Assembly (NCBI GenBank): GCA_963663225.1
Contig: OY760142.1
Span: 1,972,333-2,036,332 of the forward strand
Direction: 5' to 3'
Origin: Nitrospirota bacterium
GTDB taxonomy: Bacteria > Nitrospirota > UBA9217
Length of the DNA: 64,000 nt
The translations under genes were made by a program, and so were the position numbers. Position 1 is the stretch's first letter. Each line of letters begins with the position of its first letter. Under the pieces are notes generated by a model, which worked only from the letters and a program-made list of their open reading frames with translations, was not told the origin of the DNA and searched no databases. Below are positions 1 to 64,000 of this stretch, piece after piece.

Positions 1-458
1 GAATCGATATCCAGCACGAACACACCATCAACCTCTTCCTTTTGCAAGATCAAATCCTGTACATTCAGCGGATAGGGCAGCAAAAAAACATCTTGGAATT
101 CATATTCGCGTACTCCGGGCGTGAAACCGTATACACACACTCTTGGTCCAACGGGGACAAGCTGTTCAAACCGTACGTCGAGACCCAGTTCTTCCCGGAT
201 TTCACGGAGGCCTGCCGTTCGTGCTTCCTCTCCTGATACATAATGCCCGCCCACGCTCACATCAAGTTTTCCCGGGGCGACTTTTTTTTCGGATGAACGC
301 CTCTGAAAAAGTGCCGTGGCAACACCGTTTTGCCGGTAGATGATCAGGCAGTGAAAGGCTCCGTGCCAGGCGCCCGTTCTGTGCGCTTCATCGCGCGTGA
401 TAACCCGGCCGGTTTTTTTGCCGGTGTCGTCCAGTAGGTCGAAATATTCAGGAGCCAT
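1..458 (-). CDS. NUDIX hydrolase (N-terminal part; 3' end runs off window start)
   Basis: Minus-strand translation from ATG (revcomp at 456-458, SD GAGGAA upstream) gives MAPEYFDLLDDTGKKTGRVITRDEAH...VGGHYVSGEEARTAGLREIREELGL = Nudix box GX5EX7REUXEEXGU; ORF open to position 1; absent from ORF track because no stop in window. Confidence 0.75.
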   Translation of the reverse strand, partial: MAPEYFDLLDDTGKKTGRVITRDEAHRTGAWHGAFHCLIIYRQNGVATALFQRRSSEKKVAPGKLDVSVGGHYVSGEEARTAGLREIREELGLDVRFEQLVPVGPRVCVYGFTPGVREYEFQDVFLLPYPLNVQDLILQKEEVDGVFVLDID

Positions 459-718
459 ACGCTGTTCCTCGGTGTTTTTTTTTATCTGGTTCCATTCCTT
501 AGGAGAAGCTGTTTGACCGCCCAAGATCGTGTTACGATTTCCGCATGTGTAAAATACAGCGGTTTTGCCGGGTGACGCGTGCAATAAAAAAAGCCACCAA
601 GACATGCGCTGGGGCATACAGAACAGGCAGGGGGGCGTATGCCAGCGCTTCCTCGTGGCTTAGGATGTCACAAGACCAGTATAAAAAGACAATAGATGGA
701 GATTATTGAACGCTCAGA

Positions 719-1006
719 TTAGGAAACTTTTCCATCCACCATTTCCCGCATCTCTTTGCCCGCTTTGAAGAAAGGGACTTTTTTGGGCGGCACCGATACG
801 GTTTCACCGGTCTTGGGATTTCTTCCTTCCTTTGCGCGGCGATGCCGTATACGGAAACTCCCAAAACCGCGGATTTCTACTTTGTCTTCCCGCGAGAGCG
901 CGTCCTTGATTCCATCAAGGACGGTGTTTACAACGATTTCGACCTGTTTCCTGGTGAGCCCAGGCTTCTTTTCCGCTATCTTATCTACCAAATCCGCCTT
1001 TGTCAT
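719..1006 (-). CDS. ihfB: Integration host factor beta subunit (HU/IHF family DNA-binding protein)
   Basis: 95 aa; [27 protein letters not shown] matches IHF-beta arm (E. coli [28 protein letters not shown]); conserved position downstream of rpsA. Confidence 0.88.
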   Translation of the reverse strand: [95 protein letters not shown]

Positions 1007-1032
1007 GCAATACCCCCTTCACCTTACGATTA

Positions 1033-1962
1033 TTATCGGTAAAGATACTGTAATGACACCGTATTTCTGTTGAGGCCCTGTGCAAGCACCTCCGCTATCC
1101 ACGTTGCGCTTTCTTCCTTTAAGTATTCGAAGAAAGGTATCTTTTTCTTTTTTTCAATTATCTGCGGTTTTCCTTTGATCCCTGCAAGGGCTCCGGCTAT
1201 ACGGATGCTGTCCGCCAGGTCCCCTAATTCATCCACAAGCCTGAGGTCATACGCTTGCCTTCCGGTCAGGATGCGGCCGTCCGCAACGGCCCTGACTTCG
1301 TCTATCGACAGTTTGCGGCCTTCTGCAAGGGCCTCGTTGCGGCCTTTGACAACGGCCTCTATAAACTGGTTATGGACGTCGTCGATCACCGTTTGAAGAA
1401 GTTTTCGTTCCTGTGGAGCCATATCGCGGAAGGGGGAGCCGACGTCTTTATACTCGCCGGCTTTGATGACGTTTCCCTTTACGCCGATTTTGTCCAGCAG
1501 TTTCTCGATTACAGCAAACTGCATGATGACCCCGATGCTTCCGGTAAGGGTGCCGGGATTGGCAACAATTTTATCGGCCGCAGCAGCCACATAGTAGCCC
1601 CCTGAAGCTGCAACAGTGCCCATGGATACGATGACTTTCTTTCCTTCTTTTTTGGCGTTTTGCACGGCATTATAAATTTCCTGTGAGACTACTACCCCTC
1701 CGCCAGGGGTGTCGATGCGGAGGATGATGGCTTTTATTGAAGGATCTTCTGCATAATCATTCAGTTCGTCCACAACAGGCGCGGACGCCATGAGCACTCC
1801 TTCAACCTTGACGAGTGCTATCTTGCCTGATCCCACCATCGGCAGCGTCTTCTTCGTTTTTTTGTTTCCGGCGAAGAATGACGTTAAGGACATCATAATA
1901 AAAAAAATGACGCCGAGTATTACTGCTGTCACCAGCACAATGACGAGAGGATTTCTTTTCAT
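1033..1962 (-). CDS. sppA: Signal peptide peptidase SppA (36K type)
   Basis: 309 aa, N-terminal TM helix, ClpP/crotonase-like S49 motifs (GGGVVVSQEIYNAV, SMGTVAASGGYYVAAAADKIVA). Confidence 0.9.
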   Translation of the reverse strand: MKRNPLVIVLVTAVILGVIFFIMMSLTSFFAGNKKTKKTLPMVGSGKIALVKVEGVLMASAPVVDELNDYAEDPSIKAIILRIDTPGGGVVVSQEIYNAVQNAKKEGKKVIVSMGTVAASGGYYVAAAADKIVANPGTLTGSIGVIMQFAVIEKLLDKIGVKGNVIKAGEYKDVGSPFRDMAPQERKLLQTVIDDVHNQFIEAVVKGRNEALAEGRKLSIDEVRAVADGRILTGRQAYDLRLVDELGDLADSIRIAGALAGIKGKPQIIEKKKKIPFFEYLKEESATWIAEVLAQGLNRNTVSLQYLYR

Positions 1963-1968
1963 GACGGC

Positions 1969-3663
1969 CTAGCCCCGTTCTTTCATCAACGCGCCCAGCG
2001 TGGTATCAGGTTTTGGCTGTTGGCTCATATATTCCCGAAGCGTTGTTCTGTCATAGCCCTTCAGGTATGATTTAATGGAAAGCGCTATTCTCCTGTCACT
2101 TCTATCCACTTTGACAACGCGTGCGGTCACTTCATCGCCTTCCTTGACATCGCCGCTTTCCTTCGGAATTTCCGACGCTGGTATCAGCCCTTCGATGCCG
2201 AACTCAAGCTCAACGAACATGCCGAAATCAGCCTTCTTGGTCACCTTGACTTTTTCATCGCTGCCCACCTTGTACCGTTCAAGCAAGGCTTTTTCCCACG
2301 GGTCGGGATTCAACTGTTTGATCCCCAAGGAGATGCGCTCTTTCTGGGGGTCGATGGACAGCACGACTGCCTTTGTTTTCTGGCCTTTTTTGAGGACCTC
2401 GGACGGGTGCTTTATATGTTTTGTCCAGGACAAATCGGAAATATGAATGAGACCGTCTATGCCTTCTTCCACGCCGATGAATGCTCCGAAATCAGTCAAC
2501 GTTCTGATTTTCCCCTCAATTTCCGAACCGACAGGGTAGCGGTCTCCGAGGTTATGCCAAGGATTCGGCGTCACTTGTTTTATCCCGAGCGAAATGCGTT
2601 TATTGGCCGGATCTACCGAGAGCACCTGGGCCTCAACGGTATCGCCGACGGAGACCACTTTGGAAGGATGCTTTATCTTTTGCGTCCAGGACATTTCGGA
2701 GACATGAATAAGCCCTTCAACGCCGGTTTCCAGTTCAATGAATGCGCCATACTCAGCCAGACTTACCACTTTGCTCGCGACCTTGCTTCCCACCGGGTAT
2801 TTCTGTGCGACCGTGAGCCAGGGATCCTGTGTTTTCTGCTTGAGTCCCAGAGATACTTTTTGCTTTTCACGGTCGTATTTCAGCACCACCACGTCTACCG
2901 GCGCGCCGACCGTAAACAACTCTGAAGGGTGGTTGATCCTTCCCCAGGACATGTCCGTAATATGGAGCAATCCATCGATGCCGCCGAGGTCGACAAAAGC
3001 ACCGTACTCGGTTATGTTCTTGATGACTCCGTGCACAATCTGCCCTTCAGCCAGAGAAGCAAGTCGTTCCTCTTTGCGGGCGATCTGATCGGCCTCAAGC
3101 AGCGCCCTGCGGGAGAGGACGATATTCCCCCGCCCGGAGTTCATTTTGAGAATTTTCATTTCCATGGCCTGGCCAAGCAGCTGATTAAAATTCTGAACCG
3201 GTTTCACATCGATTTGCGAACCAGGCAGGAATGCCATTACTCCGCCGATGTCCACCGTCAGGCCTCCCTTGATTGCCGCGACTATTTTCCCTACGATGGG
3301 TGTTCCGGTTTGATAAGCGCGGTTGATCGTGTCCCAAATCTGCAATTTTTTGGCTTTTTCCCGGGACAACAACAGATTGCCGCGAAAATCTTCCGCAGTT
3401 TCAATCAACACTTCGAGCTCGTCGCCGGGTTTGAGATTCTTGAGTTCCTCTTCGGTAAATTGCTCTGCGGGAATGATGCCGTCCGATTTGTATCCGAGAT
3501 CCAGCATCACGACGCCGGATTGGACCTGCAGCACGCGCCCACGCACCACCGTTCCTGCTTTGAAGCTTTTCAGTGACTGATTGTAAAGTTTCTCAAATTC
3601 GGTCTCGTTCTGTTCCGTTTGTGAAGCGTCTTCATGCTCGAAGTGATCGCGCGCAGTGTTCAT
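1969..3663 (-). CDS. rpsA: 30S ribosomal protein S1
   Basis: 564 aa with six tandem S1 repeats (GxVxGxVxxIxxFGAFVxL pattern); cmk-rpsA-ihfB synteny. Confidence 0.95.
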   Translation of the reverse strand: MNTARDHFEHEDASQTEQNETEFEKLYNQSLKSFKAGTVVRGRVLQVQSGVVMLDLGYKSDGIIPAEQFTEEELKNLKPGDELEVLIETAEDFRGNLLLSREKAKKLQIWDTINRAYQTGTPIVGKIVAAIKGGLTVDIGGVMAFLPGSQIDVKPVQNFNQLLGQAMEMKILKMNSGRGNIVLSRRALLEADQIARKEERLASLAEGQIVHGVIKNITEYGAFVDLGGIDGLLHITDMSWGRINHPSELFTVGAPVDVVVLKYDREKQKVSLGLKQKTQDPWLTVAQKYPVGSKVASKVVSLAEYGAFIELETGVEGLIHVSEMSWTQKIKHPSKVVSVGDTVEAQVLSVDPANKRISLGIKQVTPNPWHNLGDRYPVGSEIEGKIRTLTDFGAFIGVEEGIDGLIHISDLSWTKHIKHPSEVLKKGQKTKAVVLSIDPQKERISLGIKQLNPDPWEKALLERYKVGSDEKVKVTKKADFGMFVELEFGIEGLIPASEIPKESGDVKEGDEVTARVVKVDRSDRRIALSIKSYLKGYDRTTLREYMSQQPKPDTTLGALMKERG

Positions 3664-3704
3664 TAAAATCTCTTCCCTCCTGATAATATGCGGCCGGCAA
3701 AAAG

Positions 3705-4553
3705 CTAACCGCCCATCTTCCCGCTTCGTAATTTTTCCAGGACGCCTTCCACCACCCAGTCGGGAGTGGAGGCCCCTGCAGTAACACCAACTTTGGTCAC
3801 GCCGTTAAACCACGGCGTCTCAATTTCATCGGCTACTTCGATGTGATATGTCGGCTTGCCTTCCTGCTGGCAGACGGAGACCAGCCTGCTGGTATTGGCG
3901 CTGTTGCGTCCGCCGACCACCAGCATGACATCAACCTTGCCGGCAAGAACGCGGGCAGCGTCCTGTCGTTCCTGCGTTGAATCGCAGATTGTGTTAAAAA
4001 CCTTTAATTCCTTGGAAAGACGGAGTAATTTTAACACAATTTTTGAAAAATTGCTATATGATTGCGTCGTTTGAGCGACGATTCCCAGCCGGTTTTTGAA
4101 GTGGATTTCTTCCACGTCGTCAGCTGTTTCCACGACAACCGCGTTATCACCCGCGTACCCCCGGATGCTTTGCACTTCGGGATGTTTTTTTTCGCCGACG
4201 ATGACGACCTGGTATCCGTCTTTATGGAGCGCTTCGGCATCCCGTTGCGCCTTGCTTACGAACGGACAGGTCAGGTCTATGATGCGCAGCCCTTTTTTGC
4301 GGATTTCATCCAACACTCCCGGCGGTACGCCGTGCGAACGGATGATAAGGGAATCGCCCTGCGTGAGAGAAGAAAAGTCTTCGACCAGCTGTACTCCTGC
4401 CTGCCGCAGCCGCTCGACCTCCTGGGGATTGTGGATTAATGGTCCCAAACAATATACTTTGCCCTTGGCGGCAGCCTCAAATGCCGTATTAATTGCCCGC
4501 TTCACGCCGAAGCACAGGCCTGCTTTATCAGCAAGATAAACTTCCATGCTCAC
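3705..4553 (-). CDS. ispH: 4-hydroxy-3-methylbut-2-enyl diphosphate reductase IspH/LytB
   Basis: 282 aa; LytB fold motifs (YLADKAGLCFGVKRAI, LIHNPQEV, RSHGV, TCPFV, VVGG.NSANTSRL). Confidence 0.92.
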   Translation of the reverse strand: MSMEVYLADKAGLCFGVKRAINTAFEAAAKGKVYCLGPLIHNPQEVERLRQAGVQLVEDFSSLTQGDSLIIRSHGVPPGVLDEIRKKGLRIIDLTCPFVSKAQRDAEALHKDGYQVVIVGEKKHPEVQSIRGYAGDNAVVVETADDVEEIHFKNRLGIVAQTTQSYSNFSKIVLKLLRLSKELKVFNTICDSTQERQDAARVLAGKVDVMLVVGGRNSANTSRLVSVCQQEGKPTYHIEVADEIETPWFNGVTKVGVTAGASTPDWVVEGVLEKLRSGKMGG

Positions 4554-4614
4554 CTCGTGGTATACGCCTGAGTCAGAAAATAAATATTGGAACCCTCGGC
4601 TTTTTGCCGGGCGT

Positions 4615-5298
4615 TTATGGTGCGCGCTCTGCGCGTCTTATCACAGACAACATTGTTTCGATTGTCGCATCAATGCTGAGCGCAGTGGAATCGATCAACA
4701 GTGCATCGTCGGATTTTTTCAATGGTGCTATATCCCGGCCGCAGTCCTGCTTGTCGCGTTCCTGAATTTCTCTGGTAATCCGGGCACAGTCCACGTCCAG
4801 GCCTTTTGCCTTCAGTTCGAGGTAGCGGCGTTTCCCCCGCGCCTCCGCGCTTGCGTCCAGAAAAAATTTTACGTCAGCATCAGGAAAGACCACCGTTCCG
4901 ATGTCCCGACCATCCATAACGACGCCGCCGTTTCTGCCCAGTTCTCTTTGGACGGTGAGCAGCAAAGCCCTCACCGCCGGCGATTTTGAGACCGCTGAAG
5001 CAATCATTCCCATTTCCGGCGTGCGGATTTCTCCGCTCACATCGATTCCATTCACGTAAATCCGGGGATCGTTGTTGTCTTTTTTAATCGTAATGATGCT
5101 TCGGGTGCATAAGTCCGCGAGTTTGTTCTCATCGGCAGTATCTATGTTCTCCTGCCGGGCTTTCCACCCGATGGCGCGGTACATGGCTCCGGTGTCAATA
5201 TAAAGGTAGCCCAAACGTTGCGCGAGAAGCCGGGCAGCGGTGCTCTTTCCCGCACCGGAAGGACCGTCAATAGCAACTACTAAACCGTTTTTTTTCAT
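4615..5298 (-). CDS. cmk: Cytidylate kinase
   Basis: 227 aa; P-loop VVAIDGPSGAGKST, cmk family motifs; upstream of rpsA as in many bacteria. Confidence 0.93.
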   Translation of the reverse strand: MKKNGLVVAIDGPSGAGKSTAARLLAQRLGYLYIDTGAMYRAIGWKARQENIDTADENKLADLCTRSIITIKKDNNDPRIYVNGIDVSGEIRTPEMGMIASAVSKSPAVRALLLTVQRELGRNGGVVMDGRDIGTVVFPDADVKFFLDASAEARGKRRYLELKAKGLDVDCARITREIQERDKQDCGRDIAPLKKSDDALLIDSTALSIDATIETMLSVIRRAERAP

Positions 5299-5384
5299 GT
5301 TCAGAGATACATAACTGCCGTAAAAGATCGTGGCGCAAAAATTGTCTGCCGCACATTGAATTATTCAGAGCGTACTATCTTTAT

Positions 5385-6683
5385 TTAGTAGGCGGCCTTT
5401 TGCAACAACTGCTCAAAACCCGGAAAAGATGTTCCGATCCAGCCGCAATTGTGAACAACCGTGTCTCCTGTTGCGGCGAGACCTGCCACTGCCATGGACA
5501 TGGCGATGCGATGGTCGCCATGACTTTCGCAGGCAGCTCCGCTCAGGGATTTCTGTCCCATGATTTCCATGCCGTCCGGCCGTTCCATAACGCGCACGCC
5601 CATCTTGCGGAGTTCTTCCGCCATGGTTGCCACCCGGTCGGATTCCTTGACCCGCAGTTCCGCCGCGTCCTGTATCACGGTTGCTCCTTCGGCATAGGCG
5701 GCAGCTACTGCCACGATAGGGATTTCGTCAATGGACCGCGGAACCAGGTCTCCGGCTATCCGGACAGCGTGCAGTTTTTTATATTTGACACGGATATCCG
5801 CCACGGGTTCGCCTGCCTGCTCACGCTGGTTTAAAAGCGTGATATCTCCTCCCATGGCAGTCAAAATATCGATAATGCCGGTGCGGGTCGGGTTCACTCC
5901 CACGTTCAGGATCAGGAGGTCCGAATCCGGCACAATGGATGCTGCTACCAGAAAAAATGCGGCTGATGATATGTCCGAAGGGATGTCGATCTGTTTTTTT
6001 CCCTGGAGCTTTTGTCTTCCCCGGACACTCACGCACAGCCCTTGCTCTTTGATCTCGACGCCGAAGAATCTGAGCATTCGCTCGGTATGGTCCCGGGATT
6101 TCGACGGCTCGCTGACGGATGTTTCTCCATCAGCGTACAATCCCGCAAACAAGAGGGCTGATTTGACCTGTGCACTCGCTATCGGGCTGATGTAATCAAT
6201 AGCGTTTATCAGGCGTCTTCCACCTCTGATCGAAAACGGAGCGAGTTTTCCTTCTGAACGGCCGTCTACCTGGACCCCCATCATTCTGAGCGGATCGATA
6301 ATTCTGCCCATGGGCCTCTTCACAAGGTATTGATCCCCGGTCAGGATTGAGAAGAAGTCCTGCCCCGCGAGGACGCCTGCCAGGAGCCTCATGCCGGTTC
6401 CCGAGTTTCCGAGGTTGAGTACTCCGGCCGGTTCGGAAAGGCCATCCAATCCTTTCCCGTGCACGACAAGGCGATCGGTGCCGAGGCCGGTTATCCCAAT
6501 GCCCATCTGCTGGACCGCTCTCGCTGTGTTTTGGGTATCTTCCCCGGTAAGGAACCCGTTGATGGTTGTGGACCCTTCAGCAAGAGCGGAACAGAGTACT
6601 GCACGATGAGATATGGATTTATCTCCCGGAAGTATAATTTCCCCGTGCAGGCCGCGGGAGGGTTTTATCGTGAGGTCGGTCAT
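5385..6683 (-). CDS. aroA: 3-phosphoshikimate 1-carboxyvinyltransferase (EPSP synthase)
   Basis: 432 aa; EPSP synthase motifs (LPGDKSISHRA, LGNSGTGMRLL, DHRIAMS). Confidence 0.93.
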   Translation of the reverse strand: MTDLTIKPSRGLHGEIILPGDKSISHRAVLCSALAEGSTTINGFLTGEDTQNTARAVQQMGIGITGLGTDRLVVHGKGLDGLSEPAGVLNLGNSGTGMRLLAGVLAGQDFFSILTGDQYLVKRPMGRIIDPLRMMGVQVDGRSEGKLAPFSIRGGRRLINAIDYISPIASAQVKSALLFAGLYADGETSVSEPSKSRDHTERMLRFFGVEIKEQGLCVSVRGRQKLQGKKQIDIPSDISSAAFFLVAASIVPDSDLLILNVGVNPTRTGIIDILTAMGGDITLLNQREQAGEPVADIRVKYKKLHAVRIAGDLVPRSIDEIPIVAVAAAYAEGATVIQDAAELRVKESDRVATMAEELRKMGVRVMERPDGMEIMGQKSLSGAACESHGDHRIAMSMAVAGLAATGDTVVHNCGWIGTSFPGFEQLLQKAAY

Positions 6684-7547
6684 CTATTCCAATCCCCGCC
6701 TGGCCTGGCTTGCGGCAGAAAAATGCGCTTCAAGTTTTTGCTGATCGCCGCTTACTAAATCTTCCCTGAATCTGTTCAATGCGGCCAGGTAGCGGTCCAT
6801 CATCTGGATGATGTTGTCGCGGTTGAGGAGGCAGATGTCCTTCCACATTTCCGGCGAGCTTGCTGCAATACGGGTAAAGTCGCGAAACCCGGCTCCTGAG
6901 AAATTGATATACCGCTCTGCCCCGGTATTCAGCTCCGACACGGCGGACATCATCGCGAAGGCCGCTACATGAGGCATATGGCTGACGGCGGCGAATATTT
7001 TGTCGTGCATGTCAGGGGTCATGGTGAGGACTTTTGCTCCGGCCATTGTCCACAGCTCCGTGAGGACGGCTATTGCCTGTTTGTTTGTTTTTTGGGTCGG
7101 CGTGAGGATGCACTTGGTCCCTTGAAACAGGGACTCCGTCGCTTCTGCCACCCCGAATTTTTCCTTGCCGGCAATTGGGTGGCCCGGGACAAAATGGACG
7201 CCCGGAGGCGTACGATCTTCAATAGTTGTTGCCAGTGAGCCTTTTACACTTCCCACATCCGTGAGAATTGCCCCGTTCTTGAGGTGGGGCGCAATATCGC
7301 GCATGATTGGTTCAAATACTCCCACCGGAGACGCAAGGACAACAAGGTCCGCATCTTCGACTGCGCGTTTCGCGTCCGGTTCCGCATGGTCAATCACGCC
7401 GAGCTTCAATGCCAGTTCAAGCGATTGTTTGCTCCTGCCCGTGCCGGTTATCCGGCCTGCAAGTTTTTTTGTCTTTAAAACCTTGGCCAGCGAACCGCCG
7501 ATCAGTCCGACGCCGATGATGGTGACGTTATGAAAAAAAAGCTTCAT
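6684..7547 (-). CDS. tyrA: Prephenate dehydrogenase
   Basis: 287 aa; Rossmann GVGLIGGS, PDH domain; abuts aroA with no gap. Confidence 0.88.
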   Translation of the reverse strand: MKLFFHNVTIIGVGLIGGSLAKVLKTKKLAGRITGTGRSKQSLELALKLGVIDHAEPDAKRAVEDADLVVLASPVGVFEPIMRDIAPHLKNGAILTDVGSVKGSLATTIEDRTPPGVHFVPGHPIAGKEKFGVAEATESLFQGTKCILTPTQKTNKQAIAVLTELWTMAGAKVLTMTPDMHDKIFAAVSHMPHVAAFAMMSAVSELNTGAERYINFSGAGFRDFTRIAASSPEMWKDICLLNRDNIIQMMDRYLAALNRFREDLVSGDQQKLEAHFSAASQARRGLE

Positions 7548-7551
7548 GATT

Positions 7552-8565
7552 TTATATTTCTCGTCCGACTGCCTGGGCTATTGGCTTCAGTTCGTCCATG
7601 AGCTGCTTGAACATTTTTGGCTTCAGGGACTGTTCTCCGTCCGAGAGGGCTTCTTCCGGGTTCGGATGCACCTCTATGATAAGCCCGTCCGCGCCGGCGG
7701 CAACTGCCGCTTTCGCCATGGGGGCCACGAGGTCCCACTTGCCGACTGCGTGGCTGGGATCAACAATGACCGGCAGGTGAGTAAGCTGCTTCAGCACCGG
7801 CACAGCAGAAAGATCAAGGGTGTTTCGCGTCGCCGTTTCATAGGTCCGGATTCCCCGTTCGCAGAGGATTACATCATGGTTCCCGCCTGCCATAATGTAT
7901 TCAGCGGACATGAGCCATTCCTTGATTGTCGCGGAAATGCCGCGTTTCAGCACGACCGGTTTGTGATACGATCCCACTTCCTTCAAGAGCCTGAAGTTTT
8001 GCATGTTCCGGGCGCCTATCTGCACAATGTCTGCATACTTTACAATGGCATCCATATCCCGGGGGTCCATAACTTCGGTCACCACCGGAAGTCCCGTCCT
8101 CTCCCGTGCGTTCGCAAGATATTTAAGCCCTTCTTCACCGAGCCCCTGAAAGGTATACGGTGAAGTGCGGGGTTTAAACGCTCCTCCGCGGATAAAACTG
8201 GCTCCCGCCGCTTTGACCTCTTTCGCCGTTTCAATAAGAAGGGTCAGGTTCTCCACGGCGCAGGGCCCCGCCATGACGGCGATTTTTTTGCCGCCGATCT
8301 CCATGTTGGAGACTGTGATGATGGTATTCTCTTTGCGGAACTCTCTGCTGGCGAGTTTATACGGCTTCAAAATGGAATGTACTTTTTCCACGCCGGGGAT
8401 GGCTTCGAGGGGAAGCGAACGCAGTACGGCTTCGTCGCCGATGGCGCCGATGACCGTTCGCTCGGTGCCTTTGGAAACATGGGCCTGCAGGCCGAGGCCT
8501 TTTAATTTTTTGACAATATGACTGGCCTGTTCCTCTGTTGCGTCAGGCCGGAGAACAATAATCAT
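7552..8565 (-). CDS. 3-deoxy-7-phosphoheptulonate (DAHP) synthase, type I-beta with N-terminal ferredoxin-like regulatory domain
   Basis: 337 aa; KDO8PS-like DAHPS core ([22 protein letters not shown]) preceded by ~70 aa ACT/FL-like domain. Confidence 0.88.
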
Positions 8566-8711
8566 GGCTGCCTTTCTTCATCCTTGAGAGAGAATGTGCT
8601 TGCGGAGTAAAGGAACCGCTGGGAATTATGCAGTCATAAACATCAGGCAGGTATGCCGCGTCTTTGAGGGCTGTTGAGCCGCTCTGTATTGCGATAATGG
8701 TTCTCTGTTGT

Positions 8712-9818
8712 TTATGCTTGAACAATTTTTTTCAACTCGTCAACGAACCGCTTGTTTTCTTCCGGCAAGCCGATTGTGACCCTGAGCCTTTTCCCGCCCA
8801 TGGGACGGATGATAACGCCCGTTTTCAGGAGCCGTTCATACAATTCTTTGGCATCAAATGATGTTTCAAACATAATAAAATTCGTCTCGGTTTTTATGAA
8901 CGGAACACCCATCTGCGTAAACGACTGGTACAGAAATTGTTTGCCTTCGTTGTTGCTGGCGATGGATCTCTCCACGTGTTTTCGGTCAGAGAGGGCGGCC
9001 AGAGCGCCGATTTGCCCGAGCGTATTGGTATTGAAGGGCTGACGGACCTTGTTCATGAACCCTGCAATCGATGCTGTCGTGAGCCCGTATCCGATGCGGA
9101 GCCCTGCAAGGCCGTAAATTTTCGAAAAGGTTCGGAGCGCAAGCACATTTTTCCCCGATTTCAGATAATCGAGAGAGTCCGGATAATCGGCATGAGTGGC
9201 ATATTCAAAATATGCCTCGTCCGTAGCAACAATCACATGGTCAGGCACGCGGTTCATTAGCCGGTCCATCTCTGCTTGTGTGTTCATGGTGCCTGTGGGA
9301 TTGTTGGGATTTGCAACGAAAATAAGTTTTGTTTTATCGGTAATTCTGTCGGCCATGGCGTCCAGATCGTGCCGGTCGTCTTTCATCGGAACGATGATAT
9401 TCGTTCCGCCGACGGCCTGGGTGACCATCCGGTACACGACGAAGGACTGTTCTGCCGAAATCACTTCATCCCCCGGCTGCACGAACGTGCGGATTGCCAA
9501 TTCGATCAGTTCATTCGAACCGTTGCCCAGAATGATCTGGGAAATGTCCACATTGAATTTTTTGGACAACGCCTGGGACAGATAGTAACCGCTTCCGTCA
9601 GGATAACGATTCAGTCCTTCCAGGGCCTTTTTGACGGCAGCCACTGCTTTTGGCGATGGGCCCAGCGGATTTTCGTTTGAGGCAAGTTTGATGCTCCCTG
9701 TTATGCCAAGCTCCCGTTCGAGTTCTTCAAGCGGTTTTCCGGGAACATAGGGGGTGATGTTTTTGATGTTGTCCGAAACAATAATCATTGAATGAAATAT
9801 CGGGATTCCAGTGCTCAA
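8712..9818 (-). CDS. hisC: Histidinol-phosphate aminotransferase
   Basis: 368 aa; LASNENPLGPSP, PLP-lysine region RTFSKIYGLAGLRIGY. Confidence 0.9.
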   Translation of the reverse strand: MSTGIPIFHSMIIVSDNIKNITPYVPGKPLEELERELGITGSIKLASNENPLGPSPKAVAAVKKALEGLNRYPDGSGYYLSQALSKKFNVDISQIILGNGSNELIELAIRTFVQPGDEVISAEQSFVVYRMVTQAVGGTNIIVPMKDDRHDLDAMADRITDKTKLIFVANPNNPTGTMNTQAEMDRLMNRVPDHVIVATDEAYFEYATHADYPDSLDYLKSGKNVLALRTFSKIYGLAGLRIGYGLTTASIAGFMNKVRQPFNTNTLGQIGALAALSDRKHVERSIASNNEGKQFLYQSFTQMGVPFIKTETNFIMFETSFDAKELYERLLKTGVIIRPMGGKRLRVTIGLPEENKRFVDELKKIVQA

Positions 9819-9861
9819 ATTACGGCACGCGGCCGCGTTCTGAAATCCATACTGAAACCGG

Positions 9862-10959
9862 TCACTGGCTCTTAGGGTAGGATCCCAGAACCTTCAGAAA
9901 CAGGCAGTCATTTTTTAATGTATCGATGGCTTTTGCCACCGGCTCATCTTCTATGTGTCCCACCATGTCCAGAAAGAACACATAATCCCAGACTTTTCTG
10001 CCGGATGGGCGGGCATCGAGCCTGGTCAGGTTGATCCCCATTTCTGCAAACGGGGTAAGCATGGCATACAGCGCTCCCACTCTGTCTTTAATGGAAAACA
10101 TAATGGAAGTTTTGTCTCTTCCTGTTTTGCTCGGGGACTTGGCGGCAATAACAAGGAAGCGTGTGAAATTGTTCGGATTATCTTCAATTTTTCTTGCCGC
10201 TATCTGCAATCCGTAGAGCGCGGCCGCCATTTCGCTCGCAATGGCGCCTGCCGCGGGGTCGTCTTTTGCGATTTCCGCCGCTCTGGCCGTGCTTGACGCG
10301 TCCATGATCGGAATGCCGGACAGATTTTTTTCTATCCACTGTCTGCATTGCCCTGGTACCTGTGGATGGGTGTAAATTTTCTTGATGTCTTCTATTCTGC
10401 CCGATTTGTTCATAAGATTTTGAGACACCTCAAGCATGATTTCCGCGTATATCTGAAGGTCTGAATCAATGAACATGTCGAGCGTGTAGTTCACCACGCC
10501 TTCCGTGGAGTTTTCCACAGGCACCACACCGTAGTCGGCGCGGCCGCGCTCCACCTCGGTGAATACATCACGGATGTTTTCCACAGGCACATATTGCGCC
10601 GCAAGGCCGAACTGCTGCATGCCCGCCATGTGCGTGAACGTGGCGCGCGGACCAAGGTACGCGACCCTGAGCGGCCGTTCAAGGGAAAGCGATGACGAAA
10701 GTATTTCGCGATAGACGGCCCGCAGGGTGTCCTGCGGAAACGGCCCTGTGTTGCGTGCGGCCAACCGTTCAAGAATTTCCCTCTCCCGTGAAGGGGAGTG
10801 AAAATCGAGCTTTTCCGTTTTCTTGATGTTGCCTACCTCGACAACGATTTTTGCGCGTTCGTTGAGAAGATCAATCAGCCGATCATCAAGCTCGTTGATT
10901 TTTTTTCTGAGTTCCTGTATTTTTTCCATCGACATAGTTGGGCGGCCGGGCTTGCGCAC
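9862..10959 (-). CDS. pheA: Bifunctional chorismate mutase / prephenate dehydratase (P-protein)
   Basis: 365 aa; N-terminal AroQ CM helix (LRKKINELDDRLIDLLNERAKIV), PDT domain, C-terminal ACT. Confidence 0.9.
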   Translation of the reverse strand: MRKPGRPTMSMEKIQELRKKINELDDRLIDLLNERAKIVVEVGNIKKTEKLDFHSPSREREILERLAARNTGPFPQDTLRAVYREILSSSLSLERPLRVAYLGPRATFTHMAGMQQFGLAAQYVPVENIRDVFTEVERGRADYGVVPVENSTEGVVNYTLDMFIDSDLQIYAEIMLEVSQNLMNKSGRIEDIKKIYTHPQVPGQCRQWIEKNLSGIPIMDASSTARAAEIAKDDPAAGAIASEMAAALYGLQIAARKIEDNPNNFTRFLVIAAKSPSKTGRDKTSIMFSIKDRVGALYAMLTPFAEMGINLTRLDARPSGRKVWDYVFFLDMVGHIEDEPVAKAIDTLKNDCLFLKVLGSYPKSQ

Positions 10960-11396
10960 AGCAAACTGGATTATGAATTATAGTTTGTTTTTCGAGCAGT
11001 TGCAAGGACTTTTTGGAGAGCAGTACAGCGGCAACGTGATGGTCATGGCGATCGGGTATGTCCGGCGCAGGTTGCAACGCGCTGCTCTGTCTGTGACGGA
11101 CGCCCTGTATTTTCGTGCTGCCGGACAATACGCGAAATACAAACTGCATCATTTTTTTACCGTCCGGTTTGTTTTTCAAACAGTTCAATCCCTACGACAG
11201 GGGATCCCCTGGCTCCCGCCGGAGGGGGCTCCACTGCCGATCTTCTTGCAATTGACGTTTACTTGTTGTACTCTCTCGGTATGAGAGCGGCTTCGCCGAC
11301 CGCCTTTCGTGCGGTCGAGCGGTTCGTAAAAGCTTCCGCATAAAATTCTCAGGCTCGGCAATGCTGCAAAGTTCATGCAGCAGCTGACAGGATATC

Positions 11397-12554
11397 TTGA
11401 TGAAAACTACTGCTCGGTCTAAAAAAATGACGCCGTTTTACGTGATGGAACTGCTGGAGCAGGCCCGGGCCATGGAAGCCCGGGGCGAGCATATTGTACA
11501 TCTGGAAATCGGCGAGCCGGATTTCCCGACGCCTGAAGCGGTCAAGGAAGCTGCCGTTGCGGCAATCCGGGAGGATCGGACTTTTTACACGCACAGCCTC
11601 GGCATTCCGGAACTGAGAAAATTGATTGCCGACCATTACCGGGAAAACGACGGCGTACGAATTTCTCCCGAGAGGATTATTATCACCAATGGCACTTCAG
11701 GAGCGTTCCTCCTGCTTTTTTCCGTCCTTTTGGAGCGGGGGATGACCCTCGCCCTGTCTGATCCCGGTTACCCCTGTTATAAAAATTTCGCCGCACTTTT
11801 CGATGCAGCAGTGCGCACCATTCCGGTATCCGCAAAAACACAATTTGAACTTACCCGCACTGACCTCGAGTCAGGAGGCATCCCGGATTTACTGATCATT
11901 TCGAACCCGGTAAACCCGACCGGCACGGTATATCGCGGGGATACCATGATGTCCCTGGAGCGAACCCTTGCGGAGAACCGCGGAATTTTTATCGTCGACG
12001 AAATTTATCGAGGGCTCTCTTATAGGGGGGAAATACGCACCGCTCTTGCGCTGTCCGACCGTATTATCGTGGTGGACGGATTTTCGAAGGTATTTGCCAT
12101 GACCGGCTGGAGACTCGGCTGGATGGTCGTGCCGGAAGAACTGGTGCGGCCCATTCAGACGGTGGCGCAAAACGTATTTATTTCACCGCCCACCCTGTCG
12201 CAGCATGCCGCGGTAAAGGCATTTGAGTCCACCGCAGAAGTTGACTCCATGCGAAAATTCTATAAAGAACGAAGAGATTTTCTGCTCCCGGCGCTGAAAA
12301 AACTCGGTTTCCGGATTCCGGTGGACCCTGAAGGAGCGTTCTATATCTATGCAGGGATTGAGCACTGGGGCATCGACAGCCGAGAATTTGCCGATCGCGC
12401 ATTGCGGGAGGCAAAAGTTGCACTTACGCCGGGATACGATTTCGGCTCATTCGGGGCGGGGAACCATGTGCGATTTTCCTATGCAACGGACGTGCAAAAG
12501 CTGAAAACAGGCTGCGATCGTCTTGCCGCGTGGCTTCCGACCCTGAAACACTGA
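11397..12554 (+). CDS. PLP-dependent class I/II aminotransferase (aspartate/aromatic aminotransferase-like)
   Basis: 385 aa; fold-type I AT motifs (NPVNPTGTVY, GFSKVFAMTGWRLGW); true start may be the later ATG at ~11427 (MTPFYVMELL); divergent from pheA operon. Confidence 0.85.
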   Translation: MMKTTARSKKMTPFYVMELLEQARAMEARGEHIVHLEIGEPDFPTPEAVKEAAVAAIREDRTFYTHSLGIPELRKLIADHYRENDGVRISPERIIITNGTSGAFLLLFSVLLERGMTLALSDPGYPCYKNFAALFDAAVRTIPVSAKTQFELTRTDLESGGIPDLLIISNPVNPTGTVYRGDTMMSLERTLAENRGIFIVDEIYRGLSYRGEIRTALALSDRIIVVDGFSKVFAMTGWRLGWMVVPEELVRPIQTVAQNVFISPPTLSQHAAVKAFESTAEVDSMRKFYKERRDFLLPALKKLGFRIPVDPEGAFYIYAGIEHWGIDSREFADRALREAKVALTPGYDFGSFGAGNHVRFSYATDVQKLKTGCDRLAAWLPTLKH

Positions 12555-12700
12555 GCAACGGATGATCAGGCACTTCACTTCATAAGTATTCCTGGATAGC
12601 CTTCCCGAGATATCGCCATTCATATTTTTATGTTTATGAAGTCATGCCGTACGCGGCAGCGTTGCTGAAGAGGTTTTTTGAAATAATCTTGTGACCGCCG

Positions 12701-14647
12701 TTATTTTTTTAGCCGGTTCAGAAAACTCCTGAGATTTTCCCGGTCGTCCGTGATGCTGCACGTTGGGATGGATTTTAAAAACCACTTGCCGTAGTTTTTT
12801 GTCATGATCCGGGAATCGAGCACTACGACCGCCCCCCAATCATTTTTGGTACGTATGAGCCTGCCGAAGCCCTGGCGGAACAGGAGGGTGGCCTGGGGCA
12901 CTTGATATTCAAAAAAGGGGTTTTTCAGCCGCTCCATTCTCGCCTCGACAATCGGCTCGTCGGGCACGGCGAACGGCAGTTTTGCAATTACCACGCACTG
13001 GAGTGAATCGCCCGGGATGTCAATCCCCTGCCAGAATGACGCGGTGCCCATGAGTACGGCGTCGGAAGCCTGTTTGAACTGTTCAATCAGCCGGTACGCA
13101 GGCATTTCTCCCTGGCAGAGAAAACCCAGCCCCGGCAGTTTCTTTCGCAATGCGTCCGCGCTTTTTCGCAGTTGGCCATAGCTGGTAAAAAGCACCAGTG
13201 TTCTTCCCTTTGTTATGGACAGGACGGATGTCAGCTCTGCTTCAAACCTTTCCTGAAATCCTTCTTCCTGTTGATCCGCAAGCCCGGATGCAATATACAG
13301 CAATGCCTGATTCTCGAAATCGAAAGGGGAGTCAAGCCTGAGCTCCTGCGGAGCATCGAGGCCCAGACGGTTCTTGATATACGTGAACGTGCCGCCGGCG
13401 GAGAGTGTCGCCGAGGTAAGCACTATGGTGTCTGTTTTCTCGAAGAGTTGTTCCCTCAATGATTCTGCGATATCAATGGGTGATGCAACGAGCCGGTACC
13501 GGCTGTTTTCCCGTTCTGCCCAATAAACGAGCCCTTCCGCGCTGTGCGCGAGATTTATCCGTACTGCCGTGGCCATCGTTTGTGCTCGTGCGGCAAATGC
13601 CTTGATTTCAAGCTCCTCTTCCTGAGTCTCCGCCGAGAGGTTCAGCAATGCATCACTCATTTCAAGCAGCGGGCCGCTCAAGATATCCGGCACGATGTTT
13701 GTCGTTTTTATTCTAAGATATGGCTCCTCACGCAAAAGCGGGTGCAGGTTGAAAAAGAAATTGTCCGCGACAATCCTGAGTCCGTCCACCATGCCCCTCA
13801 GATGCTGCAGTTCGCTGTCCTGCGCGGTGAGTCGGGTCAGCAGTCCTTTGCGCGTACGGTAGCTGAGAAGGGAATCAAGAAGATAGCGCACCGAATAATT
13901 GGTGACTTCCACACCAAGGTAGTCGGTTGCAACATCCTCTAACTGGTGCGCCTCATCGAAGATGACCGCTTTATAGTAAGGAAGAATATTGCCGCCTGTC
14001 GCCATATCGGCAAAAAAGAGATGATGATTGGCCACAAGAATTTGCGCCTGCTGTTCAGATGCCCTGGCTTTCTGGTAATAGCAATCCCTGAAAAAACCGC
14101 ACTCTTTCCCAAAACAGAGGTCTGCCTGCCGGCATGCTTTTGCCCAGAGGCCGGCGGCAGGCTCGAATTCAAGCTCGCTTCTCAGTCCGGTCCGCGTTCG
14201 GGTGGACCACGCAAAGAGGCGGTTCAACCCGTCCAGTTCGGACTGCTCATACAGATCGCCCATACGCAGATGGTCAAATCGGCGGAGGCAAAGGTAGTTT
14301 TCACCTCCCACGCAGAGACTGAAGCGAAAGTCTCCCAGCACTTTCCTGAGAAAGGGCAGGTCCTTATCTACAAGCTGCTGCTGGAGCGCCTTCGTATACG
14401 TGGCAACCACGGCCCGGCAGCCCTCGTGCCGCACCCAGTGGATCAGAGGGGCGAGATAGGCGAGGCTCTTGCCCACGCCGGTGCCTGCTTCAACGATCAA
14501 ATGCGTTTTTCGATCAAGGGCGTGCTCCACGGCCTCCGCCATGGCGGCCTGCTGGGGCCGGTGTTCGTAGGCCTCTCGCATGGCCCTGCTGATCAAACCT
14601 GTCGTGCCGAATACCTTCAACGCGTTCATGGGCCTGTAGATTAACAT
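12701..14647 (-). CDS. ATP-dependent DinG/Rad3-family DNA helicase
   Basis: 648 aa; DEAD_2 + Helicase_C_2 architecture, Walker A EAGTGVGKSLAYL, DEAH (FDEAHQLED). Confidence 0.85.
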   Translation of the reverse strand: MLIYRPMNALKVFGTTGLISRAMREAYEHRPQQAAMAEAVEHALDRKTHLIVEAGTGVGKSLAYLAPLIHWVRHEGCRAVVATYTKALQQQLVDKDLPFLRKVLGDFRFSLCVGGENYLCLRRFDHLRMGDLYEQSELDGLNRLFAWSTRTRTGLRSELEFEPAAGLWAKACRQADLCFGKECGFFRDCYYQKARASEQQAQILVANHHLFFADMATGGNILPYYKAVIFDEAHQLEDVATDYLGVEVTNYSVRYLLDSLLSYRTRKGLLTRLTAQDSELQHLRGMVDGLRIVADNFFFNLHPLLREEPYLRIKTTNIVPDILSGPLLEMSDALLNLSAETQEEELEIKAFAARAQTMATAVRINLAHSAEGLVYWAERENSRYRLVASPIDIAESLREQLFEKTDTIVLTSATLSAGGTFTYIKNRLGLDAPQELRLDSPFDFENQALLYIASGLADQQEEGFQERFEAELTSVLSITKGRTLVLFTSYGQLRKSADALRKKLPGLGFLCQGEMPAYRLIEQFKQASDAVLMGTASFWQGIDIPGDSLQCVVIAKLPFAVPDEPIVEARMERLKNPFFEYQVPQATLLFRQGFGRLIRTKNDWGAVVVLDSRIMTKNYGKWFLKSIPTCSITDDRENLRSFLNRLKK

Positions 14648-14752
14648 GGCGGAAATGAGAATGCAAATTCAACCGGTACTGCCTGATTTTTTTGTGATTT
14701 TCCCGCCTTTTTCTTGCACTAATCAGTCTCTTGTGTTAGTATAACCGGCGGT

Positions 14753-15778
14753 ATGCGGACAGTGATCAGGCTTTTTATTCTTTTCATGCTGGTAACGACT
14801 GCTGATGCGTTGTCAGCTGAAAAAGGATTGGTTGTAAAAAATGTGCGGTATTTTTCCTATTCCGCATTCACGCGGATTGTCCTCGAAGTGGAGTCCGCGT
14901 CACCCTATGTGCTGAATAAGACCGCAGACGGCAAAGGCCTCATGTTTGCCGCCTATAACATGCCTCTGGAGATACAGTCGCATCTGCCGGTCATCAAGGA
15001 CGGCGTGGTGCGCGGATTGGAGTCGGTGCAGGACGCGGGCAGGAACACGATTATTGTGCGTCTTGATTCTGCGGCGGGAGAGATCAAGGACTTTGTTCTG
15101 CATTCTCCCGACAGGATTGTGCTGGATATCGCACGGGGAGCCGCACCCGCTTCCCCTGTTTCATCATCAGTTCAGGGGAAAAAAATGATTACCGTTGTGC
15201 TCGATCCGGGGCATGGCGGCAGAGAAACAGGCATACTTACGGCACAGAGTATGGAAAAAAACTTCACGCTGAATGTGGCGTTGGCAGTCAAAAAAAATCT
15301 CAGCAGAAACCCGCGGTTTAGGGTGCTGCTGACCAGGGAAAAAGACCAGTTGCTCTCGCTGGAAGAACGGGTGGTTGCCTCAAACGCCTCAGAGGCCCAG
15401 TTCTTCATCAGTATTCACGGCACAACAAGCGCGGCTGCGCAGGTCTACCTGCAGGATTTTTTTGATGATACGCCGGTGCAAGCAATCAAACCCGGGGGTG
15501 GCGATTTTCTCGGGTTTGAAATCGGAAGCGAACAGCAGCAAATGCTGTGGGGCAGGCAGCAGGCGGCTCACGTACGCGAAAGCGGAATGCTGGGCCGGAG
15601 CATTGCAACACAACTTGTAGGCAAGGACACCGCAGAGCCCGTTCAGGCACCGCTTGCAGTACTCAAGGCCGCGGATGCGGCGGCGGTTCTGGTCGAATGC
15701 AGTATGATGCAGGATGGACAAAAAGCCGCCGAAGCCATTGCGGAGGGGATTGAGCGCTATGTCAGACAGGGCAAATAG
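14753..15778 (+). CDS. N-acetylmuramoyl-L-alanine amidase with N-terminal AMIN domain
   Basis: 341 aa; signal peptide, AMIN domain, Amidase_3 start VVLDPGHGGRETG. Confidence 0.85.
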   Translation: MRTVIRLFILFMLVTTADALSAEKGLVVKNVRYFSYSAFTRIVLEVESASPYVLNKTADGKGLMFAAYNMPLEIQSHLPVIKDGVVRGLESVQDAGRNTIIVRLDSAAGEIKDFVLHSPDRIVLDIARGAAPASPVSSSVQGKKMITVVLDPGHGGRETGILTAQSMEKNFTLNVALAVKKNLSRNPRFRVLLTREKDQLLSLEERVVASNASEAQFFISIHGTTSAAAQVYLQDFFDDTPVQAIKPGGGDFLGFEIGSEQQQMLWGRQQAAHVRESGMLGRSIATQLVGKDTAEPVQAPLAVLKAADAAAVLVECSMMQDGQKAAEAIAEGIERYVRQGK

Positions 15779-16364
15779 AAGCGCCAGCAACCGCCAGTTG
15801 TTTATCGGAGGAATTTTGGTCATCGCTGCGGCCATAAGCGTGGGCGCATATCTCGGATGGCGCATGAATGCTTCGTCAGCAGTAGGGCCGGCCCCGCGCC
15901 CGGTTCTACAGGATCAGTCATTTTCCGCACAGATGCTCCGGCGCGATGTCCCCTTTACCGTGACGCTCTATTATCCCGTCAATGGTTTGCTCTCAACGGG
16001 CTCGGCTGCGGTAAAACGGCAACCGGATACGCAGACGCAGGCGCGCGATGCCCTTGCGGCGCTGCTGGCTGATCAACGAGCGTCACTGGTCTCCGTACTG
16101 AAAGACGTACGGCTCCAGGAACTTTATCTCGATGCGTCCGGCACGGCATACGTTGATCTCGTGCCTAATTCGCAGAAAGAAATTACGGCGTCAGTAGGGG
16201 AGGAGATTCTTGCGCTGTACGCCATAGTGGACACGCTGACCCTGAATTTTGAAGAAATCAAACAAGTTCTGTTTCTTCTGGACGGAAAAGAAGTGCGAAC
16301 GATTGCCGGACACGTGGATCTATCGGTAAAGTTCGCAAAACGAACTGATTTGATAAGACAATGA
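15759..16364 (+). CDS. GerMN-domain (sporulation/germination-like) lipoprotein
   Basis: TM/signal region then GerMN domain (LYLDASGTAYVDL...LLDGKEV); start chosen at internal ATG to minimise overlap with amidase. Confidence 0.7.
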   Translation: MSDRANRSASNRQLFIGGILVIAAAISVGAYLGWRMNASSAVGPAPRPVLQDQSFSAQMLRRDVPFTVTLYYPVNGLLSTGSAAVKRQPDTQTQARDALAALLADQRASLVSVLKDVRLQELYLDASGTAYVDLVPNSQKEITASVGEEILALYAIVDTLTLNFEEIKQVLFLLDGKEVRTIAGHVDLSVKFAKRTDLIRQ

Positions 16365-16513
16365 GGTGAAGGAGGGCTTTCTGCCGCAAAAGCAGAGAAC
16401 TCGAGTAGAGACAGTAGCTCTTCCGAAAAAGAGTAATAGCTTCGTGGTTGTCGGTTGAAATCGCGGCTGCTGTTTTCACAGCACCGGTTACGGTAGAAAG
16501 TGTTCGGTTTATC

Positions 16514-17338
16514 ATGCAAAAAGCAATCGGAATATTTGACTCGGGTGTTGGCGGACTGACCGTACTCAAAGAGGTTGTAGCGAAGCTTCCGGATCAGAAT
16601 ATTATTTATCTGGGGGATACGGCACGCGTGCCGTACGGCATACGGTCGGCCGAGACGGTGACTCGCTACAGCTTCCAGAATACCCGGTTTCTGCTGTCGC
16701 TGGATATCAAGATGCTTGTGGTTGCCTGCAATACGGCATCAGCCGTCAGCCTTGACGCGGTGCAGAAAGAGTTTCCGCTCCCCGTTGTCGGTGTTCTGGA
16801 GCCGGGGGCGCGAGCCGCGGTGGCTGCGACCGCTTCCCGGAGAGTTGGCGTGATCGGAACCGAGGCCACCATCAGCAGCGGCGCCTATGAAAAAGCGATA
16901 AAGCGCCTTGCACCTGATATTGAGGTGCACAGCCTTGCATGCCCGCTGTTCGTCCAGCTGGCGGAAGAAGGTTGGACGGACAATGATGTTGCTGAGCTCG
17001 TGGCCCAAAAGTATCTTTCCCCGCTGCGCGGCACGGGCATTGATACTCTTGTGCTGGGCTGCACGCATTATCCATTGCTCAAATCAGTGATCGGCAAGGC
17101 GGTGGGACCGGAGATCAAACTGATCGATTCCGCCTCGGAAACGGCCAAAGAAGTTGTATCGGTTTTCGAACGGCTGGGATGGAAATCGCAGGCTGAAGGG
17201 GTGCGAAAATTTTATGTAACGGATACTCCTGTGCGGTTTGAAAAGATAGGGAAGCGGTTCCTTGATGTTGCACTTTTGCAAGCGGAGCAGGTAAAACTGA
17301 GTGAATTTGAGATGCAATCAAAGATCAAATGTTGTTAA
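16514..17338 (+). CDS. murI: Glutamate racemase
   Basis: IGIFDSGVGGLTV, VVACNTAS, LVLGCTHYPLL catalytic Cys motifs; start set at MQKAIGIFD. Confidence 0.9.
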   Translation: MQKAIGIFDSGVGGLTVLKEVVAKLPDQNIIYLGDTARVPYGIRSAETVTRYSFQNTRFLLSLDIKMLVVACNTASAVSLDAVQKEFPLPVVGVLEPGARAAVAATASRRVGVIGTEATISSGAYEKAIKRLAPDIEVHSLACPLFVQLAEEGWTDNDVAELVAQKYLSPLRGTGIDTLVLGCTHYPLLKSVIGKAVGPEIKLIDSASETAKEVVSVFERLGWKSQAEGVRKFYVTDTPVRFEKIGKRFLDVALLQAEQVKLSEFEMQSKIKCC

Positions 17339-17434
17339 GTGTATTTTGCTATAAAATTTGTTAATGAATGTGCGGCCCCCGGATGTATTGTCGCGTCCGG
17401 CTTTCATGCCGTGGCTTGTACGAGGTGGAGCAGT

Positions 17435-18262
17435 ATGGAAACTGAATGTGCACATGTCAAAAAGGTCCTTCCCAAATATCTGCGGGGCCATTTGTTTAAA
17501 TTCGAGCGGATCAAGATTGAGCGCCATCTGCAGTCTTGCATCGTCTGTCATTCTCAATATGAAGCACTGAAAAGAGCTGAAGAAACCAGAAGATTTTTAA
17601 AGGATGTTACGCCTCCTGAAGGAATCCTGCAGATTATAAAAGAAGGGGTGGCCGGCCTGTCGAGATTGAAATTGATTCTGTATCGGCCGCTTTGGATTTT
17701 TGGCATAATCGTAATTGGACTGACGGTGTATTATTTTTTCAGCAAACCGCGACAACTGGATGTGGAGCTTGAAAATATTGCCAAGACGGCCCCGACCTCT
17801 TCCGCCCCGGCATCCTCTTCCACCGTACCGCCTGCAACCGCTCCTGCAACAGTGTCTCCACCTGCTCATCCGGCACCGCCGGCGACCGAGCCGTTGCTTA
17901 TTACGTTGGCAGTGACTGATGACAAAGCGGCGATACGGCACATCAATGATATTATGCGGTCGCATGACCAGCTTAGGAAGTTCAAGTTTACCGATACGGT
18001 CCGGGAAATTTCCGGCAGCCTTGCTGACAAGGAATTGCTCGCTTTTTTCAAACATATTCAGTCGATTGGGAAAGTCAGCTATAACCGTAAGCAGTTCGAA
18101 ACATTCTCCAGAGCACAGGCGGTTCCTTTTATCATGAAACTGACGGTGGTGCCGAAAACTCCGGAAGAAGCAAGGCCCTCTGAACGGCAGCATTCAAAAC
18201 CTGCAGAGACAGGCAGCGCTGCTCCATCTGCCGGGACCGGCACTCAACCTGCAGAGCGTTAG
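17435..18262 (+). CDS. zf-HC2 (putative anti-sigma factor) membrane protein with Pro/Ala-rich linker
   Basis: CAHVKKVLPKYLRGHL...HLQSCIVCH = zf-HC2 pattern; one TM helix; PATAPATVSPPAHPAPPATEP linker; no ECF sigma adjacent. Confidence 0.65.
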   Translation: METECAHVKKVLPKYLRGHLFKFERIKIERHLQSCIVCHSQYEALKRAEETRRFLKDVTPPEGILQIIKEGVAGLSRLKLILYRPLWIFGIIVIGLTVYYFFSKPRQLDVELENIAKTAPTSSAPASSSTVPPATAPATVSPPAHPAPPATEPLLITLAVTDDKAAIRHINDIMRSHDQLRKFKFTDTVREISGSLADKELLAFFKHIQSIGKVSYNRKQFETFSRAQAVPFIMKLTVVPKTPEEARPSERQHSKPAETGSAAPSAGTGTQPAER

Positions 18263-18290
18263 CATACGGCAGCCTGCCGCACGTCGTGGA

Positions 18291-19670
18291 ATGAAAAGGA
18301 TCCTGGTCGAAATGGCCTCTGAATCGTCGTACCAGAAAACAGTCAAGTATCTGTATGATCTTCAAAAGCACGGAATAAAGCTTTCATTATCAAACAGCCA
18401 GAAGCTCATGGATGTCCTGGGAGATCCTCACCGGAAATTTATTTCCGTGCATGTCGCCGGAACGAACGGCAAAGGGTCAACGGCTGCATTTCTGGCAAGC
18501 ATTCTGGGTGCGGCTGGTTACCGCGTGGGGCTTTATACTTCGCCGCATCTGATTGATTTTACCGAACGGATAAGGGTCAACAATGTTCCGATATCCGAGG
18601 ACGCAGTGATAAGGCTGACGCAGCACGTAAGGAGCCTCGGCAATCTTGGAGAGTCGGGAGAAAACACATACGGGCTGAACCCCACGTTTTTTGAAGTGAC
18701 GACTGCCCTTGCTTTCGCATATTTTGCTGAGCAAAAAATTGATATCGGCGTGATTGAAGTGGGGATGGGGGGACGGCTTGACGCCACGAATGTCATTACC
18801 CCGCTGGTGTCGGTGATTACGAACATCGATCTGGAACACCAGGAATTTCTCGGAACGACGCTGGGACTGATCGCGCAGGAAAAAGCGGGCATAATAAAGA
18901 CCGGTATCCCCGTGGTCACGGGCGCGGTTCAGACTGAAGCAATTGATGTCATAGAAAGTACGGCGGCAGCGAAGCAGGCTCCGGTCCATCGGTTATGGGT
19001 TGATTTCAAACCCAAAAATACCGAACCGGGTCCTCCACAGGTTTTTGACTACCAGGGGGAGGGCACTTTTTACCGAGGTCTGCGTATCGGCATGCTTGGC
19101 GCATATCAAGTGGAAAACGCGTGCCTCGCTGTCCGGACGATCGAGCGCCTTCAAAATGCAGGCATGCTGATCGATGAGGCTGCCGTGCGTCGCGGACTCG
19201 AACAGGCGCGCTGGGAAGGAAGAATGGAGCGGGTAGGAACACACCCGGCAGTCTACCTGGACGGTGCACACAATCCGGCATCGGCAAAAAAACTCGCGGA
19301 AACGGTCCGACAGATAAAAGGATCCTTTCAACGGATTATTCTGGTTATCGGCGTTCTTGGCGATAAAGACTACCGGAGCATGGTCACGGAAATTGTTCCT
19401 TTGGCGGACCACGTGGTGGCGACCAGGCCTCAGTACGCACGGGCGTTGGATCCGGAGCAGCTTGAACAAGAAATAAAAAAACTGCATAATTCTGTCGAGA
19501 GAACGGACAGCATTCAGTGTGCGATTAAGAAGGCAATGCATAGTGCTTCGCCCGGCGATCTCGTGCTTATTACCGGTTCGCTCTATGTGGTGGGAGAAGC
19601 GCGGGCTCTTTTTCCTGCCGGTGTTTCCGGCGCAAACCGATCGGGTGCGCTGGCGGGATTGAAGGGCTGA
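18291..19670 (+). CDS. folC: Bifunctional folylpolyglutamate synthase / dihydrofolate synthase
   Basis: 459 aa; Mur-ligase fold, HVAGTNGKGSTAAF P-loop. Confidence 0.88.
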   Translation: MKRILVEMASESSYQKTVKYLYDLQKHGIKLSLSNSQKLMDVLGDPHRKFISVHVAGTNGKGSTAAFLASILGAAGYRVGLYTSPHLIDFTERIRVNNVPISEDAVIRLTQHVRSLGNLGESGENTYGLNPTFFEVTTALAFAYFAEQKIDIGVIEVGMGGRLDATNVITPLVSVITNIDLEHQEFLGTTLGLIAQEKAGIIKTGIPVVTGAVQTEAIDVIESTAAAKQAPVHRLWVDFKPKNTEPGPPQVFDYQGEGTFYRGLRIGMLGAYQVENACLAVRTIERLQNAGMLIDEAAVRRGLEQARWEGRMERVGTHPAVYLDGAHNPASAKKLAETVRQIKGSFQRIILVIGVLGDKDYRSMVTEIVPLADHVVATRPQYARALDPEQLEQEIKKLHNSVERTDSIQCAIKKAMHSASPGDLVLITGSLYVVGEARALFPAGVSGANRSGALAGLKG

Positions 19671-19682
19671 AAAAACGGATCC

Positions 19683-21791
19683 ATGATGAATAGAAAAAAC
19701 ATCGAGATGCTGATCACTAATATGAAAAACATACCCTTCGGCATTCTTTTTTTGCTTGTGCTCGCCGGACTGTTTTGTCTCCCCCGGCTTGCTGTAAGTC
19801 AGGAATTTTCAAAGGCAGGTCCTGTCGCGATAACCGCCGACAAGCTTGATTATGATCGTATCGCGGATGTCTACACCGCTGCAGGGCATGTTAAAATCGA
19901 GTACGAGGGCATGCGGCTTGAAGCAGACAAAGTAGTATTGAACAATAAAACAGGCGAAGCCATGGCCGAAGGCAAGGTGTTCCTGCAGGATAAAGGAGAC
20001 TCCACCCGGGCCGACAGCCTGCAAGTGAATATTAATACGCGGTCCGGCGTCATGTACAAAGGTGAGATTTTCAAACAGAAAGAGAATCTTCACGTAAAGG
20101 GAGACGTGATAGAGCGGCGGTCGGAAACCGTTTATCATGTAGAAAAAGGCGCAATCACGACCTGCGATGAAAACGAATGGTATCTGAAGGCGAGCGAGCT
20201 TGATGTCGACATGGACCGGTACGCCACCGCAAAGGGCGTATCTTTTAACATGTTGGGGCTGCCGATGTTTTATACCCCCTACTTTCTCTTCCCGGTAAAA
20301 AGGCAGACCGGATTTCTGGTCCCCATGGTCGGCAACAGCAGTCTTGACGGTTTCAGTATTCAAAATGCGTTTTTCTGGGCGATATCAGACTACAAGGATA
20401 TGACGGTCTATTCTGATTACCGGGCTAACACAGGGCACGGTACGGGCCTAGAATTCCGATATATGAATTCCATAGAATCATCCGGCCAGATTTACGGAAA
20501 ATTTTGGAACATGTTTCGTACAAGCGAAATCCGCGATGCACGGTTTGGACATGAGACAAATGAATCACGATGGGAACTTCTGCTGAAACACCGCGAAGAA
20601 TTTACGGAGGACTTTTCAGGAAGCCTCGATGTTAACCTTGTGAGTGATCAGCATTATTACTACGATCTTGATAAACAGCTGGAAAAAAAGTCCAGGCCCT
20701 ACCTTGACTCGAATGTTTTTTTCACGGAGCGATGGAACACCTCGATACTGTACCTCTTAGGCCAGTACTCTACGGACCTTACACAGTCCAATCGCAACAC
20801 GATTCAGAAACTGCCGGAGATCCGGTATACAATGTTTGCGGAGCCGCTGTTCGGGCCTCTCTATTTCAACTTCGATGGGTCGGCGGTCAATTTTGTGAGG
20901 CAGGAGGGGGACGGCTTGCGGCGGCTGGATTTAAATCCGAATTTTGCCGCGGTATTTGGAAGCAACGGCCTGAGCCTCATGCCCCGGGTGGGAGCGCGGG
21001 CAACACTGTATGATCGAAAGGATCCGAATGCTTCAACCGACACGGCAACAAACCGCTCCTATCTATATGCCGGTGTAGATGCGAACGCCCGTATTTCGCG
21101 CATCTACGGCAGCGATCGGGAAGAAGGAATCGGAAAACTGAAGCACTCGATAGAACCGACCGTGTCGTACACATACATTCCCCATACCAAGACGTCAGAT
21201 ATCCCGCGTTTTGATGCTGTTGATTCAGTGGTGTCTGCGAATACGGTAACAGTTTCATTGATCAACCGCGTTACGGCACACTACAAGGAAACTAAAGAAA
21301 ATTCGAATATCACTAATTTTGACCTGCTTGTCTTTAAACTGTCGCAGGGCTACAACCTGACTGCCATGGACACAACAAGCCATCCCTCGGTTTTTCAGGG
21401 CGACTTGTATATCAATGCCCCCAAGTTTTTTTCCTTCTCAGGAACTGGAAGTTATTATCCCGATCTCGGCCATGCATCGCATACTGAAACTGCCAGCTTT
21501 ACGACGGATTCTGTTAAACTCAATCTTTCGTACCAACACTCACGGTCGCTGCCACTGGCAACTTCCGGAGAATATCTTATTCTCGGAGGCGAATTAAAAT
21601 TCGGTAAATGGAATTTTGCGGCAAACTACTCTCAGGATTTGGTGAATAATATTACAAACCAGATAGAATACCGGGTGCGTTACAGTGCTCAATGCTGGGG
21701 AATTACTGCCGCATTTGTTCATTCTCCGGGCGAGTCTCGTTTTACGGCGATGCTGGACCTCAAAGGTCTTGGCGGCGGTTTTGCCAGATAA
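19683..21791 (+). CDS. lptD: LPS-assembly outer-membrane protein LptD (OstA)
   Basis: 702 aa; signal peptide, OstA N-terminal domain, large C-terminal beta-barrel. Confidence 0.8.
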   Translation: MMNRKNIEMLITNMKNIPFGILFLLVLAGLFCLPRLAVSQEFSKAGPVAITADKLDYDRIADVYTAAGHVKIEYEGMRLEADKVVLNNKTGEAMAEGKVFLQDKGDSTRADSLQVNINTRSGVMYKGEIFKQKENLHVKGDVIERRSETVYHVEKGAITTCDENEWYLKASELDVDMDRYATAKGVSFNMLGLPMFYTPYFLFPVKRQTGFLVPMVGNSSLDGFSIQNAFFWAISDYKDMTVYSDYRANTGHGTGLEFRYMNSIESSGQIYGKFWNMFRTSEIRDARFGHETNESRWELLLKHREEFTEDFSGSLDVNLVSDQHYYYDLDKQLEKKSRPYLDSNVFFTERWNTSILYLLGQYSTDLTQSNRNTIQKLPEIRYTMFAEPLFGPLYFNFDGSAVNFVRQEGDGLRRLDLNPNFAAVFGSNGLSLMPRVGARATLYDRKDPNASTDTATNRSYLYAGVDANARISRIYGSDREEGIGKLKHSIEPTVSYTYIPHTKTSDIPRFDAVDSVVSANTVTVSLINRVTAHYKETKENSNITNFDLLVFKLSQGYNLTAMDTTSHPSVFQGDLYINAPKFFSFSGTGSYYPDLGHASHTETASFTTDSVKLNLSYQHSRSLPLATSGEYLILGGELKFGKWNFAANYSQDLVNNITNQIEYRVRYSAQCWGITAAFVHSPGESRFTAMLDLKGLGGGFAR

Positions 21792-21815
21792 GAGGTAGCG
21801 AAGGAGGGGAAGTCT

Positions 21816-22136
21816 GTGTCTCATGAAGTTGTCGTACTGATTACTGCTGCGAATCAAGAAGAAGCCGCACAAATCGGGACAACCCTCGTCCATGAACGTC
21901 TTGCCGCGTGCGTTAATATTGTACCCGCGGTGCGCTCCCTGTTTATCTGGAAAGGAACAATGCAGGATGAACAGGAGACCCTTCTCCTCGTGAAAAGCAG
22001 ACGACCTCTTATGGAGCAGCTTGCCGCGCGGGTGAAGTCCCTCCACTCTTATACAGTGCCTGAAGTGATTGCCCTTCCCATTGTCAGTGGGTCCGAGGAA
22101 TATCTAACATGGCTGAACGAATCAACGAAACCGTGA
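21816..22136 (+). CDS. cutA: Divalent-cation tolerance protein CutA
   Basis: 106 aa; CutA1 family (EEAAQIGTTLVHERLAACVNI, SLFIWKG). Confidence 0.88.
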   Translation: MSHEVVVLITAANQEEAAQIGTTLVHERLAACVNIVPAVRSLFIWKGTMQDEQETLLLVKSRRPLMEQLAARVKSLHSYTVPEVIALPIVSGSEEYLTWLNESTKP

Positions 22137-22362
22137 AAGCGGAGTTGAGGCTTCCAGTCACCCCTATCAGGAACCGCTAAAGTTCTCTTCGCGTGTACCG
22201 AAAAGAATATTATAACAGCCAGATAGATGACAGTTTTTTGCAAAAAAAATTGTTTGTTTATTATATTTTTTTTGGTTATTCTATATATTGATACTTTAAA
22301 ACAAAACATACAATGTGTTGTGGGATATCAGTGCGGATAGTAGGTAGAAAGTAAGAAAATAT

Positions 22363-22392
22363 TGACATTTACCAGCTGTTTATGATAGCTTT
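22363..22392 (+). promoter_or_regulatory. Putative sigma70-type promoter upstream of M23 peptidase gene
   Basis: TTGACA at 22363 followed by TATGAT/ATAGCT candidates; spacing imperfect. Confidence 0.25.
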
Positions 22393-22419
22393 AATTGGTT
22401 ATTTGCGTTTTTTGGAGGA

Positions 22420-23358
22420 TTGATGATCGCAAGAAAGCCAAGAAATAATAAGAAAAAAGAATATTTTACCTTTATGTTCCTGCCCGGCCCGAACAAGCGG
22501 GTGCGTACACTCAGCATATCCAAATCTGTTCTTAAGAGCGTGGTTCTTTCTTTTCTGGGCGTCTTGGTGTTTTCAAGCTACCTTATTTACGAGTACAATG
22601 ATGTAAAAGATAAAGTGTGGGAACTGCAGACTGTTCGTGAAGAGTTAATGCAGCAAAAGGCGCAGGTGCAGGGTTTTGCGCTCAACATGCTGGATTACAA
22701 ACGACAGATGTTCTTGCTCAGAGATTTGGACACAAAACTTCGCCGAGCCGTAAGCCTGGGCCCGAGGGACAAAGCTCAGCAGGTGCTGGGTATTGGAGGC
22801 CCTGATGAACTTGGTTTGCACAACCTGGCTTCACTTGGCGAAAAAAAGCAGGAAGAAGCGCTTAAGGAAATGCACCAGGAGTTGACGCAGCTCAAGGGTG
22901 CCGCTGCAAAACAGGAAACAAGCCTCCAGATGCTCATCGAATATTTCGAAGATAAACGCTCATTATATGCATCCACGCCATCCATATGGCCGGTGCGCGG
23001 TTGGGTAACGTCTCCTTTTGGCAGCAGAACCTCGCCGTTCAGCGGAATACTTAAATTCCACGAAGGCATTGATATTGCCGCCCAGACGGGAACGCCGGTC
23101 ATGGCGCCCGCGGATGGCGTTGTGATGAAGGCCGGTTTTACCAGCGGTTATGGAAATGTGGTTGAGATCAGTCACGGGTATGGTATTAAAACAGTATATG
23201 CCCATAACTCACGTTTGCATGTCAAAGAAGGACAGCGGGTCAAGCGTGGAGATGTTATTTGTTATGTAGGGGACACGGGTTCCAGCACGGGGCCGCATCT
23301 CCACTATGAGGTCCGCTTGAATGGTTTGCCGGTAAATCCTGTAAAATATATGAATTAA
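22420..23358 (+). CDS. M23-family murein endopeptidase
   Basis: 312 aa; N-terminal TM, coiled coil, LytM domain HEGIDIAAQTGTPVMAPADGVV...GSSTGPHLHYEV; SD GGAGG upstream. Confidence 0.88.
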   Translation: MMIARKPRNNKKKEYFTFMFLPGPNKRVRTLSISKSVLKSVVLSFLGVLVFSSYLIYEYNDVKDKVWELQTVREELMQQKAQVQGFALNMLDYKRQMFLLRDLDTKLRRAVSLGPRDKAQQVLGIGGPDELGLHNLASLGEKKQEEALKEMHQELTQLKGAAAKQETSLQMLIEYFEDKRSLYASTPSIWPVRGWVTSPFGSRTSPFSGILKFHEGIDIAAQTGTPVMAPADGVVMKAGFTSGYGNVVEISHGYGIKTVYAHNSRLHVKEGQRVKRGDVICYVGDTGSSTGPHLHYEVRLNGLPVNPVKYMN

Positions 23359-23548
23359 GAAGTACAGAATCGAACATCCATCCTCTTCAGATTATCACCG
23401 CTATTCATGATTGCATAAACTCTTAACAGTAGCCGGGGATAGAGCGTAATCAAGAACTATACGCTTATCCCTTAACTATATCGATTCCGCAGGAGTGGCA
23501 AAACACGGGTCATTGCCTTCGGAAACTGGCAAGGAGGGGGTTGGCATT

Positions 23549-23755
23549 ATGTCTACAGGGAAAGTGAAGTGGTTCAATGAGTCAAAAGGATATGGGTTTA
23601 TCGAACCGGATGGAGGTGGACGCGATGTGTTTGTGCACTTCTCGGCAATTCAGGGAGATGGATACAAAACACTTTCGGAAGGGCAGGCGGTTGAATTTGA
23701 AGTAATCCAGGGCGAGAAAGGCCCTCAAGCATCAAATGTATTAAAGGCATCCTGA
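23549..23755 (+). CDS. cspA: Cold-shock protein
   Basis: [26 protein letters not shown] motifs; start at MSTGK; long 5' leader typical of csp genes. Confidence 0.93.
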
Positions 23756-23825
23756 TCGTTTTTCCCGACGATATGCCTATACTTTATGGGAACTGTGGCC
23801 CGGTTACCTGCGTACATAATTTAAA

Positions 23826-23860
23826 CCCCGAAGATTCTTTCGCTCTTCGGGGTTTTTTGT
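23826..23860 (+). terminator. Rho-independent terminator after cspA
   Basis: CCCCGAAGAttctttcgcTCTTCGGGG hairpin followed by TTTTTTGT. Confidence 0.8.
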
Positions 23861-23923
23861 GCGCTTGGCCTAAGCTTTTGCTGTCAACAGATACCAAACA
23901 GAAAACATTAGTTGTCTTGTTCG

Positions 23924-24256
23924 TCAGACGCCTGCAACAACTTTTCTCTTTGCGGCATGCTGTTCAAAAAGTACTTCCTTCATCAGGGTGCACGCATCAA
24001 TGACTTTTACGTTGGCAACCCGATAAAAGATATTCACCCCTTCCCGCCGTGTGGTCAAAATACCTTTGTGCCGCATAACAGCAAGATGCTGAGAGACATT
24101 TGCCTTTGATGCTCCGAGCGCTTCCACCAGCTCTGTGACCGTTTTCTCATGGTGCTTCAGGACGCTTAATATTTCTATTCTCTTGGGATTCGTGAGGGTT
24201 TTGCAGAGCTCGGCCTGCATTTCGTATATCGCCTTGTCAGTCAAAATATTTTTCAT
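23924..24256 (-). CDS. ArsR/SmtB-family transcriptional regulator
   Basis: 110 aa; winged HTH (LTNPKRIEILSVLKHHEKTVTELVEALGASKANVSQHL). Confidence 0.85.
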   Translation of the reverse strand: MKNILTDKAIYEMQAELCKTLTNPKRIEILSVLKHHEKTVTELVEALGASKANVSQHLAVMRHKGILTTRREGVNIFYRVANVKVIDACTLMKEVLFEQHAAKRKVVAGV

Positions 24257-24282
24257 GGAGACTTTTTACACTTACCGGGTAC

Positions 24283-24300
24283 ATTTGTCAAGCAACAAAT
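24283..24300. promoter_or_regulatory. Inverted repeat ATTTGT-N6-ACAAAT, candidate ArsR autoregulatory operator
   Basis: Perfect 6-6-6 palindrome 27 bp upstream of the ArsR start codon in the arsR/secA divergent region. Confidence 0.45.
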
Positions 24301-24487
24301 AGCCAAATAGAAGGTCGTTTTTAATCTGGAATTCCCGGTATGAACAGCATCAATCGAAACGTAAACACAAGGTAAGCAATGACCTTTTTCGTACGAATAG
24401 ACAACGATTATTTGCTTGAATTCCCCGGTAAAAATGATAATATCAAAATGCTGATAATGTCACAAGTGTTATATGGAGAGAAAATAG

Positions 24488-27124
24488 ATGATAGGCGGTA
24501 TTCTAAAAAAAGTATTTGGCACGCAGAATGATAGAGAACTGAAACGAATTCAAGCGTACGTTGAGAAGATCAATGCTCTCGATTCTGAATTTTCACGTCT
24601 GACTGATGCGGACTTGCGGGGCAAGACCGATGAATACAAGAAACGGCTGCAGCAGGGAGAAACGCTCACGGATCTTCTTCCCGAAGCATTTGCCGCGGTG
24701 CGTGAGGTTTCGAGGCGGACGCTCGGTATGCGCCATTTTGACTCTCAGCTTGTGGGCGGCATTGTGCTGCATGAAGGCAAAATCGCCGAGATGAAAACCG
24801 GTGAAGGCAAGACGCTTGTCGCCACTCTTCCTGTCTACCTGAACAGCCTGACGGGCAAAGGGGTGCATGTGGTTACCGTGAATGATTATCTCGCCCGGCG
24901 CGATGCACAGTGGATGGGGCCCGTTTACCAGTTCCTCGGCCTCTCCGTGGGGGTGATCGTCCACGGACTTGAAGACGAAGAACGCCAGCAGGCCTATGGG
25001 TCTGATGTGACCTACGGCACCAACAACGAATTCGGTTTTGATTATCTGCGCGACAATATGAAATTTGACCTCAAGGATTATGTCCAGCGCGAATTGAACT
25101 TTGCCATTGTCGACGAAGTGGATTCCATCCTGATTGACGAAGCCCGGACCCCGCTCATCATTTCCGGTCCGGCGGAAGATTCAACCGACAAATATTATAA
25201 AATAAACCGCATTATTCCGAGCCTTAAAAAAGATACCGACTACACGATTGAAGAAAAAACCAAGACCGTGGCGCTGACCGAAGACGGCAATATTAAGGTA
25301 GAGCGCATGATCGGTGCGGGGAATCTGTATGATCCGGCAAACGTGGAACTCGTGCACCATGTACACCAGGCGCTGAAAGCGCACGCGCTGTTTCACCGCG
25401 ACGTGGATTACGTCGTCAAGGATGACCAGGTCCTGATTGTTGATGAGTTTACCGGCAGACTCATGCCCGGCAGGCGCTGGAGCGACGGCCTCCATCAGGC
25501 CATCGAAGCCAAGGAAAATGTCAAGATCGAGAATGAGAACCAGACATTGGCATCGATTACGTTCCAGAATTACTTCCGGTTGTATAACAAGCTTGCTGGA
25601 ATGACAGGCACTGCGGAGACGGAGTCCGCGGAGTTTGCAAAGATTTACAACCTCGACGTGCTGGTGATTCCCACCAACATGCCGATGATTCGGGCGGACA
25701 ATCCCGACTTTATATACAAGAGCGAGACAGGAAAGTTCAACGCGGCCATCAACGAGATCGAGGAGCGGCATAAAAACGGCCAGCCCATGCTGGTTGGCAC
25801 GATCACCATCTCCAAGTCCGAGATACTTTCCGCGATGCTCAAGAAAAAGGGCATCAAACATACGGTGCTGAATGCCAAATATCATGAGATGGAAGCCGAG
25901 ATTGTGGCGCAGGCAGGCCGATATGGTGCCGTTACCATTGCGACAAACATGGCGGGCCGCGGAACGGACATCATTCTCGGCGGCAATCCCGAAGGGCTTG
26001 CGCGCCAAATGCTGAAAGGCAAGGAATATACCGCGGAAGAATGGAACGCAACGCTTTCTTCGCTGAAAGACCAGTGTGCTGCAGAAAAAGAGAAAGTAAA
26101 AGTCGCGGGTGGCCTTCATATTCTGGGTACTGAGCGGCATGAGGCGCGGCGCATCGACAACCAGTTGCGCGGACGGTCCGGCCGTCAGGGAGACCCCGGG
26201 TCATCGCGATTCTACCTTTCTCTTGAAGACGATCTGCTCCGTATCTTCGGGGCCGACCGGATCAAGGGACTTATGAGCCGGCTCGGCATGGAGGAAGACG
26301 TTCCTATTGAGCATGGCATGGTGTCCCGTACCATTGAAAATAATCAAAAGAAGGTGGAGAACCACAACTTCGAGATACGAAAACATATTCTTGAATACGA
26401 CGACGTGATGAACCAGCAGCGTAAAGTCATCTATGAACAACGGCGCCAGATTCTCGGTGGTGAAGATCTTAAGGAAGAAGTTCTCGGACTTGCAGAAGAC
26501 ATGCTCGAAGGCATGCTCGGATTCTACTGCCCCGAAGACGCCTACCCGGAGACGTGGGATATCACGGGCCTGCGGGACGCGCTCGCAGCCAAGTTTTCCT
26601 ATCGTATGACGGATATAGACCCGCAATCTATGGAGCGCGGCGAATTATACGAAAAACTTTGGGAGGCGGTCAAACAGAGTTATGACGCCAAAGAGCAGCA
26701 GATCGGCACCGAGTTGATGCGGCATTTAGAGAAAGTCTTTATGCTCCAGGCAGTGGATCAGCAGTGGAAAGACCACCTCCTTGCCATGGACCATTTAAAA
26801 GAGGGGATCGGGCTGAGGGGCTATGGCCAGAAAGACCCCCTGATAGAATATAAAAAAGAGGGCTTCGAGATGTTCGAAGAAATGAAGCTGCGCATCGTGG
26901 AATCTACGGTGGAGAACCTCTTCCGCATCAAGGCTGCTGCAAAAGAACAGAGCCAGGAAATCGAACGGCGCCAGCGGCGTCAGATGGAGAAACTGAGCTT
27001 TGTCGGTTCCGGCGACGCAGCCCCGCAACCGGCCCAGCCTGTCCATGCAGGCCAAAAAGTCGGCAGAAACGACCCCTGCCCCTGCGGGAGTGGTCTGAAG
27101 TACAAAAAGTGCCACGGAAAATGA
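24488..27124 (+). CDS. secA: Preprotein translocase ATPase SecA
   Basis: 878 aa; DEAD motor motifs, C-terminal Zn-binding [14 protein letters not shown]. Confidence 0.97.
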
Positions 27125-27166
27125 ACTGATAGTAAGATGATCGTTTTATGACATTGACTTTTCAAT

Positions 27167-27199
27167 GCGGTCCCCATGTTCGGAGGCCGCATTTTTTGT
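27167..27199 (+). terminator. Probable intrinsic terminator after secA
   Basis: GCGGTCC...GGAGGCCGC imperfect hairpin followed by ATTTTTTGTTTG. Confidence 0.5.
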
Positions 27200-27536
27200 T
27201 TGCGGGGCTTTACAGAGCGTCTGGTTTCATTTCTTGGTCTTACTAACCTCCGTAAATCATCATATATTGTGCGCAGCGGGGAATAAGATAAGGATTCTTT
27301 TATGAAAAGGGACCTCTCTGTATTATTCCTATTACAGGTTCCGGCGTTGGCGTTCAGTGGTAACTAAAACGTTCGATGTCGCACAGGGTAGACCATTGCC
27401 AATCTTTTATGTGTAAAGCCATAAATACTTGTAGATTATAGGATGCCTTTGTTGTATAATTAAATAACATTACGATACGAACTTTTTGGATTGCATCTGA
27501 TCTGATATCCGATCCGCCTGAGCCTGGGGGTGTGAC

Positions 27537-27719
27537 ATGTTTATACCGCTAGAGCAGTGCCAAATCTACAAGGATGGTCAATGGATTACGGTGGCAGCTT
27601 CGGACTGCATGTGTTTCACCTGCGATGCTCCGTGTTCTCCTTGTGAAAAAGACTGTCCGGGGCCGACGAAGGAATGTAAAAAGAAACAAGACGCAGTAAA
27701 AAACGGCAGGCTTCCTTGA
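27537..27719 (+). CDS. Small Cys-rich hypothetical protein (8 Cys in 60 aa)
   Basis: ATG with SD-like GGGGGTG upstream; CMCFTCDAPCSPCEKDCPGPTKEC; TTG-TATAAT -10-like element ~80 nt upstream; no recognised family. Confidence 0.35.
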   Translation: MFIPLEQCQIYKDGQWITVAASDCMCFTCDAPCSPCEKDCPGPTKECKKKQDAVKNGRLP

Positions 27720-27878
27720 TTTTATTTACAAACGGAGCTAAAGAAACCGAAGAAAATGCAGCTAAGATAACTGCGGAGCTTTTCGCCGACGTTCTTTCAA
27801 CTTTGGGTACGAATCTCACCTGGACACCGGCATGTGTGCATAGATTTCGACCACCGGTGTCTTATTATGGAGGTGACG

Positions 27879-28349
27879 ATGATATCGCCGATCGGACCAC
27901 CTGCTAGCCTGTTTTCCTACTTTCAGACCGATGCTGTTGCCAGGAACAAGTCAGCTTCCCCCGCAGATACTATGGCTGTTCAGGCCTCCGCGGATTCAGA
28001 AAAAACCGCAGCCATAGGCCCGAACGAGTGCAAAACCTGAGCGTCGAGAAAGTACAAGGATCGGTCAAATGATCCTTCCGTTTCGTTTCAGACGCCGACG
28101 TCGGTAGCCCCTGAACTTGCCGCGAGTGCTGTGCGCGCCCATGAGCAGGAGCATGTTCAGCACAATGCATTAAAAGCAGAGAGCGCCGGTATGAAAGCGA
28201 CCTCAATCGTACAGATACATACCGCCGTATGTCCTGAGTGCGGCAGAATTTATGTGTCTGGGGGGACCACTATCACGACCTTTTCACCTGACCAATCCTT
28301 CACTCCAACGGACTCTTCCAACGGAATGCTCGTCAATATCCGCGTATGA
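27879..28349 (+). CDS. Candidate selenoprotein (hypothetical), in-frame TGA at 28038-28040 in C-K-T-U context
   Basis: ATG 27879 with strong SD GGAGGTGA; frame stays open 53 codons to TGA and 102 codons beyond; ...IGPNECKT[U]ASRKY...; hairpin AAGGATC-GGUCAAAU-GATCCTT 15 nt after TGA; C-terminal CPECG motif. Confidence 0.3.
28056..28077 (+). other. SECIS-like stem-loop (7-bp stem, loop GGUCAAAU)
   Basis: Perfect complementarity AAGGATC/GATCCTT; apical loop carries GGUC as in the E. coli fdhF SECIS; starts 15 nt after TGA. Confidence 0.3.
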
Positions 28350-28689
28350 GCGCGGCAGCGTCCTGTGTCACGAGATGCATCCATCGGGTTCCAAGTATCT
28401 CACACGTGTTTACAAATTGAATTGCCTGGAAAAATAACCTGCCTGTTGCAGGCAAATCTTCTTCTCAACAATATGCACGGACGTCTTCATGAGTTGAGCT
28501 TCTTGAGCCCTGCAGGGCGGGCGGAGGGTTTTGCCGACTTGCGGACTTTTATGTCTGATACGAAAATATTATGTAGAATCTGTTTTAAAATACTGATAGA
28601 CTTGTTGCCGAAGATGCATAATAGCCGCTATGCTTTTTACACGGAACCTATTTGAATTCTCATTATTTACTATGACGGGGAGGCAAGGC

Positions 28690-29052
28690 ATGTTTGGGAT
28701 GGGAGCCATGGAGTCTATCGCGATTATTCTGCTGGTTGTGCTGATAGGGGCCGCAATCTGGTTGACTTTTTTCCTTAAAAAAAAATATCCGAACAATATC
28801 TGGATTGGGTTTATTCTCAGTTTTTTGCTGCCTCCCATCGGTCAGTTGTACATCGCGGGGGCGCTGCCATGGATCACCGCTTTATTTGTCTGCTACGTTT
28901 TTTTTCAGGGCTTTCGCATAACGATAGCCACGGCATGGCTGTTGACCGCGGCGGTTTCGGGCATAATCATGTGTTATAGACTGCTCCAGCAAAAGAAATC
29001 ACCGGAGAATTCACCGGTGAAATTGCCAGCGAAAAAAAGCAAAAAAAAATAG
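28690..29052 (+). CDS. Small hypothetical membrane protein (3-4 TM, Lys-rich C-terminus)
   Basis: Start at ATG preceded by GGGGAGG; hydrophobic segments; 4 nt upstream of HD-domain gene. Confidence 0.6.
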   Translation: MFGMGAMESIAIILLVVLIGAAIWLTFFLKKKYPNNIWIGFILSFLLPPIGQLYIAGALPWITALFVCYVFFQGFRITIATAWLLTAAVSGIIMCYRLLQQKKSPENSPVKLPAKKSKKK

Positions 29053-29055
29053 GGT

Positions 29056-29670
29056 GTGCCGATTATGGAGTTGATAATGCCTCGGGTCCGTTTAGAAAAA
29101 CAACTTCGATTTATGGTGGAACTGGACAAGCTTAAACGTATCGTTCGTCATACCAGGCTTACCGATCATTCCCGCCTGGAGAATGACGCCGAACACTCCT
29201 GGCATATGGCTGTTTACGCGTCATGGATGGCGGAATATGCAACAGAGAAAATGGACGTGCTGCGGGCGGTAAAGATGTGTCTCATCCACGATGTTGTTGA
29301 AATTGATGCAGGGGACGCATACGCATACGATGCTGCTGCCAATGTGGGCAAAGCCGAGCGTGAGCGCAAAGCCGCAGAGCGAATTTTTCACCTGCTGCCG
29401 GAAGACCAGTATCTTGAGATTCGATCCCTCTGGGAGGACTTTGAGGAAATGAAGTCTCCCGAAGCGAGGTTTGCCGCGGCTCTTGACCGGCTTCAGAGCG
29501 TTCTGAACAACTACCATGCCGGCGGCGTTATCTGGAAAGAACATGGCATAAAAGAGAGCCAGATCCAGTCGCGGATCGGGCCGGTGCGGAGCATCACTCC
29601 CGCTCTCTGGGAGTATTTACAAGAAATCGTGACGGACGGTGTTCGCCGGGGGTGGATTGCGCCAGGGTAA
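29056..29670 (+). CDS. HD-domain phosphohydrolase (YfbR-like 5'-deoxynucleotidase family)
   Basis: 204 aa; HD motif EHSWHMAV...LIHDVVEIDAGD. Confidence 0.8.
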   Translation: MPIMELIMPRVRLEKQLRFMVELDKLKRIVRHTRLTDHSRLENDAEHSWHMAVYASWMAEYATEKMDVLRAVKMCLIHDVVEIDAGDAYAYDAAANVGKAERERKAAERIFHLLPEDQYLEIRSLWEDFEEMKSPEARFAAALDRLQSVLNNYHAGGVIWKEHGIKESQIQSRIGPVRSITPALWEYLQEIVTDGVRRGWIAPG

Positions 29671-29685
29671 GAGCCGTCCTGCTTT

Positions 29686-30357
29686 TTACCTGGAGCCGGT
29701 TCTTTTGTCGTCGAATGACAGGGCCTGTTTCGGGCAGGCCACCACGCAGGTTCCGCATTTGATGCAGTCGTTGTCACGAACTACGCCAAACTCCCTGTCT
29801 GATGAGGGCGCAAGCTGCATTGGACAGGTTTTATCGCAAGCCTTGCAGGAAATACAGCTTGCCTGTATTCTGAGCGGCTCCTTTCCATCTGAAAGCCAGT
29901 TTGCAATGGTCCCCATGGGGCATATATGGCACCACGTCCGGGGATGTATGGCGATACCGAGAACAATTCCGACTGTGGTTGTTACCGTGAGAATTATGAC
30001 GAATGCCCTCCCTATGTTGTCAACATGCGGCCAGGCAAAAAAGATTTGCATGCCGAGCACTGAAAAGAGCAGGGCAATGACCGCGATGCGGGCACCGGTT
30101 GAACGGAAAAAGGGCGGTATCGTGCGCTTGCTGCTCAACCGGTCAAGGAAGAGATCGTAAAAACTTCCCCGCGGACACATCCAGTCGCACCATGCCCGCC
30201 CGCGATACGCGGCAATACCGAGTGCCCCCGCCATGCATCCCAGCAGCAGAAATCCTAGTTTGGGATAGAACCAACCGCCGATAACAACGAGGGGCAGGCC
30301 GAACCAGGTGTAATGTTGAAAGTTTTTTCTTTTTTGTCTGAACTCTGCAAGGGTCAT
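29686..30357 (-). CDS. Membrane-bound 4Fe-4S ferredoxin-type protein (NapH/MauN-like)
   Basis: 223 aa; 4 TM helices, CxxC pair (CDWMCP) plus two ferredoxin motifs CISCKACDKTCP and CIKCGTCVVACP. Confidence 0.75.
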   Translation of the reverse strand: MTLAEFRQKRKNFQHYTWFGLPLVVIGGWFYPKLGFLLLGCMAGALGIAAYRGRAWCDWMCPRGSFYDLFLDRLSSKRTIPPFFRSTGARIAVIALLFSVLGMQIFFAWPHVDNIGRAFVIILTVTTTVGIVLGIAIHPRTWCHICPMGTIANWLSDGKEPLRIQASCISCKACDKTCPMQLAPSSDREFGVVRDNDCIKCGTCVVACPKQALSFDDKRTGSR

Positions 30358-30761
30358 TTTTTTCTACTCCGTTGTTTTTTTTGCATGTACGCGAGAAACG
30401 TTTCCATGTCGCATTTTCCCGTTTTTTTCTGAAATTCAGTGCATTCACCAAGAGACTGCAAGTCGTTTTTAAAGACGTCGCTATTCTGAAGTTCCTCGCG
30501 CAGGAGCGCGAGCAATCGCGCCTGCAGGCGGGGAAGTTTTTTCTTGATGCGGTAAAACGTCATTTTCCCCTCTCTGCGGTCATCGAGGAATCCGGCCTTG
30601 TAAAGAAGGGAAAGGTTCCTGGAAACAAGCGGTTGGATCATGCCGAGCGCACCCATGATCTGGCAGACGCAGAGTTCTTTCTGGGAAAGGAGCAGCAGAA
30701 TCCGCATCCGCGACGTATCCGCGAGGAGCTTGAATATATCGGAGGCAAGACGCATTAACAT
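30354..30761 (-). CDS. ArsR-family regulator with ELCVCQI metalloid-binding-type motif
   Basis: wHTH (LLADTSRMRILLLLSQKELCVCQIMGAL) resembles the As(III)-binding C-V-C site of ArsR; overlaps downstream Fe-S gene by 4 bp; start ambiguous (TTG at 30773 or ATG 30761/30755). Confidence 0.8.
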   Translation of the reverse strand: MLMRLASDIFKLLADTSRMRILLLLSQKELCVCQIMGALGMIQPLVSRNLSLLYKAGFLDDRREGKMTFYRIKKKLPRLQARLLALLREELQNSDVFKNDLQSLGECTEFQKKTGKCDMETFLAYMQKKQRSRKK

Positions 30762-30863
30762 ATATATATACAATTATATGAAAAAGTCAAGGGGTTTTCA
30801 GCAAAATAATTTGCTTTTCGCGGCATAATCGCTATAATAATTCCGGAGACTACTCATTTTCCT

Positions 30864-31673
30864 ATGAAAATCGCCGGTATACAAGTCAGCGCCGGTCCCG
30901 ATGTGGACCGAAATATCGAACGCGCGTTGGAAATGGCCGAGGTGGCAATCGAAAAGAACGCCAGGACCATCTGCTACCCCGAGTTGTTTCTAACCGCATG
31001 GTTTCCACGGACGGAAGACCCCTCCTGCATATCCTGGGCGCGTCATGCCGCATGCGAAACCCTGACGCCGTTTCGTGCATTTTCGAAAGAAAAAAACGCT
31101 GTTTTGATCGTTCCTTTTTTTGAATATTCTGAAAACAAGTACTATAACAGCGCGGCAGTTTTTGATTCAGGCGCGCTTCTGGGGACATACCGGAAGCTGC
31201 ATATCCCCAATCTCTCTCTCTACCGGGAGCAGTTCTATTTTTCCCCCGGCGACATGGGGTTCCCGGTTTTTGCAACCTCCCAGGGCAGAATCGGGGTCCA
31301 GCTCTGCTGGGACAACCTGTTTCCCGAAGGCACCCGCATTCTTGCATTGAAGGGCGCTGATTTTATTTTTGCGCCCACCGCTGCGTCGGTAAGCACGCAT
31401 ACCCTGTGGGAACGGGCCATCTGCGCGAATGCTTTTGCCAACAATACGTTCATTTTCCGGGTCAATCGGGTAGGGAAGGAAGAAGGCATCTCCTTTTACG
31501 GCAGAAGCTTCTGCGTGAACCCCTGGGGAGAAATGACCTCGGAGCTCGCCGGCAGCAAAGATGCGATCGTGATTGCGGACATCGACCTTGCGGATCGCGA
31601 CGCGGCGGCCGAGACCTGGGGCTTTCTGAAGAAGCGCCGTCCCCGGGAATACGGCGATCTGGTTCAGGAATAA
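30864..31673 (+). CDS. Carbon-nitrogen hydrolase family protein (nitrilase/amidase superfamily)
   Basis: 269 aa; catalytic E-K-C triad context (ICYPELF, RKLH, LCWD). Confidence 0.85.
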   Translation: MKIAGIQVSAGPDVDRNIERALEMAEVAIEKNARTICYPELFLTAWFPRTEDPSCISWARHAACETLTPFRAFSKEKNAVLIVPFFEYSENKYYNSAAVFDSGALLGTYRKLHIPNLSLYREQFYFSPGDMGFPVFATSQGRIGVQLCWDNLFPEGTRILALKGADFIFAPTAASVSTHTLWERAICANAFANNTFIFRVNRVGKEEGISFYGRSFCVNPWGEMTSELAGSKDAIVIADIDLADRDAAAETWGFLKKRRPREYGDLVQE

Positions 31674-31834
31674 CAAGGTACGACGACCTTCCGGCTTCCC
31701 GCGTGTTTTTTTTCGATGATGGCACCTTTCCTTTCTGTGTTTGATTTTTGCCGAGCGCATTATTTTGCCACAATAAACGCCTTCCTTTTTTTTAGCATCA
31801 CCAGACACGAAATAAAATTCAAGGGAGCTCATTC

Positions 31835-32863
31835 ATGAAGGCAATGGTTTTGAAAAAACTCTCTTCTACTTTTGAAAACAATGGTCCTCTCGAATTTGTC
31901 CATATGCCTGTTCCGTCCCCCCGGAAAAACGAGATTCTGTTAAAAGTTTCAGCCTGCGGGGTATGTCACACCGAGCTGGATGAAATTGAAGGTCGGACTC
32001 CGCCCGCTGTACTGCCGATGATACTCGGCCACCAGATTGTCGGACGCGTCCAGGAATCGGGAGCAGGAGCGCGCAGGTTTAAGAACGGGGAACGGGTGGG
32101 AATTGCCTGGATACATTCAGCCTGTGGAACATGCAAATTCTGCCTCGAAGGACGGGAAAACCTTTGCCGTGATTTTAAGGCCACCGGCAGGGACGCTTGC
32201 GGCGGATATGCAGAGTATACTACCGTTCCGGAGCGCTATGCGTACGCAATACCTGAAGGTTTTTCGGACTCACAAGCCGCACCGCTGCTGTGTGCTGGTG
32301 CAGTAGGGTACCGGTCTTTGAATCTGACAGGAATCCGTGATGGAGAAAAGATCGGGCTGACCGGTTTTGGCGCTTCCGGCCATCTGGTTCTTAAAATGAT
32401 ACAGCATGAATTTTCGAACACCAGCGTGTATGTTTTTTCCCGGACCGAGGCAGAACAGCAATTTGCTAAAGAACTCGGAGCGGTCTGGGCGGGCAGCCCG
32501 GAAGAAGAGACCCCGGAAAAGCTGAAAGCGATCATAGACACGACACCCGCGTGGCGACCGGTTGTTGCGGCGCTGAAGAATCTCGAACCCGGCGGCAGGC
32601 TGGTCATCAATGCAATCCGCAAGGAGGAAACTGACAAAGACGCCCTGCTTGCTCTCAATTACCAGCGCGATCTCTGGATGGAAAAGGAAATCAAAAGCGT
32701 GGCAAATATCACGCGAAAAGACGTAGAAGAATTTTTGAAACTGGCTGCGGCAATTCCAATCAAACCGGAAATTCAGGAGTACCGGCTTGAGGATGCAAAT
32801 ATTGCGTTGCGTGAACTAAAACAACGAAAAATCCGGGGCGCAAAAGTATTGCTCATTGCATAA
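31835..32863 (+). CDS. Zinc-dependent alcohol dehydrogenase family oxidoreductase
   Basis: 342 aa; CGVCHTELDE catalytic Zn, CGTCKFC structural Zn, GxGxxG Rossmann. Confidence 0.88.
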   Translation: MKAMVLKKLSSTFENNGPLEFVHMPVPSPRKNEILLKVSACGVCHTELDEIEGRTPPAVLPMILGHQIVGRVQESGAGARRFKNGERVGIAWIHSACGTCKFCLEGRENLCRDFKATGRDACGGYAEYTTVPERYAYAIPEGFSDSQAAPLLCAGAVGYRSLNLTGIRDGEKIGLTGFGASGHLVLKMIQHEFSNTSVYVFSRTEAEQQFAKELGAVWAGSPEEETPEKLKAIIDTTPAWRPVVAALKNLEPGGRLVINAIRKEETDKDALLALNYQRDLWMEKEIKSVANITRKDVEEFLKLAAAIPIKPEIQEYRLEDANIALRELKQRKIRGAKVLLIA

Positions 32864-32912
32864 GGGGTATTCTACCTGCAGATATGGTCGGTGCACCTGC
32901 TGCTTGATGGTC

Positions 32913-33101
32913 TCAAGGACACTGATTGTTTATAAAACAGTAGGGATCTCTGTCTTCAAAGATATTCAGATTATGGCTGTATGCACTGGCTAAGCACCCT
33001 CCACATACCGGGTGCATAGTGCAGGACCTGCATGCAGCACTGCCTGAACGATACTTTCTGGCCTGTTCAGAATCGTAAATATCGGCAAGAGTCTGTTTCA
33101 A
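32913..33101 (-). pseudogene. SPASM-like Cys-motif ORF (C-x2-C-x5-C-x2-C...C), likely relic of a radical-SAM maturase C-terminus
   Basis: CRSCTMHPVCGGC...DPYCF resembles auxiliary-cluster tails of SPASM enzymes; only a TTG start, no SD; 61 nt downstream of selenoprotein gene. Confidence 0.3.
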
Positions 33102-33162
33102 ATTGACCGGAAACTCTGGTCCCAGCGGACATGTATTGACGCGTCGTGTAATTATTCATACC

Positions 33163-33986
33163 TCAAGGAAGGATCTTGTTGATGTCTTTTTCCGCATAGT
33201 TTTCCCGGCGCCACCGGTACGGTAAATCTATGATGGCGCCCGGATTACGTATCTCGTGCAACGCGCGGAAAGCTTCAGCAAGAATGACGCGATGTTGTGC
33301 AGGCTTGAACGGCTCACCGAGCGGATGTCCGAAAGGCCATCTGACAAAAACGGTTCGCGGAGGCTTGACTGCTTCGGAATATTTACGGACAATCGAGATG
33401 CCTATCGTCGGGATGCCGGCTTTTTCTATCACCCGCTGTATCAGTCCGACGGACTGATTACAAATGCCTCAGGCGGGAGTCAACAGAACAACATCCACGC
33501 TGTCCGCCTTTAGTTTTTGAGCTATTTCAGGTGCGCTCGTCCTTGTCAGAGTCTGGATGTGGCGGCCGGTGATATGACCCATAAAACCATAGTGAGTGTC
33601 TGCTATTCGGCCAATGAGCCCTTCCTGCTCGAATTCTTTCAATCGTTCAAGTGGAAACACGATGTTGATGTCTTTGTCGGCATCAGCGTGGTCATAATAA
33701 TCGTGCGTGATCTTGAGACTGGAAAGGGGTCTCCTTGCATCGAGGGCTCTGTAGGAAGGGTCTCCATCATGGTCTGACATATTGAAAGGTTCCTGGTCAA
33801 TATGCTGTACACCGGACGTCGTTACAATAGCTATTTTTGAACTTTTAAGGCTTTTTATAACGGGAGTCCAGGGGATATCAAGCGAAGTCAATGGATCGTA
33901 AGCGTCTATGAATTTTTTCGCCAGCGATGGGAACCGAGTAATTACTTTTGCGATGAGTTGATTTTTAAGTCTCGCAAAGTCCATGT
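33163..33986 (-). CDS. Selenoprotein B family (GrdB/PrdB-like reductase subunit), UGA-Sec at 33469-33471
   Basis: ORFs 33469..34161 and 33163..33432 are in the same frame separated only by TGA + 12 codons; joined: ...VDVVLLTPA[U]GICNQSVGLIQRMIEKAGIPTIGISIV...RTVFVRWPFGHPLGEP matching GrdB/PrdB region (TUGxC, IERAGIP, IPHPLGNP); start placed at MDFARLKNQ. Confidence 0.8.
33440..33458 (-). other. Bacterial SECIS-like hairpin (8-bp perfect stem, GUC loop) 10 nt 3' of the UGA
   Basis: Minus-strand ATCAGTCC-GUC-GGACTGAT; position and G/U-containing apical loop fit bSECIS. Confidence 0.65.
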
Positions 33987-34087
33987 TTGGACCTCCAATG
34001 GAAAAGGTTTTTAAATCCAAAAATTCCACCAAAATGCCGGATGCTGTGCTGGGCCAATGTTTGCTCTCTGCGCCTGCTCCTGCGAAG

Positions 34088-35095
34088 TTATCTTCGCTCC
34101 GACCGTCCGCCTCCGTGCGGACTGCTGCCCTCTCTTCCTCCGCCCGGGAATCCACCTTCACGGCCTCCGCCGGGAGCCGGAGTAAATGTTTTCCCTTCTC
34201 TGCTCATACCGCCAGACGGACCGCCCTGCCTGCTACTTTCAGGAACAGGGGTGAACGTTTTATCTCTGCCTGTCAATTCACGTTCCCGGAAACCTCGAAA
34301 AACTGCATTGCTGCCTCCACGAGCACCGGTGATGATAAAGCGCTTTGACTTCTGCGGTACGCCTATTCCGCCATACGTTCGTCCATTGAACCTTTTAATC
34401 GGATCTATTCTGAAGACCCTGTTTGCGCGACGATCAACGAAGTGGTTTGAAATGATTTCCACCCGCCCGTGTACATGGACGACTCTGTGAAAATCAACCA
34501 GAATAAAATATCCGGGAAACCAGAAATCCCACCACCAGAAAGGATAGGGAATCCACGTATAAAGATAGAAATAATCCGGCGGCGGAGCGTAGTAGGTTAC
34601 TATTGGCGGGCCCTGTTCAGCATAGTAGTTATTCACCACGGTAGTTCCTTCAGAATTGTCATAGTGCGGGCTTGTCTGAGCAGTTTGCCCAGGAGGCGTT
34701 CCTTGTTTTACTGCAAGGCTTAGTCCTGTTGTAACTTTCTGGAATCCCCGCAATGCCTCGTCTTTTCCGATATCCAGCCGATTTGCATCTGCAGCGTCTA
34801 CAACAGATTGCCTCAACTCTCCGATGATGTCGGGTGTAACCGGGTAATCTGCAATCCATCCGTTTCTGGGGGCAATGCCTACGTCTGCCAGCCTGTTTTC
34901 GGCTTCGGTTTCATTTGCCGCTGTTGGGAGATTAAGCGCTTCAACCAGCTTGAGTGCAAGATCTCCTTCACGCACCAGGGGTTGGGCTATCGGAGGTTTT
35001 ATCTCAGCAGGCTGCATCGGCTGGGCATATGTTCCTGCGGGTATTAAACACAAAACAGCAAAAGTTATGAGTAAACGTTCAAACGACTTTTTCAT
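34088..35095 (-). CDS. Secreted hypothetical protein with aromatic cluster and Gly/Arg-rich repeat tail
   Basis: Start MKKSFERLLITFAVLCLIPAGTYAQP (signal peptide, SD GGAGGTG); PYPFWWWDFWFPGYF; C-terminal repeats DKTFTPVPESSRQGG / GKTFTPAPGGGREGG. Confidence 0.65.
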   Translation of the reverse strand: MKKSFERLLITFAVLCLIPAGTYAQPMQPAEIKPPIAQPLVREGDLALKLVEALNLPTAANETEAENRLADVGIAPRNGWIADYPVTPDIIGELRQSVVDAADANRLDIGKDEALRGFQKVTTGLSLAVKQGTPPGQTAQTSPHYDNSEGTTVVNNYYAEQGPPIVTYYAPPPDYFYLYTWIPYPFWWWDFWFPGYFILVDFHRVVHVHGRVEIISNHFVDRRANRVFRIDPIKRFNGRTYGGIGVPQKSKRFIITGARGGSNAVFRGFRERELTGRDKTFTPVPESSRQGGPSGGMSREGKTFTPAPGGGREGGFPGGGREGSSPHGGGRSERR

Positions 35096-35431
35096 GTGCC
35101 ACCTCGGAGTCGAATTATTTGAATCTTTGGTATCATAAGGCATTTTTCTGTGTTTATGAGCCTGTTATTTTTATAGCACTTGCCGCAAATCCTGTCAATT
35201 TGCTCACGATAAAATAATAATTATGAAATTAATATATCGAAAAAGCGGCATGACAAGGAAGTAACGAAATAGATAAGCAGACATCAACGGTTTGTTCTGA
35301 ATGCAGATGGCGATATCGTTAAGTGGATTAATATTTGTCTACTTCTTTAAAGCAGAATATTCCAGGATGATGTATATTATTATAAGCATAAAAATGTTTA
35401 AAAATATTATTTATGCATGCCGAAAAAGGGC

Positions 35432-35460
35432 TTGACAGGGTTGTCATTTTATCATAGTAT
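35432..35460 (+). promoter_or_regulatory. Sigma70-type promoter for liv-like operon (TTGACA-17-TAGTAT)
   Basis: Canonical -35/-10 with 17-nt spacer; -35 overlaps inverted repeat TGACAgggtTGTCA. Confidence 0.5.
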
Positions 35461-35533
35461 TTTACCGCAACAGATAAGATATCTTATGACAGATTTATTG
35501 TGTTTAAAAATAGAGAGAAGGAGGAAAGTTGAG

Positions 35534-36808
35534 ATGGCACAAAAGGGTTTTATAAAAGTATTCTTGAGTGTTGTATCACTGGTGCTGCTTCTTGGTTTCT
35601 CGGTGTCTGCACAGGCACAGCAGAAAGTCATCAAAATTGGTGCTGTTTATCCTTTAACCGGCAATATTGCCTCAACAGGTCTGGACAATAAGAGGGGTGT
35701 TGATCTAGCAGTAGATATCATTAATGGCAAGTATGATCTTGACCTCCCCCTGGCAAAAAGCGAAGGTCTACCGAATCTTGGCGGTGCAAAGATCGAAATT
35801 GTTTATGCCGACACCAAGGGCGACCCCAAAAACGGCATGTCTGAGACCGAACGTCTTATTACCCAGGAAAAGGTTGTCGGTATAATCGGCGCTTACCAGA
35901 GTTCCGTGACAAAGACAGCCAGCCAGGTAACAGAAAGGCTGAAGATTCCGTATGTTTGCTCGGATTCCTCTTCTCCTACCTTGACGGAAAGAGGGTTTAA
36001 GTATTTCTTCAGGGTAAGCCCTCATGATGCGATTTTTGCTCATGACCAATTCCAATTCCTGAAAGACCTCGAAAAGAAAACCGGACAAAAAGTTAAAACC
36101 ATTGCCCTGCTTTATGAGAACACAGAGTTCGGCGCCAATGTGGGCAAGGCCGAGAAAAAGTATGCTGAGCAGTATGGATACAAGGTCGTTGCCGACGTGA
36201 CCTATGCTGCGAACGCGACTGACGTGACGAGCGAGGTCGGCAGACTGATGAGCAGCAACCCGGACGTTTTACTGCATGCTTCCTATATTACCGATGCCAT
36301 TCTGTTTACCAAGACCTTTAAGGAAAGAGGGTTCCAACCGAAAGGCATCCTGACGATGGCGGGTTATATCGAACCGGGTTATCTTCCGGCAATCAAGGCA
36401 GACGGGAATAATATTATGGTAAGATCCACCTTCGCCCTTGATCTTGCAAAAAAGAAGAAACTTGTTGCCCAGGTCAACCAATTGTTTAAAAAGAAATACG
36501 GCATAGATATGAGCGAAAATGCTGCCAGAAGCTTCATGGCACCCTTTGTCCTTGCAGAAGCCATCAACCGGGCTAAGACAACGGAAGCAGAAGCCGTGGT
36601 AAATGCGCTCCTTGCGACCAATATCCCCGGCAAGCAGATCATCTATCCCTGGAAGGGAATAAAATTTGACCCCCAGTCACACCAGAATATTTACGCACAG
36701 GGAACACTGGTGCAGATTCTGAATCAGGAATATGTGACGGTATGGCCGTTTGATGCGGCGGCCAAGCAAGTTGTATGGCCTTTCCCGGCATGGAAAGGCA
36801 GAAAGTAG
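35534..36808 (+). CDS. ABC transporter substrate-binding protein, branched-chain amino acid (LivK/LivJ) family
   Basis: Start after SD AGGAGGA; signal peptide; type-I periplasmic binding fold. Confidence 0.85.
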   Translation: MAQKGFIKVFLSVVSLVLLLGFSVSAQAQQKVIKIGAVYPLTGNIASTGLDNKRGVDLAVDIINGKYDLDLPLAKSEGLPNLGGAKIEIVYADTKGDPKNGMSETERLITQEKVVGIIGAYQSSVTKTASQVTERLKIPYVCSDSSSPTLTERGFKYFFRVSPHDAIFAHDQFQFLKDLEKKTGQKVKTIALLYENTEFGANVGKAEKKYAEQYGYKVVADVTYAANATDVTSEVGRLMSSNPDVLLHASYITDAILFTKTFKERGFQPKGILTMAGYIEPGYLPAIKADGNNIMVRSTFALDLAKKKKLVAQVNQLFKKKYGIDMSENAARSFMAPFVLAEAINRAKTTEAEAVVNALLATNIPGKQIIYPWKGIKFDPQSHQNIYAQGTLVQILNQEYVTVWPFDAAAKQVVWPFPAWKGRK

Positions 36809-36875
36809 AATGTTCCTTGTGGTCGGCAGCAGGACGGATATCCTCCTGCTGCCGGACCGCAGATGAGGTTGATAT

Positions 36876-37736
36876 ATGTCTAATGAATTATTGCAGCAAC
36901 TTATAAACGGTTTACTGATCGGATTCATGTATGCGCTGATAGCCATCGGGCTGACTCTTGTCTGGGGCGTCATGAATATCGTGAATTTTGCCCATGGCGA
37001 CTTCCTTATGGTCGGGATGTTCTCCTCTTTCTGGCTCTTTACTTTGTATGCAATCGATCCCATTTTTTCTATTCCGATATGTTTTCTGCTCATGTTTTTG
37101 CTTGGGGTAGGCATTTATCGATTTATTGTGAGCAAAGTAATGAAAGGCCCCATGCTGGCGCAGGTGGTTGTCACCTTCGGAGTGAGTATTTTTGTCGCGA
37201 ATCTGGCTGTTTATTTCTGGACCCCGGATTTCCGGCTTCTGCCCGCGACGATTCTTCAGGGAACATGGACTCTCGGGGATATCGACTTCAGTGTTCCGAA
37301 AACCGTTTCCGCCATCGGGAGCATCGTTACTTCTTTCTGCGTTTATCTTTTTTTGAAGAAGACGAAAATGGGAAAGGCAATTCTGGCAACGGAAATGGAC
37401 CGCGAGGCGGCTTTGCTCATGGGAATCAACACGGAACGTATTAACTCGATTTCCTTCGGACTCGGGTTGGCGCTCGTGGGTGTTGCCGGTGCGTTTCTTT
37501 CCACATATTATTACATCTACCCGCAGGTGGGAGGGCAGTTCGGAACTCTCGCGTTTTGCATCGTTGCACTGGGCGGTTTCGGCAGTATCGGGGGGGCATT
37601 CATTGCCGGGATACTGGTAGGTCTGGTTCAGACGCTGGGAGGGTTCTTTTTCGATCCAGCGTACAAATACGCTATTGTGTTTATGATCTATCTTATTACA
37701 ATGTGGATAAGACCGCAAGGTCTTATGGGGTGGTAA
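36876..37736 (+). CDS. livH: Branched-chain amino acid ABC transporter permease (LivH-like)
   Basis: 286 aa, multi-TM, LivH family motifs. Confidence 0.85.
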   Translation: MSNELLQQLINGLLIGFMYALIAIGLTLVWGVMNIVNFAHGDFLMVGMFSSFWLFTLYAIDPIFSIPICFLLMFLLGVGIYRFIVSKVMKGPMLAQVVVTFGVSIFVANLAVYFWTPDFRLLPATILQGTWTLGDIDFSVPKTVSAIGSIVTSFCVYLFLKKTKMGKAILATEMDREAALLMGINTERINSISFGLGLALVGVAGAFLSTYYYIYPQVGGQFGTLAFCIVALGGFGSIGGAFIAGILVGLVQTLGGFFFDPAYKYAIVFMIYLITMWIRPQGLMGW

Positions 37737-37739
37737 CGT

Positions 37740-38705
37740 ATGTTTCGTTTAACAGCTCGACAGATTGTGCCAGGAGTCATTATTCTCCTATTACTGCTAG
37801 CCTTTCCGCTGGTTGTCCAGGCGACATTTCCGATACATGTCATGATCCTCGTGTTCCTGTTCGGCATGCTCGGAATCGGCTGGAATATCATGGGCGGCTA
37901 TGCAGGGATGTTTTCATTCGGGCAGGCGGCTTTTTTTGGAATAGGAGCCTATACTTCGTCCTTCCTCTCAATGACCTTCGGGGTTAATCCCTGGATAGGG
38001 CTCGTAGTCGGCGGAGTGGTTGCTGCACTGGTTGCTGCGGCAATCGGATATCCCTGCTCCAACCTTCGCGGCCACTATTTTGCTATCGCGACTATTGCCT
38101 TTGCTGAAATTGTAAGGGTTGTATTCAATAACTGGAAACTGGTAGGCGCCGCAGAAGGGCTATCCCTGCCTATGGTGGATGAGTCTCTTACCAACTTTAT
38201 GTTCCACACTTCGAAGCTTCCTTACTATTATATTGCACTGGCTTTTCTCATTATCTCACTGATCGTTTGCTATTTTGTCGCCACCTCAAAAATGGGCTAC
38301 TATTTCCGGGCTATCAAGGAAAGCCATGATGTCGCGGAGGTCCTGGGTGTGGATGTCGTCCGCTACCGGTTGATCGCTATCATGATAAGCGCATTTCTGA
38401 GTGCGGTAGCGGGAACGTTTTACGCACAATACATACTTTACATCGATCCCGAGAGCGTCATGCTTATGGCAATATCGGTGCAGATCGTTTTGATTACCAT
38501 GCTCGGCGGCGCGGGCAGCATTATGGGGCCGGTGATTGGCGCGGCTGTCTTGATCCCCATCGCAGAATATACGCGTACCATGCTCGGCCATAAAGGGACC
38601 GGCGTGGATATGCTGATATACGGTTTTCTCATCATGCTCATTTCGATGTACCAACCCGCGGGAGTCTGGGGTTTTCTTTCTAGGATAGGCAGGAAAACAA
38701 AATGA
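37740..38705 (+). CDS. livM: Branched-chain amino acid ABC transporter permease (LivM-like)
   Basis: 321 aa multi-TM; adjacent to livH. Confidence 0.85.
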   Translation: MFRLTARQIVPGVIILLLLLAFPLVVQATFPIHVMILVFLFGMLGIGWNIMGGYAGMFSFGQAAFFGIGAYTSSFLSMTFGVNPWIGLVVGGVVAALVAAAIGYPCSNLRGHYFAIATIAFAEIVRVVFNNWKLVGAAEGLSLPMVDESLTNFMFHTSKLPYYYIALAFLIISLIVCYFVATSKMGYYFRAIKESHDVAEVLGVDVVRYRLIAIMISAFLSAVAGTFYAQYILYIDPESVMLMAISVQIVLITMLGGAGSIMGPVIGAAVLIPIAEYTRTMLGHKGTGVDMLIYGFLIMLISMYQPAGVWGFLSRIGRKTK

Positions 38706-39442
38706 ACAAAGCGCTATGCTTAGACGTCAAAGGGCTGTCGATGTGGTTCGGCGGCCTTGCGGCCAACAACGATGTAAGCTTCTCCGTGGCCGAAGGAGAA
38801 ATTGTCAGCATCATCGGACCGAACGGCGCGGGCAAATCCACGCTGTTTAACTGCGTCACCGGATTTTACAAACCGACCAGCGGTAGTGTAACGTTTTACG
38901 GCAAGGAAATCAGCCGCATGGGGGCCGATAAAATCTGTAAACTGGGAATAGCGCGCACCTTCCAGATTGTACAGGTAATCAGCGATATGACCGTCCTTGA
39001 AAACGTAACAACAGGAGCATTGTTACGCTATAACCGGGTCAAACCGGCCAGGGAAAAGGCAGAAGAAATTCTCGCTTTTACGGGATTGCTTGAGAAAAAA
39101 GACTATCTGGCACCATCACTTACCATCGCGGATAAGAAGCGGCTTGAGGTCTCCATGGCATTGGCCACCCAACCGCGACTGCTGATGCTTGATGAATCCA
39201 TGGCAGGCCTCACCAAGGTAGAGCTGAACCAGATCATCGATCTGATCAAAAAAGTGCGTGACAGCGGGGTGACGCTGGTTGTTGTGGAACACGTGATGGA
39301 AGCCGTAATGAAAATATCAGACCGAGTCGTCGTTCTGAATTCCGGCAAAAAGATCATGGAAGGAGCACCGAAGGAAGTGGTCTCCAATCCTGAAGTTATT
39401 CAAGCTTATTTAGGGGAAAAATACCGTGCTGTCTCTCAATAA
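38702..39442 (+). CDS. livG: ABC transporter ATP-binding protein (LivG-like)
   Basis: Walker A GPNGAGKST, signature, Walker B LLMLDE. Confidence 0.9.
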   Translation: MNKALCLDVKGLSMWFGGLAANNDVSFSVAEGEIVSIIGPNGAGKSTLFNCVTGFYKPTSGSVTFYGKEISRMGADKICKLGIARTFQIVQVISDMTVLENVTTGALLRYNRVKPAREKAEEILAFTGLLEKKDYLAPSLTIADKKRLEVSMALATQPRLLMLDESMAGLTKVELNQIIDLIKKVRDSGVTLVVVEHVMEAVMKISDRVVVLNSGKKIMEGAPKEVVSNPEVIQAYLGEKYRAVSQ

Positions 39443-40130
39443 TATATCCGTTGGTTATAAGGGTCTCCTGGCTGTCCAGGATGCCTCATTTAAGATCAAT
39501 GACGGGGAGATCGTGAGCCTTATCGGTTCAAACGGTGCCGGGAAATCGACCATCGTTAAGGCCATCTCCGGTCTTTTGCATCCTCAAAAGGGTGAAATTA
39601 CTTTCAAAAACATACCGATTCACAAGACGGCTCCCTTCGATATCGTAAAGCTGGGCATTTCCATGATTCCCGAAGGGAGAAGGCTCTTTGGAAGATTGTC
39701 CGTGCTGGATAATCTCTTGATGGGTGCGTACGCGATTTCATCCAAGTCGGAAATTGAAAAAAACCTGCAGACGGTCTTCGAGTTATTTCCCATTCTGAAG
39801 GAAAGACAAGCGCAACGCTCCCAAACCTTCAGCGGCGGTGAGCAGCAGCAGCTTGCCATCGGACGGGGTCTTATGTCCAACCCGTCGCTGCTTGTGCTGG
39901 ATGAGCCTTCTCTGGGACTCAGCCCAAAACTGGTTTCGGAAATATTCCGGATTGTCAAGGAAATCAATGCCCGGGGTGTCACGATCCTGCTCGTCGAGCA
40001 GAATGTTTTCGAAGCTCTGGAGATTTCCCACCGCGCCTATGTTCTCCAAACAGGACACATTGTGATGGAAGGAAAAAGCCAGGAACTCCTGCAAAGCGAT
40101 CTCGTGCGGCAGGCCTATCTTGGCATGTAG
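39426..40130 (+). CDS. livF: ABC transporter ATP-binding protein (LivF-like)
   Basis: Walker A GSNGAGKST, FSGGEQQQLAIGR, LLVLDEPS. Confidence 0.9.
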   Translation: MLSLNNISVGYKGLLAVQDASFKINDGEIVSLIGSNGAGKSTIVKAISGLLHPQKGEITFKNIPIHKTAPFDIVKLGISMIPEGRRLFGRLSVLDNLLMGAYAISSKSEIEKNLQTVFELFPILKERQAQRSQTFSGGEQQQLAIGRGLMSNPSLLVLDEPSLGLSPKLVSEIFRIVKEINARGVTILLVEQNVFEALEISHRAYVLQTGHIVMEGKSQELLQSDLVRQAYLGM

Positions 40131-40140
40131 TCCGTTCTGA

Positions 40141-41442
40141 TTGAGTGAATCAGGTATGAATTTCATCATGAAATATGGGAAAACAGGATTGTCTCTTGAT
40201 CTTCCTGATACTCTAGAGCCGACTGTTATCCAGAAGCAAGTAATGCCTGTTTTGCAAGACCCCGAGAATGCCGTCCTGTCCGCTTTTGCAAATCCCGTAC
40301 AATGCAAGACACTCCGCGAGGAGGCAGCAGGCTCCCGCAGCGCCTGTATTTTAATCTGCGATATTACGCGGCCGGTGCCGAACAAACACATTCTTCCTCC
40401 CCTGGTAAAAGAGCTGATTGCGGCGGGGATGAACCCCCAGTCGATCTCGATCCTTGTTGCAACGGGCCTTCATCGGCCGAGCGAAGGCGATGAACTTCGT
40501 GAACTGGTGGGAAGCGACTGGGTCATGAATACCGTCTCTGTCGCGAACCACTACGCCCGCAATAGTGAGGACCACGAATATATCGGAACGACCACGACCG
40601 GCATCGAAACAAGGCTCGACCGCCGGTTTCTGAAAGCAGAACTTCGCATTGTCATCGGGCTTGTGGAACCGCATTTCATGGCAGGATATTCCGGAGGAAG
40701 AAAGATCGTGGCCCCCGGCGTTGCTTATGAAAAGACGATCCGGTCCTTTCACTGCGCAAAGATTCTTGAGGATTCCAAATCCGCAAGCTGTGTCTTAGAG
40801 GGAAATCCGCTGCACGAGACGCAGATGGAAATTGTGCGGATGGTAGGAAAGTGTTTCGCCATCAATACCGTCATTGACGAAGACAAAAAAATGTCTTTTG
40901 TGAACTTTGGAGAGATCGAACAAAGTCATCTAGAGGCCGTATCTTTTGTACGACCGTATGCAATTATTCCGGTCCATCGCAGGTTTAAGACAGTTTTGAC
41001 CAGCTCTGCAGGCTATCCCCTCGATAAAACATACTATCAGACAGTCAAAGGAATGGTGGGCCCCGTTGATATTCTGGAGCCCGGCGGAGATATTATCATT
41101 GTTTCCGCATGTTCAGAAGGCGTCGGATCGCCTGAATACGCAGAGGCCCAGTTGTGTCTTGTGAATCAGGGACCAGACAAATTTCTTGATGAAATTTTGG
41201 AGAAACGGTACGCAGCGGTTGATGAATGGCAGACGGAAATGCAGGTCAAGGCCATGAAGAGGGCAAATATTTATTTGTATACCGAGGGGTTAACAAAGGA
41301 AGAACGGTCCATTACCGGGGTTTCCCTGATTCCGTCTCCGGTGGCCGCGATCATGGATAGTGTTGCGCGCCATCGTGATAACCGTATAGCCGTAATTCCC
41401 GAAGGACCGTACGTGGTTCCTATGTTTATACCATCTCCATAA
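40141..41442 (+). CDS. larA: LarA-family protein (nickel-pincer-nucleotide dependent 2-hydroxyacid racemase/epimerase homolog, DUF2088)
   Basis: 433 aa; DUF2088 N-domain; VEPHFMAGYSGGRK (NPN-tethering Lys context), His-containing motifs; 10 nt after livF; alternative start at 40156. Confidence 0.7.
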   Translation: MSESGMNFIMKYGKTGLSLDLPDTLEPTVIQKQVMPVLQDPENAVLSAFANPVQCKTLREEAAGSRSACILICDITRPVPNKHILPPLVKELIAAGMNPQSISILVATGLHRPSEGDELRELVGSDWVMNTVSVANHYARNSEDHEYIGTTTTGIETRLDRRFLKAELRIVIGLVEPHFMAGYSGGRKIVAPGVAYEKTIRSFHCAKILEDSKSASCVLEGNPLHETQMEIVRMVGKCFAINTVIDEDKKMSFVNFGEIEQSHLEAVSFVRPYAIIPVHRRFKTVLTSSAGYPLDKTYYQTVKGMVGPVDILEPGGDIIIVSACSEGVGSPEYAEAQLCLVNQGPDKFLDEILEKRYAAVDEWQTEMQVKAMKRANIYLYTEGLTKEERSITGVSLIPSPVAAIMDSVARHRDNRIAVIPEGPYVVPMFIPSP

Positions 41443-41730
41443 ACTGCATACTCTCTTCAGATGCAGTTGTTTTCCCCGCGATGCTGCCTGTCTCAATACT
41501 CGGCGCCTTTCCTTTCTTTCAGAACATCTTTTTCAATATCCCATGATGACATTTTTGTTAAAACGATGTTTGTATACTGCTGTTTAGATAGAAAAAATAG
41601 TTTTTTCGCGCTGTAATGCAATGCAGTATTGTGCAATTTTTTGTTGCTAGAGGCCATAATTTTGTGTAATATATAAGACTAACTTTTTTATTACAAAAAC
41701 ACACGAATCTCAGGAAAGTATAATCTGGTA

Positions 41731-42879
41731 ATGAAGGTAGCACAGAATATATGGAAGAGCGGTAATAGCCTTATGTCCTCTGCAGACGGCCCCCTCAATA
41801 CGTCTGCCCAACTTGCTCTTGTTTTTGGGTCAAAACCCGTTTTAGAAGAACGGTTCTTCTATCAGAAGATGCGAAGCCTCTATCCGAACGCTCACATTTT
41901 AGGGTGTTCAACCGCAGGAGAAATACAGGGAACGCAGGTATATGATGATTCAGTGGTAGCAACTGCGATAACCTTTGAAGCCACGCGGATTGAAAGAGCG
42001 CGGATTACTCTGAAAGAAGTAGAAAATGCATTTCAAGCCGGAGAAAGACTTTCTCACGCACTAGCAAAAGACGGACTGGTTCATCTATTCGTTTTATCGG
42101 ATGGATTGAACATAAACGGCAGTGATCTTGTCCGGGGTCTTACGCAGCACCTCCCAAAAGATATAACCGTTACCGGAGGACTGGCCGGCGACGGCGACCG
42201 CTTCAAGAAAACACTCGTATTCTGTGATGGAGATCCGGAAACAGGAACAATTGCCGCCATCGGACTGTACGGAAGCAATCTGCAGGTCGGGTACAGTTCC
42301 CGGGGAGGTTGGGACCCTTTTGGACCTGAGCGGCTGATTACCCGCTCGCAGGGAAATATTTTGTATGAACTGGACGGCCGGTCCGCGCTCGAACTTTACA
42401 AAAAATATCTTGGGGAACATGCGAAAGGGCTTCCGGGATCAGCTCTTCTTTTCCCCCTTAGCCTTCGTACGCCGGGAAGCAGAGAAACCGGGGTTGTCAG
42501 GACTGTACTTTCCATAAATGAAGAAGACCAGAGCATGATTTTCCCTGGTGACGTCCCGGAAGGGGCCTATGCGCGTTTTATGAAGGCGAATTTCGACCGG
42601 CTGATAGACGGCTCTATCAATGCGGCCAAAAGCTGCTACGGTGCCGTGGGATCTGCACCGCCGGATCTTGCGATACTCATCAGCTGCTTCGGCAGAAAGA
42701 TGATCTTAAAACAAAGGACAGAAGAAGAAGTGGAAGGTGTGCGGGATGTTTTTGGGGACAATACGGTGCTTACGGGTTTTTATTCCTATGGCGAAATCTC
42801 ACCATTCACTTCAAGCGGGAGTTGTGAATTGCATAATCAGACCATGACGATTACAACGTTTACGGAGCGCGGATCATGA
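41731..42879 (+). CDS. FIST-domain sensory protein
   Basis: 382 aa; FIST_N and FIST_C regions; overlaps downstream HK by 4 bp. Confidence 0.75.
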   Translation: MKVAQNIWKSGNSLMSSADGPLNTSAQLALVFGSKPVLEERFFYQKMRSLYPNAHILGCSTAGEIQGTQVYDDSVVATAITFEATRIERARITLKEVENAFQAGERLSHALAKDGLVHLFVLSDGLNINGSDLVRGLTQHLPKDITVTGGLAGDGDRFKKTLVFCDGDPETGTIAAIGLYGSNLQVGYSSRGGWDPFGPERLITRSQGNILYELDGRSALELYKKYLGEHAKGLPGSALLFPLSLRTPGSRETGVVRTVLSINEEDQSMIFPGDVPEGAYARFMKANFDRLIDGSINAAKSCYGAVGSAPPDLAILISCFGRKMILKQRTEEEVEGVRDVFGDNTVLTGFYSYGEISPFTSSGSCELHNQTMTITTFTERGS

Positions 42880-44924
42880 ATCAGATGCACAGTCTCCTGA
42901 AACGACAGCTCAAAAAATTTTTCAATAGTACGTACCCTGTTCCACAGGAGTGGGAGCCGTTTATTAATGCAATCAACAATGCCTATCGGGAATTCGATGA
43001 AGACCGTGCACTCCTTGAACGTGCCCTCGAACTCAGTTCTCAGGAGCTGATCGAGGCCAATTCCGAAATGCGGGCCATTTTTGAAGCTCTTCCTGATCTG
43101 CTTTTCAGATTTGATCACGATGGAAGAGTTATTGATTACAAAGCGGGGAGAGTAAATGATTTATACTTCTATCCTGAAAAACTAATCGGAAAGCGTATTC
43201 AGGATGTTCCTCCTGCGCATGTCGGAAGCAAGTTCCTGGAGTGCATCCGGAAAGTTCAGGATACAAAAGCAATACAAAGCTTTGAATATTCATTGCCGAT
43301 ACAGGACCGGGAATGTTTTTATGAGGCAAGGCTTCTGCCTCTCATTGAGGACCAGATCATTGCCATCGTACGGAACATTACCGCCAGAAAAAAAGCGGAA
43401 CTGGCCCTGAGACAAAGCGAGGAGGAATACAGAACGCTTGTTGAGAATATCAACGCGGGCATATACAGGAGCAGTCCGGATGTATACGGACATTTTATAC
43501 AAGTAAATAACGCCATGGTAAAAATTTTTGGCGCTGCTTTTGCAGAAGATTTGATAGGGTGCTGTGTTCTTGATTTTTATAAAGACAAAGAGGCACGAAA
43601 TGCTTTCCTGCAGGAAATAGATCAAAAAGGCTTTGTAAAAGACAAGGAATTGTACCTGCGGAAACAAGATGGAACACCCATCATCGTATCCTGCACGGCG
43701 GCAATTCAGTATGATGCATTCGGCAGCAAGCGCTGGATTGATGGCGTCATGGAAGATATCACGGAGCATAAAAAGATTGAAGAAGAGATTGCCAAAACGT
43801 CCAAACTGGAATCGCTCGGCATCCTGGCCGGCGGCATTGCGCATGATTTTAACAATATTCTCACCGCAATTCTAGGCAATATTTCCCTGGCAAGGATGAA
43901 AACGGAGCAGGGGGGCGTTGTTTTCTCCTGTCTGGACAACGCAGAAAAGGCTTCAATACGGGCGCAAACCCTTACGCAGCAACTACTGACATTTTCGAGA
44001 GGTGGAGCGCCGGTTAAAAAAGCGTCGTCCATCAACGATCTTCTCCGTGATTCCGCAAATTTTGTCATAACCGGTTCCAATATCCGGTGCGATTTTCATA
44101 TTCCTGATGATCTTCCGGCCATCGAGATTGATGAAGGTCAGATCAGCCGGGTTATTCACAATCTCGTTATCAATGCGCAGCAGTCCATGCCGCAGGGTGG
44201 TGTGATTCACATACAGGCTGAGCGTATTGCAATCACCAGTACATCTGACAACCCTCACGGGCTTCCGCTACAAGATGGAAACTACGTAAAAATAAGCATT
44301 CAGGACCAGGGGATTGGAATACCGGAAGAATATTTGGGAAAAATTTTCGACCCCTATTTTACCACAAAGGAGAAAGGCTCCGGACTCGGACTGACCACAA
44401 GTTATTCCATCATGAAAAGGCACGGTGGACATATCGCCCTGCAGTCAACAGTCGGCACCGGGACGACGTTTTTTCTTTATTTGCCTGCATTGCACGAGGG
44501 TGCGGTGACAAAAAAGAAGGAACAGCGATCCCAGACAAAAGGACACGGGAAAATACTGCTGATGGACGACGAGGAAATTATCAGAGACGTCGGCGGAGGG
44601 ATGCTGCGGTACCTGGGATACGACGTTACCGTTGCTAAAAATGGTGCGGAAGCAATTTTTCTGGCAACCGATGCGATGAAACGCGGTGAGAGTTATGACG
44701 CAATTATCATGGATTTAACCATCCCCGGTGGCATGGGCGGAAAGGAGGCTGCATCCCGATTGCAAGCGCTGGATTGTTCGTCGAAGATAATTGCCTCGAG
44801 CGGTTATTCCAACGATCCGGTATTGTCAGAATATAAGAAGTACGGTTTCTGCGCGATTGCACCAAAGCCATATGGCATTGAGGAATTAAGAAATATCCTG
44901 CATCAGGTCATTACAAAGAATTAG
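42876..44924 (+). CDS. PAS-domain hybrid sensor histidine kinase with C-terminal receiver
   Basis: 682 aa; two PAS, HisKA H-box HDFNNILTAILGNISLA, HATPase_c, REC (LLMDDEEI...IMDLTIPGGMGG). Confidence 0.88.
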   Translation: MNQMHSLLKRQLKKFFNSTYPVPQEWEPFINAINNAYREFDEDRALLERALELSSQELIEANSEMRAIFEALPDLLFRFDHDGRVIDYKAGRVNDLYFYPEKLIGKRIQDVPPAHVGSKFLECIRKVQDTKAIQSFEYSLPIQDRECFYEARLLPLIEDQIIAIVRNITARKKAELALRQSEEEYRTLVENINAGIYRSSPDVYGHFIQVNNAMVKIFGAAFAEDLIGCCVLDFYKDKEARNAFLQEIDQKGFVKDKELYLRKQDGTPIIVSCTAAIQYDAFGSKRWIDGVMEDITEHKKIEEEIAKTSKLESLGILAGGIAHDFNNILTAILGNISLARMKTEQGGVVFSCLDNAEKASIRAQTLTQQLLTFSRGGAPVKKASSINDLLRDSANFVITGSNIRCDFHIPDDLPAIEIDEGQISRVIHNLVINAQQSMPQGGVIHIQAERIAITSTSDNPHGLPLQDGNYVKISIQDQGIGIPEEYLGKIFDPYFTTKEKGSGLGLTTSYSIMKRHGGHIALQSTVGTGTTFFLYLPALHEGAVTKKKEQRSQTKGHGKILLMDDEEIIRDVGGGMLRYLGYDVTVAKNGAEAIFLATDAMKRGESYDAIIMDLTIPGGMGGKEAASRLQALDCSSKIIASSGYSNDPVLSEYKKYGFCAIAPKPYGIEELRNILHQVITKN

Positions 44925-44998
44925 AATTGCAGAATACGCAGAGAGTTCGGAACGTCTCCTGAAGCCGAAAGGGATGAAAAAATTGCCGGGAAAAATAA

Positions 44999-45676
44999 TT
45001 ATGATTTTCCCGCTGTGCAGAGTTCTTCTTTTTTGAGCTGAAGCGGCGCGACGTCTTGCTTCCAGATGTCAATTGTCTCGGTGATATGCTGCCACATCCA
45101 AGTCCTTGCTCTTTCCGGTTCCTGTTTCCGGATGGCTTTAAAAATTTCCCAGTGTCGCACTGCTGAACGATCGACAATGGTCGGAATTCTGTTGACGATA
45201 AAAAGCTGATATTGCAGCAGATTCCTTATATTGCTCAAAGTTTTAAAAAGAATGCGGTTTCCTGCAGCCTTCGCTATCGCATAATGAAATTCCACATCTT
45301 TTTCACTAAATGATTCTATATCACCTTCCGCGACACTCCGGTCCATGTCTTTTAACAGTGATTCAATTTCAGAAAGAGTTTCTGCCGTGCAATTTTGAGC
45401 GGCCATCATGGCGAAGTAGGATTCTAAAGTCCTTCTTGCTTCCAGAAGCTCCTCTATAATCGGTGCGCCATGCGTTGCGAACACGCCTTTTCCATGACAA
45501 ATTTCCAGTATGCCGAGGGTTGCGAGATTTTGCACCGCCTCGCGCACAGAAAGAACACTCGTTCCGCTCTTTTTTGCCAGATTCTCCAGAGAGGGCAGCT
45601 TATCCCCGGGCTTGATTTCACCCGTAACAAATGCATCAAGAAGATTCTTAATTACGATGTCTCCAGCCTTAATCAT
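44999..45676 (-). CDS. GntR-family transcriptional regulator (FadR/FCD type)
   Basis: 225 aa; N-terminal GntR wHTH, C-terminal FCD domain. Confidence 0.85.
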   Translation of the reverse strand: MIKAGDIVIKNLLDAFVTGEIKPGDKLPSLENLAKKSGTSVLSVREAVQNLATLGILEICHGKGVFATHGAPIIEELLEARRTLESYFAMMAAQNCTAETLSEIESLLKDMDRSVAEGDIESFSEKDVEFHYAIAKAAGNRILFKTLSNIRNLLQYQLFIVNRIPTIVDRSAVRHWEIFKAIRKQEPERARTWMWQHITETIDIWKQDVAPLQLKKEELCTAGKS

Positions 45677-45781
45677 TGCTCTACTATAATTTTCTCGGCT
45701 TAAGACGTCAAGTTTTTTTTATATCAGAACCGTGCTTTTTATTATCCCGGGTTGCTTTCACATCAACACGACCGAGTTGCA

Positions 45782-47485
45782 TTAGACTTTAAAGTGGTCG
45801 ACGGTGCTTTTGAGCTGTCCGGCGAGTCGTGCAAGTTCGGACGAGGCCTGGGCAATCTGCTCGGACCCTCCGGATATCTGTTTGGCGCCGTTCGCCACAG
45901 CCTGAATGTCACCCGAAATCATCTCCGAAGTCGCCGACATCTCTTCCGTGGACGACGCAATCTGCTGCACCATGTTCTGGAGCGTATTTACGCTCGTAAC
46001 AATCGATTCGAGCTGCGTACCGGCCTCCGTAGAAAACTTCAGACCGACCTCCACCTTTTCATTGGTGGTCGCCATGGTCGCAACCGTGGAATCGACTTCT
46101 CCCTGGATCGCCCCGATCATCTGGCTGATTTCCGACGTGGCATTGGCGGTGCGCTCCGCAAGCTTCCTGACTTCATCGGCAACAACGGCAAACCCGCGGC
46201 CCTGCTCTCCGGCACGGGCAGCCTCAATGGCAGCATTCAGGGCAAGCAGGTTGGTCTGATCGGCTATATCATTGATAACACTGACGATTTTACCGATCTG
46301 CTTGGAGCGGTCGCCCAAAGTCTGCACCACCGCAGTGGATTTAGCCACGGTTTCCGAAATGGCCTTTGTCTCCTCAACCGACTGGCCCACAATGTTTGCG
46401 CCTTTCTTTGCAATTCCGGAGGTATTGGCTGCTGACGTGGAAATCTCCGAAGAGTTTTTCGCAACATCCACAATCGTCTGGGACATTTCCTCGGCTGAAG
46501 TGGCAATCTGGGTCGCCCGGTTGCTCTGGTCGCGCATGGTCTTGGTGATTTCTTCGGCGTTCGCACTCAGTTCTTCGCTTCCTGATGCCACGCTGGCTGA
46601 AGCGGTCTTGATCTCTCCTACCAGATTCTTGAGGCTTTCGGTCATGCGCTGCATCTGTGCATACACGCCGGTATGCACCTTTCCATTGTCAAATCGCACC
46701 GTCAGGTCTCCGTCGGCGATTTTACCGGCAATGTTCGCAAGCTCATCCGGCTCCCCGCCAAGCTGCGCCATGGTCTTTCTGAAGGTCATCGACGCCGCGC
46801 CGACCGCCACCAGTGCGGCAATCAGGGCGGAAAGAAGGAGAACAGTAATTACTCTTCTGGTATCGGCAGCCTGTTTCTTCTCCTCTTTCGCGATAATGGC
46901 TTCCAGGTCATCCACGTAATTGCCGGTGCCCACAACCCATCCCCAGGGCTTGAATTCAAGGGTGTAACCGCGCTTTAAAATCGGGATGTCGCTCCCCATC
47001 TTGGTGAAATAATAGTCAATGAATCCACCACCTTCTTTTCTGCCGCTCTCTATGAATTCCTTCACAAAGTATTTTCCCTTTTTATCCTGCAGGTTGATCC
47101 TGCTCTTCCCCTCAAAATCCTTTTTGCCGAGCAGAACCACGTTCACGCCTTCAATCGTGTCAGCCCAGAAATACCCTTCCTTCCCGAACCGGAGCCCCCG
47201 CAGCACATTCGCGGCAAGGGTTTTGGCCTGCTCCGCTTTCAGCTCACCCTTTTCCTGGCGATCATGAATGTTCTGGAGCATCGAAACCGCGGTTTCAACC
47301 TCCGATTTGGCAAGAGCGTCGTAGTCGGCAAACAGGTTCTTTCTCAGTTCCGCGATGCTGTCCTTCGCTCCCGAATAGCTCTGATAGGCTGCTATGCAGC
47401 AGAGCAGTACGGCCACCAGCACGCAGCTTAAGATGGTGGTGAAGGCCAGCCTCTTAGCAAAGGTCATTTTCCCAATTTTATTCAT
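45782..47485 (-). CDS. Methyl-accepting chemotaxis protein with periplasmic Cache-like sensor
   Basis: 567 aa; TM-sensor-TM-HAMP-MCP signalling domain. Confidence 0.88.
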
Positions 47486-47998
47486 TATACACTCCTCACT
47501 TTTTTTACGGCGCCGGAAGGGGGGCCGGAATTTTTCTCGTGGTGATAACAGCGCAACTATTTGTTATCTTGTGCATTATTTAATGCATACTCAGCACAAC
47601 TCCGCTTCGTGATCATTTTATCGGCATTCCAACCGAAAACTTAAGGAATATTATGAATACAAATATGACATGTATCAAAGCATGTTCCCTTTATGCTGTT
47701 TCGTCACGTGGCATATTGCCTTTGCTATGCATATCTGCGGAAGCTGCGGGGTTCGTAAAACAGGATTGTTCTCCGGCTGTTTAATCGGGCATGCAATTCA
47801 TGCTTATATGCAGGATCGTTTTGCCTTGACGTTCTTTTGAGATTGCCCTATCATTATGTACATATTGCGATGACAAAAGGCAGTGCATATTCATAGAATT
47901 ATTCAAAGCTTGTGCACGCCGAAACCGGTTGCAAGCCATATAAATGACATTGTTCAACCAGCCTTGGATGTAGGTGCTAAGAACCTTCGGGAGGCTTC

Positions 47999-48757
47999 AT
48001 GAACGTCGTTTCCTTTAGCGGCACTGATCAGGGCAAAAGAAGAAGCAACAATGAAGATGCTTACCTGCAGAATGACGGGCTGCTTCTCTATGCTGTCGCA
48101 GACGGAATCGGCGGTAATGCAGGCGGCGAAGTGGCAAGCCGTATTGCCGTTGAAACGGTTGAAGAGACGATAGCAAACATCCTTCGAAACGAGAGTACAG
48201 TTCCTCCATCGACCGCCATTAGTGATGCTGATCCACAGTTGTCCTTGTTGCAGCAAGTAATTACTCTAGCAAATCAGAAAATCCTCAGGAACAGTTTTCA
48301 GCATCCCGCCCTTTCAGGCATGGGGACGACGCTCACCGTTGCGTTCTTCAGAAGGAATCACCTCTTTATCGCAAACATCGGCGACAGCCGGGCGTATCTC
48401 TTCCGGTCAGGGACGCTGAATCAGTTGACTGCGGATCACTCCTTTGTGGCGGAGCGTGTAGCGTCCGGTCTGCTGACACCTCAAGAGGCAAAACTGAGCC
48501 CGTATCGCCATGTGATCACGCGGGCGTTGGGAATAGACGACATGATTCGGGCCGATATTACGAAGCATGCACTGCAGCGGGATGACCTGATTCTGCTTTG
48601 CACGGACGGACTGACGGAAATGCTTGAGGATTCAGAGATACAACATATTCTCTCTGCATCGCAGGATACGGTTGTGCAAGAGCTGCTGGCTGCTGCGAAT
48701 GATCGGGGCGGTGTGGACAATATCACAACAGTGGTTGTCAGAGTAAAAGAAGTTTGA
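47999..48757 (+). CDS. PP2C-family Ser/Thr protein phosphatase
   Basis: 252 aa; GKRRSNNEDA, ADGIGG, DGLT metal-binding motifs. Confidence 0.88.
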   Translation: MNVVSFSGTDQGKRRSNNEDAYLQNDGLLLYAVADGIGGNAGGEVASRIAVETVEETIANILRNESTVPPSTAISDADPQLSLLQQVITLANQKILRNSFQHPALSGMGTTLTVAFFRRNHLFIANIGDSRAYLFRSGTLNQLTADHSFVAERVASGLLTPQEAKLSPYRHVITRALGIDDMIRADITKHALQRDDLILLCTDGLTEMLEDSEIQHILSASQDTVVQELLAAANDRGGVDNITTVVVRVKEV

Positions 48758-48848
48758 TGTCTTGTGCAGATAATGCATGAAAGCGGTATTTTCTATTTCA
48801 TAAGCCGCAGTCCGGCACATTTCCTGTGGCCGATTGCTGCTTTTTGAC

Positions 48849-50138
48849 CTACCGCTCTCGTATCATCTCTGCAACGCATTCGATATGATAGGTATAGGGA
48901 AACATGTCAACAGGCTGAAGACGGTTGAGCCTGAAACCGAAAAGATGGAAGTATTTTAGATCGCGCGCGAGCGTGGATGGATTGCACGATACATAGATGA
49001 TCTTTTGCGGCACAAACGCAAGGATGCGTTCGAGCGTTTTTAGCGTTGCACCGGCACGGGGCGGGTCAAGCACGATGACATCAGTCTTCATTTTCCTCTG
49101 GAGCAGCATTTTAAGCCCTTTTTGCATATCGTCAGCGATGAACTCAGTATTTTTAAGACCGTTTAATTCGGCGTTTGCGGCAGCATCCTCTATAGCGGAG
49201 TAGCCTGATTCAATGCCGATTACGGACCCGGCCTTTTGGGCGATTGGCAGCGCGAAATTCCCGATGCCGCAATAGAGATCGAGCACCGTTTCGCTTCCGG
49301 ACAGCGCGGCGAACTCCATGACCGTCCGGACCATATTGATGTTCTGTTCCCAGTTGACCTGAAAAAAGTTCCCTTCCGTGGCGTGAAACGTCAGTCCTTC
49401 AAGTTCAAGCATAAGGCGGTTTTCACCGTGCACAAACGCTTTTTTCTTCCGGGCAAAGCCGGTTATGCCGATCACTTGGGGCGCTATCTTGACAAGATCG
49501 GCAAAGAATGCTTCAGGAAGTGAAAAAGACTCTTCGTCGCTGAACAAAAGAATGTGAACCTTTTCTTCAGGTGTTGCATTAATATGGATTTCCCTGAGCG
49601 CTGGAAGTTGAAACGACAGAGATCGGACGGCATCCAGGGTTTTATTAATAATCGGATGGATGAGAAAGGCGTTTTTGACTTCGATCAGATTGTATGTTCC
49701 CTGCCGGAAAAAACCGATCTGCTGTTTTCCATCCACGGTTCGTACGTTGAACTGGGTGCGCAGACGGTAGTGTTCGGTGCGTGGTGAGGGGAGAATGGAA
49801 CGTGGCTGCCTCGGCTCCATGCCCCCGATTCTCTTGAGGCTGTCCAGGAGGATGTTCTGTTTAAACTGCAGCTGGGCGGGATATGCGATATGCGGCCAGG
49901 TCGCACCGGTGTACCGTTCTTCTGCTGTATGCGGTTGTAAGATCCTGTCTTTCGACGGAGTGAGAACGTTCAGGAGGTCCGCCTCAAAGATCCCTTTTCT
50001 TTTTCTGCGGACGGCAATAGTTACGCGCTCGCCCGGCAGAACGCCCGGGACAAAAACCGCTTGGCCTGTTTGGAGACGACCCAAACCGCTGCCGCCATAC
50101 ACAAGCTTCTCAATAAGGATTTCCGCCTGTTCGTTCAT
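48849..50138 (-). CDS. rlmD: 23S rRNA (uracil-C5)-methyltransferase RlmD/RumA family
   Basis: 429 aa; TRAM domain, SAM-MTase motifs (LDLYCGIGNF), catalytic Cys near C-terminus. Confidence 0.85.
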   Translation of the reverse strand: MNEQAEILIEKLVYGGSGLGRLQTGQAVFVPGVLPGERVTIAVRRKRKGIFEADLLNVLTPSKDRILQPHTAEERYTGATWPHIAYPAQLQFKQNILLDSLKRIGGMEPRQPRSILPSPRTEHYRLRTQFNVRTVDGKQQIGFFRQGTYNLIEVKNAFLIHPIINKTLDAVRSLSFQLPALREIHINATPEEKVHILLFSDEESFSLPEAFFADLVKIAPQVIGITGFARKKKAFVHGENRLMLELEGLTFHATEGNFFQVNWEQNINMVRTVMEFAALSGSETVLDLYCGIGNFALPIAQKAGSVIGIESGYSAIEDAAANAELNGLKNTEFIADDMQKGLKMLLQRKMKTDVIVLDPPRAGATLKTLERILAFVPQKIIYVSCNPSTLARDLKYFHLFGFRLNRLQPVDMFPYTYHIECVAEMIRER

Positions 50139-50485
50139 TTGAGCAGCTTCTGCACCGTCTCGCGAAGTTGCGTTGTATCGGCGGATTTCACAATATAGGC
50201 GTCTGAACTCCAGCTGCCGAAGTCCTGTTTATATTCTTCATACGCAGTGCAGATAATGATGGGAAGGTTGGGGTCCTTTTCCTTCATCCTGCGCAGCGTT
50301 TCAATGCCGTCCATGTCAGGCATGCGCATGTCAAGCGTGACGATGTCAAACTTTTCGGATGCCATTTTTTCGAGCGCCTGGGCGCCGTTCGAGACGGTTG
50401 TTACGGCGAGGCCCATTTCTTCAAATTCCACTTTGTAGAGTTCTCTGATGTTTTCTTCGTCATCGATAACAAGAATTTTTTTCAT
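50135..50485 (-). CDS. Single-domain response regulator (CheY-like receiver)
   Basis: 116 aa; KILVIDDEENIREL, D-54 equivalent in IVTLDMRMPDMDG. Confidence 0.88.
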   Translation of the reverse strand: MKKILVIDDEENIRELYKVEFEEMGLAVTTVSNGAQALEKMASEKFDIVTLDMRMPDMDGIETLRRMKEKDPNLPIIICTAYEEYKQDFGSWSSDAYIVKSADTTQLRETVQKLLK

Positions 50486-50516
50486 GGTCCCTCCTTGGGT
50501 CTCATCGCAATGGATA

Positions 50517-52901
50517 TTACGCTTTTTGCTGCACAGAACACGGCAACTTGAATGTAAAGACCGCTCCCCCTGGTTCGTTGTTGCGCATTTCGATCCGCCC
50601 TTTATGGGCTTTTATAATTCTGTTCGTGATCGGCAGGCCGAGCCCCGTGCCGCGGGGTTTCGTGGAATAGTATGGATTAAAAATATTATGCATGACTTTT
50701 GCGGAAATCCCGGGCCCGGTATCCGCAATTTCGATGGCGGCTTCTCCGGTTTCCTGCACGAAGAAGGTTTTAACGGAAAGCGTGCCGCCATGCTCCATGG
50801 CTTCTATCGCATTTTTTATGACATTGATCAGCGCCTGTTTCATCTGCTGAGTGTCTATCGTCAGACAGGGCAGCGAAAAGGAAAGATCGTGGATGACGTG
50901 GATACGGCGTTGCGCAAATTCCAGTTCGTACAACATGAGAATGTCACGGATAATATCGTTGATGTTTGCTTCGGATGACTGGAGGGATGCTTCCTTGATA
51001 TAGGACAGATTATCGTGAATGATCCCTTCAAGACGAGCTACTTCACTGAGAATAATATCGATATATTTTTTATCTTCGCCCTGTTGCAGCTTTTGGGCAA
51101 GTCGTCTGGTAAATCCGCCGATGGAAACAAGAGGATTTCTGATCTCATGCGTAATTTCTGCGATCATGGCGCCGAGGGCCGCCATTTTTTCAGACTGGAC
51201 GAGTTGCTCGTGCAGGGTCCGCATATCTTTATTCATCGTTTCGAGATTGGTGTGAATAATGGCATTTTCGATGGCAAGTGCCGCCTGATGAGCAAACAAG
51301 GTGAAAAAGCGGATGTCACCGTCGGTGATGGGGCGCCTGTTAAACATATTGTCCACCAGCATGACGCCGATGACCCTGTCTTTTGCCACGAGTGGAACGG
51401 TTGCAAAACTTTCCGCCTGGAGCGTTTCTCTGAGTTCTTTTGGTACGATGGGATTTGAACCCGCATCAACAATATTATACGGCCGTTTATTGAGCGTGGT
51501 AAGCGCCAGAACGCCTTCTTCAGGCGCCAGCGGAACGCGGATGCTTCTCGCCAGGGTGTTGAGCGCTGATTCCCGGTGCTCGAAAAGTTCCCCAGTTTGA
51601 ATCCATTCCAGAAGGTTTTTATGTTTGGTCGTTACTTCGCTCCAGTCGCGGCCAGCCTCTTCCCACGTTGTCGGCCCGATGCCCATCATCCCCTGAAGGG
51701 TGTTGGTGCGCTCGTTTGTGAGGAGCAGGAGCGCTCGATTGAAGCCAAGGCCGCTGCCGCCCATTGTGGCCGCGGTCAGAATAATTCTGAGAAGACGGTC
51801 CAGATTCAGCGTCGTGCTCATGGCCGTGCCGATATCGTAAAGGATGGAAAGCTCCTGTGCCCGGGTCCGGGCTTCGATGGCTAGGATTTCCATGCGTTCA
51901 TACATGACGGCATTTTCGACTGCCGTGGCGGCTCCGGCTGCAACAGTGGTCAGAAATTGAAGGTCGGCTTCCTGAAAGGAACGTCCCTCCTGTTTGTGAT
52001 AGAGCGTGATGACCCCGAGTACCTTGTCCCGGAACAAAAGCGGTACACTGATGACGGACAGTTCGTTTAAACCGGTTGTATCCGGCAATGAAACATCTTT
52101 GACCGCGTCCGGGATCAGAACAGATGTTTTTTCCCGCACGACCCGTTCAGCAACGGTGCTGCCTATTTTGGCGTCAAACATTGCTACAGCATCTCCAATA
52201 ATGCTGTAGGATGAGAACATCTTATGCGGTGGTATTTCCGGAAGATTCACGAGTCTGATGGTGCAACCCTGGGCGCGGATCGATTCCGTACTGTTTTTTG
52301 CAACGAGAGAAAGTATCTGGTCAAGATCAAGAGTGGATGTGAGCGCCATGCTGATCCGGTAAATAGTGGCGAGTTCGGTCAAGCGGTCCTGCACATTTTG
52401 AAAAAGTTGCGTGCTTCTGATCACGCCTGCCAACTGGTTTGCCGTGGTGGTGAGAAGGGTGATGTCGGATATGGCGGGGCTCCACGAAGGTGCAGAGAGC
52501 GCAAAAATAACCCCAAGGCAACGGTCTTCATCCAGAATCGGGGCAGCGGCAAGAGATTTAAATTTCTCAATTCCCGATATGGGAACATAGGAGAATCGGG
52601 TGTCGGAAAAAGGGTCTTCAAGGGCCAGAGGTACTCGCTGTTCCGCCACCCATCCCGCGATGCCGACGCCGATAGGGAATGTAATTTTACCCACGGCTTC
52701 CTGGTTCAGACCGGTTGCAGCCGCGAGCGTTAATGTTTTGCCCGTGCGGTCAACCAAAAATATGGAGGCGCCGTCCTTGTTCATTCCCTGCGCTACAACC
52801 TCGACAATCCGCTGGAGTTTCCTGGGAAGATCATCGGCAGAGTTCGATATCCGGCTTATATCGCTCAGGATGCTCAGTTCTATTTTTTCTATTGTTTCCA
52901 T
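50517..52901 (-). CDS. Multi-GAF-domain sensor histidine kinase
   Basis: 794 aa; at least three GAF domains, HisKA (ITHEIRNPL) and HATPase_c. Confidence 0.85.
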   Translation of the reverse strand: METIEKIELSILSDISRISNSADDLPRKLQRIVEVVAQGMNKDGASIFLVDRTGKTLTLAAATGLNQEAVGKITFPIGVGIAGWVAEQRVPLALEDPFSDTRFSYVPISGIEKFKSLAAAPILDEDRCLGVIFALSAPSWSPAISDITLLTTTANQLAGVIRSTQLFQNVQDRLTELATIYRISMALTSTLDLDQILSLVAKNSTESIRAQGCTIRLVNLPEIPPHKMFSSYSIIGDAVAMFDAKIGSTVAERVVREKTSVLIPDAVKDVSLPDTTGLNELSVISVPLLFRDKVLGVITLYHKQEGRSFQEADLQFLTTVAAGAATAVENAVMYERMEILAIEARTRAQELSILYDIGTAMSTTLNLDRLLRIILTAATMGGSGLGFNRALLLLTNERTNTLQGMMGIGPTTWEEAGRDWSEVTTKHKNLLEWIQTGELFEHRESALNTLARSIRVPLAPEEGVLALTTLNKRPYNIVDAGSNPIVPKELRETLQAESFATVPLVAKDRVIGVMLVDNMFNRRPITDGDIRFFTLFAHQAALAIENAIIHTNLETMNKDMRTLHEQLVQSEKMAALGAMIAEITHEIRNPLVSIGGFTRRLAQKLQQGEDKKYIDIILSEVARLEGIIHDNLSYIKEASLQSSEANINDIIRDILMLYELEFAQRRIHVIHDLSFSLPCLTIDTQQMKQALINVIKNAIEAMEHGGTLSVKTFFVQETGEAAIEIADTGPGISAKVMHNIFNPYYSTKPRGTGLGLPITNRIIKAHKGRIEMRNNEPGGAVFTFKLPCSVQQKA

Positions 52902-52911
52902 AGCAGGGATA

Positions 52912-54360
52912 TCAATCAGATTTTTTTAATGCTTTCCGGTATATTTTTACATACTCCCGGGCCGAGTGCTCCCAGGAAAAATCCTGCTTCATGCCGTTCT
53001 GCATCAGGCGTTTCCACGCTTTCCGTTCCTGATACAGGGTGTTGGCATGCTGAAGACAGCGCGCAAGAGCGGAGGCGGAATATTCTTCAAACAACAAGCC
53101 GGTCCCCAACCCTGTTTTTGGATTATATGCTGCAATGGTGTCTGCTAATCCGCCCGTTTTGCGGACAATCGGAACGGTGCCGTAGCGCAGTGCGATCATT
53201 TGTCCGAGGCCGCACGGTTCATACCGGGACGGCATAAGGAACATGTCGCATCCTGCATAAATATTTTTTGCCATCTGGTCGTTGTACTGCAGTATGATTC
53301 GCATCCGGTTCTGGTAACGGCCGGCGGCCTCCGTCAGGAGGTCGTGATATTTTTTGTCACCGGTTCCGAGGATGGTCATTTGTATATCGAGCGTCATGAT
53401 TTCCGGAAGAGCACCGACGAGAATATCAAGGCCCTTCTGATCAACGAGACGCGTGACCATGCCGAGACTGGGGACATTGGATTCAGGAAGGCCGACTGCA
53501 GCTTGCAGCGTCTGCTTGCAATAGTGCTTTCCGGAAAGTCGTATCGGACTGAATGTTTTAGGAAGAGTACGATCGTGAGCCGGATCATAAACAAGATAAT
53601 CAATTCCGTTTATAATTCCGTAAAGATCCGCCGATCGCTTCGTCAGCACGCCTTCAAGCCCATAGCCGTATTCGGCTGTCTGAATTTCACGGCTATAGGT
53701 TTCACTGACCGTCGTGATAATGTCAGAATACACAAGGCCCGCCTTGAGGAAATTGATTTTATCCCAGAATTCTATGCCCTCGTGAGTAAAGAGGTCCCAT
53801 CCAAAACCGGTCAGGCGCAAGTCTTCTTTGGGGAAAAGTCCCTGATATCCCAGGTTGTGCACTGTGAAGATCGATTTTGCACGGCGCAATTCCTTGTTGT
53901 TCTGATAAATTTTTTTCAGGTAAAGCGGTGCGAGGGCGGTCTGCCAGTCATTGCAGTGAATGACGTGGGGGGTGAAGTTCAGATTGCGGCAGAGCTCCGG
54001 TATCGCGCGGGAAAAAAAGATGAATCGTTCGGCATTGTCCGGGTAATCGGCGTTTGTCGTGCCGTAGAGTTCCGGACGATCATAGAAAATATCCTTCCCG
54101 ATAAAATAGACGATAACGTTTTTCCCAAGGGTTCCTTGAAAAACGTCGCAGCGCTCCTTCCACGCACCGAGCGGCACGGAAAATTCCGCAATATGCCGGA
54201 GCCCGAAGGCCGCAGGGTTTACCTGGCGGTAGCGCGGCATCACGACGCGAACATCGTGGCCGAGAGATGCAAGCGCTATCGGAAGGCTTCCGGCAACATC
54301 AGCGAGGCCGCCGGTTTTAGCAAAAGGAGCAACTTCTGATGCGGCAAAAAGAATTTTCAT
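52912..54360 (-). CDS. glgA: Glycogen synthase (ADP-glucose type)
   Basis: MKILFAASEVAPFAKTGGLADV N-terminal signature; GT5/GT-B; start ATG overlaps galT-like stop (ATGA). Confidence 0.92.
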   Translation of the reverse strand: MKILFAASEVAPFAKTGGLADVAGSLPIALASLGHDVRVVMPRYRQVNPAAFGLRHIAEFSVPLGAWKERCDVFQGTLGKNVIVYFIGKDIFYDRPELYGTTNADYPDNAERFIFFSRAIPELCRNLNFTPHVIHCNDWQTALAPLYLKKIYQNNKELRRAKSIFTVHNLGYQGLFPKEDLRLTGFGWDLFTHEGIEFWDKINFLKAGLVYSDIITTVSETYSREIQTAEYGYGLEGVLTKRSADLYGIINGIDYLVYDPAHDRTLPKTFSPIRLSGKHYCKQTLQAAVGLPESNVPSLGMVTRLVDQKGLDILVGALPEIMTLDIQMTILGTGDKKYHDLLTEAAGRYQNRMRIILQYNDQMAKNIYAGCDMFLMPSRYEPCGLGQMIALRYGTVPIVRKTGGLADTIAAYNPKTGLGTGLLFEEYSASALARCLQHANTLYQERKAWKRLMQNGMKQDFSWEHSAREYVKIYRKALKKSD

Positions 54361-55352
54361 AGCTTGATTTCCCGCAGGAACTTGGCAGTGTCCTCGGGTG
54401 GCGTGGGGTTTATATAAAAGCCCGATCCCCATTCAAAACCGGCAACGTTTGTAAGTTTGGGCATGATTTCGATATGCCAGTGGTAGTAATCATTGCGCTC
54501 ATCCCTGAAGGGGGATGTGTGGACTACATAGTTGTAAGGGGGATTCGAAAGAGCCCGGTCGTTTCTTCGCAGAATGTCCTGGAGCATCCCCGCTAGATCG
54601 TGAAAGTCTTCGTTGGATGAATAGGAAAAACAGGAGACGTGGTTTTTCGGAAGTATCCAGGTCTCAAATGGAAACCGGGGCGCATACGGCGCGAGCGCGA
54701 CAAAACGTTGCGTCTCCGATACCATTCGCGTGCCTGTTTGCATTTCCTGCCGGATGATATCGCAGAAAATGCAGCGTTCTTTCATATCATAGTGCCGCTT
54801 GCTTCCGTCGATTTCGTCCTGCACCTGGATCGGGATAATAGGAAGGGCGATGAGTTGAGAGTGCGTGTGTTCAAGTGTGGCGCCCGCCAGAAGTCCTTCA
54901 TTTTTGAAAATGAGGGTATACTGAAAGCGCTTGTCTCGCTTCAGGTCCTCCATGCGGTCGCGGTAGGCGCGGAACATGTCCTGGACAGCCTGCTGCGGCA
55001 GGGATGCCAGCGTAGCATCATGGTCGGGGCTTTCGATGATTACCTCGTGAGCGCCGATGCCGTTCATCTTGTCGAAGATGCCCTCTCCCTGTCTGTTTAA
55101 ATCGCCTTCAACCTGGAGCGCCGGGAATTTGTTCGGTACGACGCGAAGCCTCCATCCAGGCCCGTTTGGCTGGCCGGAATCCCGATAGGCAAGGACCTCG
55201 TTCGGCGTCGTGCGTTCATTCCCCGCGTCGAAGGGGCAGAATCCGCCGGTTTTTTTTCCGCGCTGGTCGTGAAAATCCGTGGGCCGTTTACCGCGTTCGG
55301 ATGAGATGATTACCCAGCGACCGGTAATGGGGTCTTTACGTAGCTCTGGCAT
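54357..55352 (-). CDS. galT: Galactose-1-phosphate uridylyltransferase-like HIT-family nucleotidyltransferase (possible ADP-glucose phosphorylase)
   Basis: 331 aa; CPFCxGNE-like N-terminal Zn site (CPFDAGNERT), HxHxQ motif (HTHSQLIALP). Confidence 0.8.
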   Translation of the reverse strand: MPELRKDPITGRWVIISSERGKRPTDFHDQRGKKTGGFCPFDAGNERTTPNEVLAYRDSGQPNGPGWRLRVVPNKFPALQVEGDLNRQGEGIFDKMNGIGAHEVIIESPDHDATLASLPQQAVQDMFRAYRDRMEDLKRDKRFQYTLIFKNEGLLAGATLEHTHSQLIALPIIPIQVQDEIDGSKRHYDMKERCIFCDIIRQEMQTGTRMVSETQRFVALAPYAPRFPFETWILPKNHVSCFSYSSNEDFHDLAGMLQDILRRNDRALSNPPYNYVVHTSPFRDERNDYYHWHIEIMPKLTNVAGFEWGSGFYINPTPPEDTAKFLREIKL

Positions 55353-55485
55353 ACATTCTCCTCATATTGCCGGCAGTGCAACAGCCGCATTTTTGTGAAA
55401 ATATTGAATGCCCTACTCTGTTCGTATTATATCCGTCCTGTATGGTGTTGTCAAAAAGACTCTTGGTATGTTATGATGAAACGGT

Positions 55486-55950
55486 ATGGCAGGTAAAATA
55501 GACAAGCTTTCAGTAACGCTCGGGAAAATTCTGCGTGCCCGTGGTCTTGGCGGCCGTCTGCATGAATATCGCATCATCGAAAAATGGGGACAGATGGTAG
55601 GCACAGTGATTGCGCGGCATGCACAACCCCACCTGATACGGGGGAAAAGGCTCACGCTTATTGTGGACAGCCCTGCCTGGATGCAGCAGCTTTCACTGCT
55701 CAAACAGGAAATTATTGAACAAGTGAATAAGAACCTTGGCAAGGACACGATACAAAGTATTATTTTGAAATTAGGTGAAATTACTTCACCACCGGTATCT
55801 CAAGAAAAATTATCAAAAAGCGGCAGCCTCAGCCGGGAGGATGCCGCACAGATTGAAGCCTGTCTCCAGGGAATACGCGATCCTGATGTTAGACAGGCTA
55901 TCCAGAAGGTAATGGAAAAGGATTTTTTGAACAGAAAAAACATTCTGTGA
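55486..55950 (+). CDS. dciA: DUF721/DciA-family protein
   Basis: 154 aa; DUF721 pattern (IIEKWGQMVGTVIARHAQPHLIRGKRLTLIVDSPAWMQQL). Confidence 0.7.
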   Translation: MAGKIDKLSVTLGKILRARGLGGRLHEYRIIEKWGQMVGTVIARHAQPHLIRGKRLTLIVDSPAWMQQLSLLKQEIIEQVNKNLGKDTIQSIILKLGEITSPPVSQEKLSKSGSLSREDAAQIEACLQGIRDPDVRQAIQKVMEKDFLNRKNIL

Positions 55951-56085
55951 CAGAGAAACAACGACAGAACTTCATGCTGGCAACGATGTATTATTGCTTT
56001 TGAGCGGCAATTTAGACCGGCCATAGGACATTTTAAAAACATAGAAATACTGTTTTTTTTGTTGTTTTTTTATAAAGTTGTATGC

Positions 56086-56091
56086 TAAAAT
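56086..56091 (+). promoter_or_regulatory. Extended -10 element (TGcTAAAAT) upstream of lactate permease gene
   Basis: TG-n-TAAAAT at 56083-56091, ~150 nt upstream of start; weak -35. Confidence 0.3.
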
Positions 56092-56240
56092 GAACTTTAG
56101 AAAATTTTTATTGGTTTAGACTTTAAAAATATTGCCTGTTTTTATCTGCCATCAATCATTGCACCGTTTTATGGTACGTGCTTTCTTAGGGCTGAGGGCG
56201 ACGCAAACAAACGATTACGACAAGCAGGAGGGGAAACAAT

Positions 56241-58013
56241 ATGCAGTGGAAGATGGTAACCGATCCTTTCGATAATATTGGCCTGTCCGCACTTTTGGCG
56301 GCAATACCTATTCTCTACCTGTTCTGGGCGTTGGCCTATGTACGTATGAAAGGGCACTGGGCTGCCATCAGTGGAACCATCATTGCTATTCTTGTCGCCA
56401 TCTTTGGCTACGGAATGCCGGTGGAGCTCGCAATGGCATCCACCTTCTTCGGGAGCCTCTTCGGACTCTGGCCGGTGGGATGGATCGTGGTCACTGCAAT
56501 TTTCCTGTTGAGCCTCTCCATCAGGACTGGTCAATTTGAAATCATCAGAAACTCTCTTGCTGCGGTTACGGCCGACCGCCGCATGCAGGCGCTGTTGATC
56601 GCTTTTTCATTCGGGGCCTTCATTGAAGGAGCCTCGGGATTCGGAACGCCTGTCGCGATTACCGGCGCAATGCTGATTGGACTCGGCTTTGAACCACTAT
56701 ATGCAGCCGCCATCTGTCTTCTTGCAAATACCGCCCCGGTGGCATTCGGCGTCATCGGTATCCCTGTCACGGTTGCCAGCCAGGTTTCCGGCGTTGACCT
56801 GACGGCCCTCAGCCAGTTGGTGGGACGCACGCTGCCGTTTTTAAGTCTCATTATTCCCTTCTATATTGTCGTGCTCATGTCAGGCTGGAAAAAAGGAATG
56901 GTTGTCTGGCCTGCCTGCCTGGTGTGCGGCGGTTCATTCGCAATAACCCAATGGTATGTTTCCAATTTTATCGGCCCGCAGCTTACCGACATCGCCGCCG
57001 CCCTTGTTTCGATCGTCTGTCTTACGGTCTTCCTGCATAGGTGGCATCCGGAGGAAGTCTGGACTTTTGAACACGAGCCTGATGCAGTCAGCAGAGAGGA
57101 ACTGAAGTATTCAGGGGGGCAAGTATTTAAAGCATGGGCTCCGTTTATCATAATGTCGGTTTTTGTGGCCGCCTGGGGTATCGGACCAATCAGATCGGTT
57201 CTTGATTCCTTCGGCATGGTGAAATTAGAAATCCCCATGCTCCATAATGCGGTTATTCGGGGCGGTGTTCCGATGGCGGCAGTTTACAATTTCAATATTC
57301 TGAGCGCGGCTGGCACCGCTATGCTGTTTGCGGCCATTTTTTCTATCCCCGTGATGGGCGCGTCCATGGAAACTGTTGTGAGCGTTGCCAAGGAAACCAT
57401 TGCAAGACTCCTGTGGACCATGGTTACTATTGCGTCCATTCTCGGTTTCGCCTATATCATGAACTTCTCGGGAATGGCGGTTACTCTTGGTTATGCGTTC
57501 GCCCAAACAGGAATTTTCTTTCCGTTCTTCGCCGCGTTCCTGGGATGGCTGGGAGTGTTCATGACTGGGTCTGACACGTCATCCAATGCGCTGTTCGGAA
57601 AACTGCAGGAAGTTACCGCCCGGGCAATCGGTGTGGACCCTGTGGTCACCGTTGCAGCCAATGCATCGGGCGGGGTATGCGGAAAAATGATTTCTCCGCA
57701 GTCGCTTTCTGTTGCAACAGCCGCGACGCACTTGGTAGGACGGGAAGCGGATATTCTGCATTTGACGATCAAGCACTCGATCATTCTGACCGCTTTGATT
57801 GGTGTTTTTGTGTATCTTCAGGCATACGTCCTTACCTGGATGATTCCCGTGTATGAGAAAGCCGCCGTTGCTGCGCCGGCCGCAACAGCAGCCGCTGCAT
57901 CAGCGTCGCAGACGGAAGGGATCATCTATTTGTCGGTCACTCTCGGGATAACGATTATTTTGATTATTTCGGCAATCAGTGCGGCAGGCTCTCGGTCGAG
58001 ATCTGCTGCCTGA
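56241..58013 (+). CDS. lctP: L-lactate permease (LctP family)
   Basis: 590 aa, ~14 TM; LctP family N-terminal signature; SD GGAGGGG upstream. Confidence 0.9.
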   Translation: MQWKMVTDPFDNIGLSALLAAIPILYLFWALAYVRMKGHWAAISGTIIAILVAIFGYGMPVELAMASTFFGSLFGLWPVGWIVVTAIFLLSLSIRTGQFEIIRNSLAAVTADRRMQALLIAFSFGAFIEGASGFGTPVAITGAMLIGLGFEPLYAAAICLLANTAPVAFGVIGIPVTVASQVSGVDLTALSQLVGRTLPFLSLIIPFYIVVLMSGWKKGMVVWPACLVCGGSFAITQWYVSNFIGPQLTDIAAALVSIVCLTVFLHRWHPEEVWTFEHEPDAVSREELKYSGGQVFKAWAPFIIMSVFVAAWGIGPIRSVLDSFGMVKLEIPMLHNAVIRGGVPMAAVYNFNILSAAGTAMLFAAIFSIPVMGASMETVVSVAKETIARLLWTMVTIASILGFAYIMNFSGMAVTLGYAFAQTGIFFPFFAAFLGWLGVFMTGSDTSSNALFGKLQEVTARAIGVDPVVTVAANASGGVCGKMISPQSLSVATAATHLVGREADILHLTIKHSIILTALIGVFVYLQAYVLTWMIPVYEKAAVAAPAATAAAASASQTEGIIYLSVTLGITIILIISAISAAGSRSRSAA

Positions 58014-58224
58014 TTACTACTTTTGTTAGGTGCTAAAATCGGACCACGGTCCGCAGTCCGGTCTCCGGACAAATGTTTTCGGCAAGGAGATCATTCAGCG
58101 GCAAGACCATATTAAAAACACTCAGGATGCGAGCTTCAACAGACAGTATTCCTAATCCAGTACGTAATATTTCCATTCGTTGCCACGTGTAACGAGGTGT
58201 GTATTCAAAGTGGGGGAGGAGAAC

Positions 58225-58590
58225 ATGGATCGGCAGGACATATATGTTAAGACCGATAAAGCTTCCGAGGAGATACAGAACAGAAAGTACAAATTGTCTC
58301 AGGCATTACGCTCGCTCCTGATCATGATTGACGGCACAAAAACTATCGGCTCCTATGTGACCCAGGCTGTAGCGCTCGGAGACGTTACTGCAATGCTTCA
58401 GGAGTTGGAACAGCAGGGATTTATCAAAAAAAGTACGGATGCTCCCAGACCCCTGCCGACCAGCATGCCGGGCGGAAAAACTTCACCAGGAACAGGCCAG
58501 GAAAAGGGACCTGCGAAAACCGGCGGCGGCATGATAGATCTGGGCACCTTGTTCACATCGGGAGACCAGGACAAAAGCAAAAAAAAATAA
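58225..58590 (+). CDS. Hypothetical protein with Gly/Lys-rich C-terminus
   Basis: Start MDRQDIY after SD GGGGGAGGAG; no confident family. Confidence 0.5.
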   Translation: MDRQDIYVKTDKASEEIQNRKYKLSQALRSLLIMIDGTKTIGSYVTQAVALGDVTAMLQELEQQGFIKKSTDAPRPLPTSMPGGKTSPGTGQEKGPAKTGGGMIDLGTLFTSGDQDKSKKK

Positions 58591-58654
58591 ATTTTTACCT
58601 TTCAGCAGGACTGCTCCGATATCTGTAAATTATCTGCTCAAAACTGCAAGCCGC

Positions 58655-58700
58655 ACAACAACCAGAGACAAGAAAGTTTTTTCTTGTCTCTGGTTGTTGT
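58655..58700 (+). terminator. Long perfect hairpin (20-21 bp stem, AGTTTT loop); probable terminator/insulator
   Basis: ACAACAACCAGAGACAAGAA-agtttt-TTCTTGTCTCTGGTTGTTGT, 65 nt after stop of upstream gene; followed by GATTTGT. Confidence 0.5.
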
Positions 58701-59073
58701 GATTTGTACTTCCAAATAGTTACATCCACGTATCTTCCTCCCTTAAAAATATCAAAAATTAATATCTCTTTTACGACAAACATTTTAGTTGCATGCATTC
58801 CCCTCAATATGATTATTATTGGAGTATTCGTATAATTCATATTATAAATATAAGATTTGTAATATGAACCGCAATTAATTGTAAATTAATGAATTGTTCA
58901 TAGCAGGAGCGGGCTGCTATAATCTATTTTATAGCGACATTAAAGCACTAAAAACGGTTGAATACTTTATAATACTAATGAATCAAGCTATTAAGCCATT
59001 GGCATATTTCTTGCTCAAAAAGTTTATTAGTAAAGTTCTTTTTTTTGTTATTATTAGTATATAATTATTTTAG

Positions 59074-59138
59074 CTATTTGATAAATGTATTTATCTGAAG
59101 AGAAATGATTAGTTTTACCTATTTGACAAATATATTTC
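59074..59138 (+). promoter_or_regulatory. Two direct repeats CTATTTGAyAAATrTATTT (45-bp spacing) in AT-rich hydrogenase leader
   Basis: 59074-59095 and 59119-59138, 18/20 identical; each contains palindromic ATTTG-n-CAAAT core; ~120-180 nt upstream of hydrogenase small subunit. Confidence 0.4.
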
Positions 59139-59257
59139 TTGATGCTAAAAATACTAAAATTTTTTTTATGCAGCAGAGGTGAATAGATAATGACCGTTCA
59201 TTTGCTCTGCATTATTTTTACTTAAGACACCGGCGTTTATTTTTGAAGGAGGAAGGT

Positions 59258-60367
59258 ATGGGAAAGAAAGACGAAGTCAGTAATCAGTTTCTTGAAGCTC
59301 TTGAATTCCGTGGAATCAAACGAAGAGATTTTTTGAAATTCTGCGGCGCAACCGCGGCTCTTATCGGCCTTTCCGAATTGCATGCACCTCATATTGCAGC
59401 AGCCTTGGAGAAAGCTGCGAAAAGACCGCCTGTCATATGGCTTAACTTCGGGTCCTGTTCGGGATGCACCGAGGCTTTTGTCAAAGCATCCTATCCGACT
59501 GCAGCAGATGTCATTCTGGATGTGCTGAGCGTGAATTACAACGAGACCATCATGGCTGCGGCCGGTCACCAGGTCGAGGAAGTGCTCGAGCAGAACAGAA
59601 AGGCGGGAGGTTATATCCTGATCGTTGAAGGCGGAGTGCCGACGAAAAAAGGATATGGCACAATGGGTGGAAAAGAGATGTTTGATGTTCTGAAGGAAAT
59701 GGCCGGACCGGCCATAGCTGTGGTTGCGGTGGGCAGCTGCGCTACCGATGGAGGAGTGCCTGCAGCCAAACCGAATCCAGGCCAATACATCGGCACCGGT
59801 GCTGCTCTTGAAAAGCTCGGCATTAAGAAACCGCTTATCAACCTTGATCGTTGCGCGCAGAATCCCGAGTATCTTGTCGGTGTGGTCGTCAATTATCTTC
59901 TTCTGAAGAAACTTCCCGAGCTTGACAGCCTGGGCAGACCTACCATGTACTATGGTCAGACCATTCATGATAATTGCGAACGCCGCGCGCATTTTGACGC
60001 CGGAAGATTTGTGGAAAAGTTCGGCACGAAGGAAGAGGCGCTCCAATATTGCCTTTATAAAGTCGGCTGCAAAGGCCCCATGGTTTATTCGGCATGCCCC
60101 AAGATTCAGGACAACGGCCATACGAGCTGGTGCGTCAAGGCGGGAGCTCCCTGTATCGGCTGCGCGGAACGCGGCTGGGCGGATAAGTTTGCTGGATTCT
60201 ATGAACCGCTTCCGGGTGTCAAGATACCTGGCCTGGGCGGCGTTGAAGCAGGCGCCGACAAGTTGGGCGCGGTTGCAGCAGTTGCAACTGCCGCAGGTAT
60301 CGCAATACATGCCGTTGCAACAAAAGCTTCAGGCAGGACCAAAGGACATGACGGAGGTGAAAAATAA
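59258..60367 (+). CDS. hyaA: [NiFe] hydrogenase small subunit (periplasmic, group 1) with Tat signal
   Basis: Twin-arginine RRDFLKF, FeS-cluster Cys ligands (GSCSGCTEAF, CPKIQDNGHTSWC, CIGC), C-terminal membrane anchor; SD GAAGGAGGA. Confidence 0.93.
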   Translation: MGKKDEVSNQFLEALEFRGIKRRDFLKFCGATAALIGLSELHAPHIAAALEKAAKRPPVIWLNFGSCSGCTEAFVKASYPTAADVILDVLSVNYNETIMAAAGHQVEEVLEQNRKAGGYILIVEGGVPTKKGYGTMGGKEMFDVLKEMAGPAIAVVAVGSCATDGGVPAAKPNPGQYIGTGAALEKLGIKKPLINLDRCAQNPEYLVGVVVNYLLLKKLPELDSLGRPTMYYGQTIHDNCERRAHFDAGRFVEKFGTKEEALQYCLYKVGCKGPMVYSACPKIQDNGHTSWCVKAGAPCIGCAERGWADKFAGFYEPLPGVKIPGLGGVEAGADKLGAVAAVATAAGIAIHAVATKASGRTKGHDGGEK

Positions 60368-61959
60368 TGGCCAGGATTACTGTTGATCCACTTACCAGAA
60401 TTGAGGGACACCTGAAGGTTGATGTCGAAATCGAAGGTGGAAAAGTAAAAGACGCATGGATGTCCGGCACAATGTTCCGAGGTTTTGAAATTATCCTGCA
60501 GGGCAGAGATCCCCGAGACGCCTGGCATATTGTTCAACGCATCTGCGGTGTCTGTCCGACCTCTCACGGGCATGCCTCTACCATGAGCATGGACGATGCC
60601 TTCAAGGTAAAACCGCCTGACAATGGACGGATTATCAGAAATATCGTTGAAGGCGCCCAGTTTGTGCACTCGCACATTCTGTGGTTCTATCATCTGAATG
60701 CCCTTGATTATGTTGACATTGTATCGGCACTCAAGGCGCAGCCCCGCGAAGCTTCGCTTAAAAAAGTGCAGAAGAAACTGAAGGCATATGTTGACTCAGG
60801 TCAGTTGGGGCCCTTTGCAAACGCATATTGGGGACATCCCGCATACAAACTGCCGCCTGATCTCAACCTGCTTGCAGTTGCACACTATCTCGAAGGGCTT
60901 GAAATGCAGGCAAAGGCCGCGCAGGTCAGCGCTCTGTTCGGCGGGAGAATGCCTATGACCATGACGAGCCCTCCGGGCGGCTCCAATCATGTGCCGAGCG
61001 TTGACGACCTGAAGAACTACCTGTTCCGCGTGAAAGAGCTTCAGGACTGGATTGACAATACGTTTATCCCCGATGTGCTCGCAATTGCACCGTATTATCT
61101 GGATCATGCGGCAATTGGAAAAGGACCTGCCAACTTCCTGTCATGGGGCGTTTTCGAAGATGCATCTTTTGATCCTAAGAAACGACTCTTCCCCAGAGGT
61201 GTGCTGCTTGCCAAGGACTTCCCGAAAATTCATGAGGCAAAGCCGGAGGATGTTACCGAGCACGTGACCCGCGGATGGTATAAGAACGGCAAGCCGTTGA
61301 ACCCCAGCGTCGGCGCGACCGAACCGGAGTTCACGGGATATGATGCAAACAAAAAATACAGCTGGTCCAAGGCGCCACGCCTAAACAATAGACCCATGGA
61401 GGCAGGAGCCCTTGCGCGCATCCTTGTAGCATATGCTGGCGGCAACCACACGGTGAAGAAGACCGTTGACGATGTACTGGCAAAACTCGGACAAGCCGGA
61501 AAACCGCAGGTTCTGATGAGCGTTCTCGGGAGAATTGCAACGAGGGCCCTGGAAGCAAAGATCGTAGCGGACAATATGTACCAGTGGGGCATCGATATGA
61601 TTGAAAATATATCGAAAGGAAATACCGCAGTGTACAATGACTACAAAATTCCTGATAAGGCACGGGGAGTCGGCCTTTGGGAAGCACCGCGCGGCGCCCT
61701 CGGGCACTGGATTGATATCGAAGGAAAGAAAATAAAAAATTATCAGGCAGTGGTTCCGTCGACATGGTACTGCTCTCCCCGTGATGATAATGGGGTACGC
61801 GGCCCGGTCGAGGAAGCTCTTGTGGGCACCAGGGTTGCAAACCCCGAGAAGCCGCTCGAGATTCTCCGGGTGGTCCACTCGTTCGATCCTTGTCTTGCCT
61901 GCACCGTGCATGTGATCCATCCCGAGTCGAACCGGATCATGGCCTTTAAGGTCAGCTAA
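60367..61959 (+). CDS. hyaB: [NiFe] hydrogenase large subunit
   Basis: N-terminal L1 RICGVCPTSH, C-terminal L2 DPCLACTVH + cleavable extension; start overlaps small-subunit stop. Confidence 0.95.
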   Translation: MARITVDPLTRIEGHLKVDVEIEGGKVKDAWMSGTMFRGFEIILQGRDPRDAWHIVQRICGVCPTSHGHASTMSMDDAFKVKPPDNGRIIRNIVEGAQFVHSHILWFYHLNALDYVDIVSALKAQPREASLKKVQKKLKAYVDSGQLGPFANAYWGHPAYKLPPDLNLLAVAHYLEGLEMQAKAAQVSALFGGRMPMTMTSPPGGSNHVPSVDDLKNYLFRVKELQDWIDNTFIPDVLAIAPYYLDHAAIGKGPANFLSWGVFEDASFDPKKRLFPRGVLLAKDFPKIHEAKPEDVTEHVTRGWYKNGKPLNPSVGATEPEFTGYDANKKYSWSKAPRLNNRPMEAGALARILVAYAGGNHTVKKTVDDVLAKLGQAGKPQVLMSVLGRIATRALEAKIVADNMYQWGIDMIENISKGNTAVYNDYKIPDKARGVGLWEAPRGALGHWIDIEGKKIKNYQAVVPSTWYCSPRDDNGVRGPVEEALVGTRVANPEKPLEILRVVHSFDPCLACTVHVIHPESNRIMAFKVS

Positions 61960-61970
61960 AGGGGGACGAT

Positions 61971-62612
61971 ATGGAAAAAAACATGATCAAGGAATGGAAT
62001 CGCGCATATATCATTGACCACTGGGTCAGGGTCGTCGCCATGGTGGTGCTTATTTTCACCGGTTTGTACATCCAATGGCCGTTTATATCCGGTGGACCGG
62101 ACAGTTTCATTATGGCCTGGATGCGGTTTTTCCACTTTGTTGCAGCCTATGCTTTTGTTCTGGGTCTTGTGGTTAGGGTGTATCTGGCATTTCGTTCCAC
62201 GTTTGATGCGGACTGGAAGGATTTCAATGTCATTCAGGCCATCAAAAATATTCCAGACATAGCCGGATACTATCTGTTCATCAAGGGATCACACAAAGAC
62301 TACAGAAAATACAATCCCTTGCAGGCGCTCTCGTACCTTTTTACGGGCGCGATGATAATCTTTTCCGCACTGACCGGGTTTGCCATTTACCATGGCAATG
62401 TATTCGGGATCATTCCGGCAGAGACCGGATTCCGGTGGGTCATAACGCTTCTCGGCGGCGAGTCCTACACGAGGATGTGGCACATTATTACGATGTGGTA
62501 CTTTATCATCTTCATGGTGATCCACGTCTACATGAGTATTATGATCAACTTTGTGAATAAAGATGGAACATTCATGTCGATCTTCACTGGGTATAAACTG
62601 AAAAAACATTAA
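61971..62612 (+). CDS. hyaC: Ni/Fe-hydrogenase b-type cytochrome subunit
   Basis: 213 aa, 4 TM, conserved His ligands. Confidence 0.85.
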   Translation: MEKNMIKEWNRAYIIDHWVRVVAMVVLIFTGLYIQWPFISGGPDSFIMAWMRFFHFVAAYAFVLGLVVRVYLAFRSTFDADWKDFNVIQAIKNIPDIAGYYLFIKGSHKDYRKYNPLQALSYLFTGAMIIFSALTGFAIYHGNVFGIIPAETGFRWVITLLGGESYTRMWHIITMWYFIIFMVIHVYMSIMINFVNKDGTFMSIFTGYKLKKH

Positions 62613-62661
62613 TACACTATGGACTCTGATGAACAATGAACAGATGCGGGGAGGCATGAAC

Positions 62662-63132
62662 ATGCCTCCCCGAAATATTTTGATTCTCGGTGTCGGCAAC
62701 CTGTTGCTTACCGACGATGGCTTCGGTGTTCACGTTGTCAATGCCCTCAAAAGTCACACCTTTCCCGATACGGTAAAACTGCTTGATGCGGGCGTAGTCA
62801 GCCACCAGTTGATTCCCGTACTTCATGAAACCGATCTCCTGATTGTCGTGGACGCTGTTGAAGCCGGCGATATCCCCGGTTCGCTGTTCAAATTTTCGCC
62901 GGATGACCTGCAGTTCAAGTCGGGCCAGATGTCTTCTCTGCACCAGCTTAGTCTGACTGATGTTCTGCAGATGACAGAACTCACGGGGAAAAGGCCGGAA
63001 ACGATTATTATTGCGGTTCAGCCTAAAAGCGTTTCCACCTGGTCGCTGGAATTAAGCGATGAGGTAAAGGCAGCCGTCCCAAAGGCCATAGAACTCGTGT
63101 TAAATGAGCTAAAGAAAGCCGGAATCTCGTGA
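62662..63132 (+). CDS. hyaD: Hydrogenase maturation endopeptidase (HyaD/HybD family)
   Basis: ILILGVGNLLLTDDGFGVHV start; Asp/His metal site; SD GGGGAGG before ATG at 62662. Confidence 0.88.
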   Translation: MPPRNILILGVGNLLLTDDGFGVHVVNALKSHTFPDTVKLLDAGVVSHQLIPVLHETDLLIVVDAVEAGDIPGSLFKFSPDDLQFKSGQMSSLHQLSLTDVLQMTELTGKRPETIIIAVQPKSVSTWSLELSDEVKAAVPKAIELVLNELKKAGIS

Positions 63133-63248
63133 AACATGTAGGATCATTCTCTCAGTTTTTTTCCTCGCTGACGATCTCACCGAAGCACAAATTCTGCAAT
63201 CAATAATTATTTTCTGATATAGTTCAGGCATTGGATCAAGGAAAGCGC

Positions 63249-63875
63249 ATGACATTTCAGACATGGACGGCTTTTGCAGTTGCAGCAGGCATAATACTGA
63301 TAGTGCCCGGTCCAACGGTCATTGCGGTAATCAGTCATGCCCTGACACAGGGACGCAAGGCAGTCGTACCGCTCATGATTGGTGTAGTTCTCGGTGATTT
63401 TACTGCTCTGACGCTCTCTTTGCTCGGGCTCGGCGCTGTTTTTGCGGCCTCAGCAAGACTTTATTTCGGTATAAAACTACTGGGGGCCATATATTTAATA
63501 TTCCTCGGCTACAGACTTTGGCGTATCAATCCTGAGAATAGGGGAGCAAGTGCTTCAATGAATATGGTTTCCAGAAAGAATCTGGTTGGCGCCTTGTTTA
63601 CTGTAACGGCACTGAACCCGAAAAGCATCGTCTTTTTTATGGCTTTTCTCCCGCAGTTTATAACCCCTGCGTCAGACGTGTCTCTCCAAATTGTAATATT
63701 GGGAGGAACATTTTTAACGCTTGCAGCACTGAATGCGGCGCTGTATGCATCTTTTTCCGGATATCTGCGGGGAAAAATTCAAAATAAAGAAATATATCGA
63801 TGGCTTAATCGTTGCGGAAAGGCGGTGCTGATTGCAGCGGGAATTCTTGCAGGAGAAATACATCGCTCGATATAA
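63249..63875 (+). CDS. LysE/RhtB-family amino-acid exporter
   Basis: MTFQTWTAFAVAAGIILIVPGP... 6 TM, LysE-type signature; SD AAGGAAAG. Confidence 0.8.
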   Translation: MTFQTWTAFAVAAGIILIVPGPTVIAVISHALTQGRKAVVPLMIGVVLGDFTALTLSLLGLGAVFAASARLYFGIKLLGAIYLIFLGYRLWRINPENRGASASMNMVSRKNLVGALFTVTALNPKSIVFFMAFLPQFITPASDVSLQIVILGGTFLTLAALNAALYASFSGYLRGKIQNKEIYRWLNRCGKAVLIAAGILAGEIHRSI

Positions 63876-64000
63876 ATGCCAACCCGACAGAGAAAAAACG
63901 ACAGAGGTATGCGAAGAAACGTAACAGAGCCGATAAAAGGTGTTTTTCTGGGGAATATGGTTGAGGATGTTTAGTTTATTTGCCGGCGGCTTTGATGGCC

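Follow-up and report, generated by a model that had tools for sequence, protein, structure and literature searches.

A probable small selenoprotein of a widespread, unnamed family encoded across an in-frame UGA in a Nitrospirota genome

Introduction

Does the one TGA that interrupts an open reading frame in a Nitrospirota genome end a gene, or does it specify selenocysteine (Sec)? Reading UGA as a stop leads to systematic mis-annotation of bacterial selenoproteins. An earlier sequence-only reading of the window (the whole 64,000-nucleotide stretch of DNA analyzed here) had proposed that this frame, with a C-x-x-U motif at the TGA and a hairpin just after it, is a new small selenoprotein. Our analysis supports that proposal through a Sec/Cys column across homologs, selection that continues past the TGA, and a hairpin specific to the TGA forms. 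Judged from sequence comparison, the locus is very probably a genuine gene, whose small product contains selenocysteine and belongs to a widespread family left unnamed in databases.

Results

The locus and its surroundings

The frame had been described as open from an ATG through a single in-frame TGA to a stop, with a CPECG motif in its second half and a strong Shine-Dalgarno sequence ahead of it. Each of these features lies where it had been placed, the Shine-Dalgarno sequence being GGAGG (Table 1). Translation gives IGPNECKT as the residues leading up to the TGA. We favor ATG 27879 as the start because an M-I-x-P-I-G N-terminus is common to the homologs and the other TGA forms. TGA is the normal stop of 12 of the 39 long ORFs in the window, and the genetic code is therefore standard.

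A GrdB-like (selenoprotein-B-family) gene lies 5 kb away on the minus strand, with its own UGA at the canonical U-x-x-C site (TGA 33469-33471, in VLLTPA-U-GIC). This selenoprotein, also called from the sequence beforehand, is real: the read-through product scores 75.8 bits against the curated TIGR01918 cutoff of 65.45, in a match that spans the U. Because this gene lies in the same window, we take the genome to use Sec. None of selA, selB, selC or selD is found within the 64-kb window, which has no tRNA gene at all. The gene neighborhood analysis covered 136 flanking ORFs and 150 Pfam families, none of them present in more than 5 loci, and there is therefore no operon partner; a search for a conserved partner ORF, small and Cys-rich, found none.

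Table 1. Coordinates of the features at the predicted selenoprotein locus, numbered from the first nucleotide of the window.
Feature	Position	Strand	Basis
Shine-Dalgarno sequence GGAGG	27869-27873	+	Read from sequence; 5 nt 5' of the start codon
CDS of predicted selenoprotein	27879-28349	+	Translation; ~155 residues (53 codons, UGA-Sec54, 102 codons)
Start codon ATG	27879-27881	+	Read from sequence
In-frame UGA, predicted selenocysteine codon Sec54	28038-28040	+	Cys at this column in 143 homologous loci
Stop codon TGA	28347-28349	+	Read from sequence
C51-K-T-U54 motif, predicted first metal/redox knuckle	28029-28040	+	Alignments; homologs have C-x-T-C
Predicted SECIS upper stem-loop, 7 bp AAGGAUC/GAUCCUU plus optional closing G63-U70 pair	28056-28077	+	Fold, covariation, bSECIS criteria
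Possible extended SECIS, lower helix 28048-28051 with 28086-28089	28048-28089	+	RNAalifold consensus; tentative
H88-E-Q-E-H92, HExxH on a long helix	28140-28154	+	Alignment and AF2 model of Cys form P0001
C118-P-E-C121-G, second knuckle, tip of a long β-hairpin	28230-28244	+	Alignment and AF2 secondary structure
Terminator-like GC-rich hairpin ~90 nt 3' of the stop, possible transcription-unit end	28436-28458		Consensus scan only

The TGA aligns with a conserved cysteine

A sequence search with the read-through product returned 859 homologs, many of them full-length. It had been set out beforehand that homologs of a real gene should span the TGA and carry Cys at the U column, and they do: full-length Cys forms are 55-62% identical over 99-100% of the length. 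At the codon level, 159 fetched loci have TGC (82) or TGT (61) at this column, giving Cys in 143, or TGA (16); TAA or TAG occurs in none of the 159. The column falls inside a conserved E-C-x-T-C-x-x-R-K-Y-x-D block, in which C51 is invariant and T53 and C54 are nearly so. Sec and Cys correspond at the UGA column.

Besides the window, 15 loci have TGA at exactly the same column, all from Desulfobacterota and Nitrospirota MAGs or from metagenomes, and six TGA loci belong to named Desulfocapsa, Smithella, Deltaproteobacteria and Nitrospirota MAGs. Sec, where present, is always in the second position of the first Cys pair. The TGA forms are mutually related and make up one subfamily, and the 16 loci should not be counted as independent events. 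Where database records of TGA-form orthologs were examined, each gives a truncated hypothetical protein of ~90 aa, and P0046, P0049, P0071 and P0079 are recorded as proteins of 89-93 aa. The idea that the two halves exist as separate genes was not borne out, as the only half-gene matches (P0046, P0049 and P0071) were rejected as independent genes and are gene-caller truncations of further TGA-containing orthologs.

Selection continues past the TGA

In all nine TGA forms inspected, an open frame begins at a conserved M-[IT]-x-P 42-57 codons 5' of the TGA and runs for 100-106 codons 3' of it. On the 5' side, homologs and TGA forms share a conserved N-terminus and C-x-T motif. On the 3' side, pN/pS is 0.36 over codons +1 to +13, 0.32 over codons +14 to +30 and 0.27 over the remainder. 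The first restart codon in the window comes 31 codons 3' of the TGA, and a search for one after the TGA of another TGA form, L005, found none. The post-TGA segment is under purifying selection, including the codons that precede any restart site (pN/pS ~0.3), and selection of the translation type is present on both sides of the UGA.

A hairpin specific to the TGA forms

The perfect hairpin reported 15 nt after the TGA was found as described, with arms AAGGATC (28056-28062) and GATCCTT (28071-28077). Its apical loop is GGUCAAAU, or GUCAAA if G63 and U70 are paired, and begins 22-23 nt after the UGA. The published bacterial SECIS criteria (PMC13188914 Fig. 2A) are a loop of 3-9 nt with G in its first two positions, a stem of 4-16 bp, a distance of 16-37 nt from the UGA and an MFE of at most -7.5 kcal/mol. 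The window hairpin falls within all four ranges: its loop starts GG and is 6-8 nt long, its stem has 7-8 bp, its spacing from the UGA is 22-23 nt, and its core ΔG is -9.3 kcal/mol (z = -3.2; 1 of 200 shuffles folds equally well). The 55-nt context, with an MFE of -13.5 kcal/mol and z = -1.3, is unremarkable alone; the authentic E. coli fdhF SECIS, at z = -0.9, does no better. Rfam returned nothing relevant, either for the whole window at the gathering threshold or for the gene at a permissive threshold. The likeness of the GGUC loop to that of fdhF, noted from the sequence, was confirmed: a 100% match is annotated as fdhF in 5,419 of 5,426 genomes, and the MFE fold of the real E. coli fdhF sequence has a GGUC tetraloop.

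It is the comparison with homologs, not the single sequence, that argues for more than chance. MFE does not discriminate Sec from Cys forms because GC content differs between them, and pair counts at homologous positions were used in its place. The 16 TGA forms retain 7/7 stem pairs in 12 cases, 6/7 in two and 5/7 in one, with a shifted variant in L030; the Cys forms average ~3/7, mostly 3-4, though some reach 5-6/7. The GGUC loop is present in 15 of 16 TGA forms vs. 9 of 88 Cys forms, and across the 15 distinct TGA forms 95.8% of stem cells are paired, vs. 20-60% in slid-partner controls. Two stem pairs vary in both partners (AU/CG/GU and AU/GC/UA), and the compensatory changes include a synonymous Pro third position that pairs with an amino-acid-changing position; clear double changes are confined to 2-3 pairs. 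Conservation of the hairpin had been named beforehand as a test, and the hairpin is indeed kept, with compensatory changes, only in the TGA forms. Part of this conservation is at the protein level because the hairpin overlaps a conserved K-D-R-S-x-D-P-S peptide. Synonymous divergence is lowered over the hairpin (pS 0.53 vs. 0.75-0.86). The hairpin is a structured RNA element specific to the TGA forms and fits the SECIS model. In the tentative lower helix, 85% of cells are paired, and one pair joins synonymous third positions (Arg AGA/AGG/CGG with Phe UUU/UUC) that change on both sides; its register is uncertain, as the single-sequence MFE prefers a slightly different helix.

An unnamed family with an invariant HExxH and two Cys knuckles

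The family comprises ~1,150-1,157 clusters at 50% identity and is common in gut Clostridia, occurring also in Thermotogae, Spirochaetes, Desulfobacterota and Nitrospirota. The sequence-only reading had been unable to place the protein in a known selenoprotein family, and our searches agree. Pfam and NCBIfam scans gave no family at threshold for the read-through product, for either half, or for 28 plus 10 homologs; precomputed Pfam domains are absent from 120 homologs among the matches listed; and the family is absent from the May 2026 catalogue of 119 prokaryotic selenoprotein families (PMC13188914). Pfam and NCBIfam zinc-ribbon models, the only weak family matches seen, hit members below threshold. 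Literature searches combining Sec with zinc ribbon, Sec with HExxH, and SprA-related with selenoprotein yielded nothing relevant. Long members carry low-complexity N-terminal extensions and no domain fusions.

The protein also has an HExxH motif that had been overlooked. H88, E89 and H92 do not vary among 116 homologs, and the motif is present in 144 of 144 representatives. In the AF2 model of the Cys form P0001, whose core has pLDDT > 90, the motif lies within a helix spanning residues 78-102 (pLDDT > 90). A zincin fold is not recognizable against solved structures, among which no structural relative was found. The earlier description of CPECG as zinc-ribbon-like holds: C118, P119 and C121 are invariant (CP[ED]C in 116 of 116), and AF2 secondary structure places the CPxC at the tip of a β-hairpin, between strands 105-117 and 124-137. 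Of 116 proteins, 98 have exactly four Cys; the two knuckles occur together in 113 of 116 proteins and in 140 of 144 representatives. Residues 51, 54, 118 and 121 are the only Cys/Sec residues of the protein.

These four residues most likely bind a metal at one tetrahedral site. We infer this because the four Cys are co-conserved, both knuckles are near-universal, the CPxC sits at a hairpin tip in the AF2 model, and proteins of PF12118, a possible sister family compared below, are Cys-free in 46 of 48 cases. The HExxH may have a metallopeptidase-like catalytic role. Calling the C-x-x-U 'redox-type', as had been done from the sequence, is right about the motif and overstated about its nature: a redox role is one of two live readings, and co-conservation of the four Cys argues no less strongly for a metal site.

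Weighing the alternatives

Gene callers treat the TGA as a genuine stop in P0046, P0049, P0071 and P0079, and TGA ends other ORFs in the window normally. Read this way, the locus would be a split or decaying gene or two small ORFs, the downstream part being untranslated or internally started. We regard this as extremely improbable. In all 16 loci, which come from several phyla, the codon falls at the Cys column and reads TGA, never TAA or TAG; no usable restart occurs within the first 13-30 codons beyond it, yet these show pN/pS of 0.32-0.36; and L005 would have nowhere to restart. A stop here would also part C51 from the three residues with which it is co-conserved, and a TGA-form-specific hairpin comes after the codon. 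Could that hairpin be something other than a SECIS element? A terminator scan does flag 28056-28077 with its T-rich tail, the element overlaps the conserved peptide, and some Cys forms reach 5-6/7 pairs by chance codon choice, as might be seen in a by-product of palindromic K-D...D-P codons (AAG GAU C ... GAU CCU U) or in an intrinsic terminator or attenuator. However, L020, a Cys form with the identical D-R-S-S-D-P-S peptide, has only 3/7 stem pairs, whereas the TGA forms hold synonymous choices fixed (Arg CGG in 15 of 16, the first Asp GAU in 14 of 16) while a nearby Arg codon is free. Pairs are retained through two-sided changes, and L030, despite different residues, has a stem-loop with a G-U-starting loop at an equal distance. 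For the terminator in particular, the 'T-run' codes for the invariant V-S-F, and a terminator within the conserved ORF would truncate it. A hairpin unrelated to Sec insertion is thus very unlikely.

If the protein is a true selenoprotein, Sec54 could be a redox-active C-x-x-U center (a selenenylsulfide/selenol-thiol couple) instead of a metal ligand, the CPxC then being either another redox pair or a structural element of its own. Most known bacterial CxxU/UxxC selenoproteins are thiol-oxidoreductase-like (PMC13188914). AF2 places a short helix (52-55) over the x-x-C of C51-x-x-C54, as in CxxC redox motifs, and the constant placement of Sec at the second position of the first pair fits as well. 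Against this, no thioredoxin-like fold and no redox-family match was found, the four strictly co-conserved Cys are the only ones in the protein, and the weak family matches are all to zinc-ribbon models. A CPxCG at the tip of a β-hairpin is a classic metal knuckle, which likewise counts against a redox center. We consider such a center possible though doubtful, and the two readings are not fully exclusive, as redox switching can also occur at a zinc-thiolate/selenolate site.

Discussion

We hold it highly likely that 27879-28349 on the plus strand encodes a small selenoprotein with a SECIS hairpin at 28056-28077 and a likely Cys3Sec site. Translation would start at ATG 27879 and reach the UGA at 28038-28040, where the hairpin, acting as a bacterial SECIS element, would recruit SelB carrying GTP and Sec-tRNA(Sec). 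Selenocysteine would then be inserted instead of termination, with translation continuing to 28349; we infer such insertion at this UGA. In the product, Sec54 would take the place of the second Cys in the N-terminal C-x-T-C knuckle. The C-x-T-C/U and C-P-E-C-G knuckles would most likely come together in a single tetrahedral site for a metal, Cys3Sec in the present genome, and this site would staple the N-terminal segment to the helix-hairpin core that carries the invariant HExxH.

A more ambitious reading, which we put forward only tentatively, is that the protein is the founding Sec member of an undescribed family in which a Cys4 pair of knuckles clamps a minimal zincin-like HExxH helix-hairpin module, one ligand being Sec in anaerobic Desulfobacterota and Nitrospirota. 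If true, Sec in this miniature metalloenzyme would be either a selenolate ligand of the metal or a 'switch' that controls the enzyme in response to redox state. Such a role would depart from the thioredoxin-fold oxidoreductase paradigm usual for selenoproteins, and the protein would also be the first selenoprotein with a link to a lineage of putative metallopeptidases. As a metal ligand, Sec would make the protein a compact model for the choice of selenium over sulfur in metal sites.

The locus adds a selenoprotein family missing from Pfam, from NCBIfam and from the 2026 catalogue of 119 families (PMC13188914). With its clean Sec/Cys pair and well-behaved SECIS, the family is directly convertible to an annotation rule. 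The locus also draws attention to a widespread and nameless family whose invariant HExxH and Cys4 signature suggests a small metalloprotein.

How does the family compare with those that have names? The nearest likeness is to PF12118 ('SprA-related family'; the NCBI putative metalloprotease CJM1_0395 family), for which the HExxH motif prompted a zincin-like prediction (PMC3650047). Both are small (~150-270 aa), and they share a disordered N-terminus starting M-x-I-[SG] and an invariant V-R-A-H-E-Q-x-H helix followed by a β-hairpin and Y-x-x-G-G. Alignment of the two family alignments with hhalign gave a probability of ~60% (59.8%) and E = 8.8e-5 over 48 columns covering the HExxH, hairpin and GG, and a distant homology is plausible, not established. 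Membership was rejected: the PF12118 model (gathering score 27.3 bits), which found its own signature at 131.8 bits, matched none of 28 members at E <= 0.1 or 10 more at E <= 0.01. Unlike our family, PF12118 proteins lack Cys almost throughout, have G-P-D-G-K in place of C-P-E-C-G-R, and have no N-terminal C-x-T-C...S-V-S-F block; no Sec form of PF12118 has been reported.

Among selenoprotein models, the only one to give any signal was NF049953, 'zinc ribbon-containing (seleno)protein DG' (deep-Sep 'hypothetical protein DG'). It too describes a small, uncharacterized Desulfobacterota protein with a zinc-ribbon-type motif and both Sec and Cys forms. It was rejected at 12.5 bits against a cutoff of 130, with a match to the C-terminal half only, and its Sec motif also excludes it, being G-U-x-G (PMC13188914 Table 1) where ours is C-x-x-U. 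Two other predicted selenoproteins, the FmdB-family putative regulatory protein (TIGR02605, UxxU) and the dual CXXC motif small protein (NF041197), have Sec in a CxxC-type metal knuckle (PMC13188914 Table 1). They resemble the window protein in principle, as small proteins in which Sec replaces a Cys of CxxC in a two-knuckle, zinc-ribbon-like arrangement. Neither model gave a significant sequence match, TIGR02605 having a sub-threshold match to 3 of 28 members, and both proteins differ in lacking the HExxH helix and in where Sec sits and in what motif (UxxU and RxU/GxU).

At the RNA level, the window element is like the E. coli fdhF SECIS: both stem-loops lie within the coding region just 3' of the Sec-UGA and have an apical loop that starts GGUC. 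The UGA-to-loop spacing is 18 nt in fdhF and 22 nt in the window, and the two have no sequence similarity outside the loop. The upper stem of the fdhF SECIS has a bulged U; that of the window element has none, and is a perfect 7-8 bp helix.

A reading frame that continues across an in-frame TGA

We consider ORF 27879-28349 very probably a genuine selenoprotein gene; the small selenoprotein proposed in a sequence-only reading is supported by a Sec/Cys column among homologs, by selection past the TGA and by a hairpin tied to the TGA. The residues immediately ahead of the TGA are ...I-G-P-N-E-C-K-T. That reading had placed the start, Shine-Dalgarno sequence, TGA, stop, CPECG and hairpin correctly throughout; its CxxU and CPECG motifs are present, while an H-E-Q-E-H motif had been overlooked.

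Features of the gene, its surroundings in the window, homologous loci (L numbers) and the predicted structure of P0001, the closest Cys-form protein
Feature	Position	Strand	Remarks
Shine-Dalgarno GGAGG	27869-27873	+	ahead of ATG 27879
Selenoprotein ORF	27879-28349	+	53 codons, TGA 28038-28040, 102 codons, stop 28347-28349
Hairpin AAGGATC / GATCCTT	28056-28062 / 28071-28077	+	loop GGUCAAAU; begins 15 nt past TGA
Possible lower helix	28048-28051 / 28086-28089		register uncertain
H-E-Q-E-H	28140-28154	+	read from sequence
C-P-E-C-G	28230-28244	+	read from sequence
60-aa ORF, 8 Cys	27537-27719	+	…CMCFTCDAPCSPCEKDCPGPTKECKK…; 160 nt upstream of selenoprotein gene
Inverted repeat, GC-rich	28436-28458		terminator-like on either strand
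Next ORF	28630-29052		predicted membrane protein, no family
Second selenoprotein gene	33163-34161	-	TGA 33469-33471, ...VLLTPA-U-GIC..., UxxC; 5 kb away
351-aa ORF	34088-35143	-	overlaps part of region upstream of second selenoprotein gene, other frame
Truncated gene calls	L001:486-767, L002:2592-2873, L003:3001-3273		TGA forms
Response-regulator + PilZ genes	L001:786-1502, L002:2892-3608	-	convergent, downstream
Small Cys-rich ORFs	L003:2386-2700, L003:3286-3456	+	flank TGA-form gene
Short helix	residues 52-55		at C-x-x-C knuckle; AF2
Long helix	residues 78-102		bears HExxH; AF2
Long beta-hairpin	residues 105-117 and 124-137		C-P-E-C at tip; AF2

Homologs spanning the TGA with Cys at the U column were found. 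With the read-through product as query (U written as C), 859 proteins came up. Many are full-length matches of 55-62% identity; among the matches listed, all are annotated as 'hypothetical' and no Pfam domain is assigned to any. In the homolog alignments (A1, A2) Cys occupies the U column, within a conserved block E-C-x-T-C-x-x-R-K-Y-x-D-x-S-x-D-x-x-V-S-F that is followed by ...A-x-x-V-x-x-H-E-x-x-H-V... and then ...C-P-E-C-G-x-x-Y-V-S-G-G-T-T. An exhaustive profile search gave 1,157 clusters at 50% identity (687 with E <= 1e-30), and a scan of species-representative genomes located at least 553 loci, in Clostridia (Oscillospiraceae, Lachnospiraceae), Thermotogae, Spirochaetes, Ignavibacteria, Desulfobacterota and Nitrospirota. 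Genome and metagenome scans with protein patterns sited away from the hairpin added TGA forms from MAGs of Desulfocapsa, Smithella, a Deltaproteobacterium and three Nitrospirota, and from six metagenome contigs. Overall, the codon at the U column is TGC in 82 cases, TGT in 61 and TGA in 16, and never TAA or TAG.

Four ~90-aa 'half-gene' matches have V/M-S-F as their exact first residues. DNA was available for three of them, and in each the in-frame translation further upstream runs into a TGA in the C-x-T-U column too; the frame stays open as far as an M-I-x-P-I-G-like start, and the hairpin is nearly identical. The halves are therefore not separate genes but truncated calls of TGA forms. Public calls for these orthologs are systematically cut to 89-93 aa, from an internal GTG or ATG (P0046, P0049, P0071, P0079), and their true N-terminal ~68 residues, Sec included, are absent from databases. 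Among nine TGA forms inspected, the conserved start precedes the TGA by 42-57 codons, and 100-106 codons follow it. The homologous locus L005 has no in-frame restart codon past the TGA, and in the window gene the first is a GTG, 31 codons on and beyond the most conserved block. The pN/pS ratio past the TGA is 0.36 over codons +1 to +13, 0.32 over +14 to +30 and 0.27 over the remainder, the first two values lying close to the third. TGA terminates 12 of 39 long ORFs in the window, so the code is standard and recoding must be site-specific. These comparisons indicate that this TGA is not acting as a stop.

A SECIS-type hairpin conserved in the TGA forms

The core hairpin has a folding energy of -9.3 kcal/mol (z = -3.2), and its 55-nt context on its own is unexceptional (z = -1.3). 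The E. coli fdhF SECIS, matched at 100% in 5,419 of 5,426 genomes, does no better than the window element by z-score (-0.9), so single-sequence thermodynamics is not decisive and homologs must be compared; its real sequence does fold with the GGUC tetraloop that the sequence-only reading had likened to the window loop. The window element agrees with each of the four bSECIS criteria in the literature (PMC13188914 Fig. 2A): its loop, 22-23 nt from the UGA, is 6-8 nt long with G in its first two positions, and its stem has 7-8 bp, the energy criterion being MFE <= -7.5 kcal/mol. Rfam has no model matching the hairpin.

At seven homologous positions, twelve TGA forms keep 7/7 stem pairs, two keep 6/7 and one 5/7; the TGA form L030 has a shifted variant whose stem-loop still forms, with a loop starting G-U. 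For the 88 Cys forms classified in the same register, the commonest count is 3-4 of 7 pairs. A loop starting with GGUC is found in 15/16 TGA forms versus 9/88 Cys forms, and over 15 distinct TGA forms 95.8% of upper-helix cells are paired, versus 20-60% with the partner slid. The hairpin is thus conserved, with compensatory changes: at two pairs both partners change (A-U/C-G/G-U and A-U/G-C/U-A), and at two further pairs only one partner varies, with pairing kept. The covarying positions are the synonymous third base of a Pro codon and the amino-acid-changing second base of a K/Q/V/R codon, a coupling that protein-only constraint would not give. Further points against such a constraint are that the Arg codon in the hairpin is CGG in 15/16 TGA forms while an Arg five codons upstream varies freely, that synonymous divergence is lowered across the hairpin, and that L020, a Cys form with the same D-R-S-S-D-P-S peptide, forms only 3 of 7 pairs. 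On this comparative signature, the hairpin is a SECIS-type element tied to the TGA, one that would direct the SelB-dependent insertion of Sec at UGA 28038.

In a neighbour-joining tree of the 88-residue core, which is weak and in which TGA forms are not independent observations, the TGA forms fall inside one subfamily with Cys forms interspersed. Because the SECIS elements of the TGA forms are homologous, the simplest reading is a single Sec ancestor in whose descendants Cys replaced Sec several times.

Sec use in the genome

The GrdB-like selenoprotein noted nearby also holds up. Scored against TIGR01918 (glycine/betaine/sarcosine/D-proline reductase selenoprotein B family), its read-through product reaches 75.8 bits, above the curated cutoff of 65.45 bits; the match spans U, and a hairpin CAGTCC-GTC-GGACTG follows the TGA. 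The protein is most similar to PrdB, but at 182.7 bits lies below the 300-bit PrdB cutoff, and therefore counts as a PrdB/GrdB-like protein standing alone, not as canonical PrdB; further grd/prd genes were not seen adjoining it. The 64-kb window contains no Sec machinery genes and no tRNA, and it is on the basis of this gene with its in-frame TGA that the source genome is taken to decode Sec. Neither Pfam nor NCBIfam gives a match for the 351-aa ORF, which may be spurious.

Protein architecture and a possible metal site

An AF2 model of P0001, from an alignment of 116 homologs, has a core with pLDDT >90 (residues 51-140) behind a disordered N-terminus. Both Cys knuckles occur together in 113/116 and 140/144 proteins, and 98/116 have no Cys besides these four, which points to one Cys4 site, Cys3Sec in the window genome. 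The CxxU and CPxC knuckles would hold a single metal ion and so anchor the N-terminal segment at the tip of the hairpin, beside the HExxH helix. We give an even chance to a small metalloprotein with such a site, in which Sec would be a selenolate ligand or a redox-sensitive element. The main alternative, a conventional redox-active CxxU centre, seems less likely to us; the two readings overlap, since redox switching is possible at a Zn-thiolate site. If Sec in this HExxH protein turned out to bind the metal, as the metalloprotein reading allows, the finding would gain interest.

The family N-terminus is conserved as M-I-x-P-[IV]-[SG], or M-x-G-x-x-G-L…Y in Clostridia (A1, A2). After it comes a disordered, low-complexity linker, very variable and of 40 to >260 residues (A1, A2; members P0201, P0263, P0256, P0154), and long Clostridial members have a recurring …R-M-R-[IM]-Q-Y motif.

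Across the family loci we found no conserved neighbourhood, partner ORF or domain fusion hinting at function. L001 and L002, among the closest TGA-form loci, have a response-regulator + PilZ neighbour, of the c-di-GMP/motility type of signalling, and the P0079 contig has Roadblock/LC7 and Arf (MglB/MglA-like) genes upstream; such neighbours are absent from the window and most other loci. The 60-aa Cys-rich ORF, a possible gene, has no Pfam/NCBIfam match and nothing similar beside other TGA-form loci; the L003 Cys-rich ORFs, one with C-W-x-x-x-K-C / C-W-K-V motifs, are unrelated to it in sequence.

Comparison with known families

That no known selenoprotein family could be assigned agrees with our catalogue, Pfam and NCBIfam comparisons. 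Among the 119 prokaryotic selenoprotein families/subfamilies catalogued in May 2026, none has HExxH, metalloprotease or SprA-related features; each carries a domain ID (PMC13188914), and the window protein matches none of these. The deep-Sep and BSepDB texts mention no such family. It might still figure in some supplementary list. 'Hypothetical protein DG' was ruled out by a different Sec motif and the lack of a match.

Of the families described so far, PF12118 (SprA-related / 'putative metalloprotease CJM1_0395') comes closest. It was predicted to be zincin-like (PMC3650047), and one member has been reported to be a candidate substrate of the C. jejuni flagellar secretion system (PMC5223770). 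An M-x-I-S start also occurs in PF12118 proteins, and since flagellar-T3SS export of CJM1_0395 has been reported, the conserved N-terminus of our family may be a secretion or targeting signal. The PF12118 HMM, present and working, matches no family member tried, a profile-profile alignment to real PF12118 sequences has 60% probability across HExxH, hairpin and GG, and PF12118 lacks all four Cys; PF12118 is therefore plausibly a distant sister family and not the family of the window protein. Bacterial selenoproteins with Cys homologs and a coding-region SECIS are already known; what is new is a selenoprotein within a protein family without any description, a solid addition both to the selenoproteome and to annotation pipelines.

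Follow-up and report, generated by a model that had tools for sequence, protein, structure and literature searches.

A Liv-type ABC importer followed by a LarA-family racemase homolog in a Nitrospirota genome: gene context and candidate substrates

Layout of the importer-LarA cassette

The window (64,000 nucleotides of GCA_963663225.1 OY760142.1, 1972333-2036332) contains, at 35534-41442, six co-directional + strand genes that were delineated by ORF listing and by Pfam and NCBIfam scans: a substrate-binding protein (SBP), livH, livM, livG, livF and a LarA homolog. The genes and associated features are as follows.

35534..36808, + strand: SBP, HAAT/Liv superfamily, 424 aa with a Sec signal peptide, SAR11_0655-like subfamily (Pfam Peripla_BP_6, E 1.7e-56)
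36876..37736, + strand: livH, LivH/UrtB-like ABC permease (BPD_transp_2, E 1.7e-34), under every NCBIfam equivalog cut-off
37740..38705, + strand: livM, LivM/UrtC-like ABC permease (BPD_transp_2, E 6.3e-43)
38702..39442, + strand: livG, LivG-like ABC ATPase (ABC_tran and BCA_ABC_TP_C), 4 nt overlap with livM
39426..40130, + strand: livF, LivF-like ABC ATPase (ABC_tran), 17 nt overlap with livG
40156..41442, + strand: LarA homolog, 428 aa (alternative TTG start at 40141), Lar_N and LarA_C, LarAIp/SAR-like, nickel-pincer nucleotide (NPN)-dependent 2-hydroxy-acid racemase family
35432..35460, + strand: candidate promoter, TTGACA-17-TAGTAT (10 of 12), about 74 nt 5' of the SBP start codon
41442..41475, + strand: terminator-like hairpin followed by GUUUU, immediately 3' of the larA stop (-9.9 kcal/mol, z = -2.9)
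44999..45676, - strand: GntR/FCD regulator (Pfam GntR and FCD), assigned to the cassette tentatively

The first-pass annotation had described a complete Liv-type importer followed by a LarA homolog, and all six genes are indeed present and intact; its term "fused" does not apply at the protein level, since these are separate, closely spaced genes. The SBP ORF has an upstream alternative start at 35417, but the annotated start at 35534 is correct, being preceded by AAGGAGG (a strong Shine-Dalgarno sequence) and opening a Sec signal peptide that ends in AQA. Within the unit, neighboring genes overlap or are separated by 3-67 nt. The gap between the livF stop (40130) and larA is 10 nt, as first annotated, only if translation begins at the TTG (40141); it is 25 nt from the ATG (40156), which is the start of the database protein and of the consensus N-terminus of relatives.

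There is no hairpin in the 25 nt livF-larA gap, and the terminator-like hairpin lies only past larA (2 of 200 shuffled sequences folded equally well). Together with the conservation of the livF-larA junction across phyla, these properties make separate transcription of larA, which would have spoken against the original annotation, unlikely, and the six genes would form a single transcription unit. Sites of the candidate promoter class occur in the region as often as expected from shuffled sequence. The lactate permease gene lctP (56241-58013) is 14.8 kb downstream and unlinked, as had been noted.

The GntR/FCD gene is split from the cassette by a lineage-specific pair encoding a FIST protein and a hybrid kinase. 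Its product is 56% identical to a GntR protein encoded directly 5' of the SBP gene in locus L029, and a GntR gene also adjoins the cassette in L055, L107, L124, L138 and L140, so that this protein may possibly regulate the cassette, an assignment we regard as tentative. Its best NCBIfam matches (LldR, NanR, PdhR and GlcC) are weak.

The importer and the LarA homolog

The importer has the HAAT architecture, with a secreted Peripla_BP_6 SBP, two BPD_transp_2 permeases, and LivG- and LivF-type ATPases, and thereby shares five-component organization and Pfam families with the E. coli LivJ/K-LivHMGF system (TC 3.A.1.4). However, none of the five proteins comes close to its LIV-I equivalog cut-off (SBP 67.6 bits against 477, LivH 123 against 379, LivM 126 against 366, LivG 229 against 362, LivF 235.7 against 441), and the SBP is approximately 20% identical to LivJ/K-type structures. 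The closest characterized relative of the SBP is SAR11_0655 of 'Ca. Pelagibacter ubique' (PDB 8WCH; PMC11485210), at 331 bits and 42% identity, with the other solved HAAT SBPs at approximately 20%; the pLDDT of the SBP structure model is 69.7. Judged by sequence, the SBP is only distantly Liv-like, and the suggestion of an amino-acid-type importer is not specifically borne out, given that the nearest relative is a pyroglutamate binder. SAR11_0655 is likewise followed by a LivHMGF-type transporter, but its operon includes 5-oxoprolinase (pxpABC), whereas in the window the partner is LarA, and neither type of 5-oxoprolinase (PF03746, PF02538) had a match in the 99%-complete single-contig genome.

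The LarA homolog has Lar_N (E 2.7e-54) and LarA_C (E 4.6e-16) domains, and its AF2 model (pLDDT 94.5) superimposes on LarA structures with TM scores of 0.86-0.93. The best PDB match is LarAIp of Isosphaera pallida (9EIA, with further structures 9EID and 9EIF), a broad-spectrum short-chain 2-hydroxy-acid racemase of LarAH2/SAR (345.8 bits, TM 0.92, 41% identity); other characterized enzymes (LarALp, LarATt and Mar2) reach at most 211 bits and 27-30% identity. The GGRK lysine context reported earlier is present, with the cofactor-tethering lysine at K183 (K184 in the L. plantarum enzyme, Lp), and the nickel ligand is H199 (H200 Lp). The catalytic histidines are H106 and H173 (H108 and H174 Lp), and R72, Y294, Q295 and K298 anchor the carboxylate and 2-OH groups. 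All functional residues of LarAIp are retained, those for cofactor, catalysis and carboxylate/2-OH binding being identical, and they are invariant in 32 relatives; the conserved Lys and His residues, whose absence would have spoken against the assignment, are therefore in place.

The side-chain pocket (F174, M175, W358 and Q359) is small and neutral. In LarAIp, the C-alpha substituent sits among the residues at these four positions (PMC11851776); Met, Trp and Gln are shared, while L174 of LarAIp is replaced by Phe, a variant listed within the SAR group (Desguin et al., 2020), in which the second catalytic His is followed by Leu-Met or Phe-Met (PMC7583248). The homolog also has two extra residues ahead of the W-Q helix. 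The Leu-to-Phe substitution makes the pocket resemble more closely the one in L. plantarum lactate racemase, a point against glycerate as substrate. LarAIp co-purifies with D-lactate and racemises lactate, 2-hydroxybutyrate and L-glycerate best, with lactate and 2-hydroxybutyrate as its best substrates (PMC11851776), and Gln at the last pocket position has been linked to high glycerate activity in LarAH43 (PMC11770544). From the closest characterized match and the pocket signature (Phe-Met, Trp-Gln), the protein is predicted to be a LarAH group 2/SAR-like enzyme. The best NCBIfam model is Ni_dep_LarA (NF033504), but the score of 345.9 bits does not reach the 460 bits required for the lactate-racemase equivalog; nor do the 334-345 bits of relatives L013, L035 and L061.

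The L. plantarum enzyme (PDB 5HUQ, 6C1W) shares NPN-dependent chemistry and residues with the homolog at 27-28% identity. The cofactor pathway is encoded in the genome: LarB (302.7 bits, cut-off 175), LarC (221.1, cut-off 90) and LarE (319.5, cut-off 150) all exceed the NCBIfam cut-offs. As first reported, none of the three genes is in the window; larB-larC and larE are at 1.04 Mb and 2.715 Mb of the genome, and the window spans 1.972-2.036 Mb. In contrast to the lar operon, the biosynthesis genes are thus not clustered with larA, and neither a lactate permease, LarD nor LarR is adjacent. The homolog is the only LarA in the genome.

Conservation of the linkage and neighboring genes

The coupling of importer and LarA is conserved in MAGs labeled Nitrospirota, Acidobacteriota and Syntrophales. 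Among the best 80 LarA relatives, 18 have SBP-livHMGF upstream (Liv proteins 58-98% identical), and in 14 of these larA comes straight after livF; in a tree of relatives, the LarA of the window groups with good support in a clade of 19 members, of which 15 are liv-linked. Searches anchored on the SBP gave 31 informative metagenome loci (those with at least 700 nt past livF), 25 with a LarA homolog following livF, at a distance of 12-56 nt in 24 and 422 nt in one. In four of the 25, the enzyme belongs to a distant LarA lineage (approximately 32% identical). A junction retained in 25 of 31 loci, with two LarA lineages, argues for functional coupling, and both this synteny and the enzyme subgroup fit the initial idea of uptake combined with stereo-inversion of a hydroxy acid.

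The recurrent neighbors are glycerate-pathway genes. Glycerate 2-kinase (DUF4147 and MOFRL) is encoded immediately after larA in several loci (L014, L017-20, L106, L110, L128 and L166), between livF and larA in L055, 5' of the SBP gene in L025, L027, L028 and many metagenome loci, and after the distant LarA type in L155, L156 and L159. Tartronate-semialdehyde reductase (521 bits, cut-off 397) and hydroxypyruvate isomerase (359 bits, cut-off 353) are encoded 5' of the SBP gene in L016, L020, L029, L055 and approximately nine metagenome loci. Anaerobic soil bacteria from several phyla carry this cassette, in most cases with glycerate-pathway genes alongside. LarAH group 2 has no associated neighbor COG (Desguin et al., 2020, Table S1), whereas in the clade of the window larA goes together with genes for an ABC importer and glycerate kinase; the enzyme family is known, and what is new is this genomic context. 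Genes for group 9 LarA homologs likewise occur beside those of an ABC importer of amino-acid type (80% association; COG0765, COG0834, COG1126), but that importer is PAAT rather than HAAT, the LarAH group is a different one, and the partners are an aminotransferase and an acetyltransferase (Desguin et al., 2020).

Candidate substrates

The best reading, held with moderate confidence, is that the cassette imports and racemises glycerate, feeding a D-glycerate 2-kinase. The secreted SBP would capture a small 2-hydroxy monocarboxylate in the periplasm, and the LivH/LivM-type permeases and LivG/LivF-type ATPases would import the acid. Cytoplasmic LarA, carrying the NPN cofactor made by the products of larB, larC and larE (tethered at K183, with H199 as nickel ligand), would racemise C2 via proton-coupled hydride transfer involving H106 and H173. 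L-Glycerate or a D/L mixture would thereby yield D-glycerate, for conversion to 2-phosphoglycerate by a MOFRL-type glycerate 2-kinase. Against this, no glycerate kinase, reductase or isomerase gene adjoins the cassette in the window; orthologs of all three are encoded elsewhere in the same genome, 0.5-0.9 Mb away. The sole characterized SBP relative also binds L-pyroglutamate, which is not a hydroxy acid.

It is possible, if rather unlikely, that the ABC system instead scavenges lactate (or 2-hydroxybutyrate) with high affinity and that LarA equilibrates D- and L-lactate for stereospecific lactate-oxidising enzymes. LarAIp prefers these substrates (KM 0.15-0.56 mM), its pocket differs only by L174F, and Ni_dep_LarA is the best NCBIfam model. 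The genome encodes LctP as well as several GlcD-like and CCG-type oxidoreductases; a GlcD-like FAD oxidase is encoded within 6 kb of larA in nine non-liv relatives (directly 3' in L037, L054, L061, L066 and L068), and LldR is among the weak best matches of the GntR regulator. However, the LarA score is below the lactate-racemase cut-off, lctP is unlinked to the cassette, and in none of the liv-linked loci does a lactate permease or lactate dehydrogenase gene adjoin the cassette, whose recurrent partners are glycerate-pathway enzymes. The first-pass preference for a substrate "rather than classical lactate racemisation" is accordingly upheld by gene neighborhood, but not by the preference of the closest characterized enzyme.

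Several contexts bring other acids into consideration. Import of a tartrate isomer or another C4 hydroxy-dicarboxylate, with LarA epimerising C2, is improbable; a first step by tartrate dehydrogenase or a dehydratase of the UxaA type, followed by the reductase, the isomerase and glycerate kinase, would bring the carbon to 2-phosphoglycerate or oxaloacetate. In its favor, L013 combines a DASS transporter, a LarA of the same clade (74% identical) and tartrate dehydrogenase (TIGR02089, 532.6 bits, cut-off 470); this context, like the split UxaA-family dehydratase beside the same LarA clade in other relatives, hints at other substrates and counts against glycerate. Hydroxypyruvate isomerase and tartronate-semialdehyde reductase suit the oxaloglycolate route, Syntrophales-type loci are flanked by the split UxaA-family dehydratase and malic enzyme, a tartrate dehydrogenase homolog (54% identity) is encoded in the genome, and the glycerate kinase family next to the cassette is that of TtuD in tartrate operons. 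Yet tartrate dehydrogenase is missing from almost all liv-linked loci, the pocket lacks the last-position Lys of malate/tartrate-active LarAHs (PMC11770544), and LarAH2/SAR showed no malate racemase activity (PMC7583248). Less probable still is that LarA turns (S)-sulfolactate, the common natural isomer of 3-sulfolactate, into the (R)-isomer as substrate of a SuyAB-like sulfo-lyase, SuyAB being (R)-specific (PMC11193023); LarA would then replace the two-dehydrogenase SlcC/ComC racemase, and sulfite would be supplied for respiration. The Syntrophales-type cassette divergently adjoins the split UxaA-family enzyme (a 96-aa SAF subunit and a 387-aa large subunit) beside a 3-HIBDH-type dehydrogenase, and the pair is encoded in the genome of the window at 77% and 54% identity. 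The subunits are split like SuyA (short) and SuyB (larger), whose sizes we take them to match, and many cassette hosts carry titles of what we take to be sulfate- or sulfite-reducer lineages. But the large subunit is named "altronate dehydratase large subunit" or "UxaA family hydrolase" in the sources, never SuyB, no sulfite exporter was seen beside the split pair, and the pair is unlinked to the cassette in this genome; no residue of the pocket stands out as a cationic partner to a sulfonate, and the glycerate kinase adjacency would be left unexplained. The least probable alternative is that the importer takes up L-pyroglutamate or an amino acid, with LarA a mere neighbor of unrelated function. 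SAR11_0655, the only close characterized homolog of the SBP, binds L-pyroglutamate with a Kd below 5 nM, and the families matched in Pfam and NCBIfam bear names of branched-chain amino acid type; set against these are the missing 5-oxoprolinases, the low score and identity of the SBP relative to LIV-binding proteins and, for LarA as a bystander, the livF-larA junction retained with two LarA lineages.

Organization of the cassette

Scans of the listed ORFs against Pfam and NCBIfam place six genes, all in one direction, at 35534-41442:

35534 (ATG start), + strand: substrate-binding protein (SBP), Peripla_BP_6, with AAGGAGG ahead of the ATG and a Sec signal peptide ending in AQA
Within 35534-41442, + strand: two permeases (livH, livM), between the SBP and ATPase genes, each with BPD_transp_2
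Within 35534-41442, + strand: LivG-type ATPase, carrying a BCA_ABC_TP_C tail
Within 35534-41442, + strand: LivF-type ATPase, fifth gene, ahead of larA
40156 (ATG start), + strand: LarA homolog, with Lar_N and LarA_C domains

In gene order, gaps of 67 and 3 nt are followed by overlaps of 4 and 17 nt and a last gap of 25 nt, counted from the livF stop to the larA ATG at 40156. Enzyme and importer, described as fused in the first-pass annotation, are separate neighbouring genes with no fusion. The SBP start that it placed at 35534 is the real one, with AAGGAGG before it and the signal peptide after it; its distance of 10 nt between livF and larA applies to an alternative TTG and not to the ATG at 40156, the start that agrees with the database protein and with the N-terminus of relatives.

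Immediately 3' of the larA stop is a hairpin trailed by GUUUU, spotted by eye and then folded (-9.9 kcal/mol, z = -2.9), with a 288-nt AT-rich spacer downstream. A promoter and terminator scan of 34800-42000 returned counts at shuffle expectation, and this hairpin alone was judged worth keeping. A promoter-like candidate, TTGACA-17-TAGTAT, lies 74 nt upstream of the SBP start, such matches being no commoner than in shuffles; its -35 box is overlapped by a perfect inverted repeat, TGACAgggtTGTCA (TGACA-GGGT-TGTCA; 35433-35446). This palindrome was rejected as a conserved operator, since it occurs in 1 of 85 SBP upstream regions, that of the window itself, and is absent from the 84 relatives. 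The Rfam scan of 33000-46000 (E up to 0.1) gave zero matches and so no riboswitch.

The LarA homolog and its cofactor

Among solved structures, the best match to the LarA homolog is LarAIp, the LarA of Isosphaera pallida (LarAH2/SAR; PDB 9EIA), at 345.8 bits, against 211 for T. thermosaccharolyticum LarA, 168-170 for L. plantarum LarA and 167 for Mar2. The AlphaFold model (pLDDT 94.5) superposes on 9EIA with a TM-score of 0.92 at 41% identity, the other structures being 27-30% identical. Functional and pocket residues, numbered by the 428-aa protein, are:

H106, H173 (with R72): catalytic pair
K183: cofactor tether, within GGRK
H199: Ni ligand
Y294, Q295, K298: anchors for the 2-hydroxyl and carboxylate
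F174, M175, W358, Q359: pocket for the C-alpha substituent

All except Q359 are invariant across an alignment of 32 relatives that includes one outlier at 34% identity, and Q359 is found in at least 90% of relatives. [quoted passage not shown]

In LarAIp, the side-chain pocket is set by the same four positions, and the best substrates are lactate and 2-hydroxybutyrate, with L-glycerate next (Gatreddi 2025, PMC11851776). In the SAR group, the second catalytic His is followed by Leu-Met or Phe-Met, in contrast to the Phe-Phe of lactate racemases (Desguin 2020, PMC7583248). At the last pocket position, Gln accompanies high glycerate activity (LarAH43) and Lys accompanies malate and tartrate activity (Urdiain-Arraiza 2024, PMC11770544). 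The protein scores 345.9 bits on the NCBIfam lactate-racemase equivalog (cut-off 460) and falls under the cut-off of every other NCBIfam LarA homolog (LarAH) model; because of these scores, we classify it from its sequence as a LarA-superfamily enzyme of LarAIp type with a predicted small neutral pocket, and not as a curated lactate racemase.

The window's genome (3.26 Mb, single contig, 99% complete) contains one Lar_N-containing gene. The NPN biosynthesis genes, without which the first-pass annotation would have given up its reading, are all encoded: larB and larC are adjacent at 1.042-1.044 Mb and larE is at 2.715 Mb, all exceeding curated cut-offs in the genome search.

Conservation of the importer-LarA linkage

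A LarA-anchored search of one-genome-per-species contigs recovered at least 597 relatives. An SBP-livHMGF set lies upstream of larA in 18 of the best 80, with Liv proteins 58-98% identical; larA follows livF by ~20-200 nt in 14 of the 18, is separated from it by 4-5 kb of unrelated genes in three, and by a glycerate kinase gene in one. By record title, these liv-linked relatives include Nitrospirota, Acidobacteriota, Syntrophales, Syntrophorhabdaceae and other 'delta proteobacteria'. Among 31 SBP-anchored loci on metagenome contigs with at least 700 nt remaining after livF, 25 have a LarA homolog past livF, starting 12-56 nt after it (422 nt at one locus), although these counts overstate independence because some contigs are near-duplicates. 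Most of these LarAs (21 of 25) are of the window type (56-75% identity), and four belong to a distant lineage (~32% identical, pocket F-M-W-E). At L151, L153, L155, L156 (14406-15839) and L159, this second lineage fills the slot that larA has in the window, starting 12-15 nt past the livF gene of an importer of the same type; its scores on the MAR and LarA models of NCBIfam are nearly the same.

In a FastTree phylogeny of the 80 genome LarAs, the window's clade (99% local support) has 15 liv-linked members among its 19 sequences; at least five changes on the tree are needed to account for the liv label, which nonetheless clusters far more strongly than it does in 500 shuffles. Within the window's taxonomic order, larA is present in 10 of 64 genomes (3 of 6 in the genus), one copy being broken: the ortholog in a genome of the same family (G032:C2:2071487-2072768) is split into two frames, contains an internal TGA and is probably a pseudogene, consistent with a patchy accessory distribution. 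Given this patchy presence and the high identity across phyla, the cassette looks like an accessory, horizontally exchanged module. The six genes form a conserved and apparently mobile unit that ties LarA to a dedicated high-affinity importer, and that an importer here works with a LarA-type racemase is, as a general mechanism, highly probable.

Candidate substrates of the importer and LarA

All five importer components fall far under the E. coli LIV equivalog cut-offs of NCBIfam. The sole close solved relative of the SBP is SAR11_0655 of 'Ca. Pelagibacter ubique' (PDB 8WCH; 331 bits, 42% identity), others being near 20%; the structure model of the SBP itself is weak (pLDDT 69.7, from a shallow alignment). 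SAR11_0655 binds L-pyroglutamate with a Kd below 5 nM and is encoded beside 5-oxoprolinase genes (Clifton 2024, PMC11485210). Import of pyroglutamate or amino acids is disfavoured for the window's system: PxpA-type and hydantoinase-B-type oxoprolinases were both absent in a search of the 99%-complete genome, so that pyroglutamate was rejected and a different ligand is likely, and the SBP is remote from LIV binders, for which reason the branched-chain amino or hydroxy acid suggested by the name 'Liv' was also rejected. Other SBPs of this importer class (HAAT) bind 2-oxo acids and aromatic acids, according to the titles of the structure matches, and a non-amino carboxylate would therefore be in character for the superfamily.

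In most relatives, the module is also tied to D-glycerate 2-kinase, tartronate-semialdehyde reductase and hydroxypyruvate isomerase, all of which make or consume D-glycerate. A glycerate 2-kinase gene (DUF4147 + MOFRL) begins 12-20 nt after larA (L014, L017-L020, L106, L110, L128, L166), lies between livF and larA (L055) or is directly upstream of the SBP gene (L025, L027, L028 and many metagenome loci); it also follows the distant-type LarA (L155, L156, L159), and at three loci without the transporter (L033, L034, L036) it comes after larA, with two aminotransferase genes before larA. The reductase scores 521 bits against a cut-off of 397 and the isomerase 359 bits against 353, the isomerase also exceeding the cut-off of the 2-oxo-tetronate isomerase model; their genes precede the SBP gene at L016, L020, L029 and L055 and at about nine of the metagenome loci. 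The window's genome encodes scattered orthologs of the kinase (57%), reductase (74%) and isomerase (71%), the latter two at G000:C1:1159000-1168000 (L173) with an IlvD/EDD-family dehydratase, a DHDPS-family aldolase and TctA/TctC (TctABC), a set that resembles a sugar-acid route with D-glycerate as its end product.

These recurring neighbours point to D-glycerate as a clue to the substrate. The importer would bring in L-glycerate or the racemate, and LarA would convert it to D-glycerate, the substrate of glycerate 2-kinase. Inversion of L- to D-glycerate is the simplest reading, since a racemase with a small, polar-tolerant pocket adjoins the kinase. Our best explanation, at about even odds, is a physiological pathway, as yet undescribed, in which a HAAT importer specific for glycerate supplies a glycerate racemase.

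The obvious alternative is lactate or 2-hydroxybutyrate, in keeping with LarAIp kinetics and with GlcD-like oxidases that lie close to larA in nine non-liv relatives, five of which have the oxidase gene immediately behind larA, but lactate genes occur at none of the liv-linked loci. Tartrate is suggested by an Acidobacteriota MAG locus (L013:8409-12427), where the gene for a DASS-family transporter is followed by one for a LarA 74% identical to the window's and then by one for a tartrate dehydrogenase that exceeds the TIGR02089 cut-off. The logic of a TtuD-type kinase pathway suggests it too; against it, the pocket has no counterpart of the Lys that dicarboxylate-active LarAHs typically carry, and SAR does not show malate activity (PMC7583248). 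Liv genes are absent from L013, and this context hints that the same LarA clade may be connected with tartrate or D-malate.

Much less probable, indeed very unlikely, is 3-sulfolactate, for which imported (S)-sulfolactate would be inverted directly by LarA and sulfite freed by a SuyAB-like split UxaA-family enzyme. Such an enzyme, with SuyAB-like subunit sizes, divergently adjoins the cassette in Syntrophales-type loci and is also encoded in the window's genome, but the sources name it only as an altronate dehydratase subunit and glycerate kinase is left unexplained. Its identification as SuyAB was rejected, as the source names are unsupportive and the best NCBIfam result is a sub-threshold GarD match; the literature search found no paper linking LarA with sulfolactate. 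If true, organosulfonate degradation would gain its first NPN-dependent step, and the SlcC/ComC two-dehydrogenase racemase would have a single-enzyme replacement.

The chemistry, fold and family are already known, and the closest enzyme, LarAIp, is structurally characterised. LarAH group 9 also provides a precedent for such an enzyme encoded next to an ABC importer of amino-acid type, the transporters there being for polar amino acids (PMC7583248). The same survey gives no associated COG for group 2 (SAR/LarAIp) and lists a HAAT or glycerate-kinase association for no LarAH group (Desguin 2020, PMC7583248), and the literature search found 'glycerate racemase' in no paper. What is new here is an informative, unreported genomic context for a LarAIp-type enzyme; LarA homologs are widespread and their physiological substrate is mostly unknown, and the cassette gives the SAR/LarAIp group an informative neighbourhood. 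Should glycerate be confirmed, the glycerate racemase activity hitherto observed in vitro alone would gain a physiological role, and the SAR11_0655-like SBP subfamily, with one known ligand to date, would have a hydroxy acid among its ligands. Such a result would also show how anaerobes of soil and peat exploit a C3 acid in both enantiomeric forms. In practical terms the gain is modest, namely a well-defined pair of SBP and enzyme on which to screen substrates.

Other genes lie beside the cassette or its relatives. Directly past the cassette, at 41731-44924, the genes for a FIST-domain protein and a PAS hybrid histidine kinase have 4 nt in common; of the other cassette-bearing loci only L011, a relative at 96% identity, has this pair as well, and it is therefore probably not part of the module. 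Behind the pair, 3.5 kb downstream of the cassette, is a GntR/FCD regulator 56% identical to the GntR directly upstream of the L029 cassette; its matches to LldR, NanR, PdhR and GlcC were all weak, sub-threshold and uninformative. On the other side, an ORF at 33469-34161 (- strand) matches the C-terminal part only of the GRDB (glycine/sarcosine/betaine reductase B) model. In Syntrophales-type loci (L027:11248-13296; also L125, L129, L134, L137), larA faces a convergent 682-aa ORF with an N-terminal Cache domain (sCache_2/dCache_2) and a complete malic enzyme, an unusual sensor-enzyme architecture unless the ORF call merges two genes. In alphaproteobacterial relatives (L035, L041, L048, L069, L074, L077; 54-59% identity), larA comes after a glutamate-synthase-like set ~2.5-4.5 kb upstream, comprising Glu_synthase/GXGXG, a Pyr_redox_2 + Fer4_20 protein and GATase.
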